Of a stretch of 64,000 nucleotides of DNA, positions 1 through 64,000 are shown piece after piece. How positions within the stretch are numbered: the first letter of the stretch is position 1; the number at the start of each line of letters is the position of its first letter. The position numbers were made by a program, and so were the translations under genes. Source of the DNA: a virus; IMG/VR virus record IMGVR_UViG_3300044846_002555, positions 1 to 64,000 of that record; one strand, 5' to 3'. Under the pieces are notes generated by a model. The model did no database searches and was not told the origin of the DNA. It saw only the letters and a program-made list of their open reading frames with translations.

Positions 1-2
1 CT

Positions 3-1604
3 GCCATAGGTGGTGGTCGTAGTAATTTTATTAATTGTGGTTATAACGTAATTGGAGGTGGTTTTGCTAACGCTAATTGTGCTTCTCATTCGACTATTGG
101 TGGAGGTTCAACGAATACTATATTATTAGGTGGTGGTAAAAATACGACTACTCACGCAACAATCGGTGGTGGTTACAAAAATTGTATTTGTGGTGGTTCA
201 CGACACTCAATAATCGGTGGTGGATATAAAAATATAGTGTGTTCCTTTGCAGGAGTAGTTGCCGGAGGTACTAAGAATACCTCATGTAATTACTCATCTA
301 TTGGGGGTGGTAGTGAAAATACCGCGTCGGGTAATTTTTCAACAATAGGTGGTGGTTGTAAAAACACTGGTGATGGACAAAATTCATTTATTGGTGGTGG
401 TAGTCAGAATGCCACCTCCGGTAGCCTTACAACCGTTGCAGGTGGTCAATGTAATAGTGCTGTGCAAGCATGGTCAACAATAGGTGGTGGTGTTCAAAAT
501 CAATCAGTTGGTTATAAATCATTTATTGGTGGTGGTTGTCAAAATTACAACAATGGTACAGCTTCAACAATTGGAGGTGGTTACAAAAATTGTATTATAA
601 CAAATTACTCATCAATTGTTGGTGGTTTTTCTAATTGTATTGGAGGAACTTATGGTTCGAATAGAAGTTTTATTGGTGGTGGCCAAAGTAATTACATCAG
701 AGGAATAAATTATAACTCTAATTACGGAATTATAGTCGGTGGGTCATCCAATCGAATTTGTAGTGCACCACACTCAACAATTGTTGGTGGACAATCAAAT
801 ACAATTTGTTCCTCATATTGTGGTACCGCAACTGTGTTGTGTAATAATATAATTTTTGGTGGTGCTGGAAATGCTATATATACTACAGGGTCAAACTCAT
901 ATAACTGTCTAAAAAATAATATAGTAGTTGGGGGTTATAAAAATAAAATAGCTAATTCATGCTATAATTCTAACGTAAATTGTAATTTTATTGGTGGTGG
1001 TTCTACTAATACTATTGCCGACACCTCATGTTCGGTAATAGTTGGTGGTTTTTGTAATACTATGTCCGGTAAAAATACGGATAATTGCAACAGTATTTTA
1101 GGTGGAGCCTATAATACTATTAGTGGCCCTTATAGTAATACACACATTATTGGTTCTAATATAACTGGTAATCTAAGTGATTATACTTTTGTAAATAATC
1201 TTTGTTCAGCAGGTCAAGTAAATAAGTCGGGAGGTTCTTTTGTAATTAATCATCCTGACCCATCAAAAACTAAAACAACACAATTAATTCACTCATTTGT
1301 TGAAAGTCCAACTGCTGGTGATAACATTTACAGATTTAAAGTTACTATTATTGATGGAATTGGTGAAATAATTTTACCTGATTATTATAAATTTTTAAAT
1401 GAAGATACTCAAGTTTGGATATCACCTATAAATGGATTTGGAATTGGTTATGGTGAAATTAATGAAGAATTAACTAAAATACTTATAACCGCAAATTTAG
1501 ATATGGAATATAATGTATTAGTCATTGGTACAAGAAAAGATGCTCACGCTAAAAAATATTGGAAAGGTACTGAGAGATTAAAACCCGGATTAAAAAATAT
1601 TTAA
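3..1604 (+). CDS. Tail fibre/adhesin-like protein with 15-aa S-x-I-GGG-x-x-N repeats, 5' partial
   Basis: The frame is open from position 3 (AIGGGRSNF...), so the gene starts before the window. Repeats such as NYSSIGGGSENTASG/NFSTIGGGCKNTGDG. C-terminal SFVINHPDP...LIHSFVESP domain typical of fibre C-termini. Confidence 0.7.
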   Translation, partial: AIGGGRSNFINCGYNVIGGGFANANCASHSTIGGGSTNTILLGGGKNTTTHATIGGGYKNCICGGSRHSIIGGGYKNIVCSFAGVVAGGTKNTSCNYSSIGGGSENTASGNFSTIGGGCKNTGDGQNSFIGGGSQNATSGSLTTVAGGQCNSAVQAWSTIGGGVQNQSVGYKSFIGGGCQNYNNGTASTIGGGYKNCIITNYSSIVGGFSNCIGGTYGSNRSFIGGGQSNYIRGINYNSNYGIIVGGSSNRICSAPHSTIVGGQSNTICSSYCGTATVLCNNIIFGGAGNAIYTTGSNSYNCLKNNIVVGGYKNKIANSCYNSNVNCNFIGGGSTNTIADTSCSVIVGGFCNTMSGKNTDNCNSILGGAYNTISGPYSNTHIIGSNITGNLSDYTFVNNLCSAGQVNKSGGSFVINHPDPSKTKTTQLIHSFVESPTAGDNIYRFKVTIIDGIGEIILPDYYKFLNEDTQVWISPINGFGIGYGEINEELTKILITANLDMEYNVLVIGTRKDAHAKKYWKGTERLKPGLKNI

Positions 1605-1606
1605 AA

Positions 1607-1640
1607 ATAAAAACCCTCACTTAACGTGGGGGTTTTTTTT
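1607..1640. terminator. Bidirectional intrinsic terminator
   Basis: AAACCCTCAC-TTAAC-GTGGGGGTTT stem flanked by A and T runs, between convergent genes. Confidence 0.85.
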
Positions 1641-2514
1641 ATTGTTGGTCAATAGCGTCAACTATTTTCTGAATGTCAAATACTTCGTATAAGTCATTAT
1701 AAGGTATACTACTTATGTCTTGGAATAATAGATATTTAGAATAATGAGGATGATTCAAATCAGGTTTTTTTGTTGGTTCATTTGCAATAATATTATTATG
1801 GATATCAAAACCAAATACTTTAGGGTTAGTCCCAACCCAAGTAACGACAGATGGTAAGTTTAAAGCCGTGGCGATGTGCATTACACTACTATCAATTAAT
1901 AATCTTTTTGTTGACATACTTAATAACACCGCGATACTTCTGAAAGAATCTAATGCTTGAAATGTATTTTCATAGATTATTTGGTCTTCTCTTTTAACGT
2001 GTAATATAGCATAATCTTTAGCATAATGATTAATAATGTCTTGCATTATTGGTTGGGGAATATCTCTTGTCCAACTATATTTTAAAGGTTGATTAAACGC
2101 TCCCCCGTGTGGTTGAATAACCATAATTGGTTTGTCTAATTTATAGAACGATTCAAAATATTGTCTTTCGGCTTTAGTAATAAACAACTCCGGTTTTTCT
2201 CCATCATAATTTAAACCATACATTTCACACCATAACTGAATAAGATGTTTTTCTTCGGTGATATAACTTGATGTTGTGTATGGGTCTGTAACAAATACTT
2301 TAGATTCTTTACCCATAATATATTTTTCATATATTCCACTCATTGTTTCATGAGTTAATACTTTATTAACATTTGGATTACCGATGAAAACATCCGGATA
2401 ACTACTAACAACAATTATATTTGCTTTACTATATTGTTTTTTTATAGCTTTTAATACTGCGGTCGCCATGATATTCTTACCAAGTCCCCCATCTATTTGA
2501 AAAATTACATTCAT
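1639..2514 (-). CDS. GT9-like (heptosyltransferase-type, GT-B) glycosyltransferase
   Basis: N-terminal GGLGK, VFIGNPNV, C-terminal IDSSVMHIATALNLPSVV motif. Confidence 0.75.
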   Translation of the reverse strand: MNVIFQIDGGLGKNIMATAVLKAIKKQYSKANIIVVSSYPDVFIGNPNVNKVLTHETMSGIYEKYIMGKESKVFVTDPYTTSSYITEEKHLIQLWCEMYGLNYDGEKPELFITKAERQYFESFYKLDKPIMVIQPHGGAFNQPLKYSWTRDIPQPIMQDIINHYAKDYAILHVKREDQIIYENTFQALDSFRSIAVLLSMSTKRLLIDSSVMHIATALNLPSVVTWVGTNPKVFGFDIHNNIIANEPTKKPDLNHPHYSKYLLFQDISSIPYNDLYEVFDIQKIVDAIDQQ

Positions 2515-2515
2515 A

Positions 2516-2734
2516 TTATTCTTTATTTTCTTTTAATCCAAATTTTATCCATTTATACCACACTCTTTCGTGTAGAAAATATATTAATGGTTTTATACAT
2601 AATTCTGTCAATCCAATACTACCTGAAACTAAAAAATTACCTGTAAATAGGTAAGAGATTATACAGGTTTGTAATGTCCCTAACATTCTATAACTTATGG
2701 CTTTACCTACGTGTCTTTTAACTTCTACTTTCAT
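2516..2734 (-). CDS. DUF2061-like small membrane protein
   Basis: KAISYRMLGT...TG...IYFLHERVW pattern. Confidence 0.8.
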   Translation of the reverse strand: MKVEVKRHVGKAISYRMLGTLQTCIISYLFTGNFLVSGSIGLTELCIKPLIYFLHERVWYKWIKFGLKENKE

Positions 2735-2967
2735 TATCTAACAATTACTACATCACCTTTCCAAATCACCTCATTTGCGGTGCAGCTAAGGTGGTGTTTA
2801 TCCACATCTGTGTTTCTTGATGGGTCATAGACAATATCTCTTGTTGTATGGGGAGGTATTTCAAAAATTACATTTGATGCAACGTTTTCAACACCATCAA
2901 TTAATATTCTCCAAAACAAGTGATTATCATCACAAAGTGTATTATATCTTAATTTAACATCAATCAT
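2734..2967 (-). CDS. Hypothetical protein
   Basis: 77-aa ORF overlapping both neighbours within the operon. Confidence 0.7.
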   Translation of the reverse strand: MIDVKLRYNTLCDDNHLFWRILIDGVENVASNVIFEIPPHTTRDIVYDPSRNTDVDKHHLSCTANEVIWKGDVVIVR

Positions 2968-3359
2968 AACTTACCTTCTTTTTTCATTTGTTCTCTAATC
3001 TTTGTTGCAGATATATCGTGAATTTCTTGTGGTGGAATATGTTCAATAATATCATATCCAACGCCTCTACCAAACTCAATTGAACAAATATCAGGAATAA
3101 CCATAACTTTAACTCTTTCTTCTTCTGAATAAAAGTTTGAGATGTTCTCTCTAACTTGTTCTGCAGTAAACGGATTTTTCTCGTCCGGTTGTATATCTCT
3201 AATACAGATTAAAACATTCTTACCTTCATCCATTGCTCTTTTAAACAATTCTTGGTGACCCAAATGTAATGGTTGCCATCTACCAACAAACATTGCGAAT
3301 TGACCATCCTTTGATGGTAATGATGAACCTACATGTATTTTTTTACTCCAATTTTCCAT
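2964..3359 (-). CDS. HxGH nucleotidyltransferase (cytidylyltransferase-like fold)
   Basis: GRWQPLHLGH and ISATKIR motifs; ATG 3359 preferred over 3374 because it overlaps cysC less. Confidence 0.8.
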   Translation of the reverse strand: MENWSKKIHVGSSLPSKDGQFAMFVGRWQPLHLGHQELFKRAMDEGKNVLICIRDIQPDEKNPFTAEQVRENISNFYSEEERVKVMVIPDICSIEFGRGVGYDIIEHIPPQEIHDISATKIREQMKKEGKL

Positions 3360-3801
3360 TTGTTTTAAATTCATTAATTTTATTAATAATGTTACCTAAC
3401 GATTTTTGTTCGGCAACATTTGTTGTGTTTACATCCACAAAGTTTTCTGTTGGTGGTTCATAATTGGAAACATGATAATCTTCTCTACCTCTAATATCTT
3501 CGGTATGAACATAAAACTCTAAAACATTATGTTTGTTTTTAAATTCATCACGTTGGTCTTTATAAGGTGATACTAATGAAACTATCACATCAAATCCTTT
3601 TGAATCTAAAAATAATGAAATGTCTTGTGCTTTCTCAATATTTTTTCTTCTTCCTACTTCAGAGTAATCTTTATTTTGAAAGACATCTCTAATATCATCA
3701 CCATCAACAAGTATTGTATTACTTGGGTGTAGATAATCTTTAAGTTGTTTTGCTAATGTGGTCTTACCTGCTCCGGGTTGACCTGTAAACCAATATATCA
3801 T
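3343..3801 (-). CDS. cysC: Adenylyl-sulfate (APS) kinase
   Basis: WFTGQPGAGKTT P-loop, DGDDIR, GRRKNI, VSLVSPY, YEPP. Confidence 0.9.
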   Translation of the reverse strand: MIYWFTGQPGAGKTTLAKQLKDYLHPSNTILVDGDDIRDVFQNKDYSEVGRRKNIEKAQDISLFLDSKGFDVIVSLVSPYKDQRDEFKNKHNVLEFYVHTEDIRGREDYHVSNYEPPTENFVDVNTTNVAEQKSLGNIINKINEFKTNGKLE

Positions 3802-3813
3802 AATTAAAATTTT

Positions 3814-4632
3814 TTATACATATCCAAAATAATCATAAAACCATTTATAATGATTTTTAATGTTCATTGATATCTCATACCCCAACACTTCCATATAATC
3901 ATCCGGTTTTCTTTCAAATTTAGGTCTTAATTGATGGTCACCAAATATCCCATGTACTCTATCATCTTCATGAGTTAATTGAGATATATTCTCAAAGTCG
4001 TGTCCTTCATAATATGGAATTCCCAAATATTCATATATCCTTGTCATTTCGTCTACCGGATTATCCATTAAATCTTCATAACGAATAAATAACATTTTAT
4101 TATCAATGTTTTGTTGAATGATATCTTGTAATCTATCAATTGCAACACCAACAGGAATACCACTAGCCCAAATATCAACACGTTTATTTAAAGTTGTTCC
4201 AACTAATTGAGCCGGATTTTGAATACCATTTTCTCTATGAGGATTTTTACGGAAATTTTTTTCCATAGAAGAATAGATGGCTCTGATGTCTCTAACCATA
4301 CAAATTATTTTTGGTTCATCTTGTAACATTTCTATTAAACCATAGTTAATTCCCCACTCTCTACTTTTATCCATAACGATTGGTTTATCAGTTAATCGTT
4401 TAAAATAACCTTGCATTCCATCTTTACAAAAATCAACAAATGCTTTGGTCATTTCATCTTGGTCTTGTGCTTGAAATGCTTGTGAATGATTATAGTTATT
4501 TTTACAGGCAATTACAAAATCTACCAAACCTGATGTTGGTGTTGAATAAATTTCAGGGTTTTGTGCTAACAAATTCTGTATTAGTGTGCTTCCACTTCTT
4601 GGTAGAGATGAGTTAAAAAATATTTTCTTCAT
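3814..4632 (-). CDS. Sulfotransferase
   Basis: 5'-PSB motif SLPRSGSTL, 3'-PB-like MVRDIRAIYSS, IRYEDL. Confidence 0.9.
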   Translation of the reverse strand: MKKIFFNSSLPRSGSTLIQNLLAQNPEIYSTPTSGLVDFVIACKNNYNHSQAFQAQDQDEMTKAFVDFCKDGMQGYFKRLTDKPIVMDKSREWGINYGLIEMLQDEPKIICMVRDIRAIYSSMEKNFRKNPHRENGIQNPAQLVGTTLNKRVDIWASGIPVGVAIDRLQDIIQQNIDNKMLFIRYEDLMDNPVDEMTRIYEYLGIPYYEGHDFENISQLTHEDDRVHGIFGDHQLRPKFERKPDDYMEVLGYEISMNIKNHYKWFYDYFGYV

Positions 4633-4636
4633 TTTA

Positions 4637-5314
4637 TTAAATGTTATCTATGTATATTATTATTTCTGTGTAATGTTTTAAAAAATTATCAGACATTAAA
4701 TTCCATTTAATATTAACACCATCAATTGAGTAGACCTCAAAATTTACAAAATATTGTAGGTAAGTGTCTCTAAATTTTTTAAATTTTTCGTTTAAAATAG
4801 GTCCACCTAAATGCCATTCTCCAACAATTTTTTTAACATTGTTTTTAATAAATTCAAAATTTTCATCATTGAATATATCATATTCACCACCCTCACAATC
4901 GGTCTTTAAAAAATCTATGGTTTCTAAATTATATAATTCGCAAAGTTTTTTAAATGTAATCCCTTCCATTTGTTTTGTCCCACCATATATGTAATCACAA
5001 TCGGTATATGTATTCGTATTGGAAACACCTTTTAATATAGGTGTTACCGGATAACCAATCGTATTCTTAACTAATGTAGGAAATTCATGTTCACTTGGTT
5101 CAAGACAATATACATGTTTTGGTTTTTTAGATAAAATACTATACGTAAATGGGCCAACACTGGCACCAAAATCTAATACAATATCCCCTTCAGATACCTC
5201 AAAAAATTTTTCATATATTTTATCGATAAATGTTTCTCTGGTTATAAGTTCTTTATGAGAGAGACCTTCTTCGGTTTGCTCCATCCATCCCCAATCAAAA
5301 TCGTTTAATTTCAT
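4637..5314 (-). CDS. FkbM-family methyltransferase
   Basis: LDFGASVG, LEPS, LKTDCEGGE. Confidence 0.85.
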   Translation of the reverse strand: MKLNDFDWGWMEQTEEGLSHKELITRETFIDKIYEKFFEVSEGDIVLDFGASVGPFTYSILSKKPKHVYCLEPSEHEFPTLVKNTIGYPVTPILKGVSNTNTYTDCDYIYGGTKQMEGITFKKLCELYNLETIDFLKTDCEGGEYDIFNDENFEFIKNNVKKIVGEWHLGGPILNEKFKKFRDTYLQYFVNFEVYSIDGVNIKWNLMSDNFLKHYTEIIIYIDNI

Positions 5315-6483
5315 TTTATTAAATCTTGTATTTGGTCAATAACCATTTTAGAGGTTATTGATTTATGACATTCAAATTGTTTTTTAGTTCCTTTATTTAT
5401 TGGACACCAATTCCAATCTCCTTTATCAAATGTGTATTCGGGATTGTTCCAACATCCATTACATGAGTTTTTGTTGATAATTCTGGTACAATTAATAATA
5501 AACTCATGGTCCGGTAAAGTAAAGTTTGATATCATCACAACATTTTTATTTAACGCCCATGATAACCAAGATAGTCCACTTGACAGTCCAATAAAGAAAT
5601 CACTATGGTGAATAACATTCATTGTATTTCCTAATGAATCATCTTTAAGATTCTCAACACCTTTATAGGTGTCACCATTTTTTGAAACATTAATGACTTT
5701 ATATCCTTTATCTATTAGATATTTAACTAATTCGGACCAACCTGATGGGTTATTCCATAATTTACACCCAGCAGTTGAATTAGTAGCTATTGTAATATAT
5801 TTTTCTTTATAAGGTCGTTCAATAGGTTCAAAATCAATGTGTGTTTTAATTTCTTTATGTTCCAAACCTAATATATTAGTTATGGTTTTTTGTAATGGGA
5901 TTGTTGCCGGATTTACGGGTTCTAATGAATCATTATAAAACCACCCTACTTTAAACATTGCGTGAATATTATTAACAACTTGACCAGGTTTAACGAATTG
6001 TAAATTTGGATATGATTTTTCAAATAAATGATTTAAAAATGTTGAAACAACCACTTCACAATCATGTTTCTTTCTAAACTCATCACAATAAGGAATCCAA
6101 GAGATGGTGTCACCTAATGAAGAGGATTCAAACGTTATAAAAACTTTTTTACCTTTAAATGAAATTGTCTCTTCTTTAATAATAAAAGAACCTTTAGAAA
6201 TTCTATATTTAATACCATTAAAATATTGTCTATATGTTCGACAGAACATATTGTTACTTAATTTACTTTTATATAATAAAACGTCATTATTGTCAAATAT
6301 TTCAACATCAAACTCTTCATTAGTGTTAGATTTTAAATTTAAATAAAATCCATTAACATGAGACCACTCAACACTGACATTTATTTCATCACCAAAAGAT
6401 TCAATATATTGTTTTGTAAACTCGTTGTTTGTTGGTGAGGTAACATCAAACTCACTATCATTAATTTTAATTATGTTCATCAT
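5311..6483 (-). CDS. Aah/TibC-like (autotransporter O-heptosyltransferase-like) glycosyltransferase
   Basis: SSLGDTISWIPYCDEFRKKH, KLWNNPSGW, FIGLSSGLSWLSWA, Cys cluster CNGCWN...WCP...FECHKSIT. Confidence 0.75.
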   Translation of the reverse strand: MMNIIKINDSEFDVTSPTNNEFTKQYIESFGDEINVSVEWSHVNGFYLNLKSNTNEEFDVEIFDNNDVLLYKSKLSNNMFCRTYRQYFNGIKYRISKGSFIIKEETISFKGKKVFITFESSSLGDTISWIPYCDEFRKKHDCEVVVSTFLNHLFEKSYPNLQFVKPGQVVNNIHAMFKVGWFYNDSLEPVNPATIPLQKTITNILGLEHKEIKTHIDFEPIERPYKEKYITIATNSTAGCKLWNNPSGWSELVKYLIDKGYKVINVSKNGDTYKGVENLKDDSLGNTMNVIHHSDFFIGLSSGLSWLSWALNKNVVMISNFTLPDHEFIINCTRIINKNSCNGCWNNPEYTFDKGDWNWCPINKGTKKQFECHKSITSKMVIDQIQDLIK

Positions 6484-6487
6484 TATA

Positions 6488-7132
6488 TTATTTTGTAAAT
6501 ATAGTTATACTATCCGTACCATCCCAATTACTTAATGGATTAAATTTTATGGTTTTTTGTTCAACAATTTTCATATTATGTTTTTCAACCAAAGATTTAA
6601 ATAAATCAGGGTTCATATCTGCTCTACCGGCAATATTTTTAAATGAATAATCATTACCTAAATATAACCATGAATGGTGAATATATGATTTACCACCGGG
6701 TTTTAAAACTCGATATATTTCTTTTAGATAATCATCAATAACGTTTTTGTGTATGTGAACAAAAGAATCGTATGAAAATACTAAATCTTGACTATCATCA
6801 CTAATTTGTGTTAAATCATTCCCATTGTTAACAAAATATTCTGACACATGGTGTCCTAATTTTTCTCTTGTTTTATTTATACAATTTTCATTTAAATCAA
6901 TAACAATTAGTTTGGATGCCAAAATTGAAAGAAATTGAGTTATTCTACCATAACCGGGAGCAATCTCTAATATTTTTTTACCTCTAAATTCTTTAATATC
7001 ATCAAAGATATAATTATTCCAAAGATTTTCTGTGGTGCCAAAAGATTTTGACCATTCATGTCCATCATTCTCCCACATTTTTTCGTCATTCCACAATCTT
7101 TGTTCGTCTATGTTTTTAAATTTTTCTTCCAT
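6488..7132 (-). CDS. Class I SAM-dependent methyltransferase
   Basis: LEIAPGYGR, EIYRVLKPGG. Confidence 0.9.
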   Translation of the reverse strand: MEEKFKNIDEQRLWNDEKMWENDGHEWSKSFGTTENLWNNYIFDDIKEFRGKKILEIAPGYGRITQFLSILASKLIVIDLNENCINKTREKLGHHVSEYFVNNGNDLTQISDDSQDLVFSYDSFVHIHKNVIDDYLKEIYRVLKPGGKSYIHHSWLYLGNDYSFKNIAGRADMNPDLFKSLVEKHNMKIVEQKTIKFNPLSNWDGTDSITIFTK

Positions 7133-7174
7133 GTTGTAATTTTAGTTGATATTTTTAAATTGTGTAATTTTAAA

Positions 7175-8143
7175 TTAATTTATTTTAGGTTGTTCTAATT
7201 CTGTTAAGTTTAATACACGAAGTAGAGTGTTACAATCATTAAATAAATCTCCCGTTAAAAAATGTATATTTTTAGTGTTATCGTATTTATCCAAATAAGT
7301 TTCTAAATTAAACATTAATGTTGGTTTTTCATACTCTAAACTTTCTTTAATTGATATTGGATTAAGTTCTAATCTTGATGTAAATAAATGTACGTCGCAA
7401 GATTGGATAAATAAATCAACATCATTTCTTTCCCCCCAAATAATACAATTATTAGGTTTATCCTCTATTATTGGTTCCCAATAATCTTTAAAGTTGCTGG
7501 CTTGATTACCAATAAAATGAAACGTTATTTCGTATCTTTCTAACATTCTCGCGATTTCAAAGGCATACCCTTGATTTTTACCCCAAGTGAATAAACCAAT
7601 ATTGATTATGTGTTTATAATTTGGGTCTAATCCTAATTTAATAATGTTATCGATTTTATTTGGTTGTTTAATCTCTATAGGATATTCAATTAAATCCATT
7701 GGTACACCCAATTCTTCAAAAACTTTCAATGAGTAAGGCGATACAAAAATGAATTTATCAGGTAAAAACCTTTTCCAATCAGGCATAGAGTGGGAACTAT
7801 GTGTGGTTTCAAATATTTTATAAGTCCTATTTTTATCATATAACCGTTCCATAATTTCAGTTGACATAAATGTTTCTGAAAATTCTTCAATCATAATGTG
7901 TGGTGAATCATGGTTATCAATTAGTTCAAACAATTCCGTTTCTTTATCTTCATTCAATGTTATAAATTTATCCCCAATCATGTTTATAACATTATTTCTT
8001 TGAACAATATAATTCCACGCAACACATTCCCATTCTACAACTATTACGTTATAAACATCTTTAAGTAGTTCAACTTTTTTAGATACCACTTGAGGGCATC
8101 CACCTGTTGACATATGTGGTGTAATTATTAATAATGTTTTCAT
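7175..8143 (-). CDS. GT4-like glycosyltransferase
   Basis: TPHMSTGG, IGLFTWGKNQ, SRLELNPISIKES (EX7E). Confidence 0.8.
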   Translation of the reverse strand: MKTLLIITPHMSTGGCPQVVSKKVELLKDVYNVIVVEWECVAWNYIVQRNNVINMIGDKFITLNEDKETELFELIDNHDSPHIMIEEFSETFMSTEIMERLYDKNRTYKIFETTHSSHSMPDWKRFLPDKFIFVSPYSLKVFEELGVPMDLIEYPIEIKQPNKIDNIIKLGLDPNYKHIINIGLFTWGKNQGYAFEIARMLERYEITFHFIGNQASNFKDYWEPIIEDKPNNCIIWGERNDVDLFIQSCDVHLFTSRLELNPISIKESLEYEKPTLMFNLETYLDKYDNTKNIHFLTGDLFNDCNTLLRVLNLTELEQPKIN

Positions 8144-8144
8144 T

Positions 8145-9035
8145 TTATTCTAAAAAGGAGAATGAATTCCAAAAATCGTATTTGACTTTATAACCATTCA
8201 TTTTTAACCAATCAAAAAGTTTATCAATCCTTTCACTACTACCTGTTCTTTCTTCACAAAAATTTATAGTTTCAAAAACGATTAATTTTGGTTTGACGAC
8301 TTTACTAAAATCTAATGACATTATAATTTCGTCATCAATAGCTTCAGTGTCTAAATGTAACCAATCTAAAGTATCTTGTAAATTTTCTTGTATAATTAAA
8401 TCATTAATACTTATTGAATCCACATTAACAACAACAATTTCTTCATTATCAAATACGTGTTTTTTACAATGAGTTTCACTTAATGTGTTTGTATAACCAT
8501 CTCCGAATTCATAAAAGTTAACATTACCACCATTACCGGTTATAACATTGTTTCTAAATGAAACATTATTAAAATTTGAATAATTTTGTGTTAATTCATC
8601 AAATTGTTTTTTGGATGCCTCAACTAAAACTGCGTAAGTTGAGTTATTTTTTACGTGTTTAACCCATTCTCCGGATGTACCATCATGAGTGCCTATTGCA
8701 ATACCTTTTGTATTTGGATTTTTTTTAATCCACGTCTCAAAAAATTGTTCAGTGGCATTTCGATTAACCCAAACATCGTATTTAAATTCGGATATAATTT
8801 CATCATGTTTATTTTTAATTACCACAACAAAATTATCGTTATTAACTGTATCCCAAGATGCCCACATATTGGGATAAAGATTCGTTGACCAAATAATTTT
8901 ACCACCACCTGAAACTTCAAATATAAAAGGAAGTTCATTTTCATTATATAACCAAGAGACCTCTTCGTAAACTTTACCCAAAACTTTTCCATTTGGTGCT
9001 TCCTCACTTTTTTCAATATATTTAAGTTCAAACAT
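8145..9035 (-). CDS. FkbM-like methyltransferase with N-terminal accessory domain
   Basis: IGTHDG, VLVEAS, LHLDTEAIDDEII. Confidence 0.7.
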   Translation of the reverse strand: MFELKYIEKSEEAPNGKVLGKVYEEVSWLYNENELPFIFEVSGGGKIIWSTNLYPNMWASWDTVNNDNFVVVIKNKHDEIISEFKYDVWVNRNATEQFFETWIKKNPNTKGIAIGTHDGTSGEWVKHVKNNSTYAVLVEASKKQFDELTQNYSNFNNVSFRNNVITGNGGNVNFYEFGDGYTNTLSETHCKKHVFDNEEIVVVNVDSISINDLIIQENLQDTLDWLHLDTEAIDDEIIMSLDFSKVVKPKLIVFETINFCEERTGSSERIDKLFDWLKMNGYKVKYDFWNSFSFLE

Positions 9036-9037
9036 TA

Positions 9038-9724
9038 TTATAATACTTTTTTAATTCTATTTAATTTACTTGGTGTGTCACCACCCGCGTGATACACATA
9101 ATTTATTATACCGTCTTCCCAATATCTATGATAAGAAAATGGTAATACCCTAATATTACCTAATAATAAAGGATATTCAATATCAACAGTATTTTTATTT
9201 AAAATGTTTTCACCACCATTAATTTTAAAATTATCATAAATTAATTCATCTAATCTTGATTGTTCATGAAAAAATTCAAATTTAAATTGTTTTGGGGAGT
9301 CCCATAAAGTGTTTAAAATATTGTTTGACCATTCACTATTTTTCCATATCATAAATCCGGTTGTTGTGTGGGTCCACATATTACCACTAACTCTGTCTAC
9401 CTCAAGTTTAGGGATAACTAAATCAACATCATCAGTTATCATATCTTCAATTTTAATATTTTGATTAACAAATACTGCGTCAGCATCTATCCACACAACA
9501 TAATCAAATAATGGTAAATACTTTTTAAGTACGTCTATCTTTATCCAAGTTGGGTGCCAATCAGAATAATCATCGTTTTTAACTATTTCCTTAATATATG
9601 AGTATCCGTGTTTATTGGAATATTCATGATGATTTATTGAAGATAAATCTCCATAATCACATTTTCCATAGTTTTCCCATCTAATGTGGTCAGTGTACGA
9701 TGTTAAAATACATATTTTACTCAT
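9038..9724 (-). CDS. GT34-like (GMA12/MNN10-type) glycosyltransferase
   Basis: YSNKHGY, PTWIKIDVL, WIDADA (DxD), HEQS, YHAGG. Confidence 0.75.
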   Translation of the reverse strand: MSKICILTSYTDHIRWENYGKCDYGDLSSINHHEYSNKHGYSYIKEIVKNDDYSDWHPTWIKIDVLKKYLPLFDYVVWIDADAVFVNQNIKIEDMITDDVDLVIPKLEVDRVSGNMWTHTTTGFMIWKNSEWSNNILNTLWDSPKQFKFEFFHEQSRLDELIYDNFKINGGENILNKNTVDIEYPLLLGNIRVLPFSYHRYWEDGIINYVYHAGGDTPSKLNRIKKVL

Positions 9725-9725
9725 A

Positions 9726-10877
9726 TTAATTTTTGATTATAAAATGTCTGATATATGTCCACCAACTAAATCCATAGTAACGACTTATAACTGGTGTATA
9801 TTTGTTTAATTGTTTTTCTAATTCTTCATCTTTATCTTCATTAGATAAATGATAATTTTGGTTTTGATAATAAAATAAAACTTTACCACCTTTAATTTTT
9901 TGAAGTATTTTTTCTAAAACATTTTCGTTAAGATTATTAAGTGAAAATAAGTGGATATCCGATTCAGGATTATTAAATGTTAGTGTAACATCATAATATA
10001 ATTTCTGTAAAACTTCCTGTTGACCTTTAGATATATTTCTAGACCATAATGATACGTTTTTATTTTGTAATTCTCCAATAGGGTAGGACCCTAAAGTAGA
10101 GGTTTCAATATACAATTCATTAAATCTACTATCAATACCACCGTCACTTAAATTTAATTTATTTAATGCAATATCAAAATTTGCGTTAAAATTATGTGGG
10201 ACAATTTTTCTGTGGGATTCGGAATCTTCTCGTAAATACCACTTATATAAAGGTCTTGGTATATGCAGATATTTCCCAAATGAATTTGACCAAAATACGT
10301 GATAACTATCTTCAGCACCCGCCAACACATCTGTTAATTCAAACTTATCTATGATATTTTTAAACGCCCTTAAATGACCAAAACAACTATAACTTATATT
10401 ATTTAGATAATCACATGATGGGTGATAATTATTAATTTTGTTAGAGATTATATCATTATTTAAGATATATGAGATTGAATGTAATGAACCACTATCTTCA
10501 TATAATTTAAAGTAATCTGACGACACTAAAGACACATCATTGTTGTTTTCTAAAAATGAGTTATAAACATTTAAAAAGTTTTTATCAAAATCATCATCAG
10601 CATCGACTAAAACAATCCAATCAAAAGTTTTATCAAAAAATTCTTGAGGATTCCAATACATTTGTTTTTTTTCAGATTGTTCATAATATTTTATTTTATG
10701 TTTTAAAATACTATTTTCTAATCGGTTTAAGACTATGTCTTTAGTGTTGTCACTTGAAAAATCGTCAGTAATGTGCCATTCAAAATTATCATAATCTATT
10801 TGTTCGATAGAATTAAATATTCTATCAACAAATCTTTCACAATTATAAAAGGTGGTGTATATTCCAAATTTTAACAT
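9726..10877 (-). CDS. GT2-family glycosyltransferase
   Basis: TTFYNCERFV, ITDDFSSDNT, VDADD, AEDS. Confidence 0.85.
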   Translation of the reverse strand: MLKFGIYTTFYNCERFVDRIFNSIEQIDYDNFEWHITDDFSSDNTKDIVLNRLENSILKHKIKYYEQSEKKQMYWNPQEFFDKTFDWIVLVDADDDFDKNFLNVYNSFLENNNDVSLVSSDYFKLYEDSGSLHSISYILNNDIISNKINNYHPSCDYLNNISYSCFGHLRAFKNIIDKFELTDVLAGAEDSYHVFWSNSFGKYLHIPRPLYKWYLREDSESHRKIVPHNFNANFDIALNKLNLSDGGIDSRFNELYIETSTLGSYPIGELQNKNVSLWSRNISKGQQEVLQKLYYDVTLTFNNPESDIHLFSLNNLNENVLEKILQKIKGGKVLFYYQNQNYHLSNEDKDEELEKQLNKYTPVISRYYGFSWWTYIRHFIIKN

Positions 10878-10879
10878 AA

Positions 10880-13800
10880 CTAATTTAAATTTTTAGCAAA
10901 AATCATATTATCTTTAATTTTAACATCAAAATTGTTTTTTAATAAAACACTAACCACTAACTCTAATATTTCTTCACTATGTGTCTCAATACAATATCGT
11001 TTTATTTTTTTTAAATTTTTAGACGTTATTGTTTTAAAAATATCGTATTCAGAACCTTCACAATCTATTTTGCAATAATTAATTGTGTCATCAATTTCAT
11101 TGATAAGGGTATTAATATTAATGGATTCAACAATAATTTCATCACCGGTGTTATTAAGTAAATCATTATAAGTTGACACACAATTTCTTGCGGAAACATC
11201 ATCACATAATGTCATTGTAATTTCACCATCTTCAACACTAACTGCTTTATTAATTGGTGTTATTGGAAATTCTTTAGATAATTCTAAAATATGATTAAAT
11301 GGTTTTTTTAATGGTTCAACACAATATGTTTTTTTAGCTCCTTTATCCAGTGAGTAAAGAGAGAAAAATCCATAATTACCACCAATGTCTAAAACAACAT
11401 CATCTTTTTGAACATTAAATTCATCATCATATTCATAATCTTTATTTATGAATATCTCCCAATAAGTTGAATAATTATTATCTTCTAAATTTTCAAATTT
11501 ATATTCTTTATCACCTATTGTTAGTTTGTTATCCCCATTGATAATCATTTTTTTATAACCAAAAAATTCACCATCTAAATATAGGTTTATAATAATATTA
11601 CCTAAACCGTTTAAACGACCCGGACTTGGTGCCCACCAATTTATTCCGTTATAGTTTCTTTTCGCAACATCAAAAAAGTTGTCTCTTTTTAAACCTGTGT
11701 TAACATCAATCACCTCCATTTTTATTGGGAGTTCCGTGTCAACTTTATAATTAAAGTGTATTTTATTTAAATCGTCTTTTTTAAACAATTCAACAATGGT
11801 GTCAAATTTATTAACATTTTCCGAGTTCAAAACTTTACTAATGTTTTCTTTAACCCGGTCAACAGATGGATGACACTCAAAAGTTGATTTCTTCTCTAAA
11901 CACCCTGGCATTGGTGGAACGGCATTAATGTGTCCCCACTCTTTAACATTATACGATAAATTTGAATTACAAAATATATTACAAGTTCCTCCAACATATG
12001 TATAGTTATATTCTTGAGTCCCATATCTATATGGTGCTCTAAATGATGGATGTATCGCGCTACCTAATTGTAATATATGGGTATTCGTACATCCTGCTAA
12101 ATGTAAAGGCCCGGAATCCATTGTTACAATACATTTAGAGTTATTAATTACCCACCACATATCACTCATCGTCCCTTGATTGGTTAAATCTAAACCATAA
12201 AGATTTTCAAAAACAGGACAGTATTTTTCTAATGTATCACCTAACGAATGATGTAATTTTTCTCTATAACCTGACCCTATTAAAACAGTATAAATTTTGT
12301 TTTCACGAAGCCAATCAATTAATTCTGTCCAATTTTTATCATTCCAAGTTCTGTTCGCCCAATTTGTTGTTACGTGTAATACAACATACTCTTTAGGTAA
12401 GTCAATATCTAATTCTAATGATGTTGGATAAAAATCATAACTCAATTGTTCTGGTAAAAGTTGGAATCCTAAATCATTAGCGTGTAATTGACGAGTATCA
12501 ATATGTGAGAATTTTTTCTCAATACCATTCTTATCAAAAGTTCCGGGAAACGTAAAACTTTCATATATTCTTGAGTTTGATGTATCAATTAAATTGTATT
12601 CGTCAAATGAAAGTAAATTATCAACATAAGGGTTTCCTCTAAATACAACTTTACTATGTGTCACAACATTGATTTTTTCATTATGTGATTGAGAAAGATA
12701 TCGTAAAGTTGGTGTTGACGCTAACGTATCTCCAAAACTACTACTGTGAATTAAATAATATATGTTTGACATTGTAATTGATTTTTTTTTAGTATTATAA
12801 CTTTCTAAAATTTTATTTGCTTTCTCAGTAACATAGTCCCAATTAAAATTTTTCTGAATATATTGTGAATCTAATAATGATTTATTGTTATATTCTGAGA
12901 GTTTATTTAATTTATATTGTGTATAAAATTTCATAACTTCATACTCAAATTGAGTATAATTTGGTTCTGATAATTTACCAGGGTAATAGTCATGTAGTAA
13001 CTCCCAAAAATATTCTTGGTTGTTTATTATTAATTTTCTTTGAGCGTCTTCTTCTCCTACAATCTCAATACCAATACCTATTGAGTTTTCAGTATATTCT
13101 AATTGACCTGTTGATTTACTGTAAATGGATGGCACACCTGAAGATAATGATTGAATTAACGGAAGATTCCAACCCTCACCGCGTGAACAAGAAACATATA
13201 AATTTGCATTTCTAATTTCATTAATATAATCCTCTTCACTTAATGTATCCAAAAATGTGATGTTATTATATTGAGGTAAACCATATTTTGTAAACAATTC
13301 ATCTTGTGATTCCTGTTCTCGATATTTGTCATGTATTGCTAATTTAAATTCAACTGAGGGGTCATCACCAATTACATTAGTAATTGACTTTATTAATTCG
13401 TAAGATGATTTACGATATTCCCAAGTACCAATATGTAGTATTGTTAGTTTTTTATTTTTTTTATTTTTAACGGGAAAAAATTTGGATGGGTCAACACCCT
13501 CATTAACAACAGTTATTTTATTTCTATCTATTCCATTATTAACAAAAACCTCTAATTGCCATTTACTTGGAACCCATATATAATCAACTTTTTTAAGTTT
13601 TTCAATAAAACCTTCTAACATTTCTGTAGTTTCCCAAGGGAAGTAAGCAATAACTGGTTTATCGTAATCTTGATAATAATAATGATGATACGCTTCGGCC
13701 ATTATAAGGTGAAAATCGGGAACAAATGATTCGTCATATCCTAATAGTGGAAATTCTTTTAACTCACCATCTACCCATAAACTTTGTTGATGTAATAATT

Positions 13801-13996
13801 GATGGTGAATATCCTCTAAACCTTTAGTGTTTTTATACATATCAGGACCACTATAAAAACCATTCCAAGTATTAGTATCTAAATTGAAGTTTCTTATCTT
13901 AACATTATGGTATTTGTTTAGATTTTTACTAAATTCTTTAATATGATGTGCAATACCACCAGGTCCCATCATTGAGCCGTGAATTAATATATTCAT
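10880..13996 (-). CDS. Multidomain GT4 + GT9/Aah-like + FkbM methyltransferase
   Basis: GT4 (PWET, RGEGWNLPLIQ), GT9-like (SFGDTLASTP, MDSGPLHLAG, CNIFC...FECHP), FkbM (LDIGGNYG, KIDCEGSE). Confidence 0.85.
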   Translation of the reverse strand: MNILIHGSMMGPGGIAHHIKEFSKNLNKYHNVKIRNFNLDTNTWNGFYSGPDMYKNTKGLEDIHHQLLHQQSLWVDGELKEFPLLGYDESFVPDFHLIMAEAYHHYYYQDYDKPVIAYFPWETTEMLEGFIEKLKKVDYIWVPSKWQLEVFVNNGIDRNKITVVNEGVDPSKFFPVKNKKNKKLTILHIGTWEYRKSSYELIKSITNVIGDDPSVEFKLAIHDKYREQESQDELFTKYGLPQYNNITFLDTLSEEDYINEIRNANLYVSCSRGEGWNLPLIQSLSSGVPSIYSKSTGQLEYTENSIGIGIEIVGEEDAQRKLIINNQEYFWELLHDYYPGKLSEPNYTQFEYEVMKFYTQYKLNKLSEYNNKSLLDSQYIQKNFNWDYVTEKANKILESYNTKKKSITMSNIYYLIHSSSFGDTLASTPTLRYLSQSHNEKINVVTHSKVVFRGNPYVDNLLSFDEYNLIDTSNSRIYESFTFPGTFDKNGIEKKFSHIDTRQLHANDLGFQLLPEQLSYDFYPTSLELDIDLPKEYVVLHVTTNWANRTWNDKNWTELIDWLRENKIYTVLIGSGYREKLHHSLGDTLEKYCPVFENLYGLDLTNQGTMSDMWWVINNSKCIVTMDSGPLHLAGCTNTHILQLGSAIHPSFRAPYRYGTQEYNYTYVGGTCNIFCNSNLSYNVKEWGHINAVPPMPGCLEKKSTFECHPSVDRVKENISKVLNSENVNKFDTIVELFKKDDLNKIHFNYKVDTELPIKMEVIDVNTGLKRDNFFDVAKRNYNGINWWAPSPGRLNGLGNIIINLYLDGEFFGYKKMIINGDNKLTIGDKEYKFENLEDNNYSTYWEIFINKDYEYDDEFNVQKDDVVLDIGGNYGFFSLYSLDKGAKKTYCVEPLKKPFNHILELSKEFPITPINKAVSVEDGEITMTLCDDVSARNCVSTYNDLLNNTGDEIIVESININTLINEIDDTINYCKIDCEGSEYDIFKTITSKNLKKIKRYCIETHSEEILELVVSVLLKNNFDVKIKDNMIFAKNLN

Positions 13997-14000
13997 AAAA

Positions 14001-14561
14001 TTATTTTTTAATTACCCAACTTGAATCAGGGTATCTCGTAATTGAATGTGTTTTACCAAAATAGTCATTTACTGCATATAAAACATCAATATTCTCTAAA
14101 TAATCATGACCGGATAAATAACCACCTTTTTTAATTTTTGGTAACCACGTATTAATATCGTTTATTACATCATCATACCAATGAGACGCATCAATATAAA
14201 CAAGGTCAAAATGTTCATCAGGAAACATTTTAGAGGCCTCATCACCCCTCATATGTATTTTATTAATGTGAGAATAAAATGATTTCATATTATCAAACAA
14301 TTCCATAGCTTGGAAAATAATACCATCATTATTCCAATCTTCCCAAGTATCGATGCAGTATATTTTTTCACAATGTAATGCTAAAACTTCACTACTAACA
14401 CCGGCATACGAACCAATTTCAGCAACAACAAAATTATCTTTCATAATATCTTCACACATCATGAACAAACCTTGAGTCCTATTAACACCACCTTCATCAT
14501 CTTTTAAACCAAACATTCTATAGGCCGTTTTTAAATATTCTCGTCTATTATCAATATTCAT
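14001..14561 (-). CDS. Class I methyltransferase (Methyltransf_24-like)
   Basis: AEIGSYAGVS, YIDASHWY, GGYLSGHDY. Confidence 0.85.
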   Translation of the reverse strand: MNIDNRREYLKTAYRMFGLKDDEGGVNRTQGLFMMCEDIMKDNFVVAEIGSYAGVSSEVLALHCEKIYCIDTWEDWNNDGIIFQAMELFDNMKSFYSHINKIHMRGDEASKMFPDEHFDLVYIDASHWYDDVINDINTWLPKIKKGGYLSGHDYLENIDVLYAVNDYFGKTHSITRYPDSSWVIKK

Positions 14562-14669
14562 ATTGTTTTATTTTTTTACCCTAAAGATAATAAAATATGT
14601 ATAAATTTCCATATAATTTTAGATAATTTAATTATTTATCGTAAAATAATTCTAACTATATTTATAGTA

Positions 14670-15560
14670 ATGCAAGTAGTTGAAATAACAAGTTTATCAG
14701 GACATTCACCATTTAATATCTCAATATGTGATATTACCTTAACTTATTGTTATGTGGTTGCAACCGGTGTTGTTGTTGTCCCCCCAACATTAGAATTACA
14801 AATACCTACTCAATTAGAAGGTGCTCAACAAGTTATAGTTAAAGTTGTGGATTCAATTGGTTGTCAAGAATTAATTTTACAAAGTTGTCCAACAACCCCA
14901 ACTCCAACACCTACAATAACCCCAACTCCAACACCTACAAAAATTGTGGTTTGTAATTGTCTTACATTTGAAAATACAACATCGAATACATTATATTTTT
15001 ATTTTACTCAATGTGATGACACAATATTAAAAGGTGAAATACAATCGGGAACTACATTATATTATTGTGGTAGATTACCATCAGCGGATGTTGGTATTAA
15101 TGTGAATATAGGTAATTTGTGTGTTAACAATACGTGTCCTGATTCGGCATTAACCCCTACCCCTACAACAACACCAACAACAACACCAAACCTGACATCG
15201 ACATCTACGCCAACCCCAACACCGACCCCAACTCACACTCCAACAGCAACATCGACAACAACACCGACACCAACACCAACACATACTCCAACGGCAACAT
15301 CAACAACAACCCCAACTCCAACACCTACATCTGCGGGATTAGTTTTAGAGTTATACGGTTGTTGTGATTTGACAACACAATACGTTGCATATAATCCAAT
15401 ATTCGCATCATTACCAGGGGTATATACCGCAACAAATGGTGAACCTTATGAAGTGGTAACAGGTGTTGCGATTAGTGGAGCTCCTACGGTTACCATTGTT
15501 GATATAACAAATTATAGTAATTGTACTAATTGGGTGACAGTTTTTGGTAGTTGTCCGTAA
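14670..15560 (+). CDS. Thr/Pro-rich mucin-like, Cys-rich protein (probable virion component)
   Basis: Two (PT)n/T-rich tracts separating small Cys-rich domains; TATTTAT motif at 14659. Confidence 0.7.
   Translation: MQVVEITSLSGHSPFNISICDITLTYCYVVATGVVVVPPTLELQIPTQLEGAQQVIVKVVDSIGCQELILQSCPTTPTPTPTITPTPTPTKIVVCNCLTFENTTSNTLYFYFTQCDDTILKGEIQSGTTLYYCGRLPSADVGINVNIGNLCVNNTCPDSALTPTPTTTPTTTPNLTSTSTPTPTPTPTHTPTATSTTTPTPTPTHTPTATSTTTPTPTPTSAGLVLELYGCCDLTTQYVAYNPIFASLPGVYTATNGEPYEVVTGVAISGAPTVTIVDITNYSNCTNWVTVFGSCP
15152..15330 (+). repeat. Coding tandem repeat (TSTxTPTPTPTHTPTA-like units)
   Basis: Imperfect repeats visible in both DNA and protein. Confidence 0.85.
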
Positions 15561-15625
15561 TAATTAACCATTAATATTTATCTTTTATTTTGAACTATTA
15601 TCTTTTGTGTAAAAACAAGAGATAA

Positions 15626-16873
15626 ATGAAAATATTTGTACAGATAGCTTCCTATCGTGACCCCCAACTTATCCCAACATTAGATAGTATGTTGGAAAAT
15701 GCTAAAAGACCTAAAAACTTAAGAATAGGTATATGTCGTCAATATCACCCTGAAGACGGGTTTGATAATTTAGAAAAATTTAGTGGAGATAAAAGATTTA
15801 GAGTTAAGGATGTTTTATATTCTGACGCTAAAGGTGTTTGTTGGGCAAGAAATCAAGTACAACAATTATATGATGGTGAGGAATATACTCTTCAAATAGA
15901 TTCTCATATGAGATTTGAAAAGGATTGGGATGATACCTTAATCAAAATGGTTAAACAACTTCAGAAGAAAGGATTTAAGAAACCTTTATTGACGGGGTAT
16001 GTTTCTTCATTCGACCCGGATAATGACCCGGCAGGTAGAGTTAAAGAACCGTGGAGAATGTCTTTCGATAGGTTTATCCCTGAAGGTGCGGTATTCTTCT
16101 TACCTGAAACAATTCCTGGTTGGGAAAAACTTAAACAACCAATTACTTCTCGTTTTTATTCTGCACATATGGCTTTCACTCTTGGAGAGTTCAGTGTTGA
16201 GGTTCAACACGACCCTGAATTTTATTTTCACGGGGAAGAAATATCTATTGCCGTTAGAGCATTTACTCACGGATATGATTTATTCCACCCACACAAAACT
16301 GTTATTTGGCATGAGTATACTCGTAAGGGTAGAACCAAACAATGGGATGATGACAAAGAGTGGGGTAAAAAGAATGAATTGTCTCACAAAAAGAATAGAC
16401 AACTTTTTGGAATGGATGGTGAGGAAGTTACTTTGGATTTTAGTAAGTACGGATTTGGAACTGAAAGAACTTTAAAAGATTATGAGATTTATTCTGGTCT
16501 TAAATTTTCAAATAGAGCTGTCCAACAATATACATTAGATAAAAAGTATCCACCAAATCCTACCGTTTATGAAACTGAAGAAGAATGGTTGGCAAGTTTT
16601 GCAAGAGTATTTAAACATTGTATAGATATCTCATTTAAACAAGTTCCGGAAAAAGATTATGATTTTTGGGTTGTTGCTTTCCACGATGAGAAAGATGAAA
16701 CTCTTTATCGTAAAGATGCGGATATTAATGAAATAAATAATATGATGAAAGACCCTGACGGATACTGTAAAATTTGGAGAGATTTTCAAACAACCTCTAA
16801 ACCAAAATATTGGGTGGTGTGGCCTTATAGTAAATCAAAAGGTTGGTGTGATAGATTAACCGGTAACTTGTAA
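15626..16873 (+). CDS. GT60-like polypeptide N-acetylglucosaminyltransferase
   Basis: IFVQIASYRDPQL, AKGVCWAR, LQIDSHMRF..DWD, FHGEE, GYDLFHP...WHEYTR. Confidence 0.85.
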   Translation: MKIFVQIASYRDPQLIPTLDSMLENAKRPKNLRIGICRQYHPEDGFDNLEKFSGDKRFRVKDVLYSDAKGVCWARNQVQQLYDGEEYTLQIDSHMRFEKDWDDTLIKMVKQLQKKGFKKPLLTGYVSSFDPDNDPAGRVKEPWRMSFDRFIPEGAVFFLPETIPGWEKLKQPITSRFYSAHMAFTLGEFSVEVQHDPEFYFHGEEISIAVRAFTHGYDLFHPHKTVIWHEYTRKGRTKQWDDDKEWGKKNELSHKKNRQLFGMDGEEVTLDFSKYGFGTERTLKDYEIYSGLKFSNRAVQQYTLDKKYPPNPTVYETEEEWLASFARVFKHCIDISFKQVPEKDYDFWVVAFHDEKDETLYRKDADINEINNMMKDPDGYCKIWRDFQTTSKPKYWVVWPYSKSKGWCDRLTGNL

Positions 16874-16876
16874 TAT

Positions 16877-17866
16877 ATGAGATTTATTATTAGGCATCAG
16901 TTAAGAGACCTTAAAATGGGGGGTCACGAGTTTTATGTGACTAGTTTATTTAAAAAATTTATAAATTCAATAAAATTAAAATATCCGGAACACACTTTTG
17001 ATGTGGAAGTCGACCAATCTTATGAGAAATATGGTCAAGGGAGTATTTTTAGTTGTATGAGTTTATCGATTATTAATCCTGAAAATAATAATTATATTTT
17101 AATATCATTATTCGATAATTGGAAATATCATTTTATGAGGCATCTTGGTTGGGAACCAAAAAAAATGAAACAATTTTTTTATGCTGGTGGATTTAATTTT
17201 TTAGATTATTTTAACTATAAAAAAATATCATCGTTAAATCCTGATTTAGAATTCCCGGATGATATACAAAGTGTTTTTAACACTTTTTTTTATAACCCTT
17301 ATTTTGATTGTTGTTACGATGAAATGGAATCAATCTATAACACTAAAAATAATAGAGAACAAAAACTTTATTTTAGGGGGTGGATGTGGGATTTTAGAAA
17401 ACAAATGACCGAAAATATTAATCGAGACGATATTTTAATTATTGATAAAAACCAAAACAATCAAAATTTAAATTATGTTGATTACTTAAAAGACATGGCG
17501 AATTATTCGGTTAGTTTAAGTTTACCGGGTGGAACAGAATCTTGTAATAGAGACATAGAATGTTTTGGTATTGGTGTTCCTGTTATTAGACCTTATTTAC
17601 AAATAAATTATCCTGAACCATTAATACCAAACTACCATTACATTAATTGTTATCACTATTGTGATTATACGGATAACGGAAACCCAAAATATTTGTCATA
17701 CGAAGATTTTCAAAAAAATTTAATATACACTTGGGAGAAAGTTAAAAATAACCAAGAGTATTTAGATTTTATATCTAAAAATGCCCGAGAATGGTTTGTT
17801 AAAAACTGTCAACCTGAAAATAATATAGAATTATTTTTAAATAAAATTGATTTAAATTTATTATAA
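16877..17866 (+). CDS. Putative glycosyltransferase (GT90/GT47-like GT-B C-terminal region)
   Basis: KLYFRG, YLKDMANY..SLSLPG...CNRDIEC.GIGVPVI, ISKNAREWF. Confidence 0.55.
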   Translation: MRFIIRHQLRDLKMGGHEFYVTSLFKKFINSIKLKYPEHTFDVEVDQSYEKYGQGSIFSCMSLSIINPENNNYILISLFDNWKYHFMRHLGWEPKKMKQFFYAGGFNFLDYFNYKKISSLNPDLEFPDDIQSVFNTFFYNPYFDCCYDEMESIYNTKNNREQKLYFRGWMWDFRKQMTENINRDDILIIDKNQNNQNLNYVDYLKDMANYSVSLSLPGGTESCNRDIECFGIGVPVIRPYLQINYPEPLIPNYHYINCYHYCDYTDNGNPKYLSYEDFQKNLIYTWEKVKNNQEYLDFISKNAREWFVKNCQPENNIELFLNKIDLNLL

Positions 17867-17867
17867 T

Positions 17868-19544
17868 ATGAGTGTAACATTAGTGACCGGTTTATGGAAT
17901 ATAGGGAGAGGTGACCTTCAAGAAGGGTGGTCTCGTTCATTCCAATATTATTTAGAAAAATTTGAACAATTGTTACATGTTAATGAGAATATGATTATTT
18001 TTGGTGATAAAGAATTAGAAAAATTTGTTTTTAAATATAGACGTGTTGAAAACACTCAATTTATTCATAGAGAGTTATCTTGGTTTAAAGATAATGAATT
18101 TTACACTAAAATACAATCAATTAGAACTAACCCCGAATGGTTTAATCAGGTTGGGTGGTTATCTGATTCAACTCAAGCCAAATTAGAAATGTATAATCCT
18201 TTAGTGATGTCTAAAGTGTTTTTACTTCACGACGCCAAACTATTAGATAAGTTTAATTCCGAATATATGTTTTGGGTTGATGCCGGAATAACAAACACAA
18301 TTCATCCGGGATATTTTACTCACGACAAAGTTTTAAACAAAATACCTAAATTAGTAAATAATTTTCATTTTGTATGTTTCCCTTATGAAACAAATAGTGA
18401 AATACACGGATTCAAATATGATGTTTTATGTAATATTGCGGGAAACAAAGTTAATAAAGTTGCTCGAGCCGGTTTTTTTGGTGGTAAAAAAAATGTAATA
18501 TCAGAAATAAATTCAATATATTATGGATTGATGAATGATACTTTATCTAAAGGTTTTATGGGTACGGAAGAATCATTATTTACCATAATGACTTATCAAT
18601 ACCCAAATTTAATAACTTATTCAGAAATAGATGGTAATGGTTTGATGGGTAAATTTTTTGAGGATTTAAAAAATGATAATGTTATTGTTAAATCTGAAAG
18701 TTCTAAAAATGTAATAATAAATAATAATATGGATATCACTAACGTTGCTCTTTATGTAATAACATTTAATTCCCCAAAACAATTTGAGGTTTTAATCCAA
18801 ACTATGTTAGAATATGATAAAGATTTTATAGATAAACCGGCAAAATACTTATTGAACAATTCAACTGATTTATCAACAACTGAACGTTATGTTGAATTAT
18901 GTTTACAATATGGTTTTGAACATATCAAAAAAGACAATATTGGTATTGTTGGAGGTAGAGTTTTTGTTGCGGAACATTTTGATAAAACAAATCACGATTG
19001 TTATTTTTGGTTTGAAGATGATATGGCATTTTATCCAAGAAAAAATAAAATGTGTAAAAATGGTTTTAATAGATGGACTGAAAATTTATATCAAAAATCA
19101 TTAGAGATTCTTAAAAAAGAAAATTTTGATTTTTTAAAACTTAACTACACTGAATTTTTTGGTGATAATAGTACTCAATGGAGTTGGTATAATGTTCCCC
19201 AAGATTTTAGACAAAGACATTGGCCTGATAATCCAAGATTACCTGAACAAGGATTAAATCCGAATTCTCCAAAGACAGTTTTTAAAAATATTAAATCACA
19301 TAATGGTTTACCATATGTCACAGGTGAAATTTATTTATGTAATTGGCCAATACTTTTAAGTAGAGAAGGTAACTATAAATGTTATTTAGAAACTAAATGG
19401 GCTCACCCTTTTGAACAAACTTTAATGTCTCATTGTTATCAAGAAACTGTAATGGGTAATATTAATCCCGGGTTATTGTTATTAACACCAACTGAACACA
19501 ATAGATTTGACCATTATGATGGTTCGTTAAGAAAAGAAAGTTAA
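17868..19544 (+). CDS. HtrL/YibB-like glycosyltransferase fused to a GT-A-like domain
   Basis: TLVTGLWNIGR...RSFQYYLEKF, FWVDAG, GFFGG, GTEESL; second domain with YVITFN and WFEDD. Confidence 0.7.
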   Translation: MSVTLVTGLWNIGRGDLQEGWSRSFQYYLEKFEQLLHVNENMIIFGDKELEKFVFKYRRVENTQFIHRELSWFKDNEFYTKIQSIRTNPEWFNQVGWLSDSTQAKLEMYNPLVMSKVFLLHDAKLLDKFNSEYMFWVDAGITNTIHPGYFTHDKVLNKIPKLVNNFHFVCFPYETNSEIHGFKYDVLCNIAGNKVNKVARAGFFGGKKNVISEINSIYYGLMNDTLSKGFMGTEESLFTIMTYQYPNLITYSEIDGNGLMGKFFEDLKNDNVIVKSESSKNVIINNNMDITNVALYVITFNSPKQFEVLIQTMLEYDKDFIDKPAKYLLNNSTDLSTTERYVELCLQYGFEHIKKDNIGIVGGRVFVAEHFDKTNHDCYFWFEDDMAFYPRKNKMCKNGFNRWTENLYQKSLEILKKENFDFLKLNYTEFFGDNSTQWSWYNVPQDFRQRHWPDNPRLPEQGLNPNSPKTVFKNIKSHNGLPYVTGEIYLCNWPILLSREGNYKCYLETKWAHPFEQTLMSHCYQETVMGNINPGLLLLTPTEHNRFDHYDGSLRKES

Positions 19545-19590
19545 TTTGTTTATTTTTGGAAAGCAAAGTATTTATAAATAAAAACAATAG

Positions 19591-20436
19591 ATGGATTTTT
19601 TTATAAAGAAAAACGCAACCTTACCGGTACTAAAGTTACAAGTGGTTAAAGACGGAAGAAGTGACTATAATAAGTTTATGGATATGATTGAAGAATCGGC
19701 CATTTTCTTCTCAATGGTTGACGTAGAAACCGGTATTCCAAAAATAAGTTCAAGACCTGCAGGGTTTGTTGAAAAAACTTTTGTTGACTTGAATGCTGGT
19801 CCTGAATATTACATATATTATCAGTTTACACCAAGAGATACTAATAGAGTTGGTCGATACGCCGGTCAATTTATGTTAAGAAATTCCGATGGTGTCCTTA
19901 TATTACCAATACGTGAAGAATTATTTATAAATGTTCAAGATTCATTTATTGCTGATGATTTAGTTTATGATAGTTGTTACGTGTCAGAATTCCCTTGTTG
20001 TATCAATGGACCATATACTACAACAACAACTACAGAATGTTGTCCTTGTACTACAACTACTACTACAATTAATCATACTACAACCACGACAACAACAGTT
20101 CCTGTATTATCCGAAGTTAATATGGGTTCAGGTATTTATGACGATATTGGTCATTTATTTATTGATTTTATTGCCGATAGTCCTCAACTAATTAAATGTA
20201 TTGTTGAAGATTATGTATTGGCACCTCCGTTTTATATAATTGGTGGTGAGAACTATTATATGTATACCCCATTACAAATAGGTGGAACAATTTATAGTGA
20301 CCCTAATGGACAAACAATATCATTGATTAATGATGGTAGTTATGTCACTCAAGTAAACGGATATCAAGTAATCACCGTTTTTAATTCTGTAATTACCGGA
20401 ATTGTTAATTTTAACAATTTACTTCCATGTCATTAA
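19591..20436 (+). CDS. Probable virion protein, BppU-N-like domain plus Thr tract
   Basis: FFIKKNATLPVL...DT.R.G.Y.GQF N-terminal domain; TTTTTECCPCTTTTTTINHTTTTTT. Confidence 0.55.
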   Translation: MDFFIKKNATLPVLKLQVVKDGRSDYNKFMDMIEESAIFFSMVDVETGIPKISSRPAGFVEKTFVDLNAGPEYYIYYQFTPRDTNRVGRYAGQFMLRNSDGVLILPIREELFINVQDSFIADDLVYDSCYVSEFPCCINGPYTTTTTTECCPCTTTTTTINHTTTTTTTVPVLSEVNMGSGIYDDIGHLFIDFIADSPQLIKCIVEDYVLAPPFYIIGGENYYMYTPLQIGGTIYSDPNGQTISLINDGSYVTQVNGYQVITVFNSVITGIVNFNNLLPCH

Positions 20437-20443
20437 TCTAAAA

Positions 20444-20472
20444 TTGATTTATTAATTATTATCAATTATATT
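20444..20472 (+). promoter_or_regulatory. Sigma70-like promoter for DNA polymerase
   Basis: TTGATT-17 bp-TATATT. Confidence 0.5.
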
Positions 20473-20534
20473 TATAGAAACAAGACAAACCTGATTTAAA
20501 ATCGGAGCAAATATGTCATTCTAAAAAATATATT

Positions 20535-23468
20535 ATGGTAACACAAGAAGAGATTAAAGCATTCCTTGAGGGGAATGACCCTGAAGAGCATATCGTTGCA
20601 ATCGAGTATGATTACGCATCGGACGCTATCTACAAAATCAAAGAAATCCCTGGTCAGGGAAAAATAATCAAAAAAGACACATTTACAGCATTTGCTTGGG
20701 TTGGTGATTTAAGAGATTTGAATTTTTATTCAAAATCAAAAGACCAACAAAAAGAAGCAATGAAGAAACACGGTATCATCATTGAGAAATTAGAAACCAA
20801 AGGTAATGAGAGATTAGAAAAAGGTCTTAAGTTTATGGTAAAATCAATGAAAGGGTATCGTTCACTTATACAATTCTTTAGGGATGGTGGTGTAGACCCA
20901 TGGGGTGAAAAAACAAAAGGTAAATTAACGGTACTTCCACCGGTAGAACAATTCCTTATTTCAAGAGAGAAGAGATTATTCAAAGGATATGAAGAGTACA
21001 ACGACATCACCCGACTCGGATTTGACTTGGAGACGACCTCTTTAGAACCTAAAGATGGTCGTATATTTATGATTGGAATCAAAACCAATAAAGGATACCA
21101 AAAAGTTATTGAGTGCGCTGATGAAGACCAAGAACGTAGAGGGTTGGTAGAATTCTTCAATATTATTGATGAACTTAAACCTTCAATCATTGGTGGGTAT
21201 AACTCAGCAAACTTCGACTGGTTTTGGATATTTGAAAGATGTAAAGCACTTAACTTGGACATCAAAAAGATTGCAAAATCTTTAAACCCGGCAAGACCTA
21301 TCGGACAAAAAGATGGGATGTTAAAACTTGCTAACGAGGTTGAAAGATATTCTCAAACTCAATTATGGGGTTATAACATCATTGATATTATTCACTCTGT
21401 TCGTAGAGCACAAGCAATCAACTCAAGTATTAAATCAGCAGGGTTAAAGTATATTACACAATACATTAAAGCTGAAGCCCCTGACCGAGTTTATATTGAC
21501 CATTTAGATATTGGACCGATGTATGCTAAAAAAGAGGAGTATTGGTTAAATGTTGAGAATGGAAAATATAAGAAAGCGGATAATCCTGCGTTTGATAATT
21601 TAGATACAAGATTCCCGGGTAAATACTTAAAGGTGACGGGTGATAACATTGTTGAGAGATATCTTGACGATGACTTGGAGGAAACGTTGACAGTGGATGA
21701 TGAATTCAACCAAGGAACGTTTCTATTAGCGTCAATGGTACCAACAACATATGAAAGAGTTTCCACGATGGGAACTGCCACATTATGGAGAATGATTATG
21801 TTAGCTTGGTCATATAAGAATAACCTTGCAATACCTCAAAAAGAAGATAAGACCGACTTCGTAGGAGGACTTTCACGACTACTTAAAGTTGGTTACTCTA
21901 CCAATGTACTTAAACTTGACTACTCGTCTCTATACCCATCTATTCAGTTGGTTCACGATGTGTTTCCCGAGTGTGATGTGATGGGTGGAATGAAAGGTAT
22001 GTTAGCTTACTTCCGTAACGCTCGTATTATGTATAAAAACTTGGCGGGTGAGTTCTATGAAACTGACCGTAAAAAGTCCTTATCATATGACCGAAAACAA
22101 TTACCTATTAAGATATTCATTAACTCGATGTTTGGGGCATTATCCGCACCACACGTTTATGAATGGGGAGATATGTTTATGGGTGAACAGATTACTTGTA
22201 CCGGAAGACAATATCTTCGTCAGATGATTAAGTTCTTTATGAAGAAAGGATATACCCCACTAGTAATGGATACCGATGGTGTCAACTTCTCTAAACCTGA
22301 AGGATGGGAGAATAGACGTTACATTGGTAAAGGATTGAATTGGAAAGTTAAAGAGGGTAAAGAATATACCGGAGATGATGCCGACGTTGCAGAATTTAAT
22401 GACCTTTTTATGAGAGGTGAAATGGCGTTGGACACTGATGGTACTTGGCCATCTTGTATTAATTTGGCTCGTAAGAATTATGCGGTTATGGAGGCGAGTG
22501 GTAAAATTAAACTGACTGGTAATACTATTAAATCTAAAAAACTTCCATTATATATTGAGGACTTTTTAGATAAAGGTGTAAAATTATTATTGGAGGGTAA
22601 AGGTCAAGAATTTATTGAGTGGTATTATGAATACCTACAAAAAATTTATGATAAAGATATTCCTCTTATGAAGATTGCTCAGAGAGCTAAGGTTAAGTTA
22701 TCTATTGATGACTATAAAAAAAGATGTGGTATGAAAACTAAGGCGGGTTCCTTAATGAGTAGAATGGCTCATATGGAATTGGCAATTAAACACGATTTAA
22801 AAGTTTCGTTAGGTGATGTTATTAGTTATGTTAATAATGGTATTAAAGCGTCTCACGGAGATGTTCAAAAAGTGAATAAACCTAAAAAAGGTTGGTCTGA
22901 AAAACAAATAGAATTATATTTTTCATCATATGATTCCACACATTATAAAGAAAAAGAAAAGTTTTTATTAAAAAATGGTTGGGAAAAATCTTGGTCTGAC
23001 GATAATTGGGTTCGTTCTGACGAGCCAATGAAAGAAGCGATGAATGGTGTTCCAACGGATGTTGCATATAGACTTGCAAATGCTGATAATACTGATTCGG
23101 CGATACAATTAAATTGTTATATGTTAGACCAAACTGAAATTGAAAACAATCCGGATATGAGAGGTGATTATAATGTGGAGAGAGCCATCTCAACATTTAA
23201 TAAACGAATTGGTCCGTTATTGGTTGTGTTTAAAGAAGAAGTTAGAGAACAATTAATTGTTGTTAATCCTGAAGATAGAGGGTTTTTCACTAAAGAACAA
23301 TCTGAACTTATAAATGGTGTTCCATTTAAAGAAGGTGACCAAGATAGATTAAAAGAGGATGTGTTAGATATTAGTGAGGGTGAGATTAAGTATTGGGAAA
23401 AACGAGGAATGAGTCCTGATTACATTTATGACTTAGCATCCGAAGGTTGGGAAGAATATATTAATTAA
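20535..23468 (+). CDS. Family B DNA polymerase
   Basis: Exo I FDLET, Exo II YNSANFD, motif A DYSSLYPS, motif B KIFINSMFG, motif C MDTDG. Confidence 0.95.
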   Translation: MVTQEEIKAFLEGNDPEEHIVAIEYDYASDAIYKIKEIPGQGKIIKKDTFTAFAWVGDLRDLNFYSKSKDQQKEAMKKHGIIIEKLETKGNERLEKGLKFMVKSMKGYRSLIQFFRDGGVDPWGEKTKGKLTVLPPVEQFLISREKRLFKGYEEYNDITRLGFDLETTSLEPKDGRIFMIGIKTNKGYQKVIECADEDQERRGLVEFFNIIDELKPSIIGGYNSANFDWFWIFERCKALNLDIKKIAKSLNPARPIGQKDGMLKLANEVERYSQTQLWGYNIIDIIHSVRRAQAINSSIKSAGLKYITQYIKAEAPDRVYIDHLDIGPMYAKKEEYWLNVENGKYKKADNPAFDNLDTRFPGKYLKVTGDNIVERYLDDDLEETLTVDDEFNQGTFLLASMVPTTYERVSTMGTATLWRMIMLAWSYKNNLAIPQKEDKTDFVGGLSRLLKVGYSTNVLKLDYSSLYPSIQLVHDVFPECDVMGGMKGMLAYFRNARIMYKNLAGEFYETDRKKSLSYDRKQLPIKIFINSMFGALSAPHVYEWGDMFMGEQITCTGRQYLRQMIKFFMKKGYTPLVMDTDGVNFSKPEGWENRRYIGKGLNWKVKEGKEYTGDDADVAEFNDLFMRGEMALDTDGTWPSCINLARKNYAVMEASGKIKLTGNTIKSKKLPLYIEDFLDKGVKLLLEGKGQEFIEWYYEYLQKIYDKDIPLMKIAQRAKVKLSIDDYKKRCGMKTKAGSLMSRMAHMELAIKHDLKVSLGDVISYVNNGIKASHGDVQKVNKPKKGWSEKQIELYFSSYDSTHYKEKEKFLLKNGWEKSWSDDNWVRSDEPMKEAMNGVPTDVAYRLANADNTDSAIQLNCYMLDQTEIENNPDMRGDYNVERAISTFNKRIGPLLVVFKEEVREQLIVVNPEDRGFFTKEQSELINGVPFKEGDQDRLKEDVLDISEGEIKYWEKRGMSPDYIYDLASEGWEEYIN

Positions 23469-23473
23469 AACAT

Positions 23474-23500
23474 AAAAGGTGTCTAACGACACCTTTTTTT
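23474..23500. terminator. Bidirectional intrinsic terminator
   Basis: AAAAGGTGTC-TAAC-GACACCTTTT between convergent genes. Confidence 0.9.
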
Positions 23501-23888
23501 ATTCTAATTTTAAACCATCTGATGAAACGATGTACCAATTATTTTCTAACATATAAAATTCAACACAAGCACCCCAATCAATAAATATTTCATCATAGTA
23601 CTCATCAATTTTACCTGAACTAGGTCTAATGAATACTTTGGTTAACGCTTTAATAATAATATGTTCTGTTGTATTAGAATCTAATGTTATATTACAAGAT
23701 TCAACATCTTTAATTACAAGTAGAATTTCCCCATTTGTTCTGTAATTGGATTCGGTAATAATTTTTTTCATTGGTATTAGTTCAGTATTTTCAGTTTCTT
23801 CAGTATTTTCTACCTCGATTAAAGTATTACCTAAAAATCTTGGGTCGTTAATTGTTTTTCTTGTAAATCTTTGGGTTATTGTGTTCAT
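23499..23888 (-). CDS. Hypothetical protein, possibly neck-associated
   Basis: 129-aa ORF directly downstream of the neck gene. Confidence 0.7.
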   Translation of the reverse strand: MNTITQRFTRKTINDPRFLGNTLIEVENTEETENTELIPMKKIITESNYRTNGEILLVIKDVESCNITLDSNTTEHIIIKALTKVFIRPSSGKIDEYYDEIFIDWGACVEFYMLENNWYIVSSDGLKLE

Positions 23889-23891
23889 AAA

Positions 23892-25028
23892 TTATATTAC
23901 ATAAATTTGTCTTGGCATTGCTCTAAATTTAAGTTGTTTGTTTAAATTTTCTGCGAGTAACGCTTCACGTTCCATCATTTTTTCAGGACGTAATCTTTCT
24001 AATCTTAATTTTAATTCTTCTTCAAGTTTGGATTTTTCATCTTTACCTTCAGTAGCTAAAGTGGCGTAATCCATTGTTAACTCACTATCAGGTGTTTTAA
24101 TGTTACCACTAAATTTACCTCTAACTCTTGATAATGTTTCTTTACAATAAGCAGTAAACCATCTTCTAACAAATTGTTGAGAAGGATTATTTAAGTCAAT
24201 CCAAGACATAGAGTCAATTGGAACGTCAGACGGTAATTTAATAATATCCGGATTGTTTTTTAAACAATTATCTCTATCCGCAGGGCCAACATCGTAATAC
24301 CAATACCATACTTGACCTTTAGCTAAATTTCTGTCACCAAAGTCAAATTTACCACCCGGAGTATTCATTAAGTGAATAGCTTTTTTACCTTCAGGTAATG
24401 CGGTTATAGTATATGTTAAATCACCCGCTATAATACGTCTTTGAATATTAATTTCTTGCATTCTCAATAACATATCAAATGCTGGCATCATAAAATAAGA
24501 ACCTGTTGCACCCATTTGAGCGAAACCACCGGCTCCACCCATACTACCTAAACCACCAAAACTAAAATTATCAAAAAAGACCCCATTCGTTGGAGATGGG
24601 CTAAACCATAATAATTCGTTAATTTCTCTATTTGCTGGAATTTCGTAAATTTGTTGATTAGGTACTAATTGTATAAAATCTTTTTTCAATACTGAATCAC
24701 CACCGGCTTGTAGTCCAACAATTTTTGAATAAGCGTAGGTGTATCGTGTTTCCCAATCTAAACTTTTAGTTACAAAAGCCCTTGATAATGATTGAGTATC
24801 TAAATTTAAGTTGTATAAAGAAGTCCATTGAGATTCAATTAACCAATCTTGAATATATTGTGAATAGTCACCAATAGATAATTCTAATAAACTATCCATC
24901 TGTTCGTCTTCTAATTCAATACTTCTTAATGGGGCACCAAGTAAGTGTTTAATTCTTGTATATAATTTAGTTCTTTCCGGTTCCGGTATAATTGCAGTTT
25001 GGTATGTTGTACCAGTTAATATCGCCAT
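23892..25028 (-). CDS. Neck protein, T4 gp13-like
   Basis: IKHLLGAPLRSIELEDEQMD resembles the gp13 N-terminus; C-terminal RGKFSG..P...LTMD. Confidence 0.7.
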   Translation of the reverse strand: MAILTGTTYQTAIIPEPERTKLYTRIKHLLGAPLRSIELEDEQMDSLLELSIGDYSQYIQDWLIESQWTSLYNLNLDTQSLSRAFVTKSLDWETRYTYAYSKIVGLQAGGDSVLKKDFIQLVPNQQIYEIPANREINELLWFSPSPTNGVFFDNFSFGGLGSMGGAGGFAQMGATGSYFMMPAFDMLLRMQEINIQRRIIAGDLTYTITALPEGKKAIHLMNTPGGKFDFGDRNLAKGQVWYWYYDVGPADRDNCLKNNPDIIKLPSDVPIDSMSWIDLNNPSQQFVRRWFTAYCKETLSRVRGKFSGNIKTPDSELTMDYATLATEGKDEKSKLEEELKLRLERLRPEKMMEREALLAENLNKQLKFRAMPRQIYVI

Positions 25029-25049
25029 AACGTTTTTATTTTATAAATA

Positions 25050-26588
25050 TCAACTTAATGTATAAATCAGGTCTTCTTTAGGGAAAATAAACTGACCGTC
25101 CATTATTTTTGAATGTTTATTGTCAAAGACCAAAACTTCTTTATTATTACGAGTAAAAATCAACCAATCAGTTGAATATCGTTTAACATTTCCTGTTCCT
25201 AAAATCATTATTGAATCTTTTATTTCTTTTTCTCCGGTATATGGTTTTATTTGTACCGTTTTTTTAACACCATCAACAATTACTTCACAATCAACCCCAC
25301 CAATCATATCTTCTTTACTTCCAAGTTTACCGATTGCATTAACGTTATCATTACCAAATTGTTTTTTTAATATTTCAATAGTTTTATCTTCTCTTGATTG
25401 ACCCCAACTATTAGTTTGAGTTAACACTTTCATAAGATTTTGGAATGTGGATGATTTTTGTGAGAATATTCTAAATTTGTATTCATCTAAAATATCAACA
25501 AGTTTTTTAACTTCACTTATTTGTTCAAATGGTTTTAAGCCAATCATTTTTATTTCAGGTAATTGTTTGGCTTTTAAAACTTGATTAACATCATTGAGTA
25601 AAACACAAAAACAACTATAGTTTGTGTTTAGTTTATTTAAAACTGAACGACCTTGAGTTTCTAAATCGTATACTCCGGAAACTTCTCCTTCGGCATATTC
25701 ATTATTCCCATAATAGTTGTCAGGAAAAACATCTTTTAACATTCTGTTAATACCGTCTTTGAAGATTGTTTTAACTTTTGGGTTGATATTAAACACCATA
25801 CGAATCGCCTCATTCATTTCTCTACTACATCTTTCAGATTTACCTTCAGAAATAACAGATTTTAATTCGGCACTTTCATTTAATTTATTATCCACTCTCA
25901 TTGTATATAATTTGTTAACAAATTCCCAATTTACACATTTCCAAAAGTTTTTAATATAGTCATCTTTTTTGTTTCTGTATTTTAGGTAGTAAGCGTGTTC
26001 CCATAAATCTAAACCTAACACAGGATATCCACCATCCTCAATAGTATTCATTAATGGATTTTCTTGGTTTGCTGTCGATACAATTTTTAAGGTATTTCTT
26101 TTTGTTATGACTAACCAAACCCATCCTGAACCAAATCTTTCTTTTGCAACAGTTTCAAATTCTTTTTTAAAGTTGGCAAAGGTATTAAAATCTTTTTTTA
26201 TTTGTTTGATTACTTCACCATTTGGGGTTTGAGTTTTAGGTGATAACATTTTCCAAAACAATGCGTGGTTAAAAGCACCTCCGGCATTATCTTTGATTGT
26301 TTTATTAAATCTACTGATAGATTTAACAATTTCTTCAAGTTCTAAATCACCATAATCTTTGTTTTTAAGAGCGGCGTTTAGTTTATCTACGTAACCTTTA
26401 TAATGTTTATTATAATGGTAGTTCATTGTTTCAGCATCAATAAATTGCTTTAGTGCTGAATAGGAATACGGTAATTTGTCGATTCCTATCTTTTTCATCT
26501 CATTAAGAAAGAGTGTTTCATTTTCTTGTTTTTCAACATTTTGAATCTCTTCCGTAATGAGTTTGATTTTATTTTCAATATGTTTCAT
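25050..26588 (-). CDS. sod: Fe/Mn superoxide dismutase fused to a C-terminal PD-(D/E)xK-like domain
   Basis: LPYSYSAL, HYNKH, NHALFW, FGSGW, DLWEHAYY; about 270 extra C-terminal residues. Confidence 0.9.
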   Translation of the reverse strand: MKHIENKIKLITEEIQNVEKQENETLFLNEMKKIGIDKLPYSYSALKQFIDAETMNYHYNKHYKGYVDKLNAALKNKDYGDLELEEIVKSISRFNKTIKDNAGGAFNHALFWKMLSPKTQTPNGEVIKQIKKDFNTFANFKKEFETVAKERFGSGWVWLVITKRNTLKIVSTANQENPLMNTIEDGGYPVLGLDLWEHAYYLKYRNKKDDYIKNFWKCVNWEFVNKLYTMRVDNKLNESAELKSVISEGKSERCSREMNEAIRMVFNINPKVKTIFKDGINRMLKDVFPDNYYGNNEYAEGEVSGVYDLETQGRSVLNKLNTNYSCFCVLLNDVNQVLKAKQLPEIKMIGLKPFEQISEVKKLVDILDEYKFRIFSQKSSTFQNLMKVLTQTNSWGQSREDKTIEILKKQFGNDNVNAIGKLGSKEDMIGGVDCEVIVDGVKKTVQIKPYTGEKEIKDSIMILGTGNVKRYSTDWLIFTRNNKEVLVFDNKHSKIMDGQFIFPKEDLIYTLS

Positions 26589-26630
26589 TCGGCTTGTTAT
26601 TTATTTCTTATAAATATCTCAACAAATAGA

Positions 26631-28406
26631 TTATCTTCGGGTGTTGATTTTATTCATAAGTTCTTCAATGAAGTCACCACTCTCACCAATGTTATCTCCC
26701 ATAACCGTTCCGATGTTTTGTTTCTTCATATTAACCATATCATAAATTATCCCTTCTATGGTATTATCAAAGATTGGGTAATAAACTGATACCGAATTTT
26801 TTTGACCATATCTATATGCTCTATCTTCAGCTTGAGATAAATCTCCCGGAACAAATGATAGGTCATTCATAATAACTGCTTCAGCTGCGGTCAATGTGAT
26901 TCCAACACCGGCAGCTTTCACGTTTCCAATAAACACTTTAATTTTTTCGTTTTCTTGGAATTGGTCAACAGCGTATTGTCGTTGAGGTTTTGCTGTTGAA
27001 CCATCTAATTTAACCGCCGATTTACCAAAGTGCTCTGAGATTTTATTTAGAGTGTCGGTAAAGTTAGTAAAAATAATAACTTTCTTACCTTGTTCTATAA
27101 TATTTTCAGCAAGTTCAATTGTGTCTTTAATTTTTTCTTCGGCAATTACTTGACGAACTTTCATTAGTTTACTGAACTGAACCGTTAATGATGTGCTTTC
27201 ATCCGGATTCTTATCATACCAATCATAATACTCACCCATTAACCCTTCGTACATTTTAGATTTTAATCTCAAATAAATTGGGGTAATGATTTTTTCAGGT
27301 AAATCTAACACATCCGTTTTTAATCTTCTTAAAACTTGTCTTGAAGTTCGGTCTCTTAATTCTTCCAAATTTGATGCTCCGGTGACGTTCCATATTTTAC
27401 GAGTTCCTGCGGTGAATTGATAACCTTGACAATATCTAATAGCATAAGCCATCCAATTCTGTGCAACAGGACTTTCAATTAACGACAATAGATTAAAGTA
27501 GTTCATCGGTCTATTGGTCATAGGTGTTCCGGTTAATAACCAAAGTTTATCAACTTTTTTACAAAAACTATTAACCAATTTAGTTCTTGCCGCCTGACCA
27601 TTACTCACATAATGTGCCTCATCTAAAATAATAAGGTCAAAGTTTCCTTGAGTGATTAATGAATTTTCTTTGTCTTTTAAATCGTAAAAGTTTTTAAGAA
27701 TATCGTAATTAACAATTACAAAGTCGTGTTCTGTTGAAAAGTTTTTACCTTCAGCAATATAAACACTTCTATCTGTGTAGTTTGCGATTTCTCTTTGCCA
27801 ATTAATCTTCAGAGATGCTGGACAAACAATTAATATTTTTTTAGCACCACTCTCTAACGCAGCGATAACGGTAATCGTTGTTTTACCAAGACCCATATCA
27901 TCAGCTAATATAAATCGTTTTGAACCTACTAATTTTTCAATGGCTATTGGTTGGTGTTCTAAAGGAGGTCTATGACTATATTTTGTATAATCTATTTTAA
28001 CATCTTTAATTGTATGTGTTTTAATTAAAGCACCTTTTGGTAGCCAAAAATCATGGATAGTGTCATTCTCCAATACTTTCCCCCAAACATGATAGGATTT
28101 GTCTTTCTCAACTAATAGCTTTTCAACCCATATTTGTTCAGGAATCGTGGTTAGTAATTTTTCATCGGCAATCTTTTTAGCAAAGTAAGGGTCTAAATCA
28201 ACCCATCTTTTGGCTACCTTTGGTGTTACTCCGTAATAATTAATTATATAATCAGATTGTGCTCGAGTAGGGTAAAATCTTTTATTGGTGTCCTTTTGTA
28301 GTTTTAATTTAAGGATATAGTTATTTGCCCCCTCGTAAGTGTCAAGAAGAGATATTGCTCGTTGTTCTACTGTTAAATTAGAATTTTCAGATGTATTGTT
28401 TTCCAA
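26631..28406 (-). CDS. SNF2-family (SMARCAL1/HARP-like) helicase
   Basis: LADDMGLGKT, DEAH, LTGTP, QAEDRAYRYGQ. TTG start at 28406 preferred because it avoids overlap and follows a promoter. Confidence 0.9.
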   Translation of the reverse strand: MENNTSENSNLTVEQRAISLLDTYEGANNYILKLKLQKDTNKRFYPTRAQSDYIINYYGVTPKVAKRWVDLDPYFAKKIADEKLLTTIPEQIWVEKLLVEKDKSYHVWGKVLENDTIHDFWLPKGALIKTHTIKDVKIDYTKYSHRPPLEHQPIAIEKLVGSKRFILADDMGLGKTTITVIAALESGAKKILIVCPASLKINWQREIANYTDRSVYIAEGKNFSTEHDFVIVNYDILKNFYDLKDKENSLITQGNFDLIILDEAHYVSNGQAARTKLVNSFCKKVDKLWLLTGTPMTNRPMNYFNLLSLIESPVAQNWMAYAIRYCQGYQFTAGTRKIWNVTGASNLEELRDRTSRQVLRRLKTDVLDLPEKIITPIYLRLKSKMYEGLMGEYYDWYDKNPDESTSLTVQFSKLMKVRQVIAEEKIKDTIELAENIIEQGKKVIIFTNFTDTLNKISEHFGKSAVKLDGSTAKPQRQYAVDQFQENEKIKVFIGNVKAAGVGITLTAAEAVIMNDLSFVPGDLSQAEDRAYRYGQKNSVSVYYPIFDNTIEGIIYDMVNMKKQNIGTVMGDNIGESGDFIEELMNKINTRR

Positions 28407-28424
28407 TTTTATTCTTTTAGTAGA

Positions 28425-28453
28425 AATATAACATATTTTATAATATTTATCAA
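28425..28453 (-). promoter_or_regulatory. Sigma70-like promoter for SNF2 helicase
   Basis: TTGATA-17 bp-TATATT on the minus strand. Confidence 0.5.
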
Positions 28454-28456
28454 GAT

Positions 28457-28789
28457 ATGGGAATGAAACAAGAGACATTAGAAAAATTAATAGATAAAAT
28501 GATAAAACACGTTAAACCTAATGGTGTGTCTGAACTTATTTATACATTAAAACCTACTGACGATACTAATGAAGAATATTATATGAAGGTAACATATATT
28601 GTCCCTGATGATAGTAAATATCTTTATAAAGTGTCATATCAGGGTCGTGAAATTCCTATAGATTACAGAAGTAAATGGAATTATGAAATACAAAAGACCA
28701 TAAAAGATTATTTTGGTATCAATGTTATAATCAATAATTCAGGTACTCGCTCGGAATCAGAATACAAAAGACAAAAAAAATATGAGTAG
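28457..28789 (+). CDS. Hypothetical protein
   Basis: 110-aa ORF downstream of TATTTAT at 28444. Confidence 0.7.
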   Translation: MGMKQETLEKLIDKMIKHVKPNGVSELIYTLKPTDDTNEEYYMKVTYIVPDDSKYLYKVSYQGREIPIDYRSKWNYEIQKTIKDYFGINVIINNSGTRSESEYKRQKKYE

Positions 28790-29297
28790 AAATTTAGTAC
28801 CAATTACCAGAATAGGTAAGTTCTTCGGAGCGGAGGATTACGATTTAGACATCTCTATGGGGGAAGAATGGTTATATGGTGATATGAACTTTACATTAGT
28901 TCTATATAAAGTAGATAGATTAAAAACCAAAACAGACGATGTTTATGGTGAGGTAATGACTGACGGTATAAAATATTTACCACCAATTGAGTTTAAAGCT
29001 TATGTTCAAATACTTCCACCTGAAAACAAATACTTGGGTAATTCTAAAATTGTACAATCAGAACCTGGTAATATGAAATTTGCAATTTACGCAGCTCAAC
29101 TTAACGATTTAGGAATTCAAATTAATTATGGGGATTATATTGGTTATTATGAAACAGAAACAAAAGTTAGATATTACGTTGTTAGCGATGACGGAAGAAT
29201 TAATTCAGATAATAAACATACATATGCCGGTTATAAACCATTTTATAAATCATATGTAGCAACTCCGGTAACGGAAAATGAATTTAGAGGATTATAA
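28782..29297 (+). CDS. Probable head-closure/neck protein (gp14-like)
   Basis: DDVYGE...K.LPPIE...GDYI pattern and genomic context. Confidence 0.55.
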   Translation: MSRNLVPITRIGKFFGAEDYDLDISMGEEWLYGDMNFTLVLYKVDRLKTKTDDVYGEVMTDGIKYLPPIEFKAYVQILPPENKYLGNSKIVQSEPGNMKFAIYAAQLNDLGIQINYGDYIGYYETETKVRYYVVSDDGRINSDNKHTYAGYKPFYKSYVATPVTENEFRGL

Positions 29298-29716
29298 TGA
29301 AAGTAAAAATAACAAAAAATAAACTATTCAATTCAATATACAATTATATTGATAAAACATTTAATTCAAGTAAAATGGATTGGGTTTATGGTATGGATGA
29401 AGATGAAGATGGATATCCTGATGTTGATAGAGAAAACGAATACTTTTTAATGTTCTTTGAAGGTGATTATCAAGGTATTTATGATACTGATATTATTTTT
29501 TATTATTTTGATGTTGATTATTATAATACTGAACCATCACATAAACCTTTTAGAGATAAAGCACCAATTTTAGAAGTTATTGGTAAGCACGCGGAACATT
29601 TAGATGACATGTTTGAAGGACATTGGGAAGAACCTATGAAAAAATGGTTTGAAGATAATTTTAATTTACCTGTTAAATCAGTATCCACATATTACGATTA
29701 TGAAAATTATAATTAA
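29297..29716 (+). CDS. Hypothetical acidic protein
   Basis: 139-aa ORF ending KKWFEDNFNLPVKSV. Confidence 0.7.
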   Translation: MKVKITKNKLFNSIYNYIDKTFNSSKMDWVYGMDEDEDGYPDVDRENEYFLMFFEGDYQGIYDTDIIFYYFDVDYYNTEPSHKPFRDKAPILEVIGKHAEHLDDMFEGHWEEPMKKWFEDNFNLPVKSVSTYYDYENYN

Positions 29717-30233
29717 CGAAAGACAGTATAGAAGATTATTAGAAATTGTTACAAATGATAAAGTTATTTGTGATGAGTGTGGTTGGTCTTGGGCTTTAGC
29801 CGATGGTGGAAACGACCCTTATATCTGTCACAAGTGTGGTCACGATAATGAGGAGAAAAAAAATATTGGTGATAAAGTTATGGTTTATTATAACTTACAC
29901 AAACACACCTTTTCAGTAACCTATAATGGAAGAGTTATTACTCATGCCGATTATGTTAAATTATCAGATGTTGAATTCAGAGTTAGACAAGGGGGTAGAG
30001 AAAAAGTATTAAAAGATAAAAGAAAGAATGTTCATTCATTTGTAATTGGAACTTTAATGGATTATTGTAAATTTCCTTGTGAGAATTTACCAAGTGAACC
30101 AAATAGTAATATAGTAACCTATAACCCTTACAAATATAACTCTTATGTTGTAAAAGATACCGAAGAACCAATATATAGTGCCGGTGAAGTTGAAATGATA
30201 AATTTAAGAGACAAAATATTTATAACAAAATAA
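29700..30233 (+). CDS. Hypothetical protein with zinc ribbon
   Basis: ATG 29700 (MKIIINERQY); CDECGW...CHKCGH; then a VYYNLHK...RKNVHSFV domain. Confidence 0.7.
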   Translation: MKIIINERQYRRLLEIVTNDKVICDECGWSWALADGGNDPYICHKCGHDNEEKKNIGDKVMVYYNLHKHTFSVTYNGRVITHADYVKLSDVEFRVRQGGREKVLKDKRKNVHSFVIGTLMDYCKFPCENLPSEPNSNIVTYNPYKYNSYVVKDTEEPIYSAGEVEMINLRDKIFITK

Positions 30234-30237
30234 TAAC

Positions 30238-31275
30238 ATGCCATTACCAAATAAAATAAAGAAAACAATTCCGTTAACATTTCCAAAAACTCTTTACCCA
30301 AGAAGAGAACAACTATTGGAAAAAATTAATAAAGACGGAACTTATTTACCAAAATCAATTTTACACGCCGATTTGGATGGGGGTATGTTAAATTTTGTTC
30401 AAAATGAATTAGAAACAATTGTGGAAGGTAAAGTTATCCCAATGGTTGATATCATTATTACTTCACAAAACTGGTCACAATTTACAGAAACTTGGAATTT
30501 TCAAGATTTGGACTCAAACGTTTCCCCTCCGTTTATTACAGTTGTAAGAAACCCGGAAGTTAAATTCGGAACAAATCCTGCGTTACTATATAACATACCA
30601 AACAGAAAACAATATTTTTATGCTCAAGTTCCAACTTGGGATGGAAATAGAAACGGTATGGATATATACAAAATACCTCAACCTGTTCCTGTTGATATTA
30701 CATATAGTGTTAAAATAATTTGTAATAGAATGAGAGAATTAAATGCTTTCAATAAAAATATTCTTGAAATGTTCGCATCTCGTCAAGCCTACACAACTAT
30801 CAAAGGTCATTATATTCCAATCATTATGAATAATATTACTGATGAGTCAGTTATGAATATTGATAAAAGAAAATATTATATTCAAAGTTATGATTTTACA
30901 ATGTTAGGTTTCTTAATTGATGAAAATGAATTTGAGGTTGCTCCCGCAGTTTCAAGAGTTTTAACGGTTGTTGAATTTGAAAAAGAATCGTTCACTCGTG
31001 GACGAAGAAAAAATATTACTGACGAATCTACTGTTAGTAATTTTTTATTTGTTGCAGGGAACAATATTTTATCACAAATTTTTGATTACACAGTTGATTT
31101 AAATTTAGGTGAAACAACTAATATTGATTCATTTGACGTGTATCTAAATAATCAATATTATGGTACTGATTTATTTCAAATTCAGATAAACACAAATGAT
31201 GTTTTAAAAATCATAGTGGTTAAAAATGATGACTCAAAAGAAGGTATTATTGAGTTAAATAATGAAATAGTTTAG
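30238..31275 (+). CDS. Tail completion/terminator protein (gp15-like)
   Basis: PQPVPVDITYSVKI motif; lies upstream of the sheath gene. Confidence 0.55.
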   Translation: MPLPNKIKKTIPLTFPKTLYPRREQLLEKINKDGTYLPKSILHADLDGGMLNFVQNELETIVEGKVIPMVDIIITSQNWSQFTETWNFQDLDSNVSPPFITVVRNPEVKFGTNPALLYNIPNRKQYFYAQVPTWDGNRNGMDIYKIPQPVPVDITYSVKIICNRMRELNAFNKNILEMFASRQAYTTIKGHYIPIIMNNITDESVMNIDKRKYYIQSYDFTMLGFLIDENEFEVAPAVSRVLTVVEFEKESFTRGRRKNITDESTVSNFLFVAGNNILSQIFDYTVDLNLGETTNIDSFDVYLNNQYYGTDLFQIQINTNDVLKIIVVKNDDSKEGIIELNNEIV

Positions 31276-31436
31276 TTTTCACCATAAATATCCTTCTTTT
31301 CCTTACATTGGTCTATAATCATTCTTTCTAAAAAACGATACATTTTTATTCCCCTCTTTTCACAATAGGTCTTTAGGATACTATGAACCTCGATTGATAT
31401 CTTTAGGTTCTTAATTTTTTTTTCGTTATCTGCCAT
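31272..31436 (-). CDS. 54-aa ribbon-helix-helix-like DNA-binding protein (not in ORF track)
   Basis: Manual translation MADNEKKIKNLKISIEVHSILKTYCEKRGIKMYRFLERMIIDQCKEKKDIYGEN; fills the gap; TATTTAT upstream on the minus strand. Confidence 0.75.
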   Translation of the reverse strand: MADNEKKIKNLKISIEVHSILKTYCEKRGIKMYRFLERMIIDQCKEKKDIYGEN

Positions 31437-31465
31437 GGTAGAATAAAGGCAGAATTTATTCTACC
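31437..31465. promoter_or_regulatory. 11-bp perfect inverted repeat, putative operator
   Basis: GGTAGAATAAA-GGCAGAA-TTTATTCTACC abutting the start codon of the RHH gene. Confidence 0.55.
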
Positions 31466-31559
31466 TAATTTATAAATACTTCTTAAGAAGTAAAGTATTT
31501 TGGTTTTTTTGATAATATTTATCAATAAAAATAAATTTACAAATTAAAAAGACAAACTA

Positions 31560-34500
31560 ATGGCATCAAATCAAAAAGTATTCGTATCTCCCGGAGTATA
31601 TACTTCTGAAGTTGATTTAAGTTTCGTAGCACAAAGTGTGGGAGTTACCACGTTGGGTATTGTGGGTGAGACCTTAAAAGGTCCTGCTTTCGAACCTATT
31701 TTTATACGAAATTTTGATGAATTCACAAATTTCTTCGGTGGAACTTCTCCAGAAAAATTTATAAATACACAAATTCCAAAGTACGAAGCGGCTTATATTG
31801 CTAAATCATACTTACAACAATCTAACCAATTATTCGTAACGAGAGTTTTAGGATTATCCGGTTATGATGCAGGACCATCTTGGTCTATAACAACAAAAGC
31901 GAATGTTAACCCGACAACGGTTGATTTCTTTTGTGAAAGTGCTACAACTGAGAATTGTATAACTGAGTGTATTGACTTTAAAACAATTAATTATTCTATT
32001 GAATTCTCGGCGTGTACTAACAGTATTGATAGTATAGTGTTTACAAACACATCTAATTTAGCACCTGAGATTTCTTCAATATTAAACGAACCTTACGAAC
32101 AATTCGATGGTAGTATAAGTACGTTGTATACTGATTTCTCTAGACAAATTTTTGACGTAGTTTCAACACCGGCAAAAGAGGATACTTCAATTTATTACTA
32201 CGGAGCAATACCAACAAGTGTTTATTCAGGATTAAGTGAGGTGTATACAGGTGAAACAAATGTTTACGAAGTTGATAATGTAAGTGCTAATTTATGTAAT
32301 TACTCAGCACCACAAAATGACCCTTGGTATTACTCATTATTTGATAATGTTGGTAATGCCGCTTACACAGGATTTTCATTTTGGTCAGTTGTGACAGGAT
32401 TAACATTGACACCTATTATTACAACTACAACGTCTACGTCAACAACAACTACTACAACTGACCCATGTACAACTACAACATCAACATCAACCACTTCAAC
32501 AACAACGGCTAGACCTACACATTGTTATACAGGTACATTGATAGGTGTTATTTATGTCTATTCGGGAACCGCATATACTGATTATGATGATTTAGTAATT
32601 GCTACATTACGTTCAAGAGGTCTTTCAACATATGGTTTAGATGATGGTCCGGTTTATGAAGTATCAGGTTTAACTGATGTTAGTTTAGATTGTACAGGAA
32701 CATATTCAGGTGTAACTAAAAACCCATTTTCAACTTTTGGTGTTAACATCACAAGTAAAGATGGTGACCAATATTTCTTTGAAACATCCTTCTCAAACTC
32801 TGACCCTAAATATATAAGTAAAGTATTTGGAGCGTCTAACTTCTCTAAACCAAGAACAGTAGTTCCATTATTTGTTGAAGAAAGATTCCAAGCTTTATTA
32901 ACAAATGCTTGGAGAATGGGTTATATTAGAGGTTTAAATTGTGAATTAACCGCTTTACCTGACGCACGTCAAGCAATTGACCCAACATCAATAGCATTTT
33001 ATTTAGAGAAATATCAATCTCCGGTATCACCTTGGGTTGTTTCTGAATTAAGAGGTAATAAAGTTTATAACTTATTTAAATTTACAACTATTGCTGATGG
33101 TGATTCTGCTAACGTTGATATTAAAATATCGTTAGCTAATATGTCATTTAACAACGGTACTTTTGATGTATTGATTAGAGATTTCTTTGATACTGATTCT
33201 GCTCCGGTGGTTCTTGAAAAATATACTAACTGTACAATGAACCCTCAAGATAATTCATTCGTAGGTAAGAAAATTGGTAGTTTAGATGGTGAATATCCAT
33301 TATTATCAAGTTATGTTATGGTTGAGATGAATGAGGATGCTCCGATAGACGCACTTCCTTGTGGATTCTTGGGTTATGATTATAGAGAATATGCTGGTGT
33401 TAGACCACCATTCCCATTAATTAAAGCTAAATACTATTATCCTGGTGAGGTAGTTTATAATCCACCATTTGGTTTAGCATCAGGTGCGGACGATACTACT
33501 ACAAGTGCGGGTGATAATGTAAGAAGAACTTATTTAGGTATCTCTGATACTGAAGGTATTGATGTTGACTTCTTCCAATATAAAGGTAATCAACTTCCTT
33601 TAGATATATGTAACGATACTGAAGGTAATCCTTGGAACTTTAGAACTAGAGGATTCCACATGGATGAAAATGCAACAGGTATTACAATACCTAATGTATT
33701 TGTAACTAGTGGTACACCGGCGTTCTTCTGTGGTGACGCACCATTTACATCAGACCCTGATAACCCTGAAAATCCTTACTATAGAATTTTTGCACGTAAA
33801 TTTACTTTACTTGTTAAAGGAGGTTTTGATGGATGGGATATCTACAGAGAATTTAGAACAAATACTGATAGATTTGTATTAGGTAGAGCAGGTTATTTAA
33901 GAGGAGCTTGTCCAACACCAAGATACCCTACCGCAACAGGTTGGGGGGCATTCAAACAAATTAGTGTAGCGGGTAATACTCAAGATTTTGCGAACACCGA
34001 TTATTACGCTTATTTATTAGGTCAAGAAACATTTGCAAATCCTGAAGCAGTAAACATTAACGTGTTTGTTACACCGGGTATTGATTATGTTAATAACTCT
34101 AATTTAGTTGAAAACGCAATCGATATGATTGAATTTAGTAGAGCAGATTCATTGTACGTTTGTACAACACCTGACTACAATATGTATGTTCCTTCAACAG
34201 GTAATCAATTTGACTTTATTTACCCACAAGAGGCTGTAGATAATTTAGCAAATTCAGGTATTGATTCTAACTACACGGCGACTTACTACCCTTGGGTATT
34301 AATGAGAGATACAGTTAACAATACACAAATTTACTTACCAGCAACTGCTGAGGTAACGAGAAACTTAGCGTTAACAGACAACATCGCTTATCCTTGGTTC
34401 GCAGCTGCGGGTTACACGAGAGGTATTGTAAATGCTGTTAAAGCGAGAATTAAACTGACTCAAGAAAATAGAGATACTCTATATCAAGGTCGTTTAAATC

Positions 34501-34886
34501 CAATTGCTACCTTCTCTGATGTTGGAACAGTTATTTGGGGTAACAAAACTCTTCAAATTAGACAATCGGCACTTGATAGAATCAACGTAAGAAGATTATT
34601 ACTTCAAGCTCGTAAATTAATATCTGCTGTTTCTGTTAGATTATTATTCGAACAAAACGATGCTAAAGTAAGACAAGATTTCTTGGATTCTGTTAACCCA
34701 ATATTAGATTCGATTAGAAGAGATAGAGGTCTTTACGATTTCCGTGTAACTGTTTCGTCTGACGCAGCTGATATAGACAGAAATCAAATGACAGGTAAGA
34801 TTTACATCAAACCAACCAAATCGTTAGAATTTATAGACATTACGTTCTATATCACTCCAACAGGTGCATCTTTCGAGAATATATAA
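31560..34886 (+). CDS. Contractile tail sheath protein
   Basis: VSPGVYTSEVD, KGP, PWFAAAGYTRG, WGNKTLQ, RINVRRL, IKPTKSLEFI. Confidence 0.95.
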   Translation: MASNQKVFVSPGVYTSEVDLSFVAQSVGVTTLGIVGETLKGPAFEPIFIRNFDEFTNFFGGTSPEKFINTQIPKYEAAYIAKSYLQQSNQLFVTRVLGLSGYDAGPSWSITTKANVNPTTVDFFCESATTENCITECIDFKTINYSIEFSACTNSIDSIVFTNTSNLAPEISSILNEPYEQFDGSISTLYTDFSRQIFDVVSTPAKEDTSIYYYGAIPTSVYSGLSEVYTGETNVYEVDNVSANLCNYSAPQNDPWYYSLFDNVGNAAYTGFSFWSVVTGLTLTPIITTTTSTSTTTTTTDPCTTTTSTSTTSTTTARPTHCYTGTLIGVIYVYSGTAYTDYDDLVIATLRSRGLSTYGLDDGPVYEVSGLTDVSLDCTGTYSGVTKNPFSTFGVNITSKDGDQYFFETSFSNSDPKYISKVFGASNFSKPRTVVPLFVEERFQALLTNAWRMGYIRGLNCELTALPDARQAIDPTSIAFYLEKYQSPVSPWVVSELRGNKVYNLFKFTTIADGDSANVDIKISLANMSFNNGTFDVLIRDFFDTDSAPVVLEKYTNCTMNPQDNSFVGKKIGSLDGEYPLLSSYVMVEMNEDAPIDALPCGFLGYDYREYAGVRPPFPLIKAKYYYPGEVVYNPPFGLASGADDTTTSAGDNVRRTYLGISDTEGIDVDFFQYKGNQLPLDICNDTEGNPWNFRTRGFHMDENATGITIPNVFVTSGTPAFFCGDAPFTSDPDNPENPYYRIFARKFTLLVKGGFDGWDIYREFRTNTDRFVLGRAGYLRGACPTPRYPTATGWGAFKQISVAGNTQDFANTDYYAYLLGQETFANPEAVNINVFVTPGIDYVNNSNLVENAIDMIEFSRADSLYVCTTPDYNMYVPSTGNQFDFIYPQEAVDNLANSGIDSNYTATYYPWVLMRDTVNNTQIYLPATAEVTRNLALTDNIAYPWFAAAGYTRGIVNAVKARIKLTQENRDTLYQGRLNPIATFSDVGTVIWGNKTLQIRQSALDRINVRRLLLQARKLISAVSVRLLFEQNDAKVRQDFLDSVNPILDSIRRDRGLYDFRVTVSSDAADIDRNQMTGKIYIKPTKSLEFIDITFYITPTGASFENI

Positions 34887-34893
34887 TAAATAA

Positions 34894-34926
34894 AATTATG
34901 ACCCATTGTAATAGTGGGTCATAATT
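34894..34926 (+). terminator. Stem-loop after the sheath gene (terminator or processing site)
   Basis: AATTATGACCCA-N9-TGGGTCATAATT; no U tract. Confidence 0.55.
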
Positions 34927-34942
34927 AAGCCAAATAACAATT

Positions 34943-35764
34943 ATGTTTAATAAAAAAATTTTAAAAGAAGGTATTGACGACGCAGGAGCTCCTGATGAAA
35001 AATACTACGCATTTGATTGGGATGATAACATTGTTACAATGCCAACTAAAATTATTTTAAAAGATGATGAAGGTCGTGAAGTAGGTATGTCTACTGAAGA
35101 TTTTGCGGATTATAGAACGGAGATTGGTAATCAACCATTCGAGTATAATGACCATACTATTGTTGGTTTTGCGGATGAACCTTTCAGATATTTCCGGGAT
35201 AAAGGTGATAAACAATTTATTGTTGACGCTATGTTAGCAAAACCAGGTCCTGCTTGGCCTGATTTCGTTGAAGCAATTAATAATGGGTCAATTTTTTCGA
35301 TTGTTACCGCAAGAGGTCACAACCCTAACGTACTTAAACAAGGTGTTTACAATTATATTGTTTCAAACACAAACGGTATAAATTCTAATGAACTAATTAA
35401 GAATTTAGAAAAATATCGTGATTTGGCGGATGAAGAAGAAATATCTAAATCAGAAATGATAAAAGAATATTTAGATATGTGTCGTTTTTATCCGGTGTCT
35501 TTTGGTGAGGGTTCAGCAACAAATCCGGAAGAAGGTAAAATTAAAGCTTTAAAAGAATTTGTTCAATATGTTAAAGATGTTTCAAAAAGAATTCAGAAAA
35601 AAGCTTTCTTAAAAAACAAAATTAGTAATTATTTTGTACCTAAAGTAGGATTTTCAGATGATGATGTAAGAAATGTGGATGTAGTTAAAAAACATTTTGA
35701 GCAAGACCCAGAAAATATTATTAAAACTTATTCAACAGCAGGAGGAATAAAAAAAGAATATTAA
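34943..35764 (+). CDS. HAD-superfamily protein
   Basis: FDWDDNI (motif I), IVTARG (II), K (III), GFSDDD (IV). Confidence 0.7.
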   Translation: MFNKKILKEGIDDAGAPDEKYYAFDWDDNIVTMPTKIILKDDEGREVGMSTEDFADYRTEIGNQPFEYNDHTIVGFADEPFRYFRDKGDKQFIVDAMLAKPGPAWPDFVEAINNGSIFSIVTARGHNPNVLKQGVYNYIVSNTNGINSNELIKNLEKYRDLADEEEISKSEMIKEYLDMCRFYPVSFGEGSATNPEEGKIKALKEFVQYVKDVSKRIQKKAFLKNKISNYFVPKVGFSDDDVRNVDVVKKHFEQDPENIIKTYSTAGGIKKEY

Positions 35765-35782
35765 ATAGTTATAATAAATAAG

Positions 35783-35826
35783 AACTAGAAAAACTAGTAA
35801 ATTAAAACTAGTATTAAATAAACTAG
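35783..35826. repeat. Four AACTAG direct repeats in an AT-rich intergenic region
   Basis: Copies at 35783, 35792, 35806 and 35821. Confidence 0.75.
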
Positions 35827-35837
35827 ACTGGAAGAGA

Positions 35838-35866
35838 ATGATAATAAATTAAATTCTAAAAGTCAA
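35838..35866 (-). promoter_or_regulatory. Orphan sigma70-like promoter, antisense orientation
   Basis: TTGACT-17 bp-TATCAT on the minus strand with no downstream minus-strand ORF. Confidence 0.5.
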
Positions 35867-35936
35867 CTAAAATATTTTTTAAATAGTGATATTTATTAAA
35901 TAAAGATAAAATAAATAAAATTAAAAACAAATTGAA

Positions 35937-36425
35937 ATGGCTGATTTATTAATGAAAATGCCCATACCTTACGAACCTAAAAGACAAAATAGGTTTATAT
36001 TACGTTTTCCTTCAACATTAGGGATTAATGAATGGTTCGTAGAATCGGCAGCAAGACCAAAAATAACAATTAATCCTGTTGCGATTCCATTTTTAAACAC
36101 TGAAACATATGTTGCCGGTCGTTTTACTTGGGGTACAATAAATGTTAAATTCCGTGACCCAATTGGACCTTCTGCGTCTCAGGCACTTATGGAATGGGTA
36201 CGTTTATGTGCAGAATCAGTTACCGGACGTATGGGGTATGCTGCGGGTTATAAAAAGAATGTTGACCTTGAGATGTTAGACCCAACGGGTGTAGTTGTTG
36301 AGAAATGGATATTAGAAGGAACTTTCTTATCTGATGTTAACTTTGATTCGTTGGCGTATAGTACAGACGCTTTAGCGACAATATCAGCGGTATTACGTAT
36401 GGATAGATGTATATTAGTTTACTAA
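35937..36425 (+). CDS. Tail tube protein (gp19-like)
   Basis: EPKRQNRF, YVAGRFTWGTINVKFRD, EW, YKKNVDLEMLDP. Confidence 0.9.
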   Translation: MADLLMKMPIPYEPKRQNRFILRFPSTLGINEWFVESAARPKITINPVAIPFLNTETYVAGRFTWGTINVKFRDPIGPSASQALMEWVRLCAESVTGRMGYAAGYKKNVDLEMLDPTGVVVEKWILEGTFLSDVNFDSLAYSTDALATISAVLRMDRCILVY

Positions 36426-36450
36426 AAAATACTTTATATTTAAAATTAAG

Positions 36451-36481
36451 AATCCACATATCAAAAATATGTGGATTTTTT
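36451..36481 (+). terminator. Intrinsic terminator
   Basis: AATCCACATAT-CAAAA-ATATGTGGATT followed by a T run. Confidence 0.85.
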
Positions 36482-36538
36482 ATTAACTATTGATAAAAAA
36501 ACATATACGATTATATTTTATAATAAAAACAAATTTAT

Positions 36539-37294
36539 ATGGACGAAAGTTTAATTAATGCAGCAACAGAAAATTTCACATTACCACATGACGTGGTATC
36601 ATTACCGAGTGGTGGAATTTTTTATAAATCTAAGAAAAAATCGGTTAAAGTAGGTTATTTAACGGCATCTGATGAAAATTATTTGATTGGTGCAATGGCT
36701 GGTAAAGAAAATATTGTATTTACTTTATTAAGAAATAAATTATATGAACATGATTTACGTCCTGAAGAATTAATGGATGGTGATGTTGAAGCAATTTTAA
36801 TCTTTTTAAGAAATACTTCTTTTGGTCCGGAATATACAATTAATTTAATTGACCCAAGTACTAGTAAAACTTTTTCACACACTGTTGTCTTGGATGAATT
36901 AAATATTAAACAATGTAAACATCAACCTGATGAAAATGGTTTTTTTACTACAACATTACCTAAAACAGGTGTAACAATTAAATTAAGACCTACCACTTTT
37001 CATGACACTATTGAGTTGGATAAAATGGTTGAACAATATCCCGTGGGAAGACAAGCGCCAAGAATAACTTGGAAATTACAAAAACAAATTGTTGAGATTG
37101 ATGGTGATAACGATAGAGGTAAAATAGCGATGTTTGTTGATACTTTACCTATTATGGACTCTAAATACATAAGAACTTTTTTAAGAGAAAATGAACCGTC
37201 ATTAGACCTTAAAAGAACTGCAACCGCCCCATCAGGAGAATTGGTATCTTACGAGATAACCTTTGGGGTTGAGTTTTTTCGGCCTTTCTTTTAA
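36539..37294 (+). CDS. Tail/baseplate assembly chaperone (T4 gp26-like)
   Basis: LPSGG.FY, YLTASDE, GD..AILIFLR...FG..Y, ends FGVEFFRPFF; located between tube and tape measure. Confidence 0.75.
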   Translation: MDESLINAATENFTLPHDVVSLPSGGIFYKSKKKSVKVGYLTASDENYLIGAMAGKENIVFTLLRNKLYEHDLRPEELMDGDVEAILIFLRNTSFGPEYTINLIDPSTSKTFSHTVVLDELNIKQCKHQPDENGFFTTTLPKTGVTIKLRPTTFHDTIELDKMVEQYPVGRQAPRITWKLQKQIVEIDGDNDRGKIAMFVDTLPIMDSKYIRTFLRENEPSLDLKRTATAPSGELVSYEITFGVEFFRPFF

Positions 37295-37436
37295 CTATCG
37301 ACAACTACTAATTGAGGAATATTATTTGATGGCTAAATTTATAAGAACATCATATAGTGACTTCAACGAGATGCCTACTTATGTTAGGAAATTTTTAATA
37401 AACAGAATTCTAGAAGATAATACACCAAAGACCTAA
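37278..37436 (+). CDS. +1-frame extension of the chaperone (gp51-like peptide), probably reached by frameshifting
   Basis: +1 frame open 37260-37436: FGLSFNYRQLLIEEYYLMAKFIRTSYSDFNEMPTYVRKFLINRILEDNTPKT. Confidence 0.65.
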   Translation, partial: FGLSFNYRQLLIEEYYLMAKFIRTSYSDFNEMPTYVRKFLINRILEDNTPKT

Positions 37437-37481
37437 ATTAAAATATGTCTTTGGTGTATTTATTTATAAAACAAATTTAAT

Positions 37482-39362
37482 ATGCAAGATGCAAGTAGTT
37501 TAGACGCTAGTGGTCAAAAAGGTAAAGATATTCTTGATTCGTTCGGTAAAGCTTTATTAAGTAATTTTCAAACCGAAGCAGTTGGTAAAGTCGTTGCCGA
37601 ACTTGATAAAGGGGCTAGTACCCTTTTAAAACAATTTGGTGTTGGTCAAGAAATGGCTCAAACATTAAGAGCCACTATGGCTGATGCGGTTACTGGTGTT
37701 AGAACTTTAGGTGGGGATATTGATGCGGTTATTAAAACACAAATGGAGGCTTCAAAAGCTTTACAACGAAACGTAATATTATCTGCGGAAGTAAATAAAG
37801 ACCTTTATGCAACAGTGAAAGTAACAGGTCAAGAAGTTGGTACGTTAGTATCAGGATTTAAAGATGTTGGAATTGGTGCGGGACGAGTTGCGGGTGAAAT
37901 GAAAAAAGTTGTTGATATTGCTACTCAGTCAGGTGTAAACGCCGCAGATGTTTCGGCAAAAGTTTTACAAAATATGGATGCCCTAAACAAATATAATTTT
38001 GAAGGAGGAGTATCCGGTTTGGCTAAAATGGCTGCTCAAGCGAGTTTATTAAGAATTGATATGAGTCAAACATTGGCGTTTGCGGAAAAAGTATTTGACC
38101 CGGAAGGGGCTATTGAAATGGCTGCGGCAATGCAAAGATTAGGTGTTTCTCAAAGTAGTTTACTTGACCCACTTAAAATGATGGATTTAGCTCAAAATGA
38201 CCCGGCTGAATTACAAAACCAAATTGCTCAAATGAGTAAACAATTTGTTCAATTAGGTAAAGACGGTAATTTTGAAATTATGCCGGGGGCGAAACGTCAA
38301 ATGAGAGAAATATCCAAAGCGATGGGTATACCTTATGAACAATTGACTAAAATGGCGTTAGGTAGTGCTGAATTAGAGGATAAAATGAGTAAAATTCGTT
38401 TTCCTGATTTACCGGGCTTAGATGAAGATAAGCAAAAAATGATAGCCAATATGGCTGAAATGGGTGCTGGAGGTAAATATGAAGTTCAAGTCAAAGATGA
38501 ACAAACAGGTGAAACTATTACCAAAGCCCTTGACCAATTAAATGAAAAAGATGTTGCAAATCTTGAAAAAATGGCTAATACCGCTCCAAAAACAATGGAG
38601 GAATTAGCTGTTAGTCAATTAAGTGTTACAGAAAAAATGGCTGCGGATATTAAATCATTGGCAGACCAAACAGGTTTAGGGGCTGCAAGAACTAAAGCGA
38701 TGGGTACTGGTATAAATTTTCTTAGAGATACTTCAACCGCAGTTAGAAAAACACTTTCACCAAAAGAGATGAGTACAAAAAATCTTGCGTCATCAATTGA
38801 CTCAGGTATAGATAAAAATTTAGATGTTCTTAAAAGATTAACAGATGGTGAGATAAGTGCTGGTGAGGCAAGAAAAGAAGTTGGGGAAAATTTAAAAAAA
38901 TTAGGGTCATTACTTAATTCTGCTTATGAAACCGGAATGAAAAACGCCCAAATCGAATCTGAAAAAATAAAAAATGATTACCCTGTGATTGACCAACTTA
39001 AAAAACTTTTATCGGGTGATATAAGTAAGATAGAAAGTAATAAGAAACAGGAAACAAATATTACTCAAACAGAAATTAGTAATGTTAGAAATGCCTCAAC
39101 AATTCCTACTAATACATCACAAACAGCAACTAATCCATCTACTGATAGACCAATTGAAATAACATTAAATCACAATATAGATTTAAAAACAACAGGTAAT
39201 GTTGACACTAACCAAATAGTAATGGCTCTTAAAAATACTGACGTTCAACAAGGTATGGTCGGAGCGTTAAAAGAGGCGATGTATAGTAATGGTTTAATGG
39301 CTCCAACCGCAAACAAAACACAATTAATGAATAGTAATATTAGTGCGAGTTCATTAGCATAA
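37482..39362 (+). CDS. Tape measure protein
   Basis: Helical Ala/Met/Gln/Lys-rich 626 aa, in the canonical position after tube and chaperone. Confidence 0.75.
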   Translation: MQDASSLDASGQKGKDILDSFGKALLSNFQTEAVGKVVAELDKGASTLLKQFGVGQEMAQTLRATMADAVTGVRTLGGDIDAVIKTQMEASKALQRNVILSAEVNKDLYATVKVTGQEVGTLVSGFKDVGIGAGRVAGEMKKVVDIATQSGVNAADVSAKVLQNMDALNKYNFEGGVSGLAKMAAQASLLRIDMSQTLAFAEKVFDPEGAIEMAAAMQRLGVSQSSLLDPLKMMDLAQNDPAELQNQIAQMSKQFVQLGKDGNFEIMPGAKRQMREISKAMGIPYEQLTKMALGSAELEDKMSKIRFPDLPGLDEDKQKMIANMAEMGAGGKYEVQVKDEQTGETITKALDQLNEKDVANLEKMANTAPKTMEELAVSQLSVTEKMAADIKSLADQTGLGAARTKAMGTGINFLRDTSTAVRKTLSPKEMSTKNLASSIDSGIDKNLDVLKRLTDGEISAGEARKEVGENLKKLGSLLNSAYETGMKNAQIESEKIKNDYPVIDQLKKLLSGDISKIESNKKQETNITQTEISNVRNASTIPTNTSQTATNPSTDRPIEITLNHNIDLKTTGNVDTNQIVMALKNTDVQQGMVGALKEAMYSNGLMAPTANKTQLMNSNISASSLA

Positions 39363-39399
39363 AATAAAGTACAATCTATTTATAGGTAAATCAGAATAT

Positions 39400-42300
39400 A
39401 TGGCAGAGAGTTCATTATCATTTGCATCCACGTCTTCCTTTAGAAATTCACTAATGGTTAAAAACTTGGCACCTTACAGTGTTCAGGGAGTATATACCCC
39501 ACCTGTGAGTCAAGTTAATTATGAAACAATTTTAAGTGTTAGTAACGTCATTGATTCTCCGGGTGAGTTAATTACTAATGGTTCTTATTCAAATCTATTA
39601 TATCCGTTAAATGAATATGGTCCTGATGGGGGTTATAGTACTCAAATAAATTTCAACGGACCTCCTTTACCTGTCGCTTCAAATCAAGGGGAATACAACC
39701 CAAATGACACTGTTTTAGATTTAGTAAATGAGTTTTTCATTGACGCCGCTTATATTCAAAACAGATATGGACCTCAAGGAAGTTTTAATGATTTAGTAAT
39801 TATTACTGACGTTGAGAATAATAATAAAATTTATCAACCTTATTGGGAGCCACCAAGTTTTGCTCCGTCATCGTATTCACCATATAATATTTTATTATCA
39901 CCAAATCCTATTGGTAGTAATGGATTATTATCTCAAGATTCATTTATTGCAAGATTCGGAGCGTCAGAGTTAAATTCTTTATTGAAAAAAAGAATTGATG
40001 CTGAGTTATTTCAAAATACATTAGGATTAATTAATTTAGAATCTCTACAAGACCCGTTTGAGATTAGTATGATGTTGTCGGGTCAACAACCTTTAGTTTA
40101 TAAAAATTGGAAGATTACCGTACCTGAAAACCCTGTTGTTGCGGCAGCCGACTTCTTAACAAGATTAGCGGGGGCATATTGGCCTGTTTCATTAATACCT
40201 GGTGATTATTTTAACGATAACAACGAAAATAGTCAAACACAACAAACATCAAACGCATTAAACACCGTAAATCAATTAACAGGTGGTTTATTAGGTCCAA
40301 TATTAAACCTTAATAGAAGTGGTTCACAAATATTCTTGGCAAACACCGGTAACGGACAAAGGTCAGTTTTATTTGCAAATATTAATTATAACAGATATCA
40401 ACCATCATATGATAAAGATTATGGTTTATTGTTTGGTGTTGCTCAAGGTTTAGTTAACTTATTAGTTCCAAATATTAATCCGGGTAATGGTACGTTAGTT
40501 GGTGGTTATTATGTTGGTAATAGAACATCAGAGCCGTCTTATATTACCTCACCCCCAAATCAAATACCTGTTAACGCATTTGGTCAACAAGACCCTTCAC
40601 CAGTATATGGTCCATCAGAGATGGGTATATTATATGAAGGTAATGAATCAGCTCTTAGTAATTTTGGTTTAGGAGGAAGGTCTTACAGTGACGGTGGAGG
40701 TATTGACGGTGGATTTGTTTGGGTATCTCCAAAATATAAAGCCAATGCCGGATTCCGTGCGATACCGGGTGGTGGTTCAGGAACAATCGATGAGGATTAT
40801 CAATTGGTTAGTGGAAACATTACAAGAGATGAATCGACAAATATTGAGTTCAAAGAAACTTCCATATTAGACCAAACTCAAAGATTAATTGACTCGGCTG
40901 ATGGTGTTACGGGTGAAGCCCGTTTAAAACACGTTGGTAATGCGATGAATCAAATTAGTAAGGTATTCCACGATGGGTATAAAGAAATTACTAAAGGTTC
41001 TCAAGTTTTATCATATACTGATAATACAACAGGAGGTGATGCCGGTATAGAATATTGTAGGGTTTTTACTAAAGATAATCCGTATTATACTTACAATGAT
41101 TTACAAAAAACAGATGGTATAACTACATCAGGTAGAAGATTTACACATTCTGTTTTAGATAATACATACAATTTAAATATTGTTCCATTAAGAAATCCGG
41201 GGTCAACAAACATTATAGCAAATAATGTTAATGGAACGGGGGGATATGCTAAAAAATATATGTTCTCAATTGAGAACTTAGCTTGGAGAACATCAAGTAG
41301 ACCTGGGTTTACTTATGATGAATTACCTGTTTGTGAGAAAGGTCCAAATGGGGGTAGAGTTATGTGGTTTCCACCTTATGATTTAAAATTTTCAGATAGT
41401 AGTACTGCTAATTGGAATGATACTTCATTTTTAGGTAGACCTGAGCCAATCTATACGTATAAAAATACAAGTAGAAGTGGACAATTAAGTTGGAAGATTA
41501 TTGTGGATAGTCCTTCAGTTATGAATACTATTGTTGAAAAACAATTAAAAGGACAGAGTAAAGAAAGAATTAATTCTATAATCGATTCATTCTTTGCAGG
41601 ATGTGTTAAGTATGACATTTATGAATTAGCGTTAAAATTTAATACTATACCTACAAAAGATTTATATACATATCAAGAGATTTTAAGTAATCCAAGATTA
41701 ACGGATGAAGAGTTAAAGAATGTTAGCGCTAACATTCCGAGAGAAAATTCTGTACCTCAAGGAGGTGCGGGAACACCTGCAGATGCTGCGGTTCAAACTG
41801 CTAATCCGGACACTTCAATTGATGACTTTAAAAAGAATTATTCTCAATTGGCGTTTTATTTTGATAATGATATTCCTGACCCTAAATCACAGGGGGTTGT
41901 ATCATCAGTACCTTATGATGTCACATATTCGGCTTATACCGCACCAACAAACATTACAAAATATGTGGATACCGCAAGTGGAATATTTAACGCTGGTAGT
42001 GTTAATAGAAATGTAAGAGAATTTTTCGATAATATTGTAATATCAAATTTTAATAAAATTGCTAATAATAGTAGTAATTTTATTGTTGATGCTTATAACA
42101 TATTAAAAGAAAAAAAGGGGACTATTAGTATACAAATGGTTGGGTCGGCATCTGCGACCGCTAGTGTACCGTATAATACTAATTTATCTAAACGAAGAAA
42201 TGACTCAGTAATTCAATTTTTAAAAACATATAAAATTGGTGACGCTAATTTAGCTCCATTTTTTGAAGATAAAACATTTCAAATTACATTACAAAGTGGT

Positions 42301-44409
42301 CAAGGTGAACAAATTGTAATTCCTCAAGGTGAGTCAGGTAGTGGTTCTCAAGTTGATTGTAGTAAAAATATTAAATCAAACACAAATACAACAACTTCAA
42401 ATAAAGAGGCTGAAGTGTATTCTACAGATGCTATGGCGTGTAGAAGAGTTAAGATTAGTAGTATTTTAGTAACTCCAACAGTAACAACAACCACAACAAC
42501 CCAAAAAGTTGAAATAGTAACACCTGAAGTTAGTGCAACAACAATTAATACTATTAAACCTGTTCAAACAATTGAAATACAACAAAAATTAAAAGAAGGT
42601 ATTGGAAAACGTATTATTAGACAGTTATTGACAGAATGTGATTATTTTGATGTTATTAAAGAAAGTAATCCTATTCTATATGGTTCTATTGCGGATAAAA
42701 TTAGATTTTTTAATCCTGCATTTCACTCTATGACTCCTGAAGGATTAAATGCTCGATTAACTTTCTTAAATCAATGTGTTAGACCTGGTGAAACGATACC
42801 TGTTATTGGTGTTGATGGTAAACCAAAATATAACGACGCTGTAAATACTGCCTTTGGGGCACCACCGGTTTTAGTATTAAGGATTGGGGATTTTTATAAT
42901 GGTAAAATAATTCCAAAAACAATTTCATTTACATATGAACCATTAATATTAGATATGAATCCTGAAGGTATTGGTATTCAACCAATGATTGCAAATGTTA
43001 ATTTAAGTTTTGATATGATTGGTGGTATGGGATTAGCTAGACCTGTGGAACAACTACAAAATGCGTTATCATTTAATTTCTATGCTAATACTGAAATTTA
43101 TGATGAAAGAGCGACTTGGACTGAAGATACTTCAGCTTTGGACGCTAAATTAGTTCAGTCAATATTAGATGCACAACCACCGGTTACAGTTAATAATGTT
43201 CAAAATGATATTGTTAACGATGGTGGAAATACTATTGGAGACATATTAACAAATATTCCGGTTACTAGTGGTCAAACAGGGGAAATTACCTATATGACTA
43301 TTATGGATAAAATATTAGATTCAACACAAGAATATTATACAAATATCTTAAATCAAAGTGATAGTATTGTCAAATCTTATAATTATGGTGTTTGGCAATT
43401 AATAACACAAGATAGATTATATACTTCCGGAGAAATAAGTTTAAATTCTAGTAGTGTATTGGCACCAATTTACGGTAAACCTGAAGGTGTTGAAACTAAA
43501 GTTGATTCGTTATTTAGTACGTTTATCTCAGATATAAATGCTGACAACCCTACTAATAAAAATTATATCATATCAAGATTAGTTGGTTTTAAATTTACAG
43601 ATGCAACAATTCAAAGAGTTAAGACAAATATGAATCAATATATTAACACGTTAAAAGGTGATTATAGTAGTGGTTTGTTTACTAAAATTCAAGAGATTGT
43701 GGTTTTAGAACAAAATATGGTTCAAATAATTAGAAAGATAAATTTAGTAACAACAAAAACTGATGGTAAAATTTTAGATACGGGTGTTCCTCGTGTTTAT
43801 ACTATTTCAGGAACTACTGAAGTTAATAGTGCTAGTCTTGGGTCTCCATTGGATACGTATATAGAATTATGTGATGATTATCGTTTAGTTGGTGTTAGAT
43901 TAGATGAGTTTAATGTTTTAATGGAAGCTGAAAAAATAATTACAACTGTTACCGTACCGTATGAAGGTCCGGGAGAATTTGAACCAATATCTAAACAATT
44001 TGCTACGGCATCTGTTGAGGATAAACGACAATTCATGGTAATGGCGCAAATATTCAATGATAACAATAAATTAACTGAATTTAAAAACGCTATTATTAGT
44101 GGAGAATTAAAGAATGATAATAAATTAGTTAGAAAATTTAATAATATTTGTGATGATTTTGCGGATTTAACTAAAAAAGAGTTAGTTGCTGAACAAAAAT
44201 TTATTAAAACAATTAGGGATAAAGAATCGTATTCAAAATTTGTAAACCAAACCGCTTATCCTAAAGGTAAGTTAAGAAAGTTTACATACACAACAGTTCC
44301 TGACCCTGCTACCGAGACACAACAAAAAACGGATATTGCTAATTTATATAAAACTGTTAATGTGAATAACGACCCTTTAACTTTTGATGGTAAAATAAAA
44401 TTTGATTAA
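39400..44409 (+). CDS. Large baseplate/tube-initiator protein with OmpA-like domain
   Basis: FSDSSTANW..TSFLGRPEPIYTY...R and APPVLVLRIGD tube-like motifs; NLSKRRNDSV OmpA-like motif. Confidence 0.65.
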   Translation: MAESSLSFASTSSFRNSLMVKNLAPYSVQGVYTPPVSQVNYETILSVSNVIDSPGELITNGSYSNLLYPLNEYGPDGGYSTQINFNGPPLPVASNQGEYNPNDTVLDLVNEFFIDAAYIQNRYGPQGSFNDLVIITDVENNNKIYQPYWEPPSFAPSSYSPYNILLSPNPIGSNGLLSQDSFIARFGASELNSLLKKRIDAELFQNTLGLINLESLQDPFEISMMLSGQQPLVYKNWKITVPENPVVAAADFLTRLAGAYWPVSLIPGDYFNDNNENSQTQQTSNALNTVNQLTGGLLGPILNLNRSGSQIFLANTGNGQRSVLFANINYNRYQPSYDKDYGLLFGVAQGLVNLLVPNINPGNGTLVGGYYVGNRTSEPSYITSPPNQIPVNAFGQQDPSPVYGPSEMGILYEGNESALSNFGLGGRSYSDGGGIDGGFVWVSPKYKANAGFRAIPGGGSGTIDEDYQLVSGNITRDESTNIEFKETSILDQTQRLIDSADGVTGEARLKHVGNAMNQISKVFHDGYKEITKGSQVLSYTDNTTGGDAGIEYCRVFTKDNPYYTYNDLQKTDGITTSGRRFTHSVLDNTYNLNIVPLRNPGSTNIIANNVNGTGGYAKKYMFSIENLAWRTSSRPGFTYDELPVCEKGPNGGRVMWFPPYDLKFSDSSTANWNDTSFLGRPEPIYTYKNTSRSGQLSWKIIVDSPSVMNTIVEKQLKGQSKERINSIIDSFFAGCVKYDIYELALKFNTIPTKDLYTYQEILSNPRLTDEELKNVSANIPRENSVPQGGAGTPADAAVQTANPDTSIDDFKKNYSQLAFYFDNDIPDPKSQGVVSSVPYDVTYSAYTAPTNITKYVDTASGIFNAGSVNRNVREFFDNIVISNFNKIANNSSNFIVDAYNILKEKKGTISIQMVGSASATASVPYNTNLSKRRNDSVIQFLKTYKIGDANLAPFFEDKTFQITLQSGQGEQIVIPQGESGSGSQVDCSKNIKSNTNTTTSNKEAEVYSTDAMACRRVKISSILVTPTVTTTTTTQKVEIVTPEVSATTINTIKPVQTIEIQQKLKEGIGKRIIRQLLTECDYFDVIKESNPILYGSIADKIRFFNPAFHSMTPEGLNARLTFLNQCVRPGETIPVIGVDGKPKYNDAVNTAFGAPPVLVLRIGDFYNGKIIPKTISFTYEPLILDMNPEGIGIQPMIANVNLSFDMIGGMGLARPVEQLQNALSFNFYANTEIYDERATWTEDTSALDAKLVQSILDAQPPVTVNNVQNDIVNDGGNTIGDILTNIPVTSGQTGEITYMTIMDKILDSTQEYYTNILNQSDSIVKSYNYGVWQLITQDRLYTSGEISLNSSSVLAPIYGKPEGVETKVDSLFSTFISDINADNPTNKNYIISRLVGFKFTDATIQRVKTNMNQYINTLKGDYSSGLFTKIQEIVVLEQNMVQIIRKINLVTTKTDGKILDTGVPRVYTISGTTEVNSASLGSPLDTYIELCDDYRLVGVRLDEFNVLMEAEKIITTVTVPYEGPGEFEPISKQFATASVEDKRQFMVMAQIFNDNNKLTEFKNAIISGELKNDNKLVRKFNNICDDFADLTKKELVAEQKFIKTIRDKESYSKFVNQTAYPKGKLRKFTYTTVPDPATETQQKTDIANLYKTVNVNNDPLTFDGKIKFD

Positions 44410-44411
44410 TT

Positions 44412-44738
44412 ATGGGTACTAAAGATTATTATAATAGATACAATAATTTTATTGTTAATGGACGACAAACAGTTGTTCCATATGTTACTCTGCCAAGTAA
44501 ATCCACAGATAAAAGATATATTTTTAAAGTTGCTCAATCTAGATTAGACAAAGTTTCACAACAATATTATGGGACACCTTTTTTTGGTTGGTTAATATTA
44601 CAAGCAAATCCAATATACGCAGGTCAAGAGTGGAATATCCCTGATGGGGCAATCTTGACAATCCCTTATCCTTTAATTGCTTCATTACAGGATTACAACA
44701 ATGACCTAGAAAATTACTTCTTTTATTATGGTAGATAA
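44412..44738 (+). CDS. Baseplate wedge LysM-like protein (gp53/tail X-like)
   Basis: RLDKVSQQYYG.P..GWLILQANP...G..L.IP. Confidence 0.8.
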   Translation: MGTKDYYNRYNNFIVNGRQTVVPYVTLPSKSTDKRYIFKVAQSRLDKVSQQYYGTPFFGWLILQANPIYAGQEWNIPDGAILTIPYPLIASLQDYNNDLENYFFYYGR

Positions 44739-47700
44739 ATCGGAAAATATATTAGTTGAGTTTGATTATAATAACATATCAATCATTGACCCAAATAAAG
44801 TCATAGATAGTGACGGAAAAGTACAAGAAAGATATGTTAAACAAGAAAATTTAGTGATGTACGCTAATTTAGAGTGTAAAGTATTACCACGTACTAAATT
44901 AGCCCTTGGTGTTGCAAATAACGACCAAGTACAAACAGTTTCAATTGCCAGTATTAATTTTTTAAAACCGGGTGATAAAACATTTTTAGACAATTCATAT
45001 ACTGATGAAATAACAGGTAAAGATACGATTACCGGTAATGGTGTGAATCAGCCAAAACTAACCTCTATTTCAAATCCAAATAAGAGTAGTGATTTTTATA
45101 TTAGACAAACAATTAATTCGGGTGGTAAACAAGCATCTGTTGATAATGGTTTATTAGGTATTACTTCTATTAATATTAGACAAGGTTTAGATTTTTTACC
45201 TTCAATCACCATTGAATTAGAAGATGTTAAAGGTAGAGCGATGTTTGAGGCGGGTGATAATTCACCATATGCGGCATTTTTTAATTTACCTTATCCAATG
45301 TTCCAATTAACTATAAAAGGATTTTATGGTAAGGCTGTTAAATTACAATTAATGTTACAAACGTTTTCATCAAGATATGATACGTCTAATGGTAATTTTA
45401 AAATCAAACTACATTTTTACACATACAAATATACATTATTGAGTGAAGTACCTATGGCGGCGTTGACGGCTGTTCCACATATGTACCAATCTAGAGTTAA
45501 TATACAAACTACTAAAGGTGGGGCTACCAACTTTTCAAATGTTCAGGACTCAATAGTATCAAGAGGTTATCAAAAAGTTAGAGAGTTATATAGTGAATAT
45601 AAATCAAAAGGAATGATACCTGATGATTTTCCGGAAATAACCGTTGTTCAAATGAGAGATAGAATTGAAAATTTTATTAAAAACATTCTAACATCTTTTT
45701 CTCAACAAAATTTAGACCCATTAACTTACGTTGAGGAGTATCAACGATTATTAGGTAATTTGGATAAAGATGTTTATGTTGGGGCGGGAACTTCTTGGTT
45801 TTCCAAATATATGGATACTGAGAATTATTTGGTTATGAAAGGGGTTAATGGTCTTACTGAGGGTAGTAAAGTTTATACATTTAAACGTGAAATAGACACT
45901 CAAACAAAACGAACTGCGGCATTAAGTGAACTACAAGGTATTATTAGTAAGGCAAAAGAAAAAATGGATGAGAATCCTGTTTGTGGTGTGGATGGTAAAT
46001 ACACAATTGATGGTAAAACAAATACTAGTTCAAAATCAACATTTAAAATTACAACAGATATTTTTCCTGTTGAACCAAAATATGGGGATGTAAATGTTTT
46101 AGAAACATATCGACAACGAAAAAAATTATCAACAACACCAAATGCTGAACAACTTAAACAATTTGATAATGAATTGGCGGAACAAGGGGTTTTTAATTCT
46201 TTAGTAATAGTAAATAAAAAAGGTTCGGAAGAAAAAAAATTTCAATATTATATATTTGAAGGGGTTGGTCGATTTGAAGATTTAATCAATCAAATGGGTA
46301 CTAATGTAAAAAAAGCTAAAGAAAATATTCAAGAAGCTTTAACAGAAGCTTTAACTAATTTATTACAAAAGAAAGATAATGGTATTGGGTTTGTTCCAAA
46401 TATCCGAAATGTACTTGCGGTTATTTTTGCAAATGGAGAGGCGTTTTTAAGATTGATGGACGATGTTCACGTTCAAGCTTGGAATTTAAATGACACACAA
46501 ATTAAAGCTAGAAGGAATTCTATTTTAAATCCTGAAACTGCAACTGCTTGTGTGGATAACGTATCTTCAGGAGATAATGAAACATTACCAATATACCCGT
46601 GGCCACAAATGTTAGTTGCAACATCAGGTAAGGATGGGCGTGAAATGTTTGAATTAACTTATCCTGGTGATAAAAACGTAATAAATCAAACGAAGGCGTA
46701 TCAAACAGATTTATGGCCTGAAGTAGAATTTGTGGAAGAATTTATTAGGGCAACAACTCAAACGGTAAAACCACCTGCAGACCCGTTAACAACTGAAAAT
46801 CCCTTAACGGATATTCAACGAGTATCATTGGACGCTATTGAATTTCCAATTAGTAATGCTGTTTATGACAATAAGGAAGAAATAAAATATTTTTATGAAA
46901 TATTTGAAAGAATATTTTTAACATCAAATTATTCAGGTTTATTAAGAAGTAATGGTAATACCCAAGACCAAGATAAAGTTACGGATGTTATTGCTGAGGC
47001 GGAAAGTATTAATATTATTCAAAGTTTATCTAACGATAACCCTTTTATTATTAAAAAATTAAAAGAGTTTGGGATTAATGCGGGTAATTTTGAGGTATTA
47101 ATGAGACACATATCTAATGACGGTACGGGTGAAAGTTGGCAAAATTTTATAAGAGGTATTTTTAATACTTCTTACATTAAAAATAAAGTTAATAATTCTA
47201 GTTATGAATTTTTAAGTCAAAACTTGTTGAACGAAAATAAATCCCAACCATTAGTTTCCCTACCGGGTGAAAATAATGTTGTTAATTTTATCTCAAATTC
47301 AACCTCAAGTAATATTTTTAATTTAACTGATACATACCCATTTACAAATTTTCCTTGGGTTAAAAATGAATTGGCAAATGGGAATTCGATTTCGGATATC
47401 AAATCATCATATAACACAACAAAAGTATTAACGTATAATACTAATAAAAAAATTATATCTAATTTTTTAGATATAACTAATAATAATGATAGAAGACCGT
47501 TTACTAATTTTTTATTTAATGAAATTAAATCACCAATTTATTTCTTTGATTTAAAATTATTTTATGAAAATAGAAGTTTTGATAAACAATTACCAACAGA
47601 AGGTAATTTAAGATATAATGACTATTCAGGGTTAGTTACGAGTAATCAAACCGTTTCAATGTTTAACACACCATATTTTGTTAATTCAATCCAACAAGGT

Positions 47701-50700
47701 GTTAAAAATTTTAGAAATAACGATGAATATCCATTTGTTGCTTCAGCATATTTGTTTTTAAATAGTTTGCCTTTATCTACACTTAGAGAAAAATATAAAA
47801 CTTATTCGTCTAATTCGGCAACTGATTTAGATTATATTTTTGCAACACTTAAGAAATTTGGTGCGGTTCATAAGTTACCATATGCTTGGATATTAAAAAT
47901 TGGTTCTGTTTGGAATAGATATAAAAATTTTGTTGAAACAGGTAAAGATATTTTAGACACGTCATGGTCAGGTTTTAGTTATGTTCATAATTATGACCCG
48001 GTAACCAATTCACCAAGTAAAAATTATAATTTAATAATTAATGGGGCTCAGATGGATATTGTGTTAGAAAAAAACACAACATTAGGTGTTGAAACATCTT
48101 CATTAATTAATACAGGTTTTTACCCATTATTAATTAATGACTTTAATGTATTTTATCAAGGTTTCCAAATATATTCAGGTTACACCGATACAGATATTCA
48201 AAATGGATTTACTTCAGGGGTTACATTAAATTACGTACCTGAAGCAATTATTAATATGCCTGAAGGGTTTGACCCAAATAATCCAAAAAGAGATTTAAGA
48301 GTTATTCCTTGGTCAGTTTATATTACAACATTGGACCAAACTTCTTCATTTATTGTCCCATCTCAAGGTGCGTTAATAAATCAAACAAGTAATGAATGTA
48401 TTACTGAAGAAACTAATCAACTAAAATATGAGATTACCGGTAATACCGCAATGTATAATGGTTCGGTTAGAATGTTTTGGTCAGCACCTAACTATGGGTA
48501 TTTTGATATAGATAAAGTTGTTAAACCAACACCAATAAAATACTTAAAACAAGTATTCAACATTACAGGTGATACCAAACAAGAGAATTTCTCAATTAAC
48601 GGTAAACAAGACCAATACACTGAAATAAGTGAAATATTCTCAGTATTTGAAACAGAGGTTTTAGATAGTTTTGAAACAGAATTTTTAAATTTTTCAAAAT
48701 CAATATATGATTTTGATGATGAGTTTATTTCAAATAGTGATAGCGAAACAACTAAATCGTTTAAAAACTTTCAAATGTTAATGAGAAGTTTGATGAGGAT
48801 TCCAAAAGTGGGGGGGACAAACATTAATACAGAATTAGTTTCTGCGGTTTCGGATTCGCAGTTGAACGTTTTAACTAATATTTTACAGTCATTTTTAAAT
48901 TATGACGTTGTGTTCAAATATGGTAATCCGGCAAACTTTGATAAAAGATTATTTTATACTTTTTCAAATGCGTTAATTGCTGACCCATATACTTGGAGTA
49001 AATATTCGTTCCAAACACCAATTCCATTACCAACATCAGGGGGTACGGTAACATTATCACAATCAATTACAAATTACCCAAATGAATGGAGAGCGTTACA
49101 ATTATATGTTGGTTTTTCGGAGATACCTCAATTACAATATACAAATGATGGTTCATACATTACAGATTTTTTTGTTGATTGTAATATAGATTTTAGTGTT
49201 GAAAATATAAAAACATTCGCACCTATTATTAAAATTTATGCGACTCAAAAATTAAATGATGATACTCTGAATTATAATAAGTTTGTTAATTTAATGAATG
49301 ATTATATTGCAAGTACGGATAAATTCCAAAGTATTATTATTAATAAATTAATGCCTAAATTACAAAAACAATTACCGGATGTTGGTAGTACACCAGATAC
49401 TGCACTTGCGACGGCATTAGAAGGTCCTCAAACAAAATTAGAATATTGGGAGGCGTTTAAAGCGTTAAACGATAAATGGATATCAGGTAATGACTTTAAA
49501 ACTAAAACACTTTTTGAAGATGTTTTATTAATGGATAGAGCGAACAGAAACATTGGGGATAAAGTATTAGTTGATGTTAATAAATTAAAATTTAGATTAA
49601 AAGATATAAACCCTAAAACAAGTATGTTGACTTTTGTTCAAACAATTTTAGTTGAAAATAATTTTGTTGTTATGAACATACCTTCATATGTTAACTTTTA
49701 TAATGTACAAGATGCTGTTAAAAATCCTGTTCCAAAACCAGAGGGGTCTCTTGATTTTGCGAACACGATGTTTGGTACGTTTTTAAATGTTGATTATAGA
49801 AATTCTTCAGCAAAAATGGTGTGTTTTTATGCGGGTAAACCAAGTGAACAACCTGATTTTCAAAACAATGCTAATGTAAGATTTAAAGGTGACTCTTTTG
49901 ATTTAAGACGAGCAAGTGATAATCCATTAATTGAAGACCAAATCGGTAAAACCGATTGGGATAAATCAAATAAAGTTGTTGGGTTTAATGTTGATGTTGG
50001 ACCACAAAGTCAATCAATTTTCCATGGATTCCAAATAGACCAAAGTGCGGGACAAGCTACCGCAGAATCTTTACAACAAACTGATGAGTTAGTTAAACAA
50101 TCTTCAGGTAAAGTTGCTGGTACACAAAATATTTCATTATATAATTTATATAAAAATAGAAGTTATGCTTGTACTGTTTCTATGATGGGTAATGCGATGA
50201 TTCAACCAACTATGTACTTCAATTTAAGACACGTTCCTATGTTCAGTGGTGCTTATATGATACAAGAAGTGAATCATAGTATTGGGCCGGGAACATTTGA
50301 AACGGTTTTCAAAGGAATAAGACAAGCGGTATCAAACTTACCTGAAATAGATAGTTACATTCAAACGTTAAAAACTAATTTATTGACTTCAATTATTGAA
50401 AAAAATAAACAAGACAAACAAGAGGTGATAAAAGAAAGTGCTACAAAAGGGGACAATGTTATTAGTGAAACTAATGATGCTGTTAAAGAAGCAACAAAGA
50501 AAGACGCGACTACTTCAAAAAATTCTTCAGAATGTAAACCAGTAAGTAATTATGAAAAATATAGTAAAGTTGACTCAACAACAACTAAATCTAAATATAA
50601 AGACGCTATTAGTACAATTATTACTCAAACCTCTGACCAAAAATTAAGATATTTAGTGTTTGCAACAATTTATTTAGGGTCATCAAATGGAACTGAATTG

Positions 50701-51615
50701 GAGACAAAAGAAAGCAATTATTCAGGTGTTAATTTATTACAAAATTGGGGTCAAACAGGTCTCTCTTATTTTAATCAACAATTTTATTGTAGTTCAACTG
50801 ATGTACCATACGCAATTTTTTCAGATTTGTCTAAGCATGTTGAGTTTTTAATTGCAAGATTTAGTGGTAAAATTAGTTTATTACCTGATATAACCGCAAA
50901 AGAGATTGTTAAATTTTATACATTATATTTCTCAGCAAATCAAAAAAATATTGATGTATATAACAAATTGGTCCAAGATAATCCGAGTCAAGTAAGTCAG
51001 ATGGAAACTAGTGTTCAACAATCAATTGACCTATTTAAAACTGGTAGTGGAAATCAAAGTGGTAGTTTACCACCTAGTACACCTCCAAAGGCTAATACGG
51101 ATGCTGGGATTTTTGAAAATGCTAAAGCGTTTAGTACGGCTAGTATGCAAAATCTTCAGTATAGTAATGGTCTTCTTACAGGTAATTTTGTTCTTTACTA
51201 TGAAGGTGAATTATTAACCCAAGATTATCCTGCTAAATTATATATTTTGGGTGGTATGGATAAAATTGAAATTTGTAGTTTTACAATAAAACCAACAACA
51301 AATAAAAATGTGGGTTCATTTGTTTCATCACCTAAAGTTATTGAACTTTTAGAGGCGGCTAGAAATGATGAGACGTATAGAATTACTTTTATAGTTAAAG
51401 CGAACGCTTTTCCAAATATTAGTTACGCATTCACGAGAGTTCTTTCACCAATAGATTGTCCTGATGAGGATTTTAAATATCGTCAAATAATTGATGTAGG
51501 TACGTGGGATTCTATTAAAAATGATATTTGTTGTAATTGTTATAGTGAACCTTATACTGGGACACAAATTATTTGGGACGGAAAACCGTGTTCAAAAAAC
51601 GGGACAACATGTTAA
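44728..51615 (+). CDS. Large baseplate hub protein (2295 aa)
   Basis: GITSINI...ITIELEDVKG; MMGNAMIQPTMYFNL...F.GAY.I..V.HSI hub-like C-terminal motif. Confidence 0.65.
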   Translation: MVDKSENILVEFDYNNISIIDPNKVIDSDGKVQERYVKQENLVMYANLECKVLPRTKLALGVANNDQVQTVSIASINFLKPGDKTFLDNSYTDEITGKDTITGNGVNQPKLTSISNPNKSSDFYIRQTINSGGKQASVDNGLLGITSINIRQGLDFLPSITIELEDVKGRAMFEAGDNSPYAAFFNLPYPMFQLTIKGFYGKAVKLQLMLQTFSSRYDTSNGNFKIKLHFYTYKYTLLSEVPMAALTAVPHMYQSRVNIQTTKGGATNFSNVQDSIVSRGYQKVRELYSEYKSKGMIPDDFPEITVVQMRDRIENFIKNILTSFSQQNLDPLTYVEEYQRLLGNLDKDVYVGAGTSWFSKYMDTENYLVMKGVNGLTEGSKVYTFKREIDTQTKRTAALSELQGIISKAKEKMDENPVCGVDGKYTIDGKTNTSSKSTFKITTDIFPVEPKYGDVNVLETYRQRKKLSTTPNAEQLKQFDNELAEQGVFNSLVIVNKKGSEEKKFQYYIFEGVGRFEDLINQMGTNVKKAKENIQEALTEALTNLLQKKDNGIGFVPNIRNVLAVIFANGEAFLRLMDDVHVQAWNLNDTQIKARRNSILNPETATACVDNVSSGDNETLPIYPWPQMLVATSGKDGREMFELTYPGDKNVINQTKAYQTDLWPEVEFVEEFIRATTQTVKPPADPLTTENPLTDIQRVSLDAIEFPISNAVYDNKEEIKYFYEIFERIFLTSNYSGLLRSNGNTQDQDKVTDVIAEAESINIIQSLSNDNPFIIKKLKEFGINAGNFEVLMRHISNDGTGESWQNFIRGIFNTSYIKNKVNNSSYEFLSQNLLNENKSQPLVSLPGENNVVNFISNSTSSNIFNLTDTYPFTNFPWVKNELANGNSISDIKSSYNTTKVLTYNTNKKIISNFLDITNNNDRRPFTNFLFNEIKSPIYFFDLKLFYENRSFDKQLPTEGNLRYNDYSGLVTSNQTVSMFNTPYFVNSIQQGVKNFRNNDEYPFVASAYLFLNSLPLSTLREKYKTYSSNSATDLDYIFATLKKFGAVHKLPYAWILKIGSVWNRYKNFVETGKDILDTSWSGFSYVHNYDPVTNSPSKNYNLIINGAQMDIVLEKNTTLGVETSSLINTGFYPLLINDFNVFYQGFQIYSGYTDTDIQNGFTSGVTLNYVPEAIINMPEGFDPNNPKRDLRVIPWSVYITTLDQTSSFIVPSQGALINQTSNECITEETNQLKYEITGNTAMYNGSVRMFWSAPNYGYFDIDKVVKPTPIKYLKQVFNITGDTKQENFSINGKQDQYTEISEIFSVFETEVLDSFETEFLNFSKSIYDFDDEFISNSDSETTKSFKNFQMLMRSLMRIPKVGGTNINTELVSAVSDSQLNVLTNILQSFLNYDVVFKYGNPANFDKRLFYTFSNALIADPYTWSKYSFQTPIPLPTSGGTVTLSQSITNYPNEWRALQLYVGFSEIPQLQYTNDGSYITDFFVDCNIDFSVENIKTFAPIIKIYATQKLNDDTLNYNKFVNLMNDYIASTDKFQSIIINKLMPKLQKQLPDVGSTPDTALATALEGPQTKLEYWEAFKALNDKWISGNDFKTKTLFEDVLLMDRANRNIGDKVLVDVNKLKFRLKDINPKTSMLTFVQTILVENNFVVMNIPSYVNFYNVQDAVKNPVPKPEGSLDFANTMFGTFLNVDYRNSSAKMVCFYAGKPSEQPDFQNNANVRFKGDSFDLRRASDNPLIEDQIGKTDWDKSNKVVGFNVDVGPQSQSIFHGFQIDQSAGQATAESLQQTDELVKQSSGKVAGTQNISLYNLYKNRSYACTVSMMGNAMIQPTMYFNLRHVPMFSGAYMIQEVNHSIGPGTFETVFKGIRQAVSNLPEIDSYIQTLKTNLLTSIIEKNKQDKQEVIKESATKGDNVISETNDAVKEATKKDATTSKNSSECKPVSNYEKYSKVDSTTTKSKYKDAISTIITQTSDQKLRYLVFATIYLGSSNGTELETKESNYSGVNLLQNWGQTGLSYFNQQFYCSSTDVPYAIFSDLSKHVEFLIARFSGKISLLPDITAKEIVKFYTLYFSANQKNIDVYNKLVQDNPSQVSQMETSVQQSIDLFKTGSGNQSGSLPPSTPPKANTDAGIFENAKAFSTASMQNLQYSNGLLTGNFVLYYEGELLTQDYPAKLYILGGMDKIEICSFTIKPTTNKNVGSFVSSPKVIELLEAARNDETYRITFIVKANAFPNISYAFTRVLSPIDCPDEDFKYRQIIDVGTWDSIKNDICCNCYSEPYTGTQIIWDGKPCSKNGTTC

Positions 51616-51658
51616 ATTAAGTTTTTTCAAAATAAAAGATATTTATAAATAAAAGATT

Positions 51659-51883
51659 ATGGACACAAAATTAATATTAGACAACTATTTAGGTAAAAAT
51701 ACCAGAAGTACCGAAAAAGATTTGGGAGATGGTTCTAAACAAGTATGTGATTTAGACACAGGTGATTGTTATACTATCAGAATGAAAGATGGTTTAATTG
51801 AAAGAGTGGATAACACATTAAACAAAAATAAGAGAATTCAAGTTGAAACTTTAACAGGTGTAAAACAACTATTAAACGGTTAA
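51659..51883 (+). CDS. Hypothetical protein
   Basis: 74 aa, VCDLDTGDCY; TATTTAT at 51640. Confidence 0.75.
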   Translation: MDTKLILDNYLGKNTRSTEKDLGDGSKQVCDLDTGDCYTIRMKDGLIERVDNTLNKNKRIQVETLTGVKQLLNG

Positions 51884-51887
51884 TAAC

Positions 51888-52565
51888 ATGAAAAAAATAG
51901 ACAATCAAATTTTAGAAGAAATTGCTAGATATAATTCTATCAATCAATATATTGTTGAACAAGATGCTACGTTACCTCCACCACCAGGTGAAGTTGACCC
52001 AAATGCCGCTCCGGCTCCTGATGCAGGATTAGCCCCTGAAACGGCTCCACCGGCAGACCCAAATGCTGCGACAGTACCACCGGCTCCGGCAGGACCTCAA
52101 CCGGTTGATGTTGCGACTGACCCGGATGTAGAAAAAATTGATGATACAAAATCAGAATCAAAAACTGAGGAAATGGATATTACTGATTTAGTAAAATCGC
52201 AGAAAAAAGTTGAAGAAAAACAAGAAGAATACTTTAGTAACCTATTCCAACATTTAGATAATTTAGAAACTAAATTAGGTGAAATGGATGGTATTATGAC
52301 TAAATTAAATGATTTAGAATCTAAAGTTGAAAAATACAGAGAAAAAACACCTCAAGAAAGATTAGAATTAAGAACACTAGATTCAGGACCTTTCAATCAA
52401 AAATTAAGTCAATTTTTTGATGATAAAGAGGAGGATATGGAAAAAACAGGAAAAAATGAATATATTTTAACTCAAGACGAAGTTGAAGATTATTCCCCAA
52501 ATGAGATTAAAAAAACCTTCAGAAATTTTGAAGACGAAGTAAATCCATTTAGACAAGTAAGATAA
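51888..52565 (+). CDS. Acidic Pro-rich coiled-coil protein (possible prohead core/internal protein)
   Basis: ILEE/IVEQ N-terminus, Pro/Ala linker, coiled coil. Confidence 0.55.
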   Translation: MKKIDNQILEEIARYNSINQYIVEQDATLPPPPGEVDPNAAPAPDAGLAPETAPPADPNAATVPPAPAGPQPVDVATDPDVEKIDDTKSESKTEEMDITDLVKSQKKVEEKQEEYFSNLFQHLDNLETKLGEMDGIMTKLNDLESKVEKYREKTPQERLELRTLDSGPFNQKLSQFFDDKEEDMEKTGKNEYILTQDEVEDYSPNEIKKTFRNFEDEVNPFRQVR

Positions 52566-52569
52566 TTTT

Positions 52570-52593
52570 AACGGTCTTCGGACCGTTTTTTTT
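52570..52593 (+). terminator. Intrinsic terminator with cUUCGg tetraloop
   Basis: AACGGTC-TTCG-GACCGTT followed by a T run. Confidence 0.9.
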
Positions 52594-52603
52594 ACAAAAC
52601 AAT

Positions 52604-52632
52604 TTGACAAACACACGGCTGACACTTATACT
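52604..52632 (+). promoter_or_regulatory. Sigma70-like promoter for the replication block
   Basis: TTGACA-17 bp-TATACT, overlapping TACTTTTA. Confidence 0.7.
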
Positions 52633-52661
52633 TTTATAAACCTTTAAATATTTTAAACACT

Positions 52662-53516
52662 ATGGCGACAAATTCATTAGACGCAGTTTTGGCTCAATAC
52701 GAGCAATCAAAACAAGGTGGTTCTTCTAACACCTCAAAATTCACACAAGAAGAAAGAATGAAAAAATACTTCGCGGCAATCCTTCAAGACAAGGAAACTC
52801 AAGGGCAACGAAGATTAAGAATCTTACCAACTAAAGATGGTTCTACACCATTTAAAGAAGTTTGGTATCACGAGATTCAAGTAGATGGAAAATTCCAAAA
52901 ATTTTATGACCCGGGAAAAAACGACAACGAACGTTCACCTTTAAATGAGGTTTACGAAGAACTTCGTTCAACCGGAAAAGAATCTGACAAAGAGTTAGCT
53001 AAACAGTACTTATCACGTAAATTTTACATTGTGAAAGTTATTGATAGAGATAACGAGGCGGATGGTGTTAAATTTTGGAGATTTAAACATAACTACAAAA
53101 ACGAGGGTATTTTAGACAAAATTATCCCAATTTGGAGAAATAAAGGTGATATCACAGACCCTTTAACAGGTAGAGATATCATTTTAGAATTGACTAAAGC
53201 AAAAACTCCAAAAGGTGCTTTTTACACAGTAATTCAAACGGTTATGTATGACGATGCAGCTCCTGTTCATGAGGATAAAGCAACTGCTGACGGATGGGTT
53301 AACGATGAGTTAACTTGGGAAGATGTTTACTCTAAAAAACCGGTTGAGTATTTAGAAGCTATCGCAAGAGGTGAAACTCCAAAATGGAATTCTGATAAAG
53401 GTGGTTACGATTATGGTAATTCAGACGAAGATGAAACTTCATTTGGTGGTTCTAAACCATCGGCACCTATTGACCCACAAGCGGATGCCGAAGGGGATGA
53501 GGATATGCCATTCTAA
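52662..53516 (+). CDS. Single-stranded DNA-binding protein (gp32-like)
   Basis: LRILP, YIVKVIDRD, DITDP.TGRD, acidic tail ending DEDMPF. Confidence 0.85.
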   Translation: MATNSLDAVLAQYEQSKQGGSSNTSKFTQEERMKKYFAAILQDKETQGQRRLRILPTKDGSTPFKEVWYHEIQVDGKFQKFYDPGKNDNERSPLNEVYEELRSTGKESDKELAKQYLSRKFYIVKVIDRDNEADGVKFWRFKHNYKNEGILDKIIPIWRNKGDITDPLTGRDIILELTKAKTPKGAFYTVIQTVMYDDAAPVHEDKATADGWVNDELTWEDVYSKKPVEYLEAIARGETPKWNSDKGGYDYGNSDEDETSFGGSKPSAPIDPQADAEGDEDMPF

Positions 53517-53524
53517 TCAAAAAC

Positions 53525-53571
53525 ACTTGGACATATAACTTGGACACTGAGACATACTCGGTGTCCAAGTT
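53525..53571. repeat. 15-bp hairpin with duplicated left arm
   Basis: AACTTGGACACTGAG-ACATA-CTCGGTGTCCAAGTT; extra ACTTGGACA copy at 53525. Confidence 0.75.
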
Positions 53572-53607
53572 GTCTAAAAAACTAAAAAAATTAAATTAAT
53601 TAGATAT

Positions 53608-54612
53608 ATGGCAATTAAAAAACACGATTTTAAGTCCATTAAGGATAAATTTTCTACATCTGCAAAATACAAACCACAAAGGTTTTTTGACTTAGGTCCT
53701 GACTTTTTGGATGCGGTTGGTATTCCGGGACCAGCAATAGGGCATTTAAATATGTTCTTAGGTCACTCAGACACTGGTAAGACGACTGCTTTAGTAAAAT
53801 GTGCGGTTGATGCTCAGAAAAAACAAATATTACCGGTATTCATTATCACCGAACAAAAATGGTCATTTGAACACGCAAAACTTATGGGTTTTGAATGTGA
53901 AGAAATGGTTGATGAAGAAACAGGTGAATTAGAGTGGGATGGGTTTTATATCTTCAATAATAACTTTGATTATATTGAACAAATTACTGACTACATTAAC
54001 TCTTTATTAGATGCTCAAGAGAAAGGTGAATTAGATTATAGTTTATTATTTTTATGGGATTCTGTTGGTTCAGTTCCTTGTAAAATGACTTACGAAGGTA
54101 AAGGAGGTAAACAACATAACGCAGCGGCTTTAGCTGACAAAATAGGTATGGGTATTAATCAAAGAATATCAGGAAGTCGTAAAGCGGATTCTAAATATGA
54201 GAATACTTTGGTTATTGTTAACCAACCGTGGGTTGAACTTCCGGATAATCCATTTGGACAACCTAAAATTAAAGCTAAAGGTGGTGAAGCAATTTGGTTG
54301 AACTCTTCATTAGTTTTCCGTTTTGGAAATGAAAAAGGTGCAGGAACAACAAAGATTACGGCAACTAAAGATAAGAGAACTATCAAATTTGCGGTAAGAA
54401 CTAAAATCTCCGTAATGAAAAATCATATCAATGGACTTGGTTATGAGGATGGTAAGATTATTGTAACCCCTCATGGATTTTTGGCGGGAAAAGAAACTTC
54501 AGAAGAAAAAGCTTCAATTGAGAAGTACAAAAAAGAATATTCTGAATATTGGAAAAACATTATCGGAACAGATGGTGATTTTGACTTGAAAGAAGTAGAA
54601 GAAAAAGATTAG
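53608..54612 (+). CDS. recA: RecA/UvsX-like recombinase
   Basis: GHSDTGKTT, WDSVG, IVNQ, KGGEA, KNHI. Confidence 0.85.
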   Translation: MAIKKHDFKSIKDKFSTSAKYKPQRFFDLGPDFLDAVGIPGPAIGHLNMFLGHSDTGKTTALVKCAVDAQKKQILPVFIITEQKWSFEHAKLMGFECEEMVDEETGELEWDGFYIFNNNFDYIEQITDYINSLLDAQEKGELDYSLLFLWDSVGSVPCKMTYEGKGGKQHNAAALADKIGMGINQRISGSRKADSKYENTLVIVNQPWVELPDNPFGQPKIKAKGGEAIWLNSSLVFRFGNEKGAGTTKITATKDKRTIKFAVRTKISVMKNHINGLGYEDGKIIVTPHGFLAGKETSEEKASIEKYKKEYSEYWKNIIGTDGDFDLKEVEEKD

Positions 54613-54633
54613 TAACGAATACAAACAAAACAA

Positions 54634-55638
54634 GTGGTTAAAACCCTATTAGTGGACGGCAATAATTTAGTAAAGATTGGCTTTCACGGAGTAAAAGATT
54701 ATTATCATAATGGAAAACACATAGGTGCCTTATGGCACTTTGTGAATACCATTAGACGATTCATAGATGAACAAAACTTTGATAAAGTTGTTGTTATGTG
54801 GGATGGTGATGATAACTCTTCAACTCGAAAACTTATTTATCCCCAATACAAAGAACAACGTAGAGACAGAGACAACGAGTATAAGTTAGATTCTTTCACT
54901 GAGCAGAAAGAAAGAATCAAACAATACTTGGAGGATTGTTATGTGAGACAAATCAACGTAGATAATAACGAAGCGGATGATTTGATAGCTTACTATTGCC
55001 AAATCTCGGATAACGAACAAAAAACTATTTATTCGGGGGACAAAGACCTTACCCAACTTATTTCAGATAAGGTGTCGGTATATTATCCAAGAACCAAAGA
55101 AACTTATCAATTAGGTAGTAAAATCAAATGTGATATTTACGAATTCCCTCATCAAAATATTAAAACTTATAAAATTTTATCGGGTGATAAATCTGATAAC
55201 ATTGATGGTATTTCAGGTTTAGGAGAGAAAACTCTTATTAAGTTTTTCCCTGAGCTACTTGAAAAACCGGTTTCAATTACCGATATTTTAGAAAAAGCTG
55301 AGAACCTACTTAAAGAAAACAAGAATAATAAAACATTACAAAATTTAATATCGGGTAAAACTAAAAGTGGTGTTCATGGAGAGGAATTTTTTACTATTAA
55401 TGAGAAAATAATAAATCTATCAAATCCGTTAATTACTGATGATGCTAAAGAACTTGTAGAGTTATATTATAGAGAAACGTTAGACCCGGATGGTCGGGGA
55501 CATAGGAATCTTATAAAGATGATGATGGAAGACGGTTTTTTTAAATATCTACCAAAGGGGGATGACGCATGGGTAAATTTTGTTAGACCCTTTATGAAAC
55601 TAACAAGAAAAGAAAAAAGAAATTATAACAACAATTAA
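54634..55638 (+). CDS. 5'-3' exonuclease / flap endonuclease (T4 RNase H-like)
   Basis: LLVDGNN, EADDLIA, SGDKDL.QL, GDKSDNI.G..GLGEKT. Confidence 0.9.
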   Translation: MVKTLLVDGNNLVKIGFHGVKDYYHNGKHIGALWHFVNTIRRFIDEQNFDKVVVMWDGDDNSSTRKLIYPQYKEQRRDRDNEYKLDSFTEQKERIKQYLEDCYVRQINVDNNEADDLIAYYCQISDNEQKTIYSGDKDLTQLISDKVSVYYPRTKETYQLGSKIKCDIYEFPHQNIKTYKILSGDKSDNIDGISGLGEKTLIKFFPELLEKPVSITDILEKAENLLKENKNNKTLQNLISGKTKSGVHGEEFFTINEKIINLSNPLITDDAKELVELYYRETLDPDGRGHRNLIKMMMEDGFFKYLPKGDDAWVNFVRPFMKLTRKEKRNYNNN

Positions 55639-55646
55639 TTAAAACT

Positions 55647-56099
55647 ATGAAAGACCAAGAATCGGTAAAATTAGAATTCTTAATGATGGTAAATGATAAC
55701 ATCATTGTACAAAGATTTTTTAACGTGAGAGAGTTTAACAATGAGGCAAAGAACTCATTAGAACTTTATGAATTACTTCGTGAATTTAAAGAAGACATTC
55801 AAACTCAATTATCATTGAAAACAGTAACGTATATGTCTGATAATATGTACGAAATTATTAACAATCCGGCTATTTTGGAAACGTCATATACTGATGGTCC
55901 GGAGTACTTTAACATCTTCATCAAACAAAATGATGTGACAATTTGTCATAGACAAGTGGACGCTAAAGTATACCCTCCAAAGATAAGATACACTGTGGAT
56001 GTACGCCCACACCTAAAAAACTTGTTGATGAACTTGACTGACATTTTTTCATCTAAAAATTTAACAAAAAAATATATGGATGTTACCTTAAGTGTGTAG
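55647..56099 (+). CDS. Hypothetical protein
   Basis: 150-aa ORF within the replication operon. Confidence 0.75.
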   Translation: MKDQESVKLEFLMMVNDNIIVQRFFNVREFNNEAKNSLELYELLREFKEDIQTQLSLKTVTYMSDNMYEIINNPAILETSYTDGPEYFNIFIKQNDVTICHRQVDAKVYPPKIRYTVDVRPHLKNLLMNLTDIFSSKNLTKKYMDVTLSV

Positions 56100-56129
56100 T
56101 ATTTATTAATACACTAAAAGAAAAAATAT

Positions 56130-57512
56130 ATGGCGTCAAACAAAAATTTCGAGTATCTAGGTAGTACCTTTCAGATACAATTATTAAACCAAATCATTAT
56201 TGATAAAGATTTTTCAAGGTCTATCATCGATGTGATTGAAACAAGTTATTTTGAGAATAAATACTTCAAATTAATTATTCAAATGATTAAAGAGTATTAT
56301 ACAAAATACGAACATACACCAACCTTTGACACATTAGAACAAATCACAAAATCTGAGATACAACAACCTCTAGCTGCGAAAATCATTATTGATACCCTTA
56401 ATAAAGTTAAGGAATCCACACTTGAGGGAGCGGAGTTTGTACAAGAAAAATCAATGAAGTTCTGTAAGCAACAGGAGTTACAGAAAGTTATGGTTAAAGC
56501 TCAAAAAATCATCGACACGGGTGAATTTGAAAGTTACGACACATTAGAGGAGATGGTAAGTAAAGCTCTTCAAGTTGGGGAACACGATAAGGGAACAGAA
56601 AGTGTTTTCAGCAATTTAGATGACGTTTTAAACGAAGATTATCGCCATCCGATACCAATGGGTATTCCGGGGATAGATAGGTTATTAAAAGGTGGTTTAG
56701 CTAAAGGTGAAATCGGTGTTGTATTAGCACCAACAGGTGTTGGTAAATCAACTTTACTGACAAAAATCTCAAATCACGCATTTAATTTGGGATACAATGT
56801 TTTACAAATATTCTTTGAGGATAACCCAAAGATTATTCAACGTAAACACATTACGTTATGGACAAAAATCCATCCGGATGAATTGTCTTTAAAAAAGGAT
56901 GAGGTTATGATTAAAGTTCAAGAAATTAAGGAGAGTATGACTAATCAATTGATACTTAAAAAACTTCCATCAGATACTGTAACAATGATGCAAATTAAGA
57001 ATCAAATTAGAAAAATGATTTCTGAAGGAAACAAAATTGATATGGTATTATTGGACTACATTGATTGTGTTGTTCCTGATAAAAACTTGGGTGACGAATG
57101 GAAATCTGAAGGGTCTGTTATGAGAGGATTTGAGGCGATGTGTCATGAACTTGATTTAGTTGGTTGGACAGCAACACAAGGTAACAGAAGTTCAATATCA
57201 TCAGATGTTGTAACTACTGACCAAATGGGTGGTTCAATCAAAAAAGCACAGGTTGGGCACGTAATTATTTCCGTGGCAAAATCTCTACAACAAAAAGAAA
57301 TGAAACTAGCAACGATTGCAATTACTAAATCACGTATTGGTGATGATGGTATTGTCTTTGAAAATTGTAAATTTGACAATGGTATGTTAGAAATTGATAC
57401 AGAAAGTTCGGTGACCTTTTTAGGTCTTGAAGAACAAACTGAAGAAAGAAATAGACAACGAATCAAAGATTTGTTAGAAAAAAGAAAAGAAAAACAACAA
57501 ACACAAAATTAA
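56130..57512 (+). CDS. dnaB: Replicative helicase (DnaB/gp41-like)
   Basis: [28 protein letters not shown]. Confidence 0.9.
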
Positions 57513-57517
57513 AAAAA

Positions 57518-58468
57518 ATGGAAGAAAAAATATTAAAAGAAAATCCGAACAGATTCGTTATTTTCCCTATTGAACATAATGATATATGGGAATTTTACCA
57601 ACAACATCAAGCAGCGTTTTGGACGGCTGAAGAAGTTGATTTATCCAATGACATTAGAGATTGGGAAAATTTAACAGACAATGAAAGATTCTTTGTTAAG
57701 AATGTATTATCATTTTTCGCAGCATCTGACGGAATCGTTAACGAAAACCTAGCGGAAAATTTCTTAAAAGAAGTACAATATCCTGAAGCTAAGTTCTTCT
57801 ACGGATTCCAACTTATGGCTGAAAATATTCACTCATTAATGTATTCATTATTGATTGACACTTATATTTCAGATGCGGATGAAAAAGATGAATGTTTCCA
57901 CGCGATTGATAAATTACCTGCGGTTCAAAAGAAAGCGAAATGGGCTTTAGATTGGATTGAAAATTCTACTTTCCAAGAAAGATTGGTTGCGTTTGCGGCG
58001 GTTGAAGGTATCTTCTTTTCAGGTTCATTCTGTTCAATTTTTTGGTTAAAATCAAGAGGAATAATGCAAGGTTTATGTAACGCTAATTCACTTATCTTTA
58101 AAGATGAGAACTTACATTGTGATTTTGCAATTCATTTGATTAATAATCACGTTGAGAATAAACCAAGTGAGAAAAGAATTAAAGAAATTTTATTATCAGC
58201 GTTAGAGATTGAAAAAGAATTTATTACTGAATCTATACCAGTATCTTTAATTGGTATGAACTCAAACTTGATGAAACAATATCTTGAATTTGTGACTGAT
58301 GGTTTATTAGTTAAATTTGGATGTAAAAAACAATTTAACGTAGAACAACCATTTAAGTTTATGGAACAAATTGCTGTTGAAACAAAGGGTAACTTCTTTG
58401 AATCAAGAACTATGGAGTACCAAAAAGCTAAATTGGGTGAGTCATTAACATTTACTGAAGATTTTTAA
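57518..58468 (+). CDS. nrdB: Ribonucleotide reductase class Ia beta subunit
   Basis: [44 protein letters not shown]. Confidence 0.95.
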
Positions 58469-58469
58469 T

Positions 58470-60884
58470 ATGATGTCATTAAAGATAAAAAAAAGAGGGG
58501 GGGACGAAGTTTCGTTCAACCCCCAAAAAATTTATAATAGAGTTAAACGAGCAGCAAGAGGATTAAACGTAAATGCTGATGAGGTATTCATTAAGGTGAT
58601 AACTTCAGTTCCAACAGAGGGTGTTATTACAACCAAAGAGTTGGATAAGTTAGTTTACGAGATTGCGGCGGCATACACCGGAAGTCATCATGACTACTCA
58701 AGATTAGCGTCTTCAGTAGCAATTTCTGCGTACCACAAAGAAACTGATGATAGTTTTTGTAACACAATGCACACATTACACGTTGATGGTATTATTAATG
58801 ATAAGTTAATGGAAACTATTGAAAAATATGGTCCTGAAAATATTGATTCTGTAATTAATCACGAGAATGATTACAATTTTGATTATTTTGCATGGAAATC
58901 ATTACAAGAAATGTATTTGTTAAAAACTCCGGAAGGTAGAGTAATTGAAAGACCACAACATATGTATATGAGGGTGGCTTTATGGGTTACTAAATCATTT
59001 GAACAAGCGGTTGAGTATTACCAATCATTGTCAAACCAACTTATTTCCCCGGCAACACCAATTATGATTAATGCGGGGACTAAAACACCTCAACTAGCGT
59101 CTTGTGTATTGAAATACAATCACGGGGACTCAAGAGAAGGTTTATTACAAACATTAAATGATATTTCAACGTACTCTTCGGATGCTGCGGGAATTGGTTT
59201 ATGTATGTCTAACATTCGTAGTAAAGAAAGTCGTATTAACTCATCAGGAGGATTTGCGGGTGGTTTATTGAAATACCTTAAAATAGTTAACGAATCATTA
59301 CGTTTCTTTAATCAACAAGGAAGAAGACCGGGAAGTGCAGCTATCTACATTGAACCTTGGCATAAGGACATCATTGATTTACTTGAGATTAAAAAGAACA
59401 CGGGTGCTGAAGAGATGAGAGCGAGAGATTTGTTTACATCAATATGGTTACCGGACAACTTTATGGAGGCGGTTAAGAATAATTCTGATTGGTACTTATT
59501 CTGTCCTAACGACATTAAAAAGGCGGGTATCAAACCATTACAGGAAACTTATGGTGAAGAATACGAACATAGTTATAACAGAGCAGTTGAACTAGGTCTT
59601 GGTAAAAAAGTAAAGGCACAAACAATTTGGAATAAAATTATAGAATCTCAAGTTGAAACCGGAGTTCCTTACTTATGTTCAAAAGATAGTGCGAACAGAA
59701 AAACAAACCATCAAAACATTGGGGTGATTAAACAATCTAACCTATGTAATGAGATTTACCAATATACTGATGAGAACACTACTGCAATCTGTACTTTATC
59801 ATCTATGGTATTGAAAAACTTTATTATTAAAGGTGAGTTCGACTTCAAATTACTTTATAATGAGGTTAGAAAGGTTGTTAGAGCACTTAACAAAGTTGTT
59901 GACATTAATAGTTACTCAACTGAACAAGGTAGAAAAGGTGGTTTAGAACAAAGAGCGATAGCTATCGGAACTCAAGGACTTGCTGACGTATTCTATTTAA
60001 TGGATTACATCTTCACATCTGAAGAAGCTCGACAATTAAATAAAGAGATTTTTGAAACCATATACTTTGCGGCAATCACCGAGAGTATGGAATTATGTAA
60101 ATCAGGTGAATATAAACCATACAAATTCTTTAAAGGGTCACCAATGTCAAAAGGTATATTCCAATTTGATATGTGGGGGTTAGATTACGAAGGATTAGGT
60201 AGAATGTGGGATTGGGACTCACTTAAGTTAGAAGTATCCAACCACGGGGTTTGTAACTCGTTATTCACGGCTCAGATGCCGGTTGCATCTTCTGCTAAGA
60301 TTACAGGTTCATTTGAAATGACAGAACCGGCTCACTCGGCATTATTTAATCGTCGTGTAGTTGGGGGTGAAATCTTAATTGTTAATAAATACTTAATTAA
60401 TGATTTTGAAAAAATTGGTATTTGGTCTGAAGATTTGAAAAATGAGATTATAATGAATGAGGGTTCAATTCAAAACATTAACTTTAATCATTATCTTGAT
60501 GTTGAAGATAAAAACTACAACAAGAAAGTTAAGAGAATTGAACATTTAATTCCAAAATACAAAACAATTTGGGAAATATCTCAAAGAGAACTTATTGATA
60601 TGGCTGCTGACAGAGCACCATTCATTGACCAATCACAATCAATGAATATCTATATGTCTAACCCAACATTATCAAAGATTTCATCATCACACTTCCATTC
60701 TTGGGGTAAAGGATTAAAAACTCTTTGTTATTATGTTAGAACTAAAGCAATATCAACCGGAGCAAAACATTTGGCTGTGGATATTTCAAAAGTGGGTCAA
60801 CCAAAACCTATTGAAAAACCAACCGTTGAAATAAATCAAAAACCAAAAGACAGTGAATTTGAGTGTTTTGGGTGTGGTTCTTAA
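58470..60884 (+). CDS. nrdA: Ribonucleotide reductase class Ia alpha subunit with ATP cone
   Basis: IKKRGG ATP cone, QLASC, SNLCNEI, MPVASS, YYVRT, C-terminal CFGCGS. Confidence 0.95.
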   Translation: MMSLKIKKRGGDEVSFNPQKIYNRVKRAARGLNVNADEVFIKVITSVPTEGVITTKELDKLVYEIAAAYTGSHHDYSRLASSVAISAYHKETDDSFCNTMHTLHVDGIINDKLMETIEKYGPENIDSVINHENDYNFDYFAWKSLQEMYLLKTPEGRVIERPQHMYMRVALWVTKSFEQAVEYYQSLSNQLISPATPIMINAGTKTPQLASCVLKYNHGDSREGLLQTLNDISTYSSDAAGIGLCMSNIRSKESRINSSGGFAGGLLKYLKIVNESLRFFNQQGRRPGSAAIYIEPWHKDIIDLLEIKKNTGAEEMRARDLFTSIWLPDNFMEAVKNNSDWYLFCPNDIKKAGIKPLQETYGEEYEHSYNRAVELGLGKKVKAQTIWNKIIESQVETGVPYLCSKDSANRKTNHQNIGVIKQSNLCNEIYQYTDENTTAICTLSSMVLKNFIIKGEFDFKLLYNEVRKVVRALNKVVDINSYSTEQGRKGGLEQRAIAIGTQGLADVFYLMDYIFTSEEARQLNKEIFETIYFAAITESMELCKSGEYKPYKFFKGSPMSKGIFQFDMWGLDYEGLGRMWDWDSLKLEVSNHGVCNSLFTAQMPVASSAKITGSFEMTEPAHSALFNRRVVGGEILIVNKYLINDFEKIGIWSEDLKNEIIMNEGSIQNINFNHYLDVEDKNYNKKVKRIEHLIPKYKTIWEISQRELIDMAADRAPFIDQSQSMNIYMSNPTLSKISSSHFHSWGKGLKTLCYYVRTKAISTGAKHLAVDISKVGQPKPIEKPTVEINQKPKDSEFECFGCGS

Positions 60885-60898
60885 TAGAAATAAATATT

Positions 60899-60924
60899 AA
60901 TCACGACTTTGGTCGTGATTTTTT
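60899..60924 (+). terminator. Intrinsic terminator
   Basis: AATCACGAC-TTTG-GTCGTGATT followed by a T run. Confidence 0.9.
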
Positions 60925-60971
60925 ATTTTACTCTATTTATAAGAAATAATTACGACACTATATTTATAGAT

Positions 60972-61430
60972 ATGGCAGATGGAAAAACATATGGTATTAA
61001 TTTCCCTTTTAGGGATTCTTATGATGGAAAGTATTTAGACCTTTCCACAGATAGTACTGAAGAAACAAGAACGGACTTAATACATTTATTATTAACTAGA
61101 AAAGGAAGTAGATATTTTTTACCCGATTTTGGTACAAGATTGTATGAATTTATTTTTGAACCATTAGATGGTCCTACATTTTCAGATATTGATGCTGAAA
61201 TTAGAGATGCTGTTGAAGAATACATACCGGGAATAACAATTAAAAATATAAGTATTACTGCGGCATCAGATGGTGAGGAAGATAAAGGTACTTATGTTGA
61301 CCAATATGATACACGTGTTTTTAGAGTACCGGGTATTGGAACTAAAGAACACACTGCGAAAGTAAAAATAGATTATCAAATAAATAATGACGTGTTTAAC
61401 GCTAGTGATTTTGTAATCCTAAATATTTAA
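60972..61430 (+). CDS. Baseplate wedge protein, gp25-like
   Basis: LLLTRKGSR...PDFGT.L..FIFEP. ATG 60972 preferred because the track's start lies inside the terminator. Confidence 0.9.
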   Translation: MADGKTYGINFPFRDSYDGKYLDLSTDSTEETRTDLIHLLLTRKGSRYFLPDFGTRLYEFIFEPLDGPTFSDIDAEIRDAVEEYIPGITIKNISITAASDGEEDKGTYVDQYDTRVFRVPGIGTKEHTAKVKIDYQINNDVFNASDFVILNI

Positions 61431-61435
61431 AGAAT

Positions 61436-63274
61436 ATGGCAAATAAAAAAATATCGTATACTACGAGAGATTTTCAATCAATTAGAACTGAGTTAATAAA
61501 CTTTACAAGAACTTATTATCCGGATTTAGTTGACAATTTTAATGATGCAAGTGTGTTCTCTGTATTATTAGACCTAAACGCTGCGGTTACCGACAACCTT
61601 CAATTCAACATAGATAGAAGTATTCAAGAGACGGTATTACAGTATGCTCAACAAAGGTCATCAGTATTTAACATTGCCAAAACTTATGGGTTAAAAGTTC
61701 CGGGTCAAAGACCGTCAGTAGCTTTAGTTGATTTTTCAATTACTGTACCGGCTTTTGGTGATAAAGAGGATTTAAGATATTGTGGTATTTTACGTAGAGG
61801 TTCTCAAGTAAGTGGTGCTGGTCAAGTATTTGAAACTGTTTATGATATTGATTTTTCATCACCATCAAATGCGGATGGGTTTCCTAATAGATTAAAAATT
61901 CCAAATTTTGATTCAAACAATAAGTTATTAAATTATACTATTGTAAAACGTGAGACCATTGTTAACGGTATTACTAAAGTTTTCAAGAGAGTTATTACTG
62001 CTAATGACGTAAGACCATTTTTTGAAATATTTTTACCTGAAAAGACCGTATTAGGTGTAACAAGTGTGTTATTGAAAGATGGTACTCAATATGCCAATGT
62101 ACCTTCAAATCAAGAATTTTTAGGTGTTGATAATAGATGGTTTGAAGTTCAAGCTTTAGCTCAAGATAGAGTTTTTATTGAAGACCCAACAAAAGTTTCT
62201 GACAACCCCGGGATTAAAGTAGGTAGATATGTAAATACTGCCACTAAATTTATTACGGAATTTACACCTGAAGGGTTCTTTAAAATGACCTTTGGTGGAG
62301 GTAGTCAATCTGCTGACGAACAATTAAGAGAATTTGCTCGAGATGGTAAACCATTAAATTTATACAAATATTCTAATAACTTTGCGTTAGGTAGCACTTT
62401 AAAACCTAATTCAACCCTATTCGTTCAATATAGGATTGGTGGTGGTACAGGAAGTAATTTAGGTGTTGGAGTTATTACACAAATTGGAACAGTTTCATTC
62501 TTTGTAAATGGTCCGTCTGAATCTGTTAATACTACAGTTGTTAATTCATTAAGATGTAACAACGTAACAGCGGCTATAGGTGGGGCAAATTATCCAACAA
62601 CAGAAGAAGTTAGGAATTTAGTATCGTATAACTTTACGGCTCAAAACAGAGCAGTTACTGTAAATGATTATGAATCAATTATTAGAACAATGCCATCACA
62701 ATTTGGTGCACCGGCTAAAGTTGCAATAACTGAAGAAAACAATAAAATTAAAGTTCAAATGTTATCATATGATGAGACCGGTAGATTAACCGAGATAGTT
62801 TCAAACACATTAAAAAATAATGTGGCGAATTATCTATCAAATTACCGTATGATTAATGATTATGTATCAATTGAAAGTGCAAATGTTATTGACTTAGCTA
62901 TAAATGTTGATGTTGTGTTAGATAATTCACAAAATCAAGGTTCAATTATTTCTCAAGTAATTAATATAATCACAGATTATTTTGACCCGACAAACCAAGA
63001 AATGGGTGAAAATGTTAATGTATCGGAATTAAGAAGATTAGTTCAAAGTGAAAATGGTATTATTTCCGTTTCTGATATGACATTTTTTAATAAAGTTGGT
63101 GGTCAATATTCTTCATCTCAAACATCTCAAAGATATATCGATTCGGAAACAAAACAAATTGAATTAGTTGATGATACAATTTTTGCCGAACCAAGACAAG
63201 TGTATCAAGTTAGATATCCAAACAAAGATATCAATGTGAGAGTTAAAAATATTAAAACGGTTAATTTCTCTTAG
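61436..63274 (+). CDS. Baseplate wedge protein, gp6-like
   Basis: RDFQSIR.ELI, AQQRSS...IAK.YG, YRIGGG..SN, QNRAVT.NDY. Confidence 0.9.
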   Translation: MANKKISYTTRDFQSIRTELINFTRTYYPDLVDNFNDASVFSVLLDLNAAVTDNLQFNIDRSIQETVLQYAQQRSSVFNIAKTYGLKVPGQRPSVALVDFSITVPAFGDKEDLRYCGILRRGSQVSGAGQVFETVYDIDFSSPSNADGFPNRLKIPNFDSNNKLLNYTIVKRETIVNGITKVFKRVITANDVRPFFEIFLPEKTVLGVTSVLLKDGTQYANVPSNQEFLGVDNRWFEVQALAQDRVFIEDPTKVSDNPGIKVGRYVNTATKFITEFTPEGFFKMTFGGGSQSADEQLREFARDGKPLNLYKYSNNFALGSTLKPNSTLFVQYRIGGGTGSNLGVGVITQIGTVSFFVNGPSESVNTTVVNSLRCNNVTAAIGGANYPTTEEVRNLVSYNFTAQNRAVTVNDYESIIRTMPSQFGAPAKVAITEENNKIKVQMLSYDETGRLTEIVSNTLKNNVANYLSNYRMINDYVSIESANVIDLAINVDVVLDNSQNQGSIISQVINIITDYFDPTNQEMGENVNVSELRRLVQSENGIISVSDMTFFNKVGGQYSSSQTSQRYIDSETKQIELVDDTIFAEPRQVYQVRYPNKDINVRVKNIKTVNFS

Positions 63275-63345
63275 CAATTTATTTTAAAATTTATTGAATT
63301 ATCTTTTGAAAATAGTATATAAACTATTTATTAAAAAAGATTATT

Positions 63346-64000
63346 ATGTCCAATTCATTTAGAATACGTACAGAGCCGGGTGTTGACAAATCACTTAACG
63401 TCTTGATAGACCAAGAATTTGAGTATTTAGAAATATTATCTCTAAAATTATTACAAAGTCAAATATACACTAGACAATGCTCTGATTACGGGGTTATTGT
63501 TGGTAGGGTAAGTGTGAACAATGGTTTTGGTATTCCAAATGCTAAAGTTTCTGTGTTTATACCTTTAGACACAAATGACGAACTTAATCCGGTTACTTCT
63601 GATTTATATCCGTATAAAACATTAACAGATTTGAATGAAGATGGTTATAGATATAATCTACTACCATATGTTAAATCTCATAGTGGACATAATCCAACAG
63701 GAACTTTTTTTAATCGGGAGGATGTTTTAACCGACCCAACTTTAATACAGGTATATGACAAATACTTCAAATACTCTACAGTAACAAACTCTAGCGGTGA
63801 CTATATGATTTTTGGTGTACCAACCGGAAGTCAAACAGTTGTTGTTGATATTGACTTATCAGATATTGGGGAATTCTCATTATCACCCCAAGATTTGATA
63901 AGAATGGGTCTTGCAACGCCAGCTCAAGTTGCGGGTATAAATTTTAAATCTTCTACAAATTTAAATTCGTTACCTCAAATTATTAATTTTAATAGAACTA
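63346..64000 (+). CDS. Probable baseplate-associated structural protein, 3' partial (not in ORF track)
   Basis: Manual translation MSNSFRIRTEPGVDK...YGVIVGRV...GFGIPNAKVSVFIP...TNSSGDYMIFGVPTG, open to the window end; TATTTAT at 63325. Confidence 0.8.
   Translation, partial: MSNSFRIRTEPGVDKSLNVLIDQEFEYLEILSLKLLQSQIYTRQCSDYGVIVGRVSVNNGFGIPNAKVSVFIPLDTNDELNPVTSDLYPYKTLTDLNEDGYRYNLLPYVKSHSGHNPTGTFFNREDVLTDPTLIQVYDKYFKYSTVTNSSGDYMIFGVPTGSQTVVVDIDLSDIGEFSLSPQDLIRMGLATPAQVAGINFKSSTNLNSLPQIINFNRT

Follow-up and report, generated by a model that had tools for sequence, protein, structure and literature searches.

Introduction

To our knowledge, sulfate activation is limited to two enzyme types, Sat and CysDN, and genome-based models of the sulfur cycle score organisms by these two markers. 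Sat (PF01747; Thermus 1V47, yeast 1J70) belongs to the HxxH nucleotidyltransferase superfamily and carries its motifs in the order HxxH, GRxxxG loop, and IS(G/A)TxxR. CysDN combines a PAPS-reductase-like CysD with a GTPase, CysN, and the GTPase coupling pulls an otherwise unfavorable reaction. In PAPS synthases and in Sat-CysC and CysN-CysC fusions (human PAPSS1, 1X6V; Aquifex, 2GKS), the sulfate-activating enzyme is joined to APS kinase. SAR11 is the most abundant marine heterotroph. Its genomes contain cysC, cysQ, and aprA but neither sat nor cysD (PMC5069961, Table 3), and most SAR11 lack an ATP sulfurylase despite carrying aprAB (PMC10356861).

Here we describe a five-gene cassette at positions 2516–4632 of a 64,000-nucleotide stretch of viral DNA (the window; positions 1 to 64,000 of IMG/VR record IMGVR_UViG_3300044846_002555). 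From comparisons of sequence, we consider it probable that the cassette is a self-contained module for PAPS synthesis and sulfation within a phage glycan-modification operon, and that its small nucleotidyltransferase (NT) makes APS.

Results

The five genes all lie on the minus strand. A sulfotransferase gene (3814–4632) is separated by 12 nt from the gene for a short APS-kinase homologue of 152 aa (3343–3801), which overlaps the gene for a minimal HxGH nucleotidyltransferase, the candidate ATP sulfurylase (2964–3374). NT has 136 aa if translated from the first ATG (an overlap of 32 nt with the kinase gene) or 131 aa from the second ATG at 3359 (an overlap of 17 nt), and its homologues in databases are called at both lengths. 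The NT gene overlaps by 4 nt an ORF for a 77-aa all-beta protein (2734–2967), which in turn overlaps by 1 nt the gene for a 72-aa small membrane protein of the DUF2061 family (2516–2734); a further 1 nt separates the latter from a glycosyltransferase gene. The ORF list therefore confirms the tight coupling of the five genes described in an earlier note on this DNA. The cassette is embedded in a phage glycan-modification operon, with glycosyl- and methyltransferase genes around it. When the region was searched at the DNA level against isolated phages, the matches were confined to the genes for the FkbM methyltransferase and glycosyltransferase and did not include the cassette. A tblastn search with a 2295-aa ORF, intended to place the phage, gave no match. 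The earlier note had also seen no sat or cysD-type gene in the window, and this absence holds across the whole 142,859-b record of this large uncultured phage (estimated to be ~46% complete), in which we found neither Sat (PF01747) nor a PAPS_reduct/CysD/CysH-type gene (PF01507).

The 272-aa sulfotransferase matches PF13469 (3.2e-19; 70.5 bits, cut-off 27) and PF00685 (4e-15) in Pfam, and phrog_27463 (7.5e-44) in PHROGs. Its PRSGST(L) segment corresponds to the PxxGS(T) loop that binds the 5'-phosphosulfate, and it aligns with its counterpart in the sulfotransferases of CurM/OLS (4gox, 4gbm). The Pfam score and the loop together place the protein among the PAPS-dependent sulfotransferases, and its gene is the only sulfotransferase gene in the whole record.

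The neighboring kinase matches PF01583 (APS_kinase; 2.3e-16; 60.6 bits, cut-off 21.1), and its residues 3–93 match solved APS kinases at 4e-10, with 1M7G/3CR7 among the structures aligned. The P-loop (G7, G12, K13, and T14), D33-G-D35, R38, Y46, R51, N54, and S78-P79 align with catalytic and APS-binding residues. The arginine pair of APS kinase binds the phosphosulfate (PMC4373884), and both R38 and R51, like the stacking aromatic residue, are invariant in 146 of the 146 NT-linked kinases. By its P-loop, DGD motif, arginine pair, and stacking aromatic, the protein belongs to the APS-kinase family. Its lid is truncated, with family matches spanning only residues ~1–100, and it scores below the NCBIfam equivalog cut-offs (TIGR00455, 64.4 versus 138.7 bits).

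NT shows every defining feature of the HxGH (cytidylyltransferase-like) superfamily PF01467 (4.8e-8; 33.7 bits, cut-off 21), with HLGH at residues 37–40 and ISATKIR at residues 121–127. Its structure model (pLDDT 90.4) consists of a single Rossmann-like domain, and the top fold matches all belong to the same superfamily. The earlier note had argued for a kinship with Sat from the ISATKIR and HxGH motifs and had proposed a comparison of predicted structure with Sat. The motif argument proved weak, because both motifs are common to the whole superfamily, and the best fold neighbors were NMNATs and PPAT rather than Sat. Against PF01747, NT scored 20.5 bits (below the cut-off of 24.3), and only residues 34–94 were aligned, to profile positions 29–91. 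The PUA-like N-terminal domain of Sat is absent from NT, and the sulfate ligands of Sat (QxRN) are not present in register: GRWQPLHLGH keeps the proline and both histidines, and has G, W, and Q at the Q, R, and N positions. The G102-R103-G-V-G106-Y loop of NT comes in the same chain order as the GRDHAG loop of Sat, but hhalign left the two unaligned. Running hhalign against a Sat-domain profile from six genomes gave no sign of a Sat-specific relationship, as only the C-terminal ISAT/ISGS helix was aligned (51% probability).

By sequence profile and modeled fold, the nearest relatives of NT are instead the archaeal/NadM-type NMNATs (and PPAT). In alignments to 1ej2 and 1f9a, the GRWQPLHLGH, KNPFTAEQ, and ISATKIR segments are in register with NMNAT GRxQPxHxGH, NPFT, and SxTxxR. 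NT differs from the NMNATs (MJ0541, 1F9A; MTH150, 1EJ2; NadM, 2QJT) in that a short invariant loop, YGRGVGY (the replacing segment reads SvnYGRGV), substitutes for ~34 residues that in NMNAT link strand 4 to the C-terminal SxTxxR helix; NT profile positions 78–86 stand in the place of MJ0541 residues 76–109. It lacks the full-length NMNAT core (~165 aa), the Foldseek alignment covers just 80 columns, and the NMNAT models match only the N-terminal ~70 residues, at scores far below the NCBIfam cut-offs (NF002243, 37.6 versus 127 bits; TIGR01527, 31.6 versus 181). NT also has two extra arginines: R103, within the invariant G102-R103-G-V-G106-Y, and the near-invariant R59. Across the family, the HxGH histidines and the arginine of ISATxIR are either invariant or kept in at least 90% of members.

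A survey for CysC-nucleotidyltransferase fusions, as the earlier note had suggested, found them in both orders: the 269 NT homologues included 113 kinase-NT and 11 NT-kinase fusions, and phrog_10255 is itself a kinase/NT fusion. The pair in the window thus has fused relatives reminiscent of the bifunctional PAPS synthases, except that the activating domain is of another, much smaller family and the kinase (~135–155 aa) has a shortened lid. Using a nine-row NT alignment, we then sampled 160 related loci, 80 cellular and 80 viral. An APS-kinase homologue was fused or adjacent to NT in 152 of them (75 cellular, 77 viral), and sulfotransferases of three different Pfam families adjoin the NT/kinase pair. 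A PF13469/PF00685 sulfotransferase lies beside the pair in 54 of the 80 viral loci, a PF19798 sulfotransferase in 22 cellular loci (including L022, on a closed chromosome), and a PF00685-like gene in L023. No sulfotransferase was seen within the flanks of 26 of the 80 viral loci. Isolated Xylella, Xanthomonas, and Stenotrophomonas phages have the fusion and no annotated sulfotransferase within 4–5 kb, and in Casjensviridae phages the fusion lies with the early genes, close to a MazG-like pyrophosphatase and to an annotated cysteine dioxygenase gene, with no sulfotransferase nearby. Where cellular loci lack a recognizable sulfotransferase, they are polysaccharide clusters with many sugar-nucleotide enzymes.

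The 77-aa ORF matched no Pfam, NCBIfam, or PHROGs family. Its all-beta product normally occurs as an N-terminal domain on a DUF2061 protein, and the DUF2061 gene of the cassette is readily recognized (PF09834, 6.6e-19). DUF2061 is present in 70 of the 80 related viral loci (within 300 nt of NT in 67) versus 3 of the 80 cellular loci, and there is one NT-DUF2061 fusion (P0283). We propose that the 77-aa protein and DUF2061 together constitute a phage-specific membrane accessory. The role in sulfate handling that had been suggested for DUF2061 was not borne out: nothing beyond co-occurrence in phages speaks for it, and cellular DUF2061 genes have been reported just as iron-limitation or Fur-regulated genes (PMC3751524, PMC12442407).

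The NT family is spread over SAR11, Marinimicrobia, Omnitrophota, Planctomycetota, CPR bacteria, some archaea, and many phages. Among 50 cellular genomes with NT, Sat was found in 3 and CysD, or a gene like it, in 8, so that 39 show neither. Because most carriers are incomplete MAGs or SAGs, the absence is weak evidence for any single genome; one carrier with neither gene, G013, is a closed chromosome of 969,550 b. When we sampled the phylum of the closed Marinimicrobia genome, NT appeared in three ~1-Mb genomes only, all of them already known, and the sample thus added no new either/or comparison.

In a sample of 81 SAR11 genomes, NT was found in 38, AprB in 31, and Sat in 4. NT tracks AprB (NT/AprB table 26/12/5/38; odds ratio 16.5, p = 1.8e-7), and in six SAR11 genomes an NT without a kinase lies 1.3–2.2 kb from aprBA, a spot that is occupied by sat in sulfur oxidizers. 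The five SAR11 genomes with a CysN-CysC fusion are all without NT, so that NT and CysDN are mutually exclusive in this sample.

Discussion

The scheme that we favor for the cassette has three steps. NT would move the adenylyl group of ATP onto sulfate to give APS and PPi, the short kinase would convert APS to PAPS by phosphorylating its 3'-OH (the kinase's family and its conserved APS-binding residues are those of an APS kinase), and the adjacent sulfotransferase would use PAPS on a glycan, or on a glycosylated virion or cell-surface product, of the surrounding glycosyl- and methyltransferases. The large and unnamed NT family probably descends from archaeal/NadM-type NMNATs, and the YGRGVGY loop and the family-specific arginine of (I/V)RD would leave space for only a small anion beside the α-phosphate of ATP. 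The earlier note had proposed that NT supplies APS to a phage PAPS pathway that feeds the sulfotransferase. That proposal draws strong, if indirect, support from the fusions with APS kinase, the sulfotransferase and aprBA neighborhoods, and the absence of Sat and CysD in carriers, whereas the reasoning from Sat motifs is weak.

The same gene set could serve a different chemistry. APS-kinase homologues can use other nucleotides, as Cj1415–Cj1418 of C. jejuni do in making CDP-phosphoramidate 3'-phosphate (PMC11800397), and this MeOPN pathway resembles the cassette in combining an APS-kinase homologue (Cj1415) with a nucleotidyltransferase (the other genes being Cj1416–Cj1418), in its polysaccharide locus, and in its 3'-phosphorylated nucleotide donor. 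By analogy, NT and the kinase might make a PAPS-like 3'-phosphonucleotide donor of a nonsulfate group (phosphoramidate, phosphonate, or a selenate analogue) for glycan decoration, in keeping with the polysaccharide clusters around cellular loci without a recognizable sulfotransferase and with the phages whose fusion has none nearby. We regard this as unlikely. The MeOPN pathway uses CTP and depends on both a glutamine kinase and an amidohydrolase; Pfam scans of the glycan operon in the window revealed no such partner; the partners of NT are sulfotransferases and APS reductase. The commonest specific neighbor is a sulfotransferase with a PAPS-binding loop, drawn from three families, the sulfate-contacting arginine pair of the kinase is invariant, and the aprBA neighborhood in SAR11 fits no product other than APS.

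A role for NT in binding APS or PAPS, whether as a kinase subunit that regulates or channels or as an enzyme that reshapes adenine-nucleotide pools during infection, would fit the early-gene position of the Casjensviridae fusion, away from any sulfotransferase, and HxGH and SxTxxR do indicate nucleotide binding rather than a particular reaction. Such a role seems to us improbable, as the conservation of the HxGH histidines and of the ISATxIR arginine argues for catalysis, and it would leave the source of APS unexplained in genomes without Sat or CysD. A further idea is that NT works in phage NAD salvage, as an active NMN/NaMN adenylyltransferase or as some other NAD-related enzyme, and lies beside the kinase by chance. 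This we judge highly improbable, given the low and partial matches to NMNAT models, the ~34 missing core residues, and the linkage to APS kinase in 152 of the 160 loci; our scans turned up no NAD-salvage genes alongside NT, and what accompanies it in genomes is APS kinase, sulfotransferases, and aprBA.

Returning to APS synthesis by NT, we lean toward the view, again from sequence, that the family constitutes a third class of ATP sulfurylase, minimal in size and with no family-level relationship to Sat or CysDN. It would supply the missing step in SAR11 and let phages proceed from seawater sulfate to PAPS on their own. NT would share its reaction with Sat, and both show recurrent fusion or linkage to APS kinase and, in sulfur oxidizers, to aprBA. 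With CysDN it would share the product, although the folds are unrelated and NT is without GTPase coupling. Our literature searches for a small or noncanonical ATP sulfurylase, for this NT family, and for phage PAPS pathways found nothing relevant.

If a domain of ~110 residues is indeed a third type of sulfate-activating enzyme, SAR11 and several uncultured phyla would gain, on paper, complete pathways for sulfite oxidation and PAPS, and "orphan" cysC genes would be explained. No sulfate-activating enzyme smaller than NT would be known, and NT would be of use for PAPS regeneration in biocatalysis. Phage sulfation cassettes would become recognizable as self-sufficient auxiliary metabolic modules.

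Results

The earlier note described a compact five-gene sulfation cassette, and all five genes were recovered as co-directional minus-strand ORFs whose assigned names are supported by Pfam. They encode a sulfotransferase (3814-4632; PF13469, 3e-19), a short APS-kinase homologue (the kinase; 3343-3801; PF01583, 2e-16), an HxGH nucleotidyltransferase (NT; 2964-3374; PF01467, 5e-8) of 136 aa (131 aa with the ATG at 3359 as start), a 77-aa protein (2734-2967; ORF call) with no match in Pfam, NCBIfam, or PHROGs, and a DUF2061 protein (2516-2734; PF09834, 7e-19). The junctions are, in this order, a 12-nt gap and overlaps of 32, 4, and 1 nt. The viral record containing the window (142,859 b) is an estimated 46% complete, and within it we found neither Sat nor a PAPS-reductase/CysD-type gene, and no sulfotransferase other than that of the cassette.

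The cassette is part of a long operon on the minus strand that encodes glycosyltransferases (GT1, GT2, GT9, and GT34-like) and FkbM or SAM methyltransferases (Pfam); a strong bidirectional terminator (1609-1637) separates this operon from a convergent, fiber-like gene. That gene (3-1604, plus strand) extends beyond the start of the window and encodes a Gly-rich repeat protein with IGGG...N periodicity and a distinct C-terminal domain. The adjoining glycan-modification region (1639-20436, ~19 kb) contains ~10 glycosyltransferase domains, among them the GlcNAc-transferase PF11397 and HtrL_YibB alongside the GT families, and several of the methyltransferases; a 1038-aa protein (10880-13996) carries GT1, GT9, and FkbM domains in one chain.

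As a candidate Sat, NT was rejected: PF01747 scored 20.5 bits, below the cut-off of 24.3, and the match was confined to the HxGH region. Its best named matches in NCBIfam were archaeal and NadM NMN adenylyltransferases (NMNATs), all far under the family cut-offs, and neither NCBIfam nor Pfam contains a specific model for the family. A phmmer search of PDB sequences matched NMNAT 1ej2/1f9a at ~1e-4, which improved to 7.6e-12 with a 38-member NT-family profile. The motif argument of the earlier note for a Sat-like function does not discriminate, because HxGH and IS(A/G)TxxR belong to the whole superfamily. NT-family proteins share GRWQPxHxGH, NPFT, and SxTxxR with NMNAT, to which they add an invariant G102-R103-G-V-G106-Y loop and a near-invariant R59 within an (I/V)RD motif. 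In a profile alignment with M. jannaschii NMNAT, nine NT-family positions (SvnYGRGV) replace residues 76-109, a segment that contributes to the nicotinamide-nucleotide pocket of NMNAT structures. The shortened, Arg/Gly-lined pocket predicted for the NT family would fit a small oxyanion.

The NT family comprises 479 clusters (50% identity) at E < 1e-10, and close relatives of the window NT are very abundant in metagenomes. A survey for CysC-nucleotidyltransferase fusions, which the earlier note had proposed, found them in both orders: the 269 retrieved homologues included 113 kinase-NT and 11 NT-kinase fusions, and one NT-DUF2061 fusion. In PHROGs, phrog_10255 is a kinase-NT fusion. When we sampled the neighborhoods of 80 cellular and 80 viral NT loci, the kinase was fused to or adjoined NT in 75 cellular and 77 viral cases. 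Some related phages have the two genes ~260-375 nt apart, with room for one small extra gene; the window cassette has no such gene.

In APS kinases of solved structure, the phosphosulfate of APS is held by a pair of arginines, and an aromatic side chain stacks against the APS adenine (PMC4373884). All three residues are conserved in 146/146 NT-linked kinases, which also keep the P-loop and DGD; this conservation makes it very probable that the NT-linked kinase is a genuine APS kinase with a shortened lid, and NT, its obligate partner, then becomes a prime candidate for the preceding step. The known APS-kinase fusions PAPSS, Sat-CysC, and CysN-CysC join the kinase to a sulfate-activating partner, and NT is likewise found fused to it.

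A sulfotransferase of the window type was present within ~2.4 kb of NT in 54/80 viral and 15/80 cellular loci. A second sulfotransferase family (PF19798) was present in 22 of the cellular loci, and one locus had a third (PF00685-like). In Marinimicrobia, the kinase and NT lie inside a capsule-type cluster in the order Wza-like exporter, 341-aa unknown, kinase, NT, aminotransferase, Sulfotransfer_5 protein (PF19798, 8e-48), flippase/GT1. Cellular loci outside these groups are polysaccharide clusters. No sulfotransferase was found near the kinase-NT fusion of isolated Xylella, Xanthomonas, and Stenotrophomonas phages. The fusion is among the early genes of Xylella phage Salvo (NC_042345, gp32) and Stenotrophomonas phage DLP_6, annotated as "kinase" or "adenylylsulfate kinase," and in Salvo a MazG-like pyrophosphatase and a gene annotated as cysteine dioxygenase lie at most 4 kb away.

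DUF2061 accompanied NT in 70/80 viral loci versus 3/80 cellular loci, and is therefore dispensable for the core function of NT. The suggestion that it handles sulfate found no support; the literature mentions cellular DUF2061 only as induced by iron limitation (PMC3751524, PMC12442407); that it acts as a membrane tether is a guess. The closest "cellular" NT loci are six Bacteroidota MAG contigs (53-72% identity), of which three also carry DUF2061 and two the 77-aa gene. Because some share these genes, the contigs may represent phage or prophage sequence that was binned with MAGs, and there are hints that Bacteroidota are hosts of this phage group.

The phyletic distributions of NT and the known sulfurylases are complementary. 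Among 50 cellular genomes with NT, Sat was found in 3, CysD at or near the cut-off in 4, and a CysD-like gene in 4 more; 39, in a set of mostly incomplete genomes, had none of these. One closed chromosome (OZ243041.1; 969,550 b) has neither Sat nor CysD, yet encodes the kinase, NT, and a sulfotransferase.

"Most SAR11 lack ATP sulfurylase" despite having aprAB (PMC10356861), and cultured strains possess cysC, cysQ, and aprA but not sat, cysD, or cysH (PMC5069961, Table 3). In 81 Pelagibacteraceae genomes, we found NT in 38, Sat in 4, and AprB in 31; NT and AprB co-occurred in 26, with NT only in 12, AprB only in 5, and neither in 38 (odds ratio 16.5, Fisher p = 1.8e-7). None of the five SAR11 genomes in which CysN is fused to CysC has NT. 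NT lies <4 kb from aprB in 12 genomes, and in six it has no adjoining kinase and is 1.3-2.2 kb from aprB; one locus reads, on a single strand, TENA-like gene, NT, 264-aa ORF, AprB, AprA. In sulfur oxidizers such as Allochromatium, this place beside aprBA is taken by sat (PMC3779200). Every NT-family motif is kept in all SAR11 copies, kinase-linked or kinase-less. Four kinase-linked loci on SAR11 chromosomes have a Rieske ring-hydroxylating oxygenase in the flank, and no sulfotransferase was seen around them; one flank also holds a HalD/WelO5-like Fe/2OG enzyme and a 3-hydroxyisobutyrate-dehydrogenase-like gene.

Discussion

We predict, with reasonable though not high confidence, that the NT family is a third family of ATP sulfurylase. 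We found no paper that assigns it a function. The main point of the earlier note, that NT supplies APS for a phage PAPS pathway, draws support from independent comparative lines, namely the fusions, the neighborhoods, and the absence of Sat and CysD.

Phosphorylation by APS-kinase homologues is not confined to APS: the Campylobacter MeOPN pathway uses one on another nucleotide (PMC11800397), so the kinase and NT might instead make a non-sulfate PAPS-like donor, to which we give a small but appreciable chance. That NT functions as an NMNAT, like its nearest named relatives, is very unlikely, because a core segment is deleted and its genomic partners argue against such a role.

As an ATP sulfurylase, NT would convert ATP and sulfate to APS, the kinase would convert APS to PAPS and so pull the unfavorable equilibrium, and the sulfotransferase would sulfate something made by the glycan operon around the cassette. 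In the aprBA setting of SAR11, NT would catalyze the opposite direction, yielding ATP and sulfate from APS and PPi.
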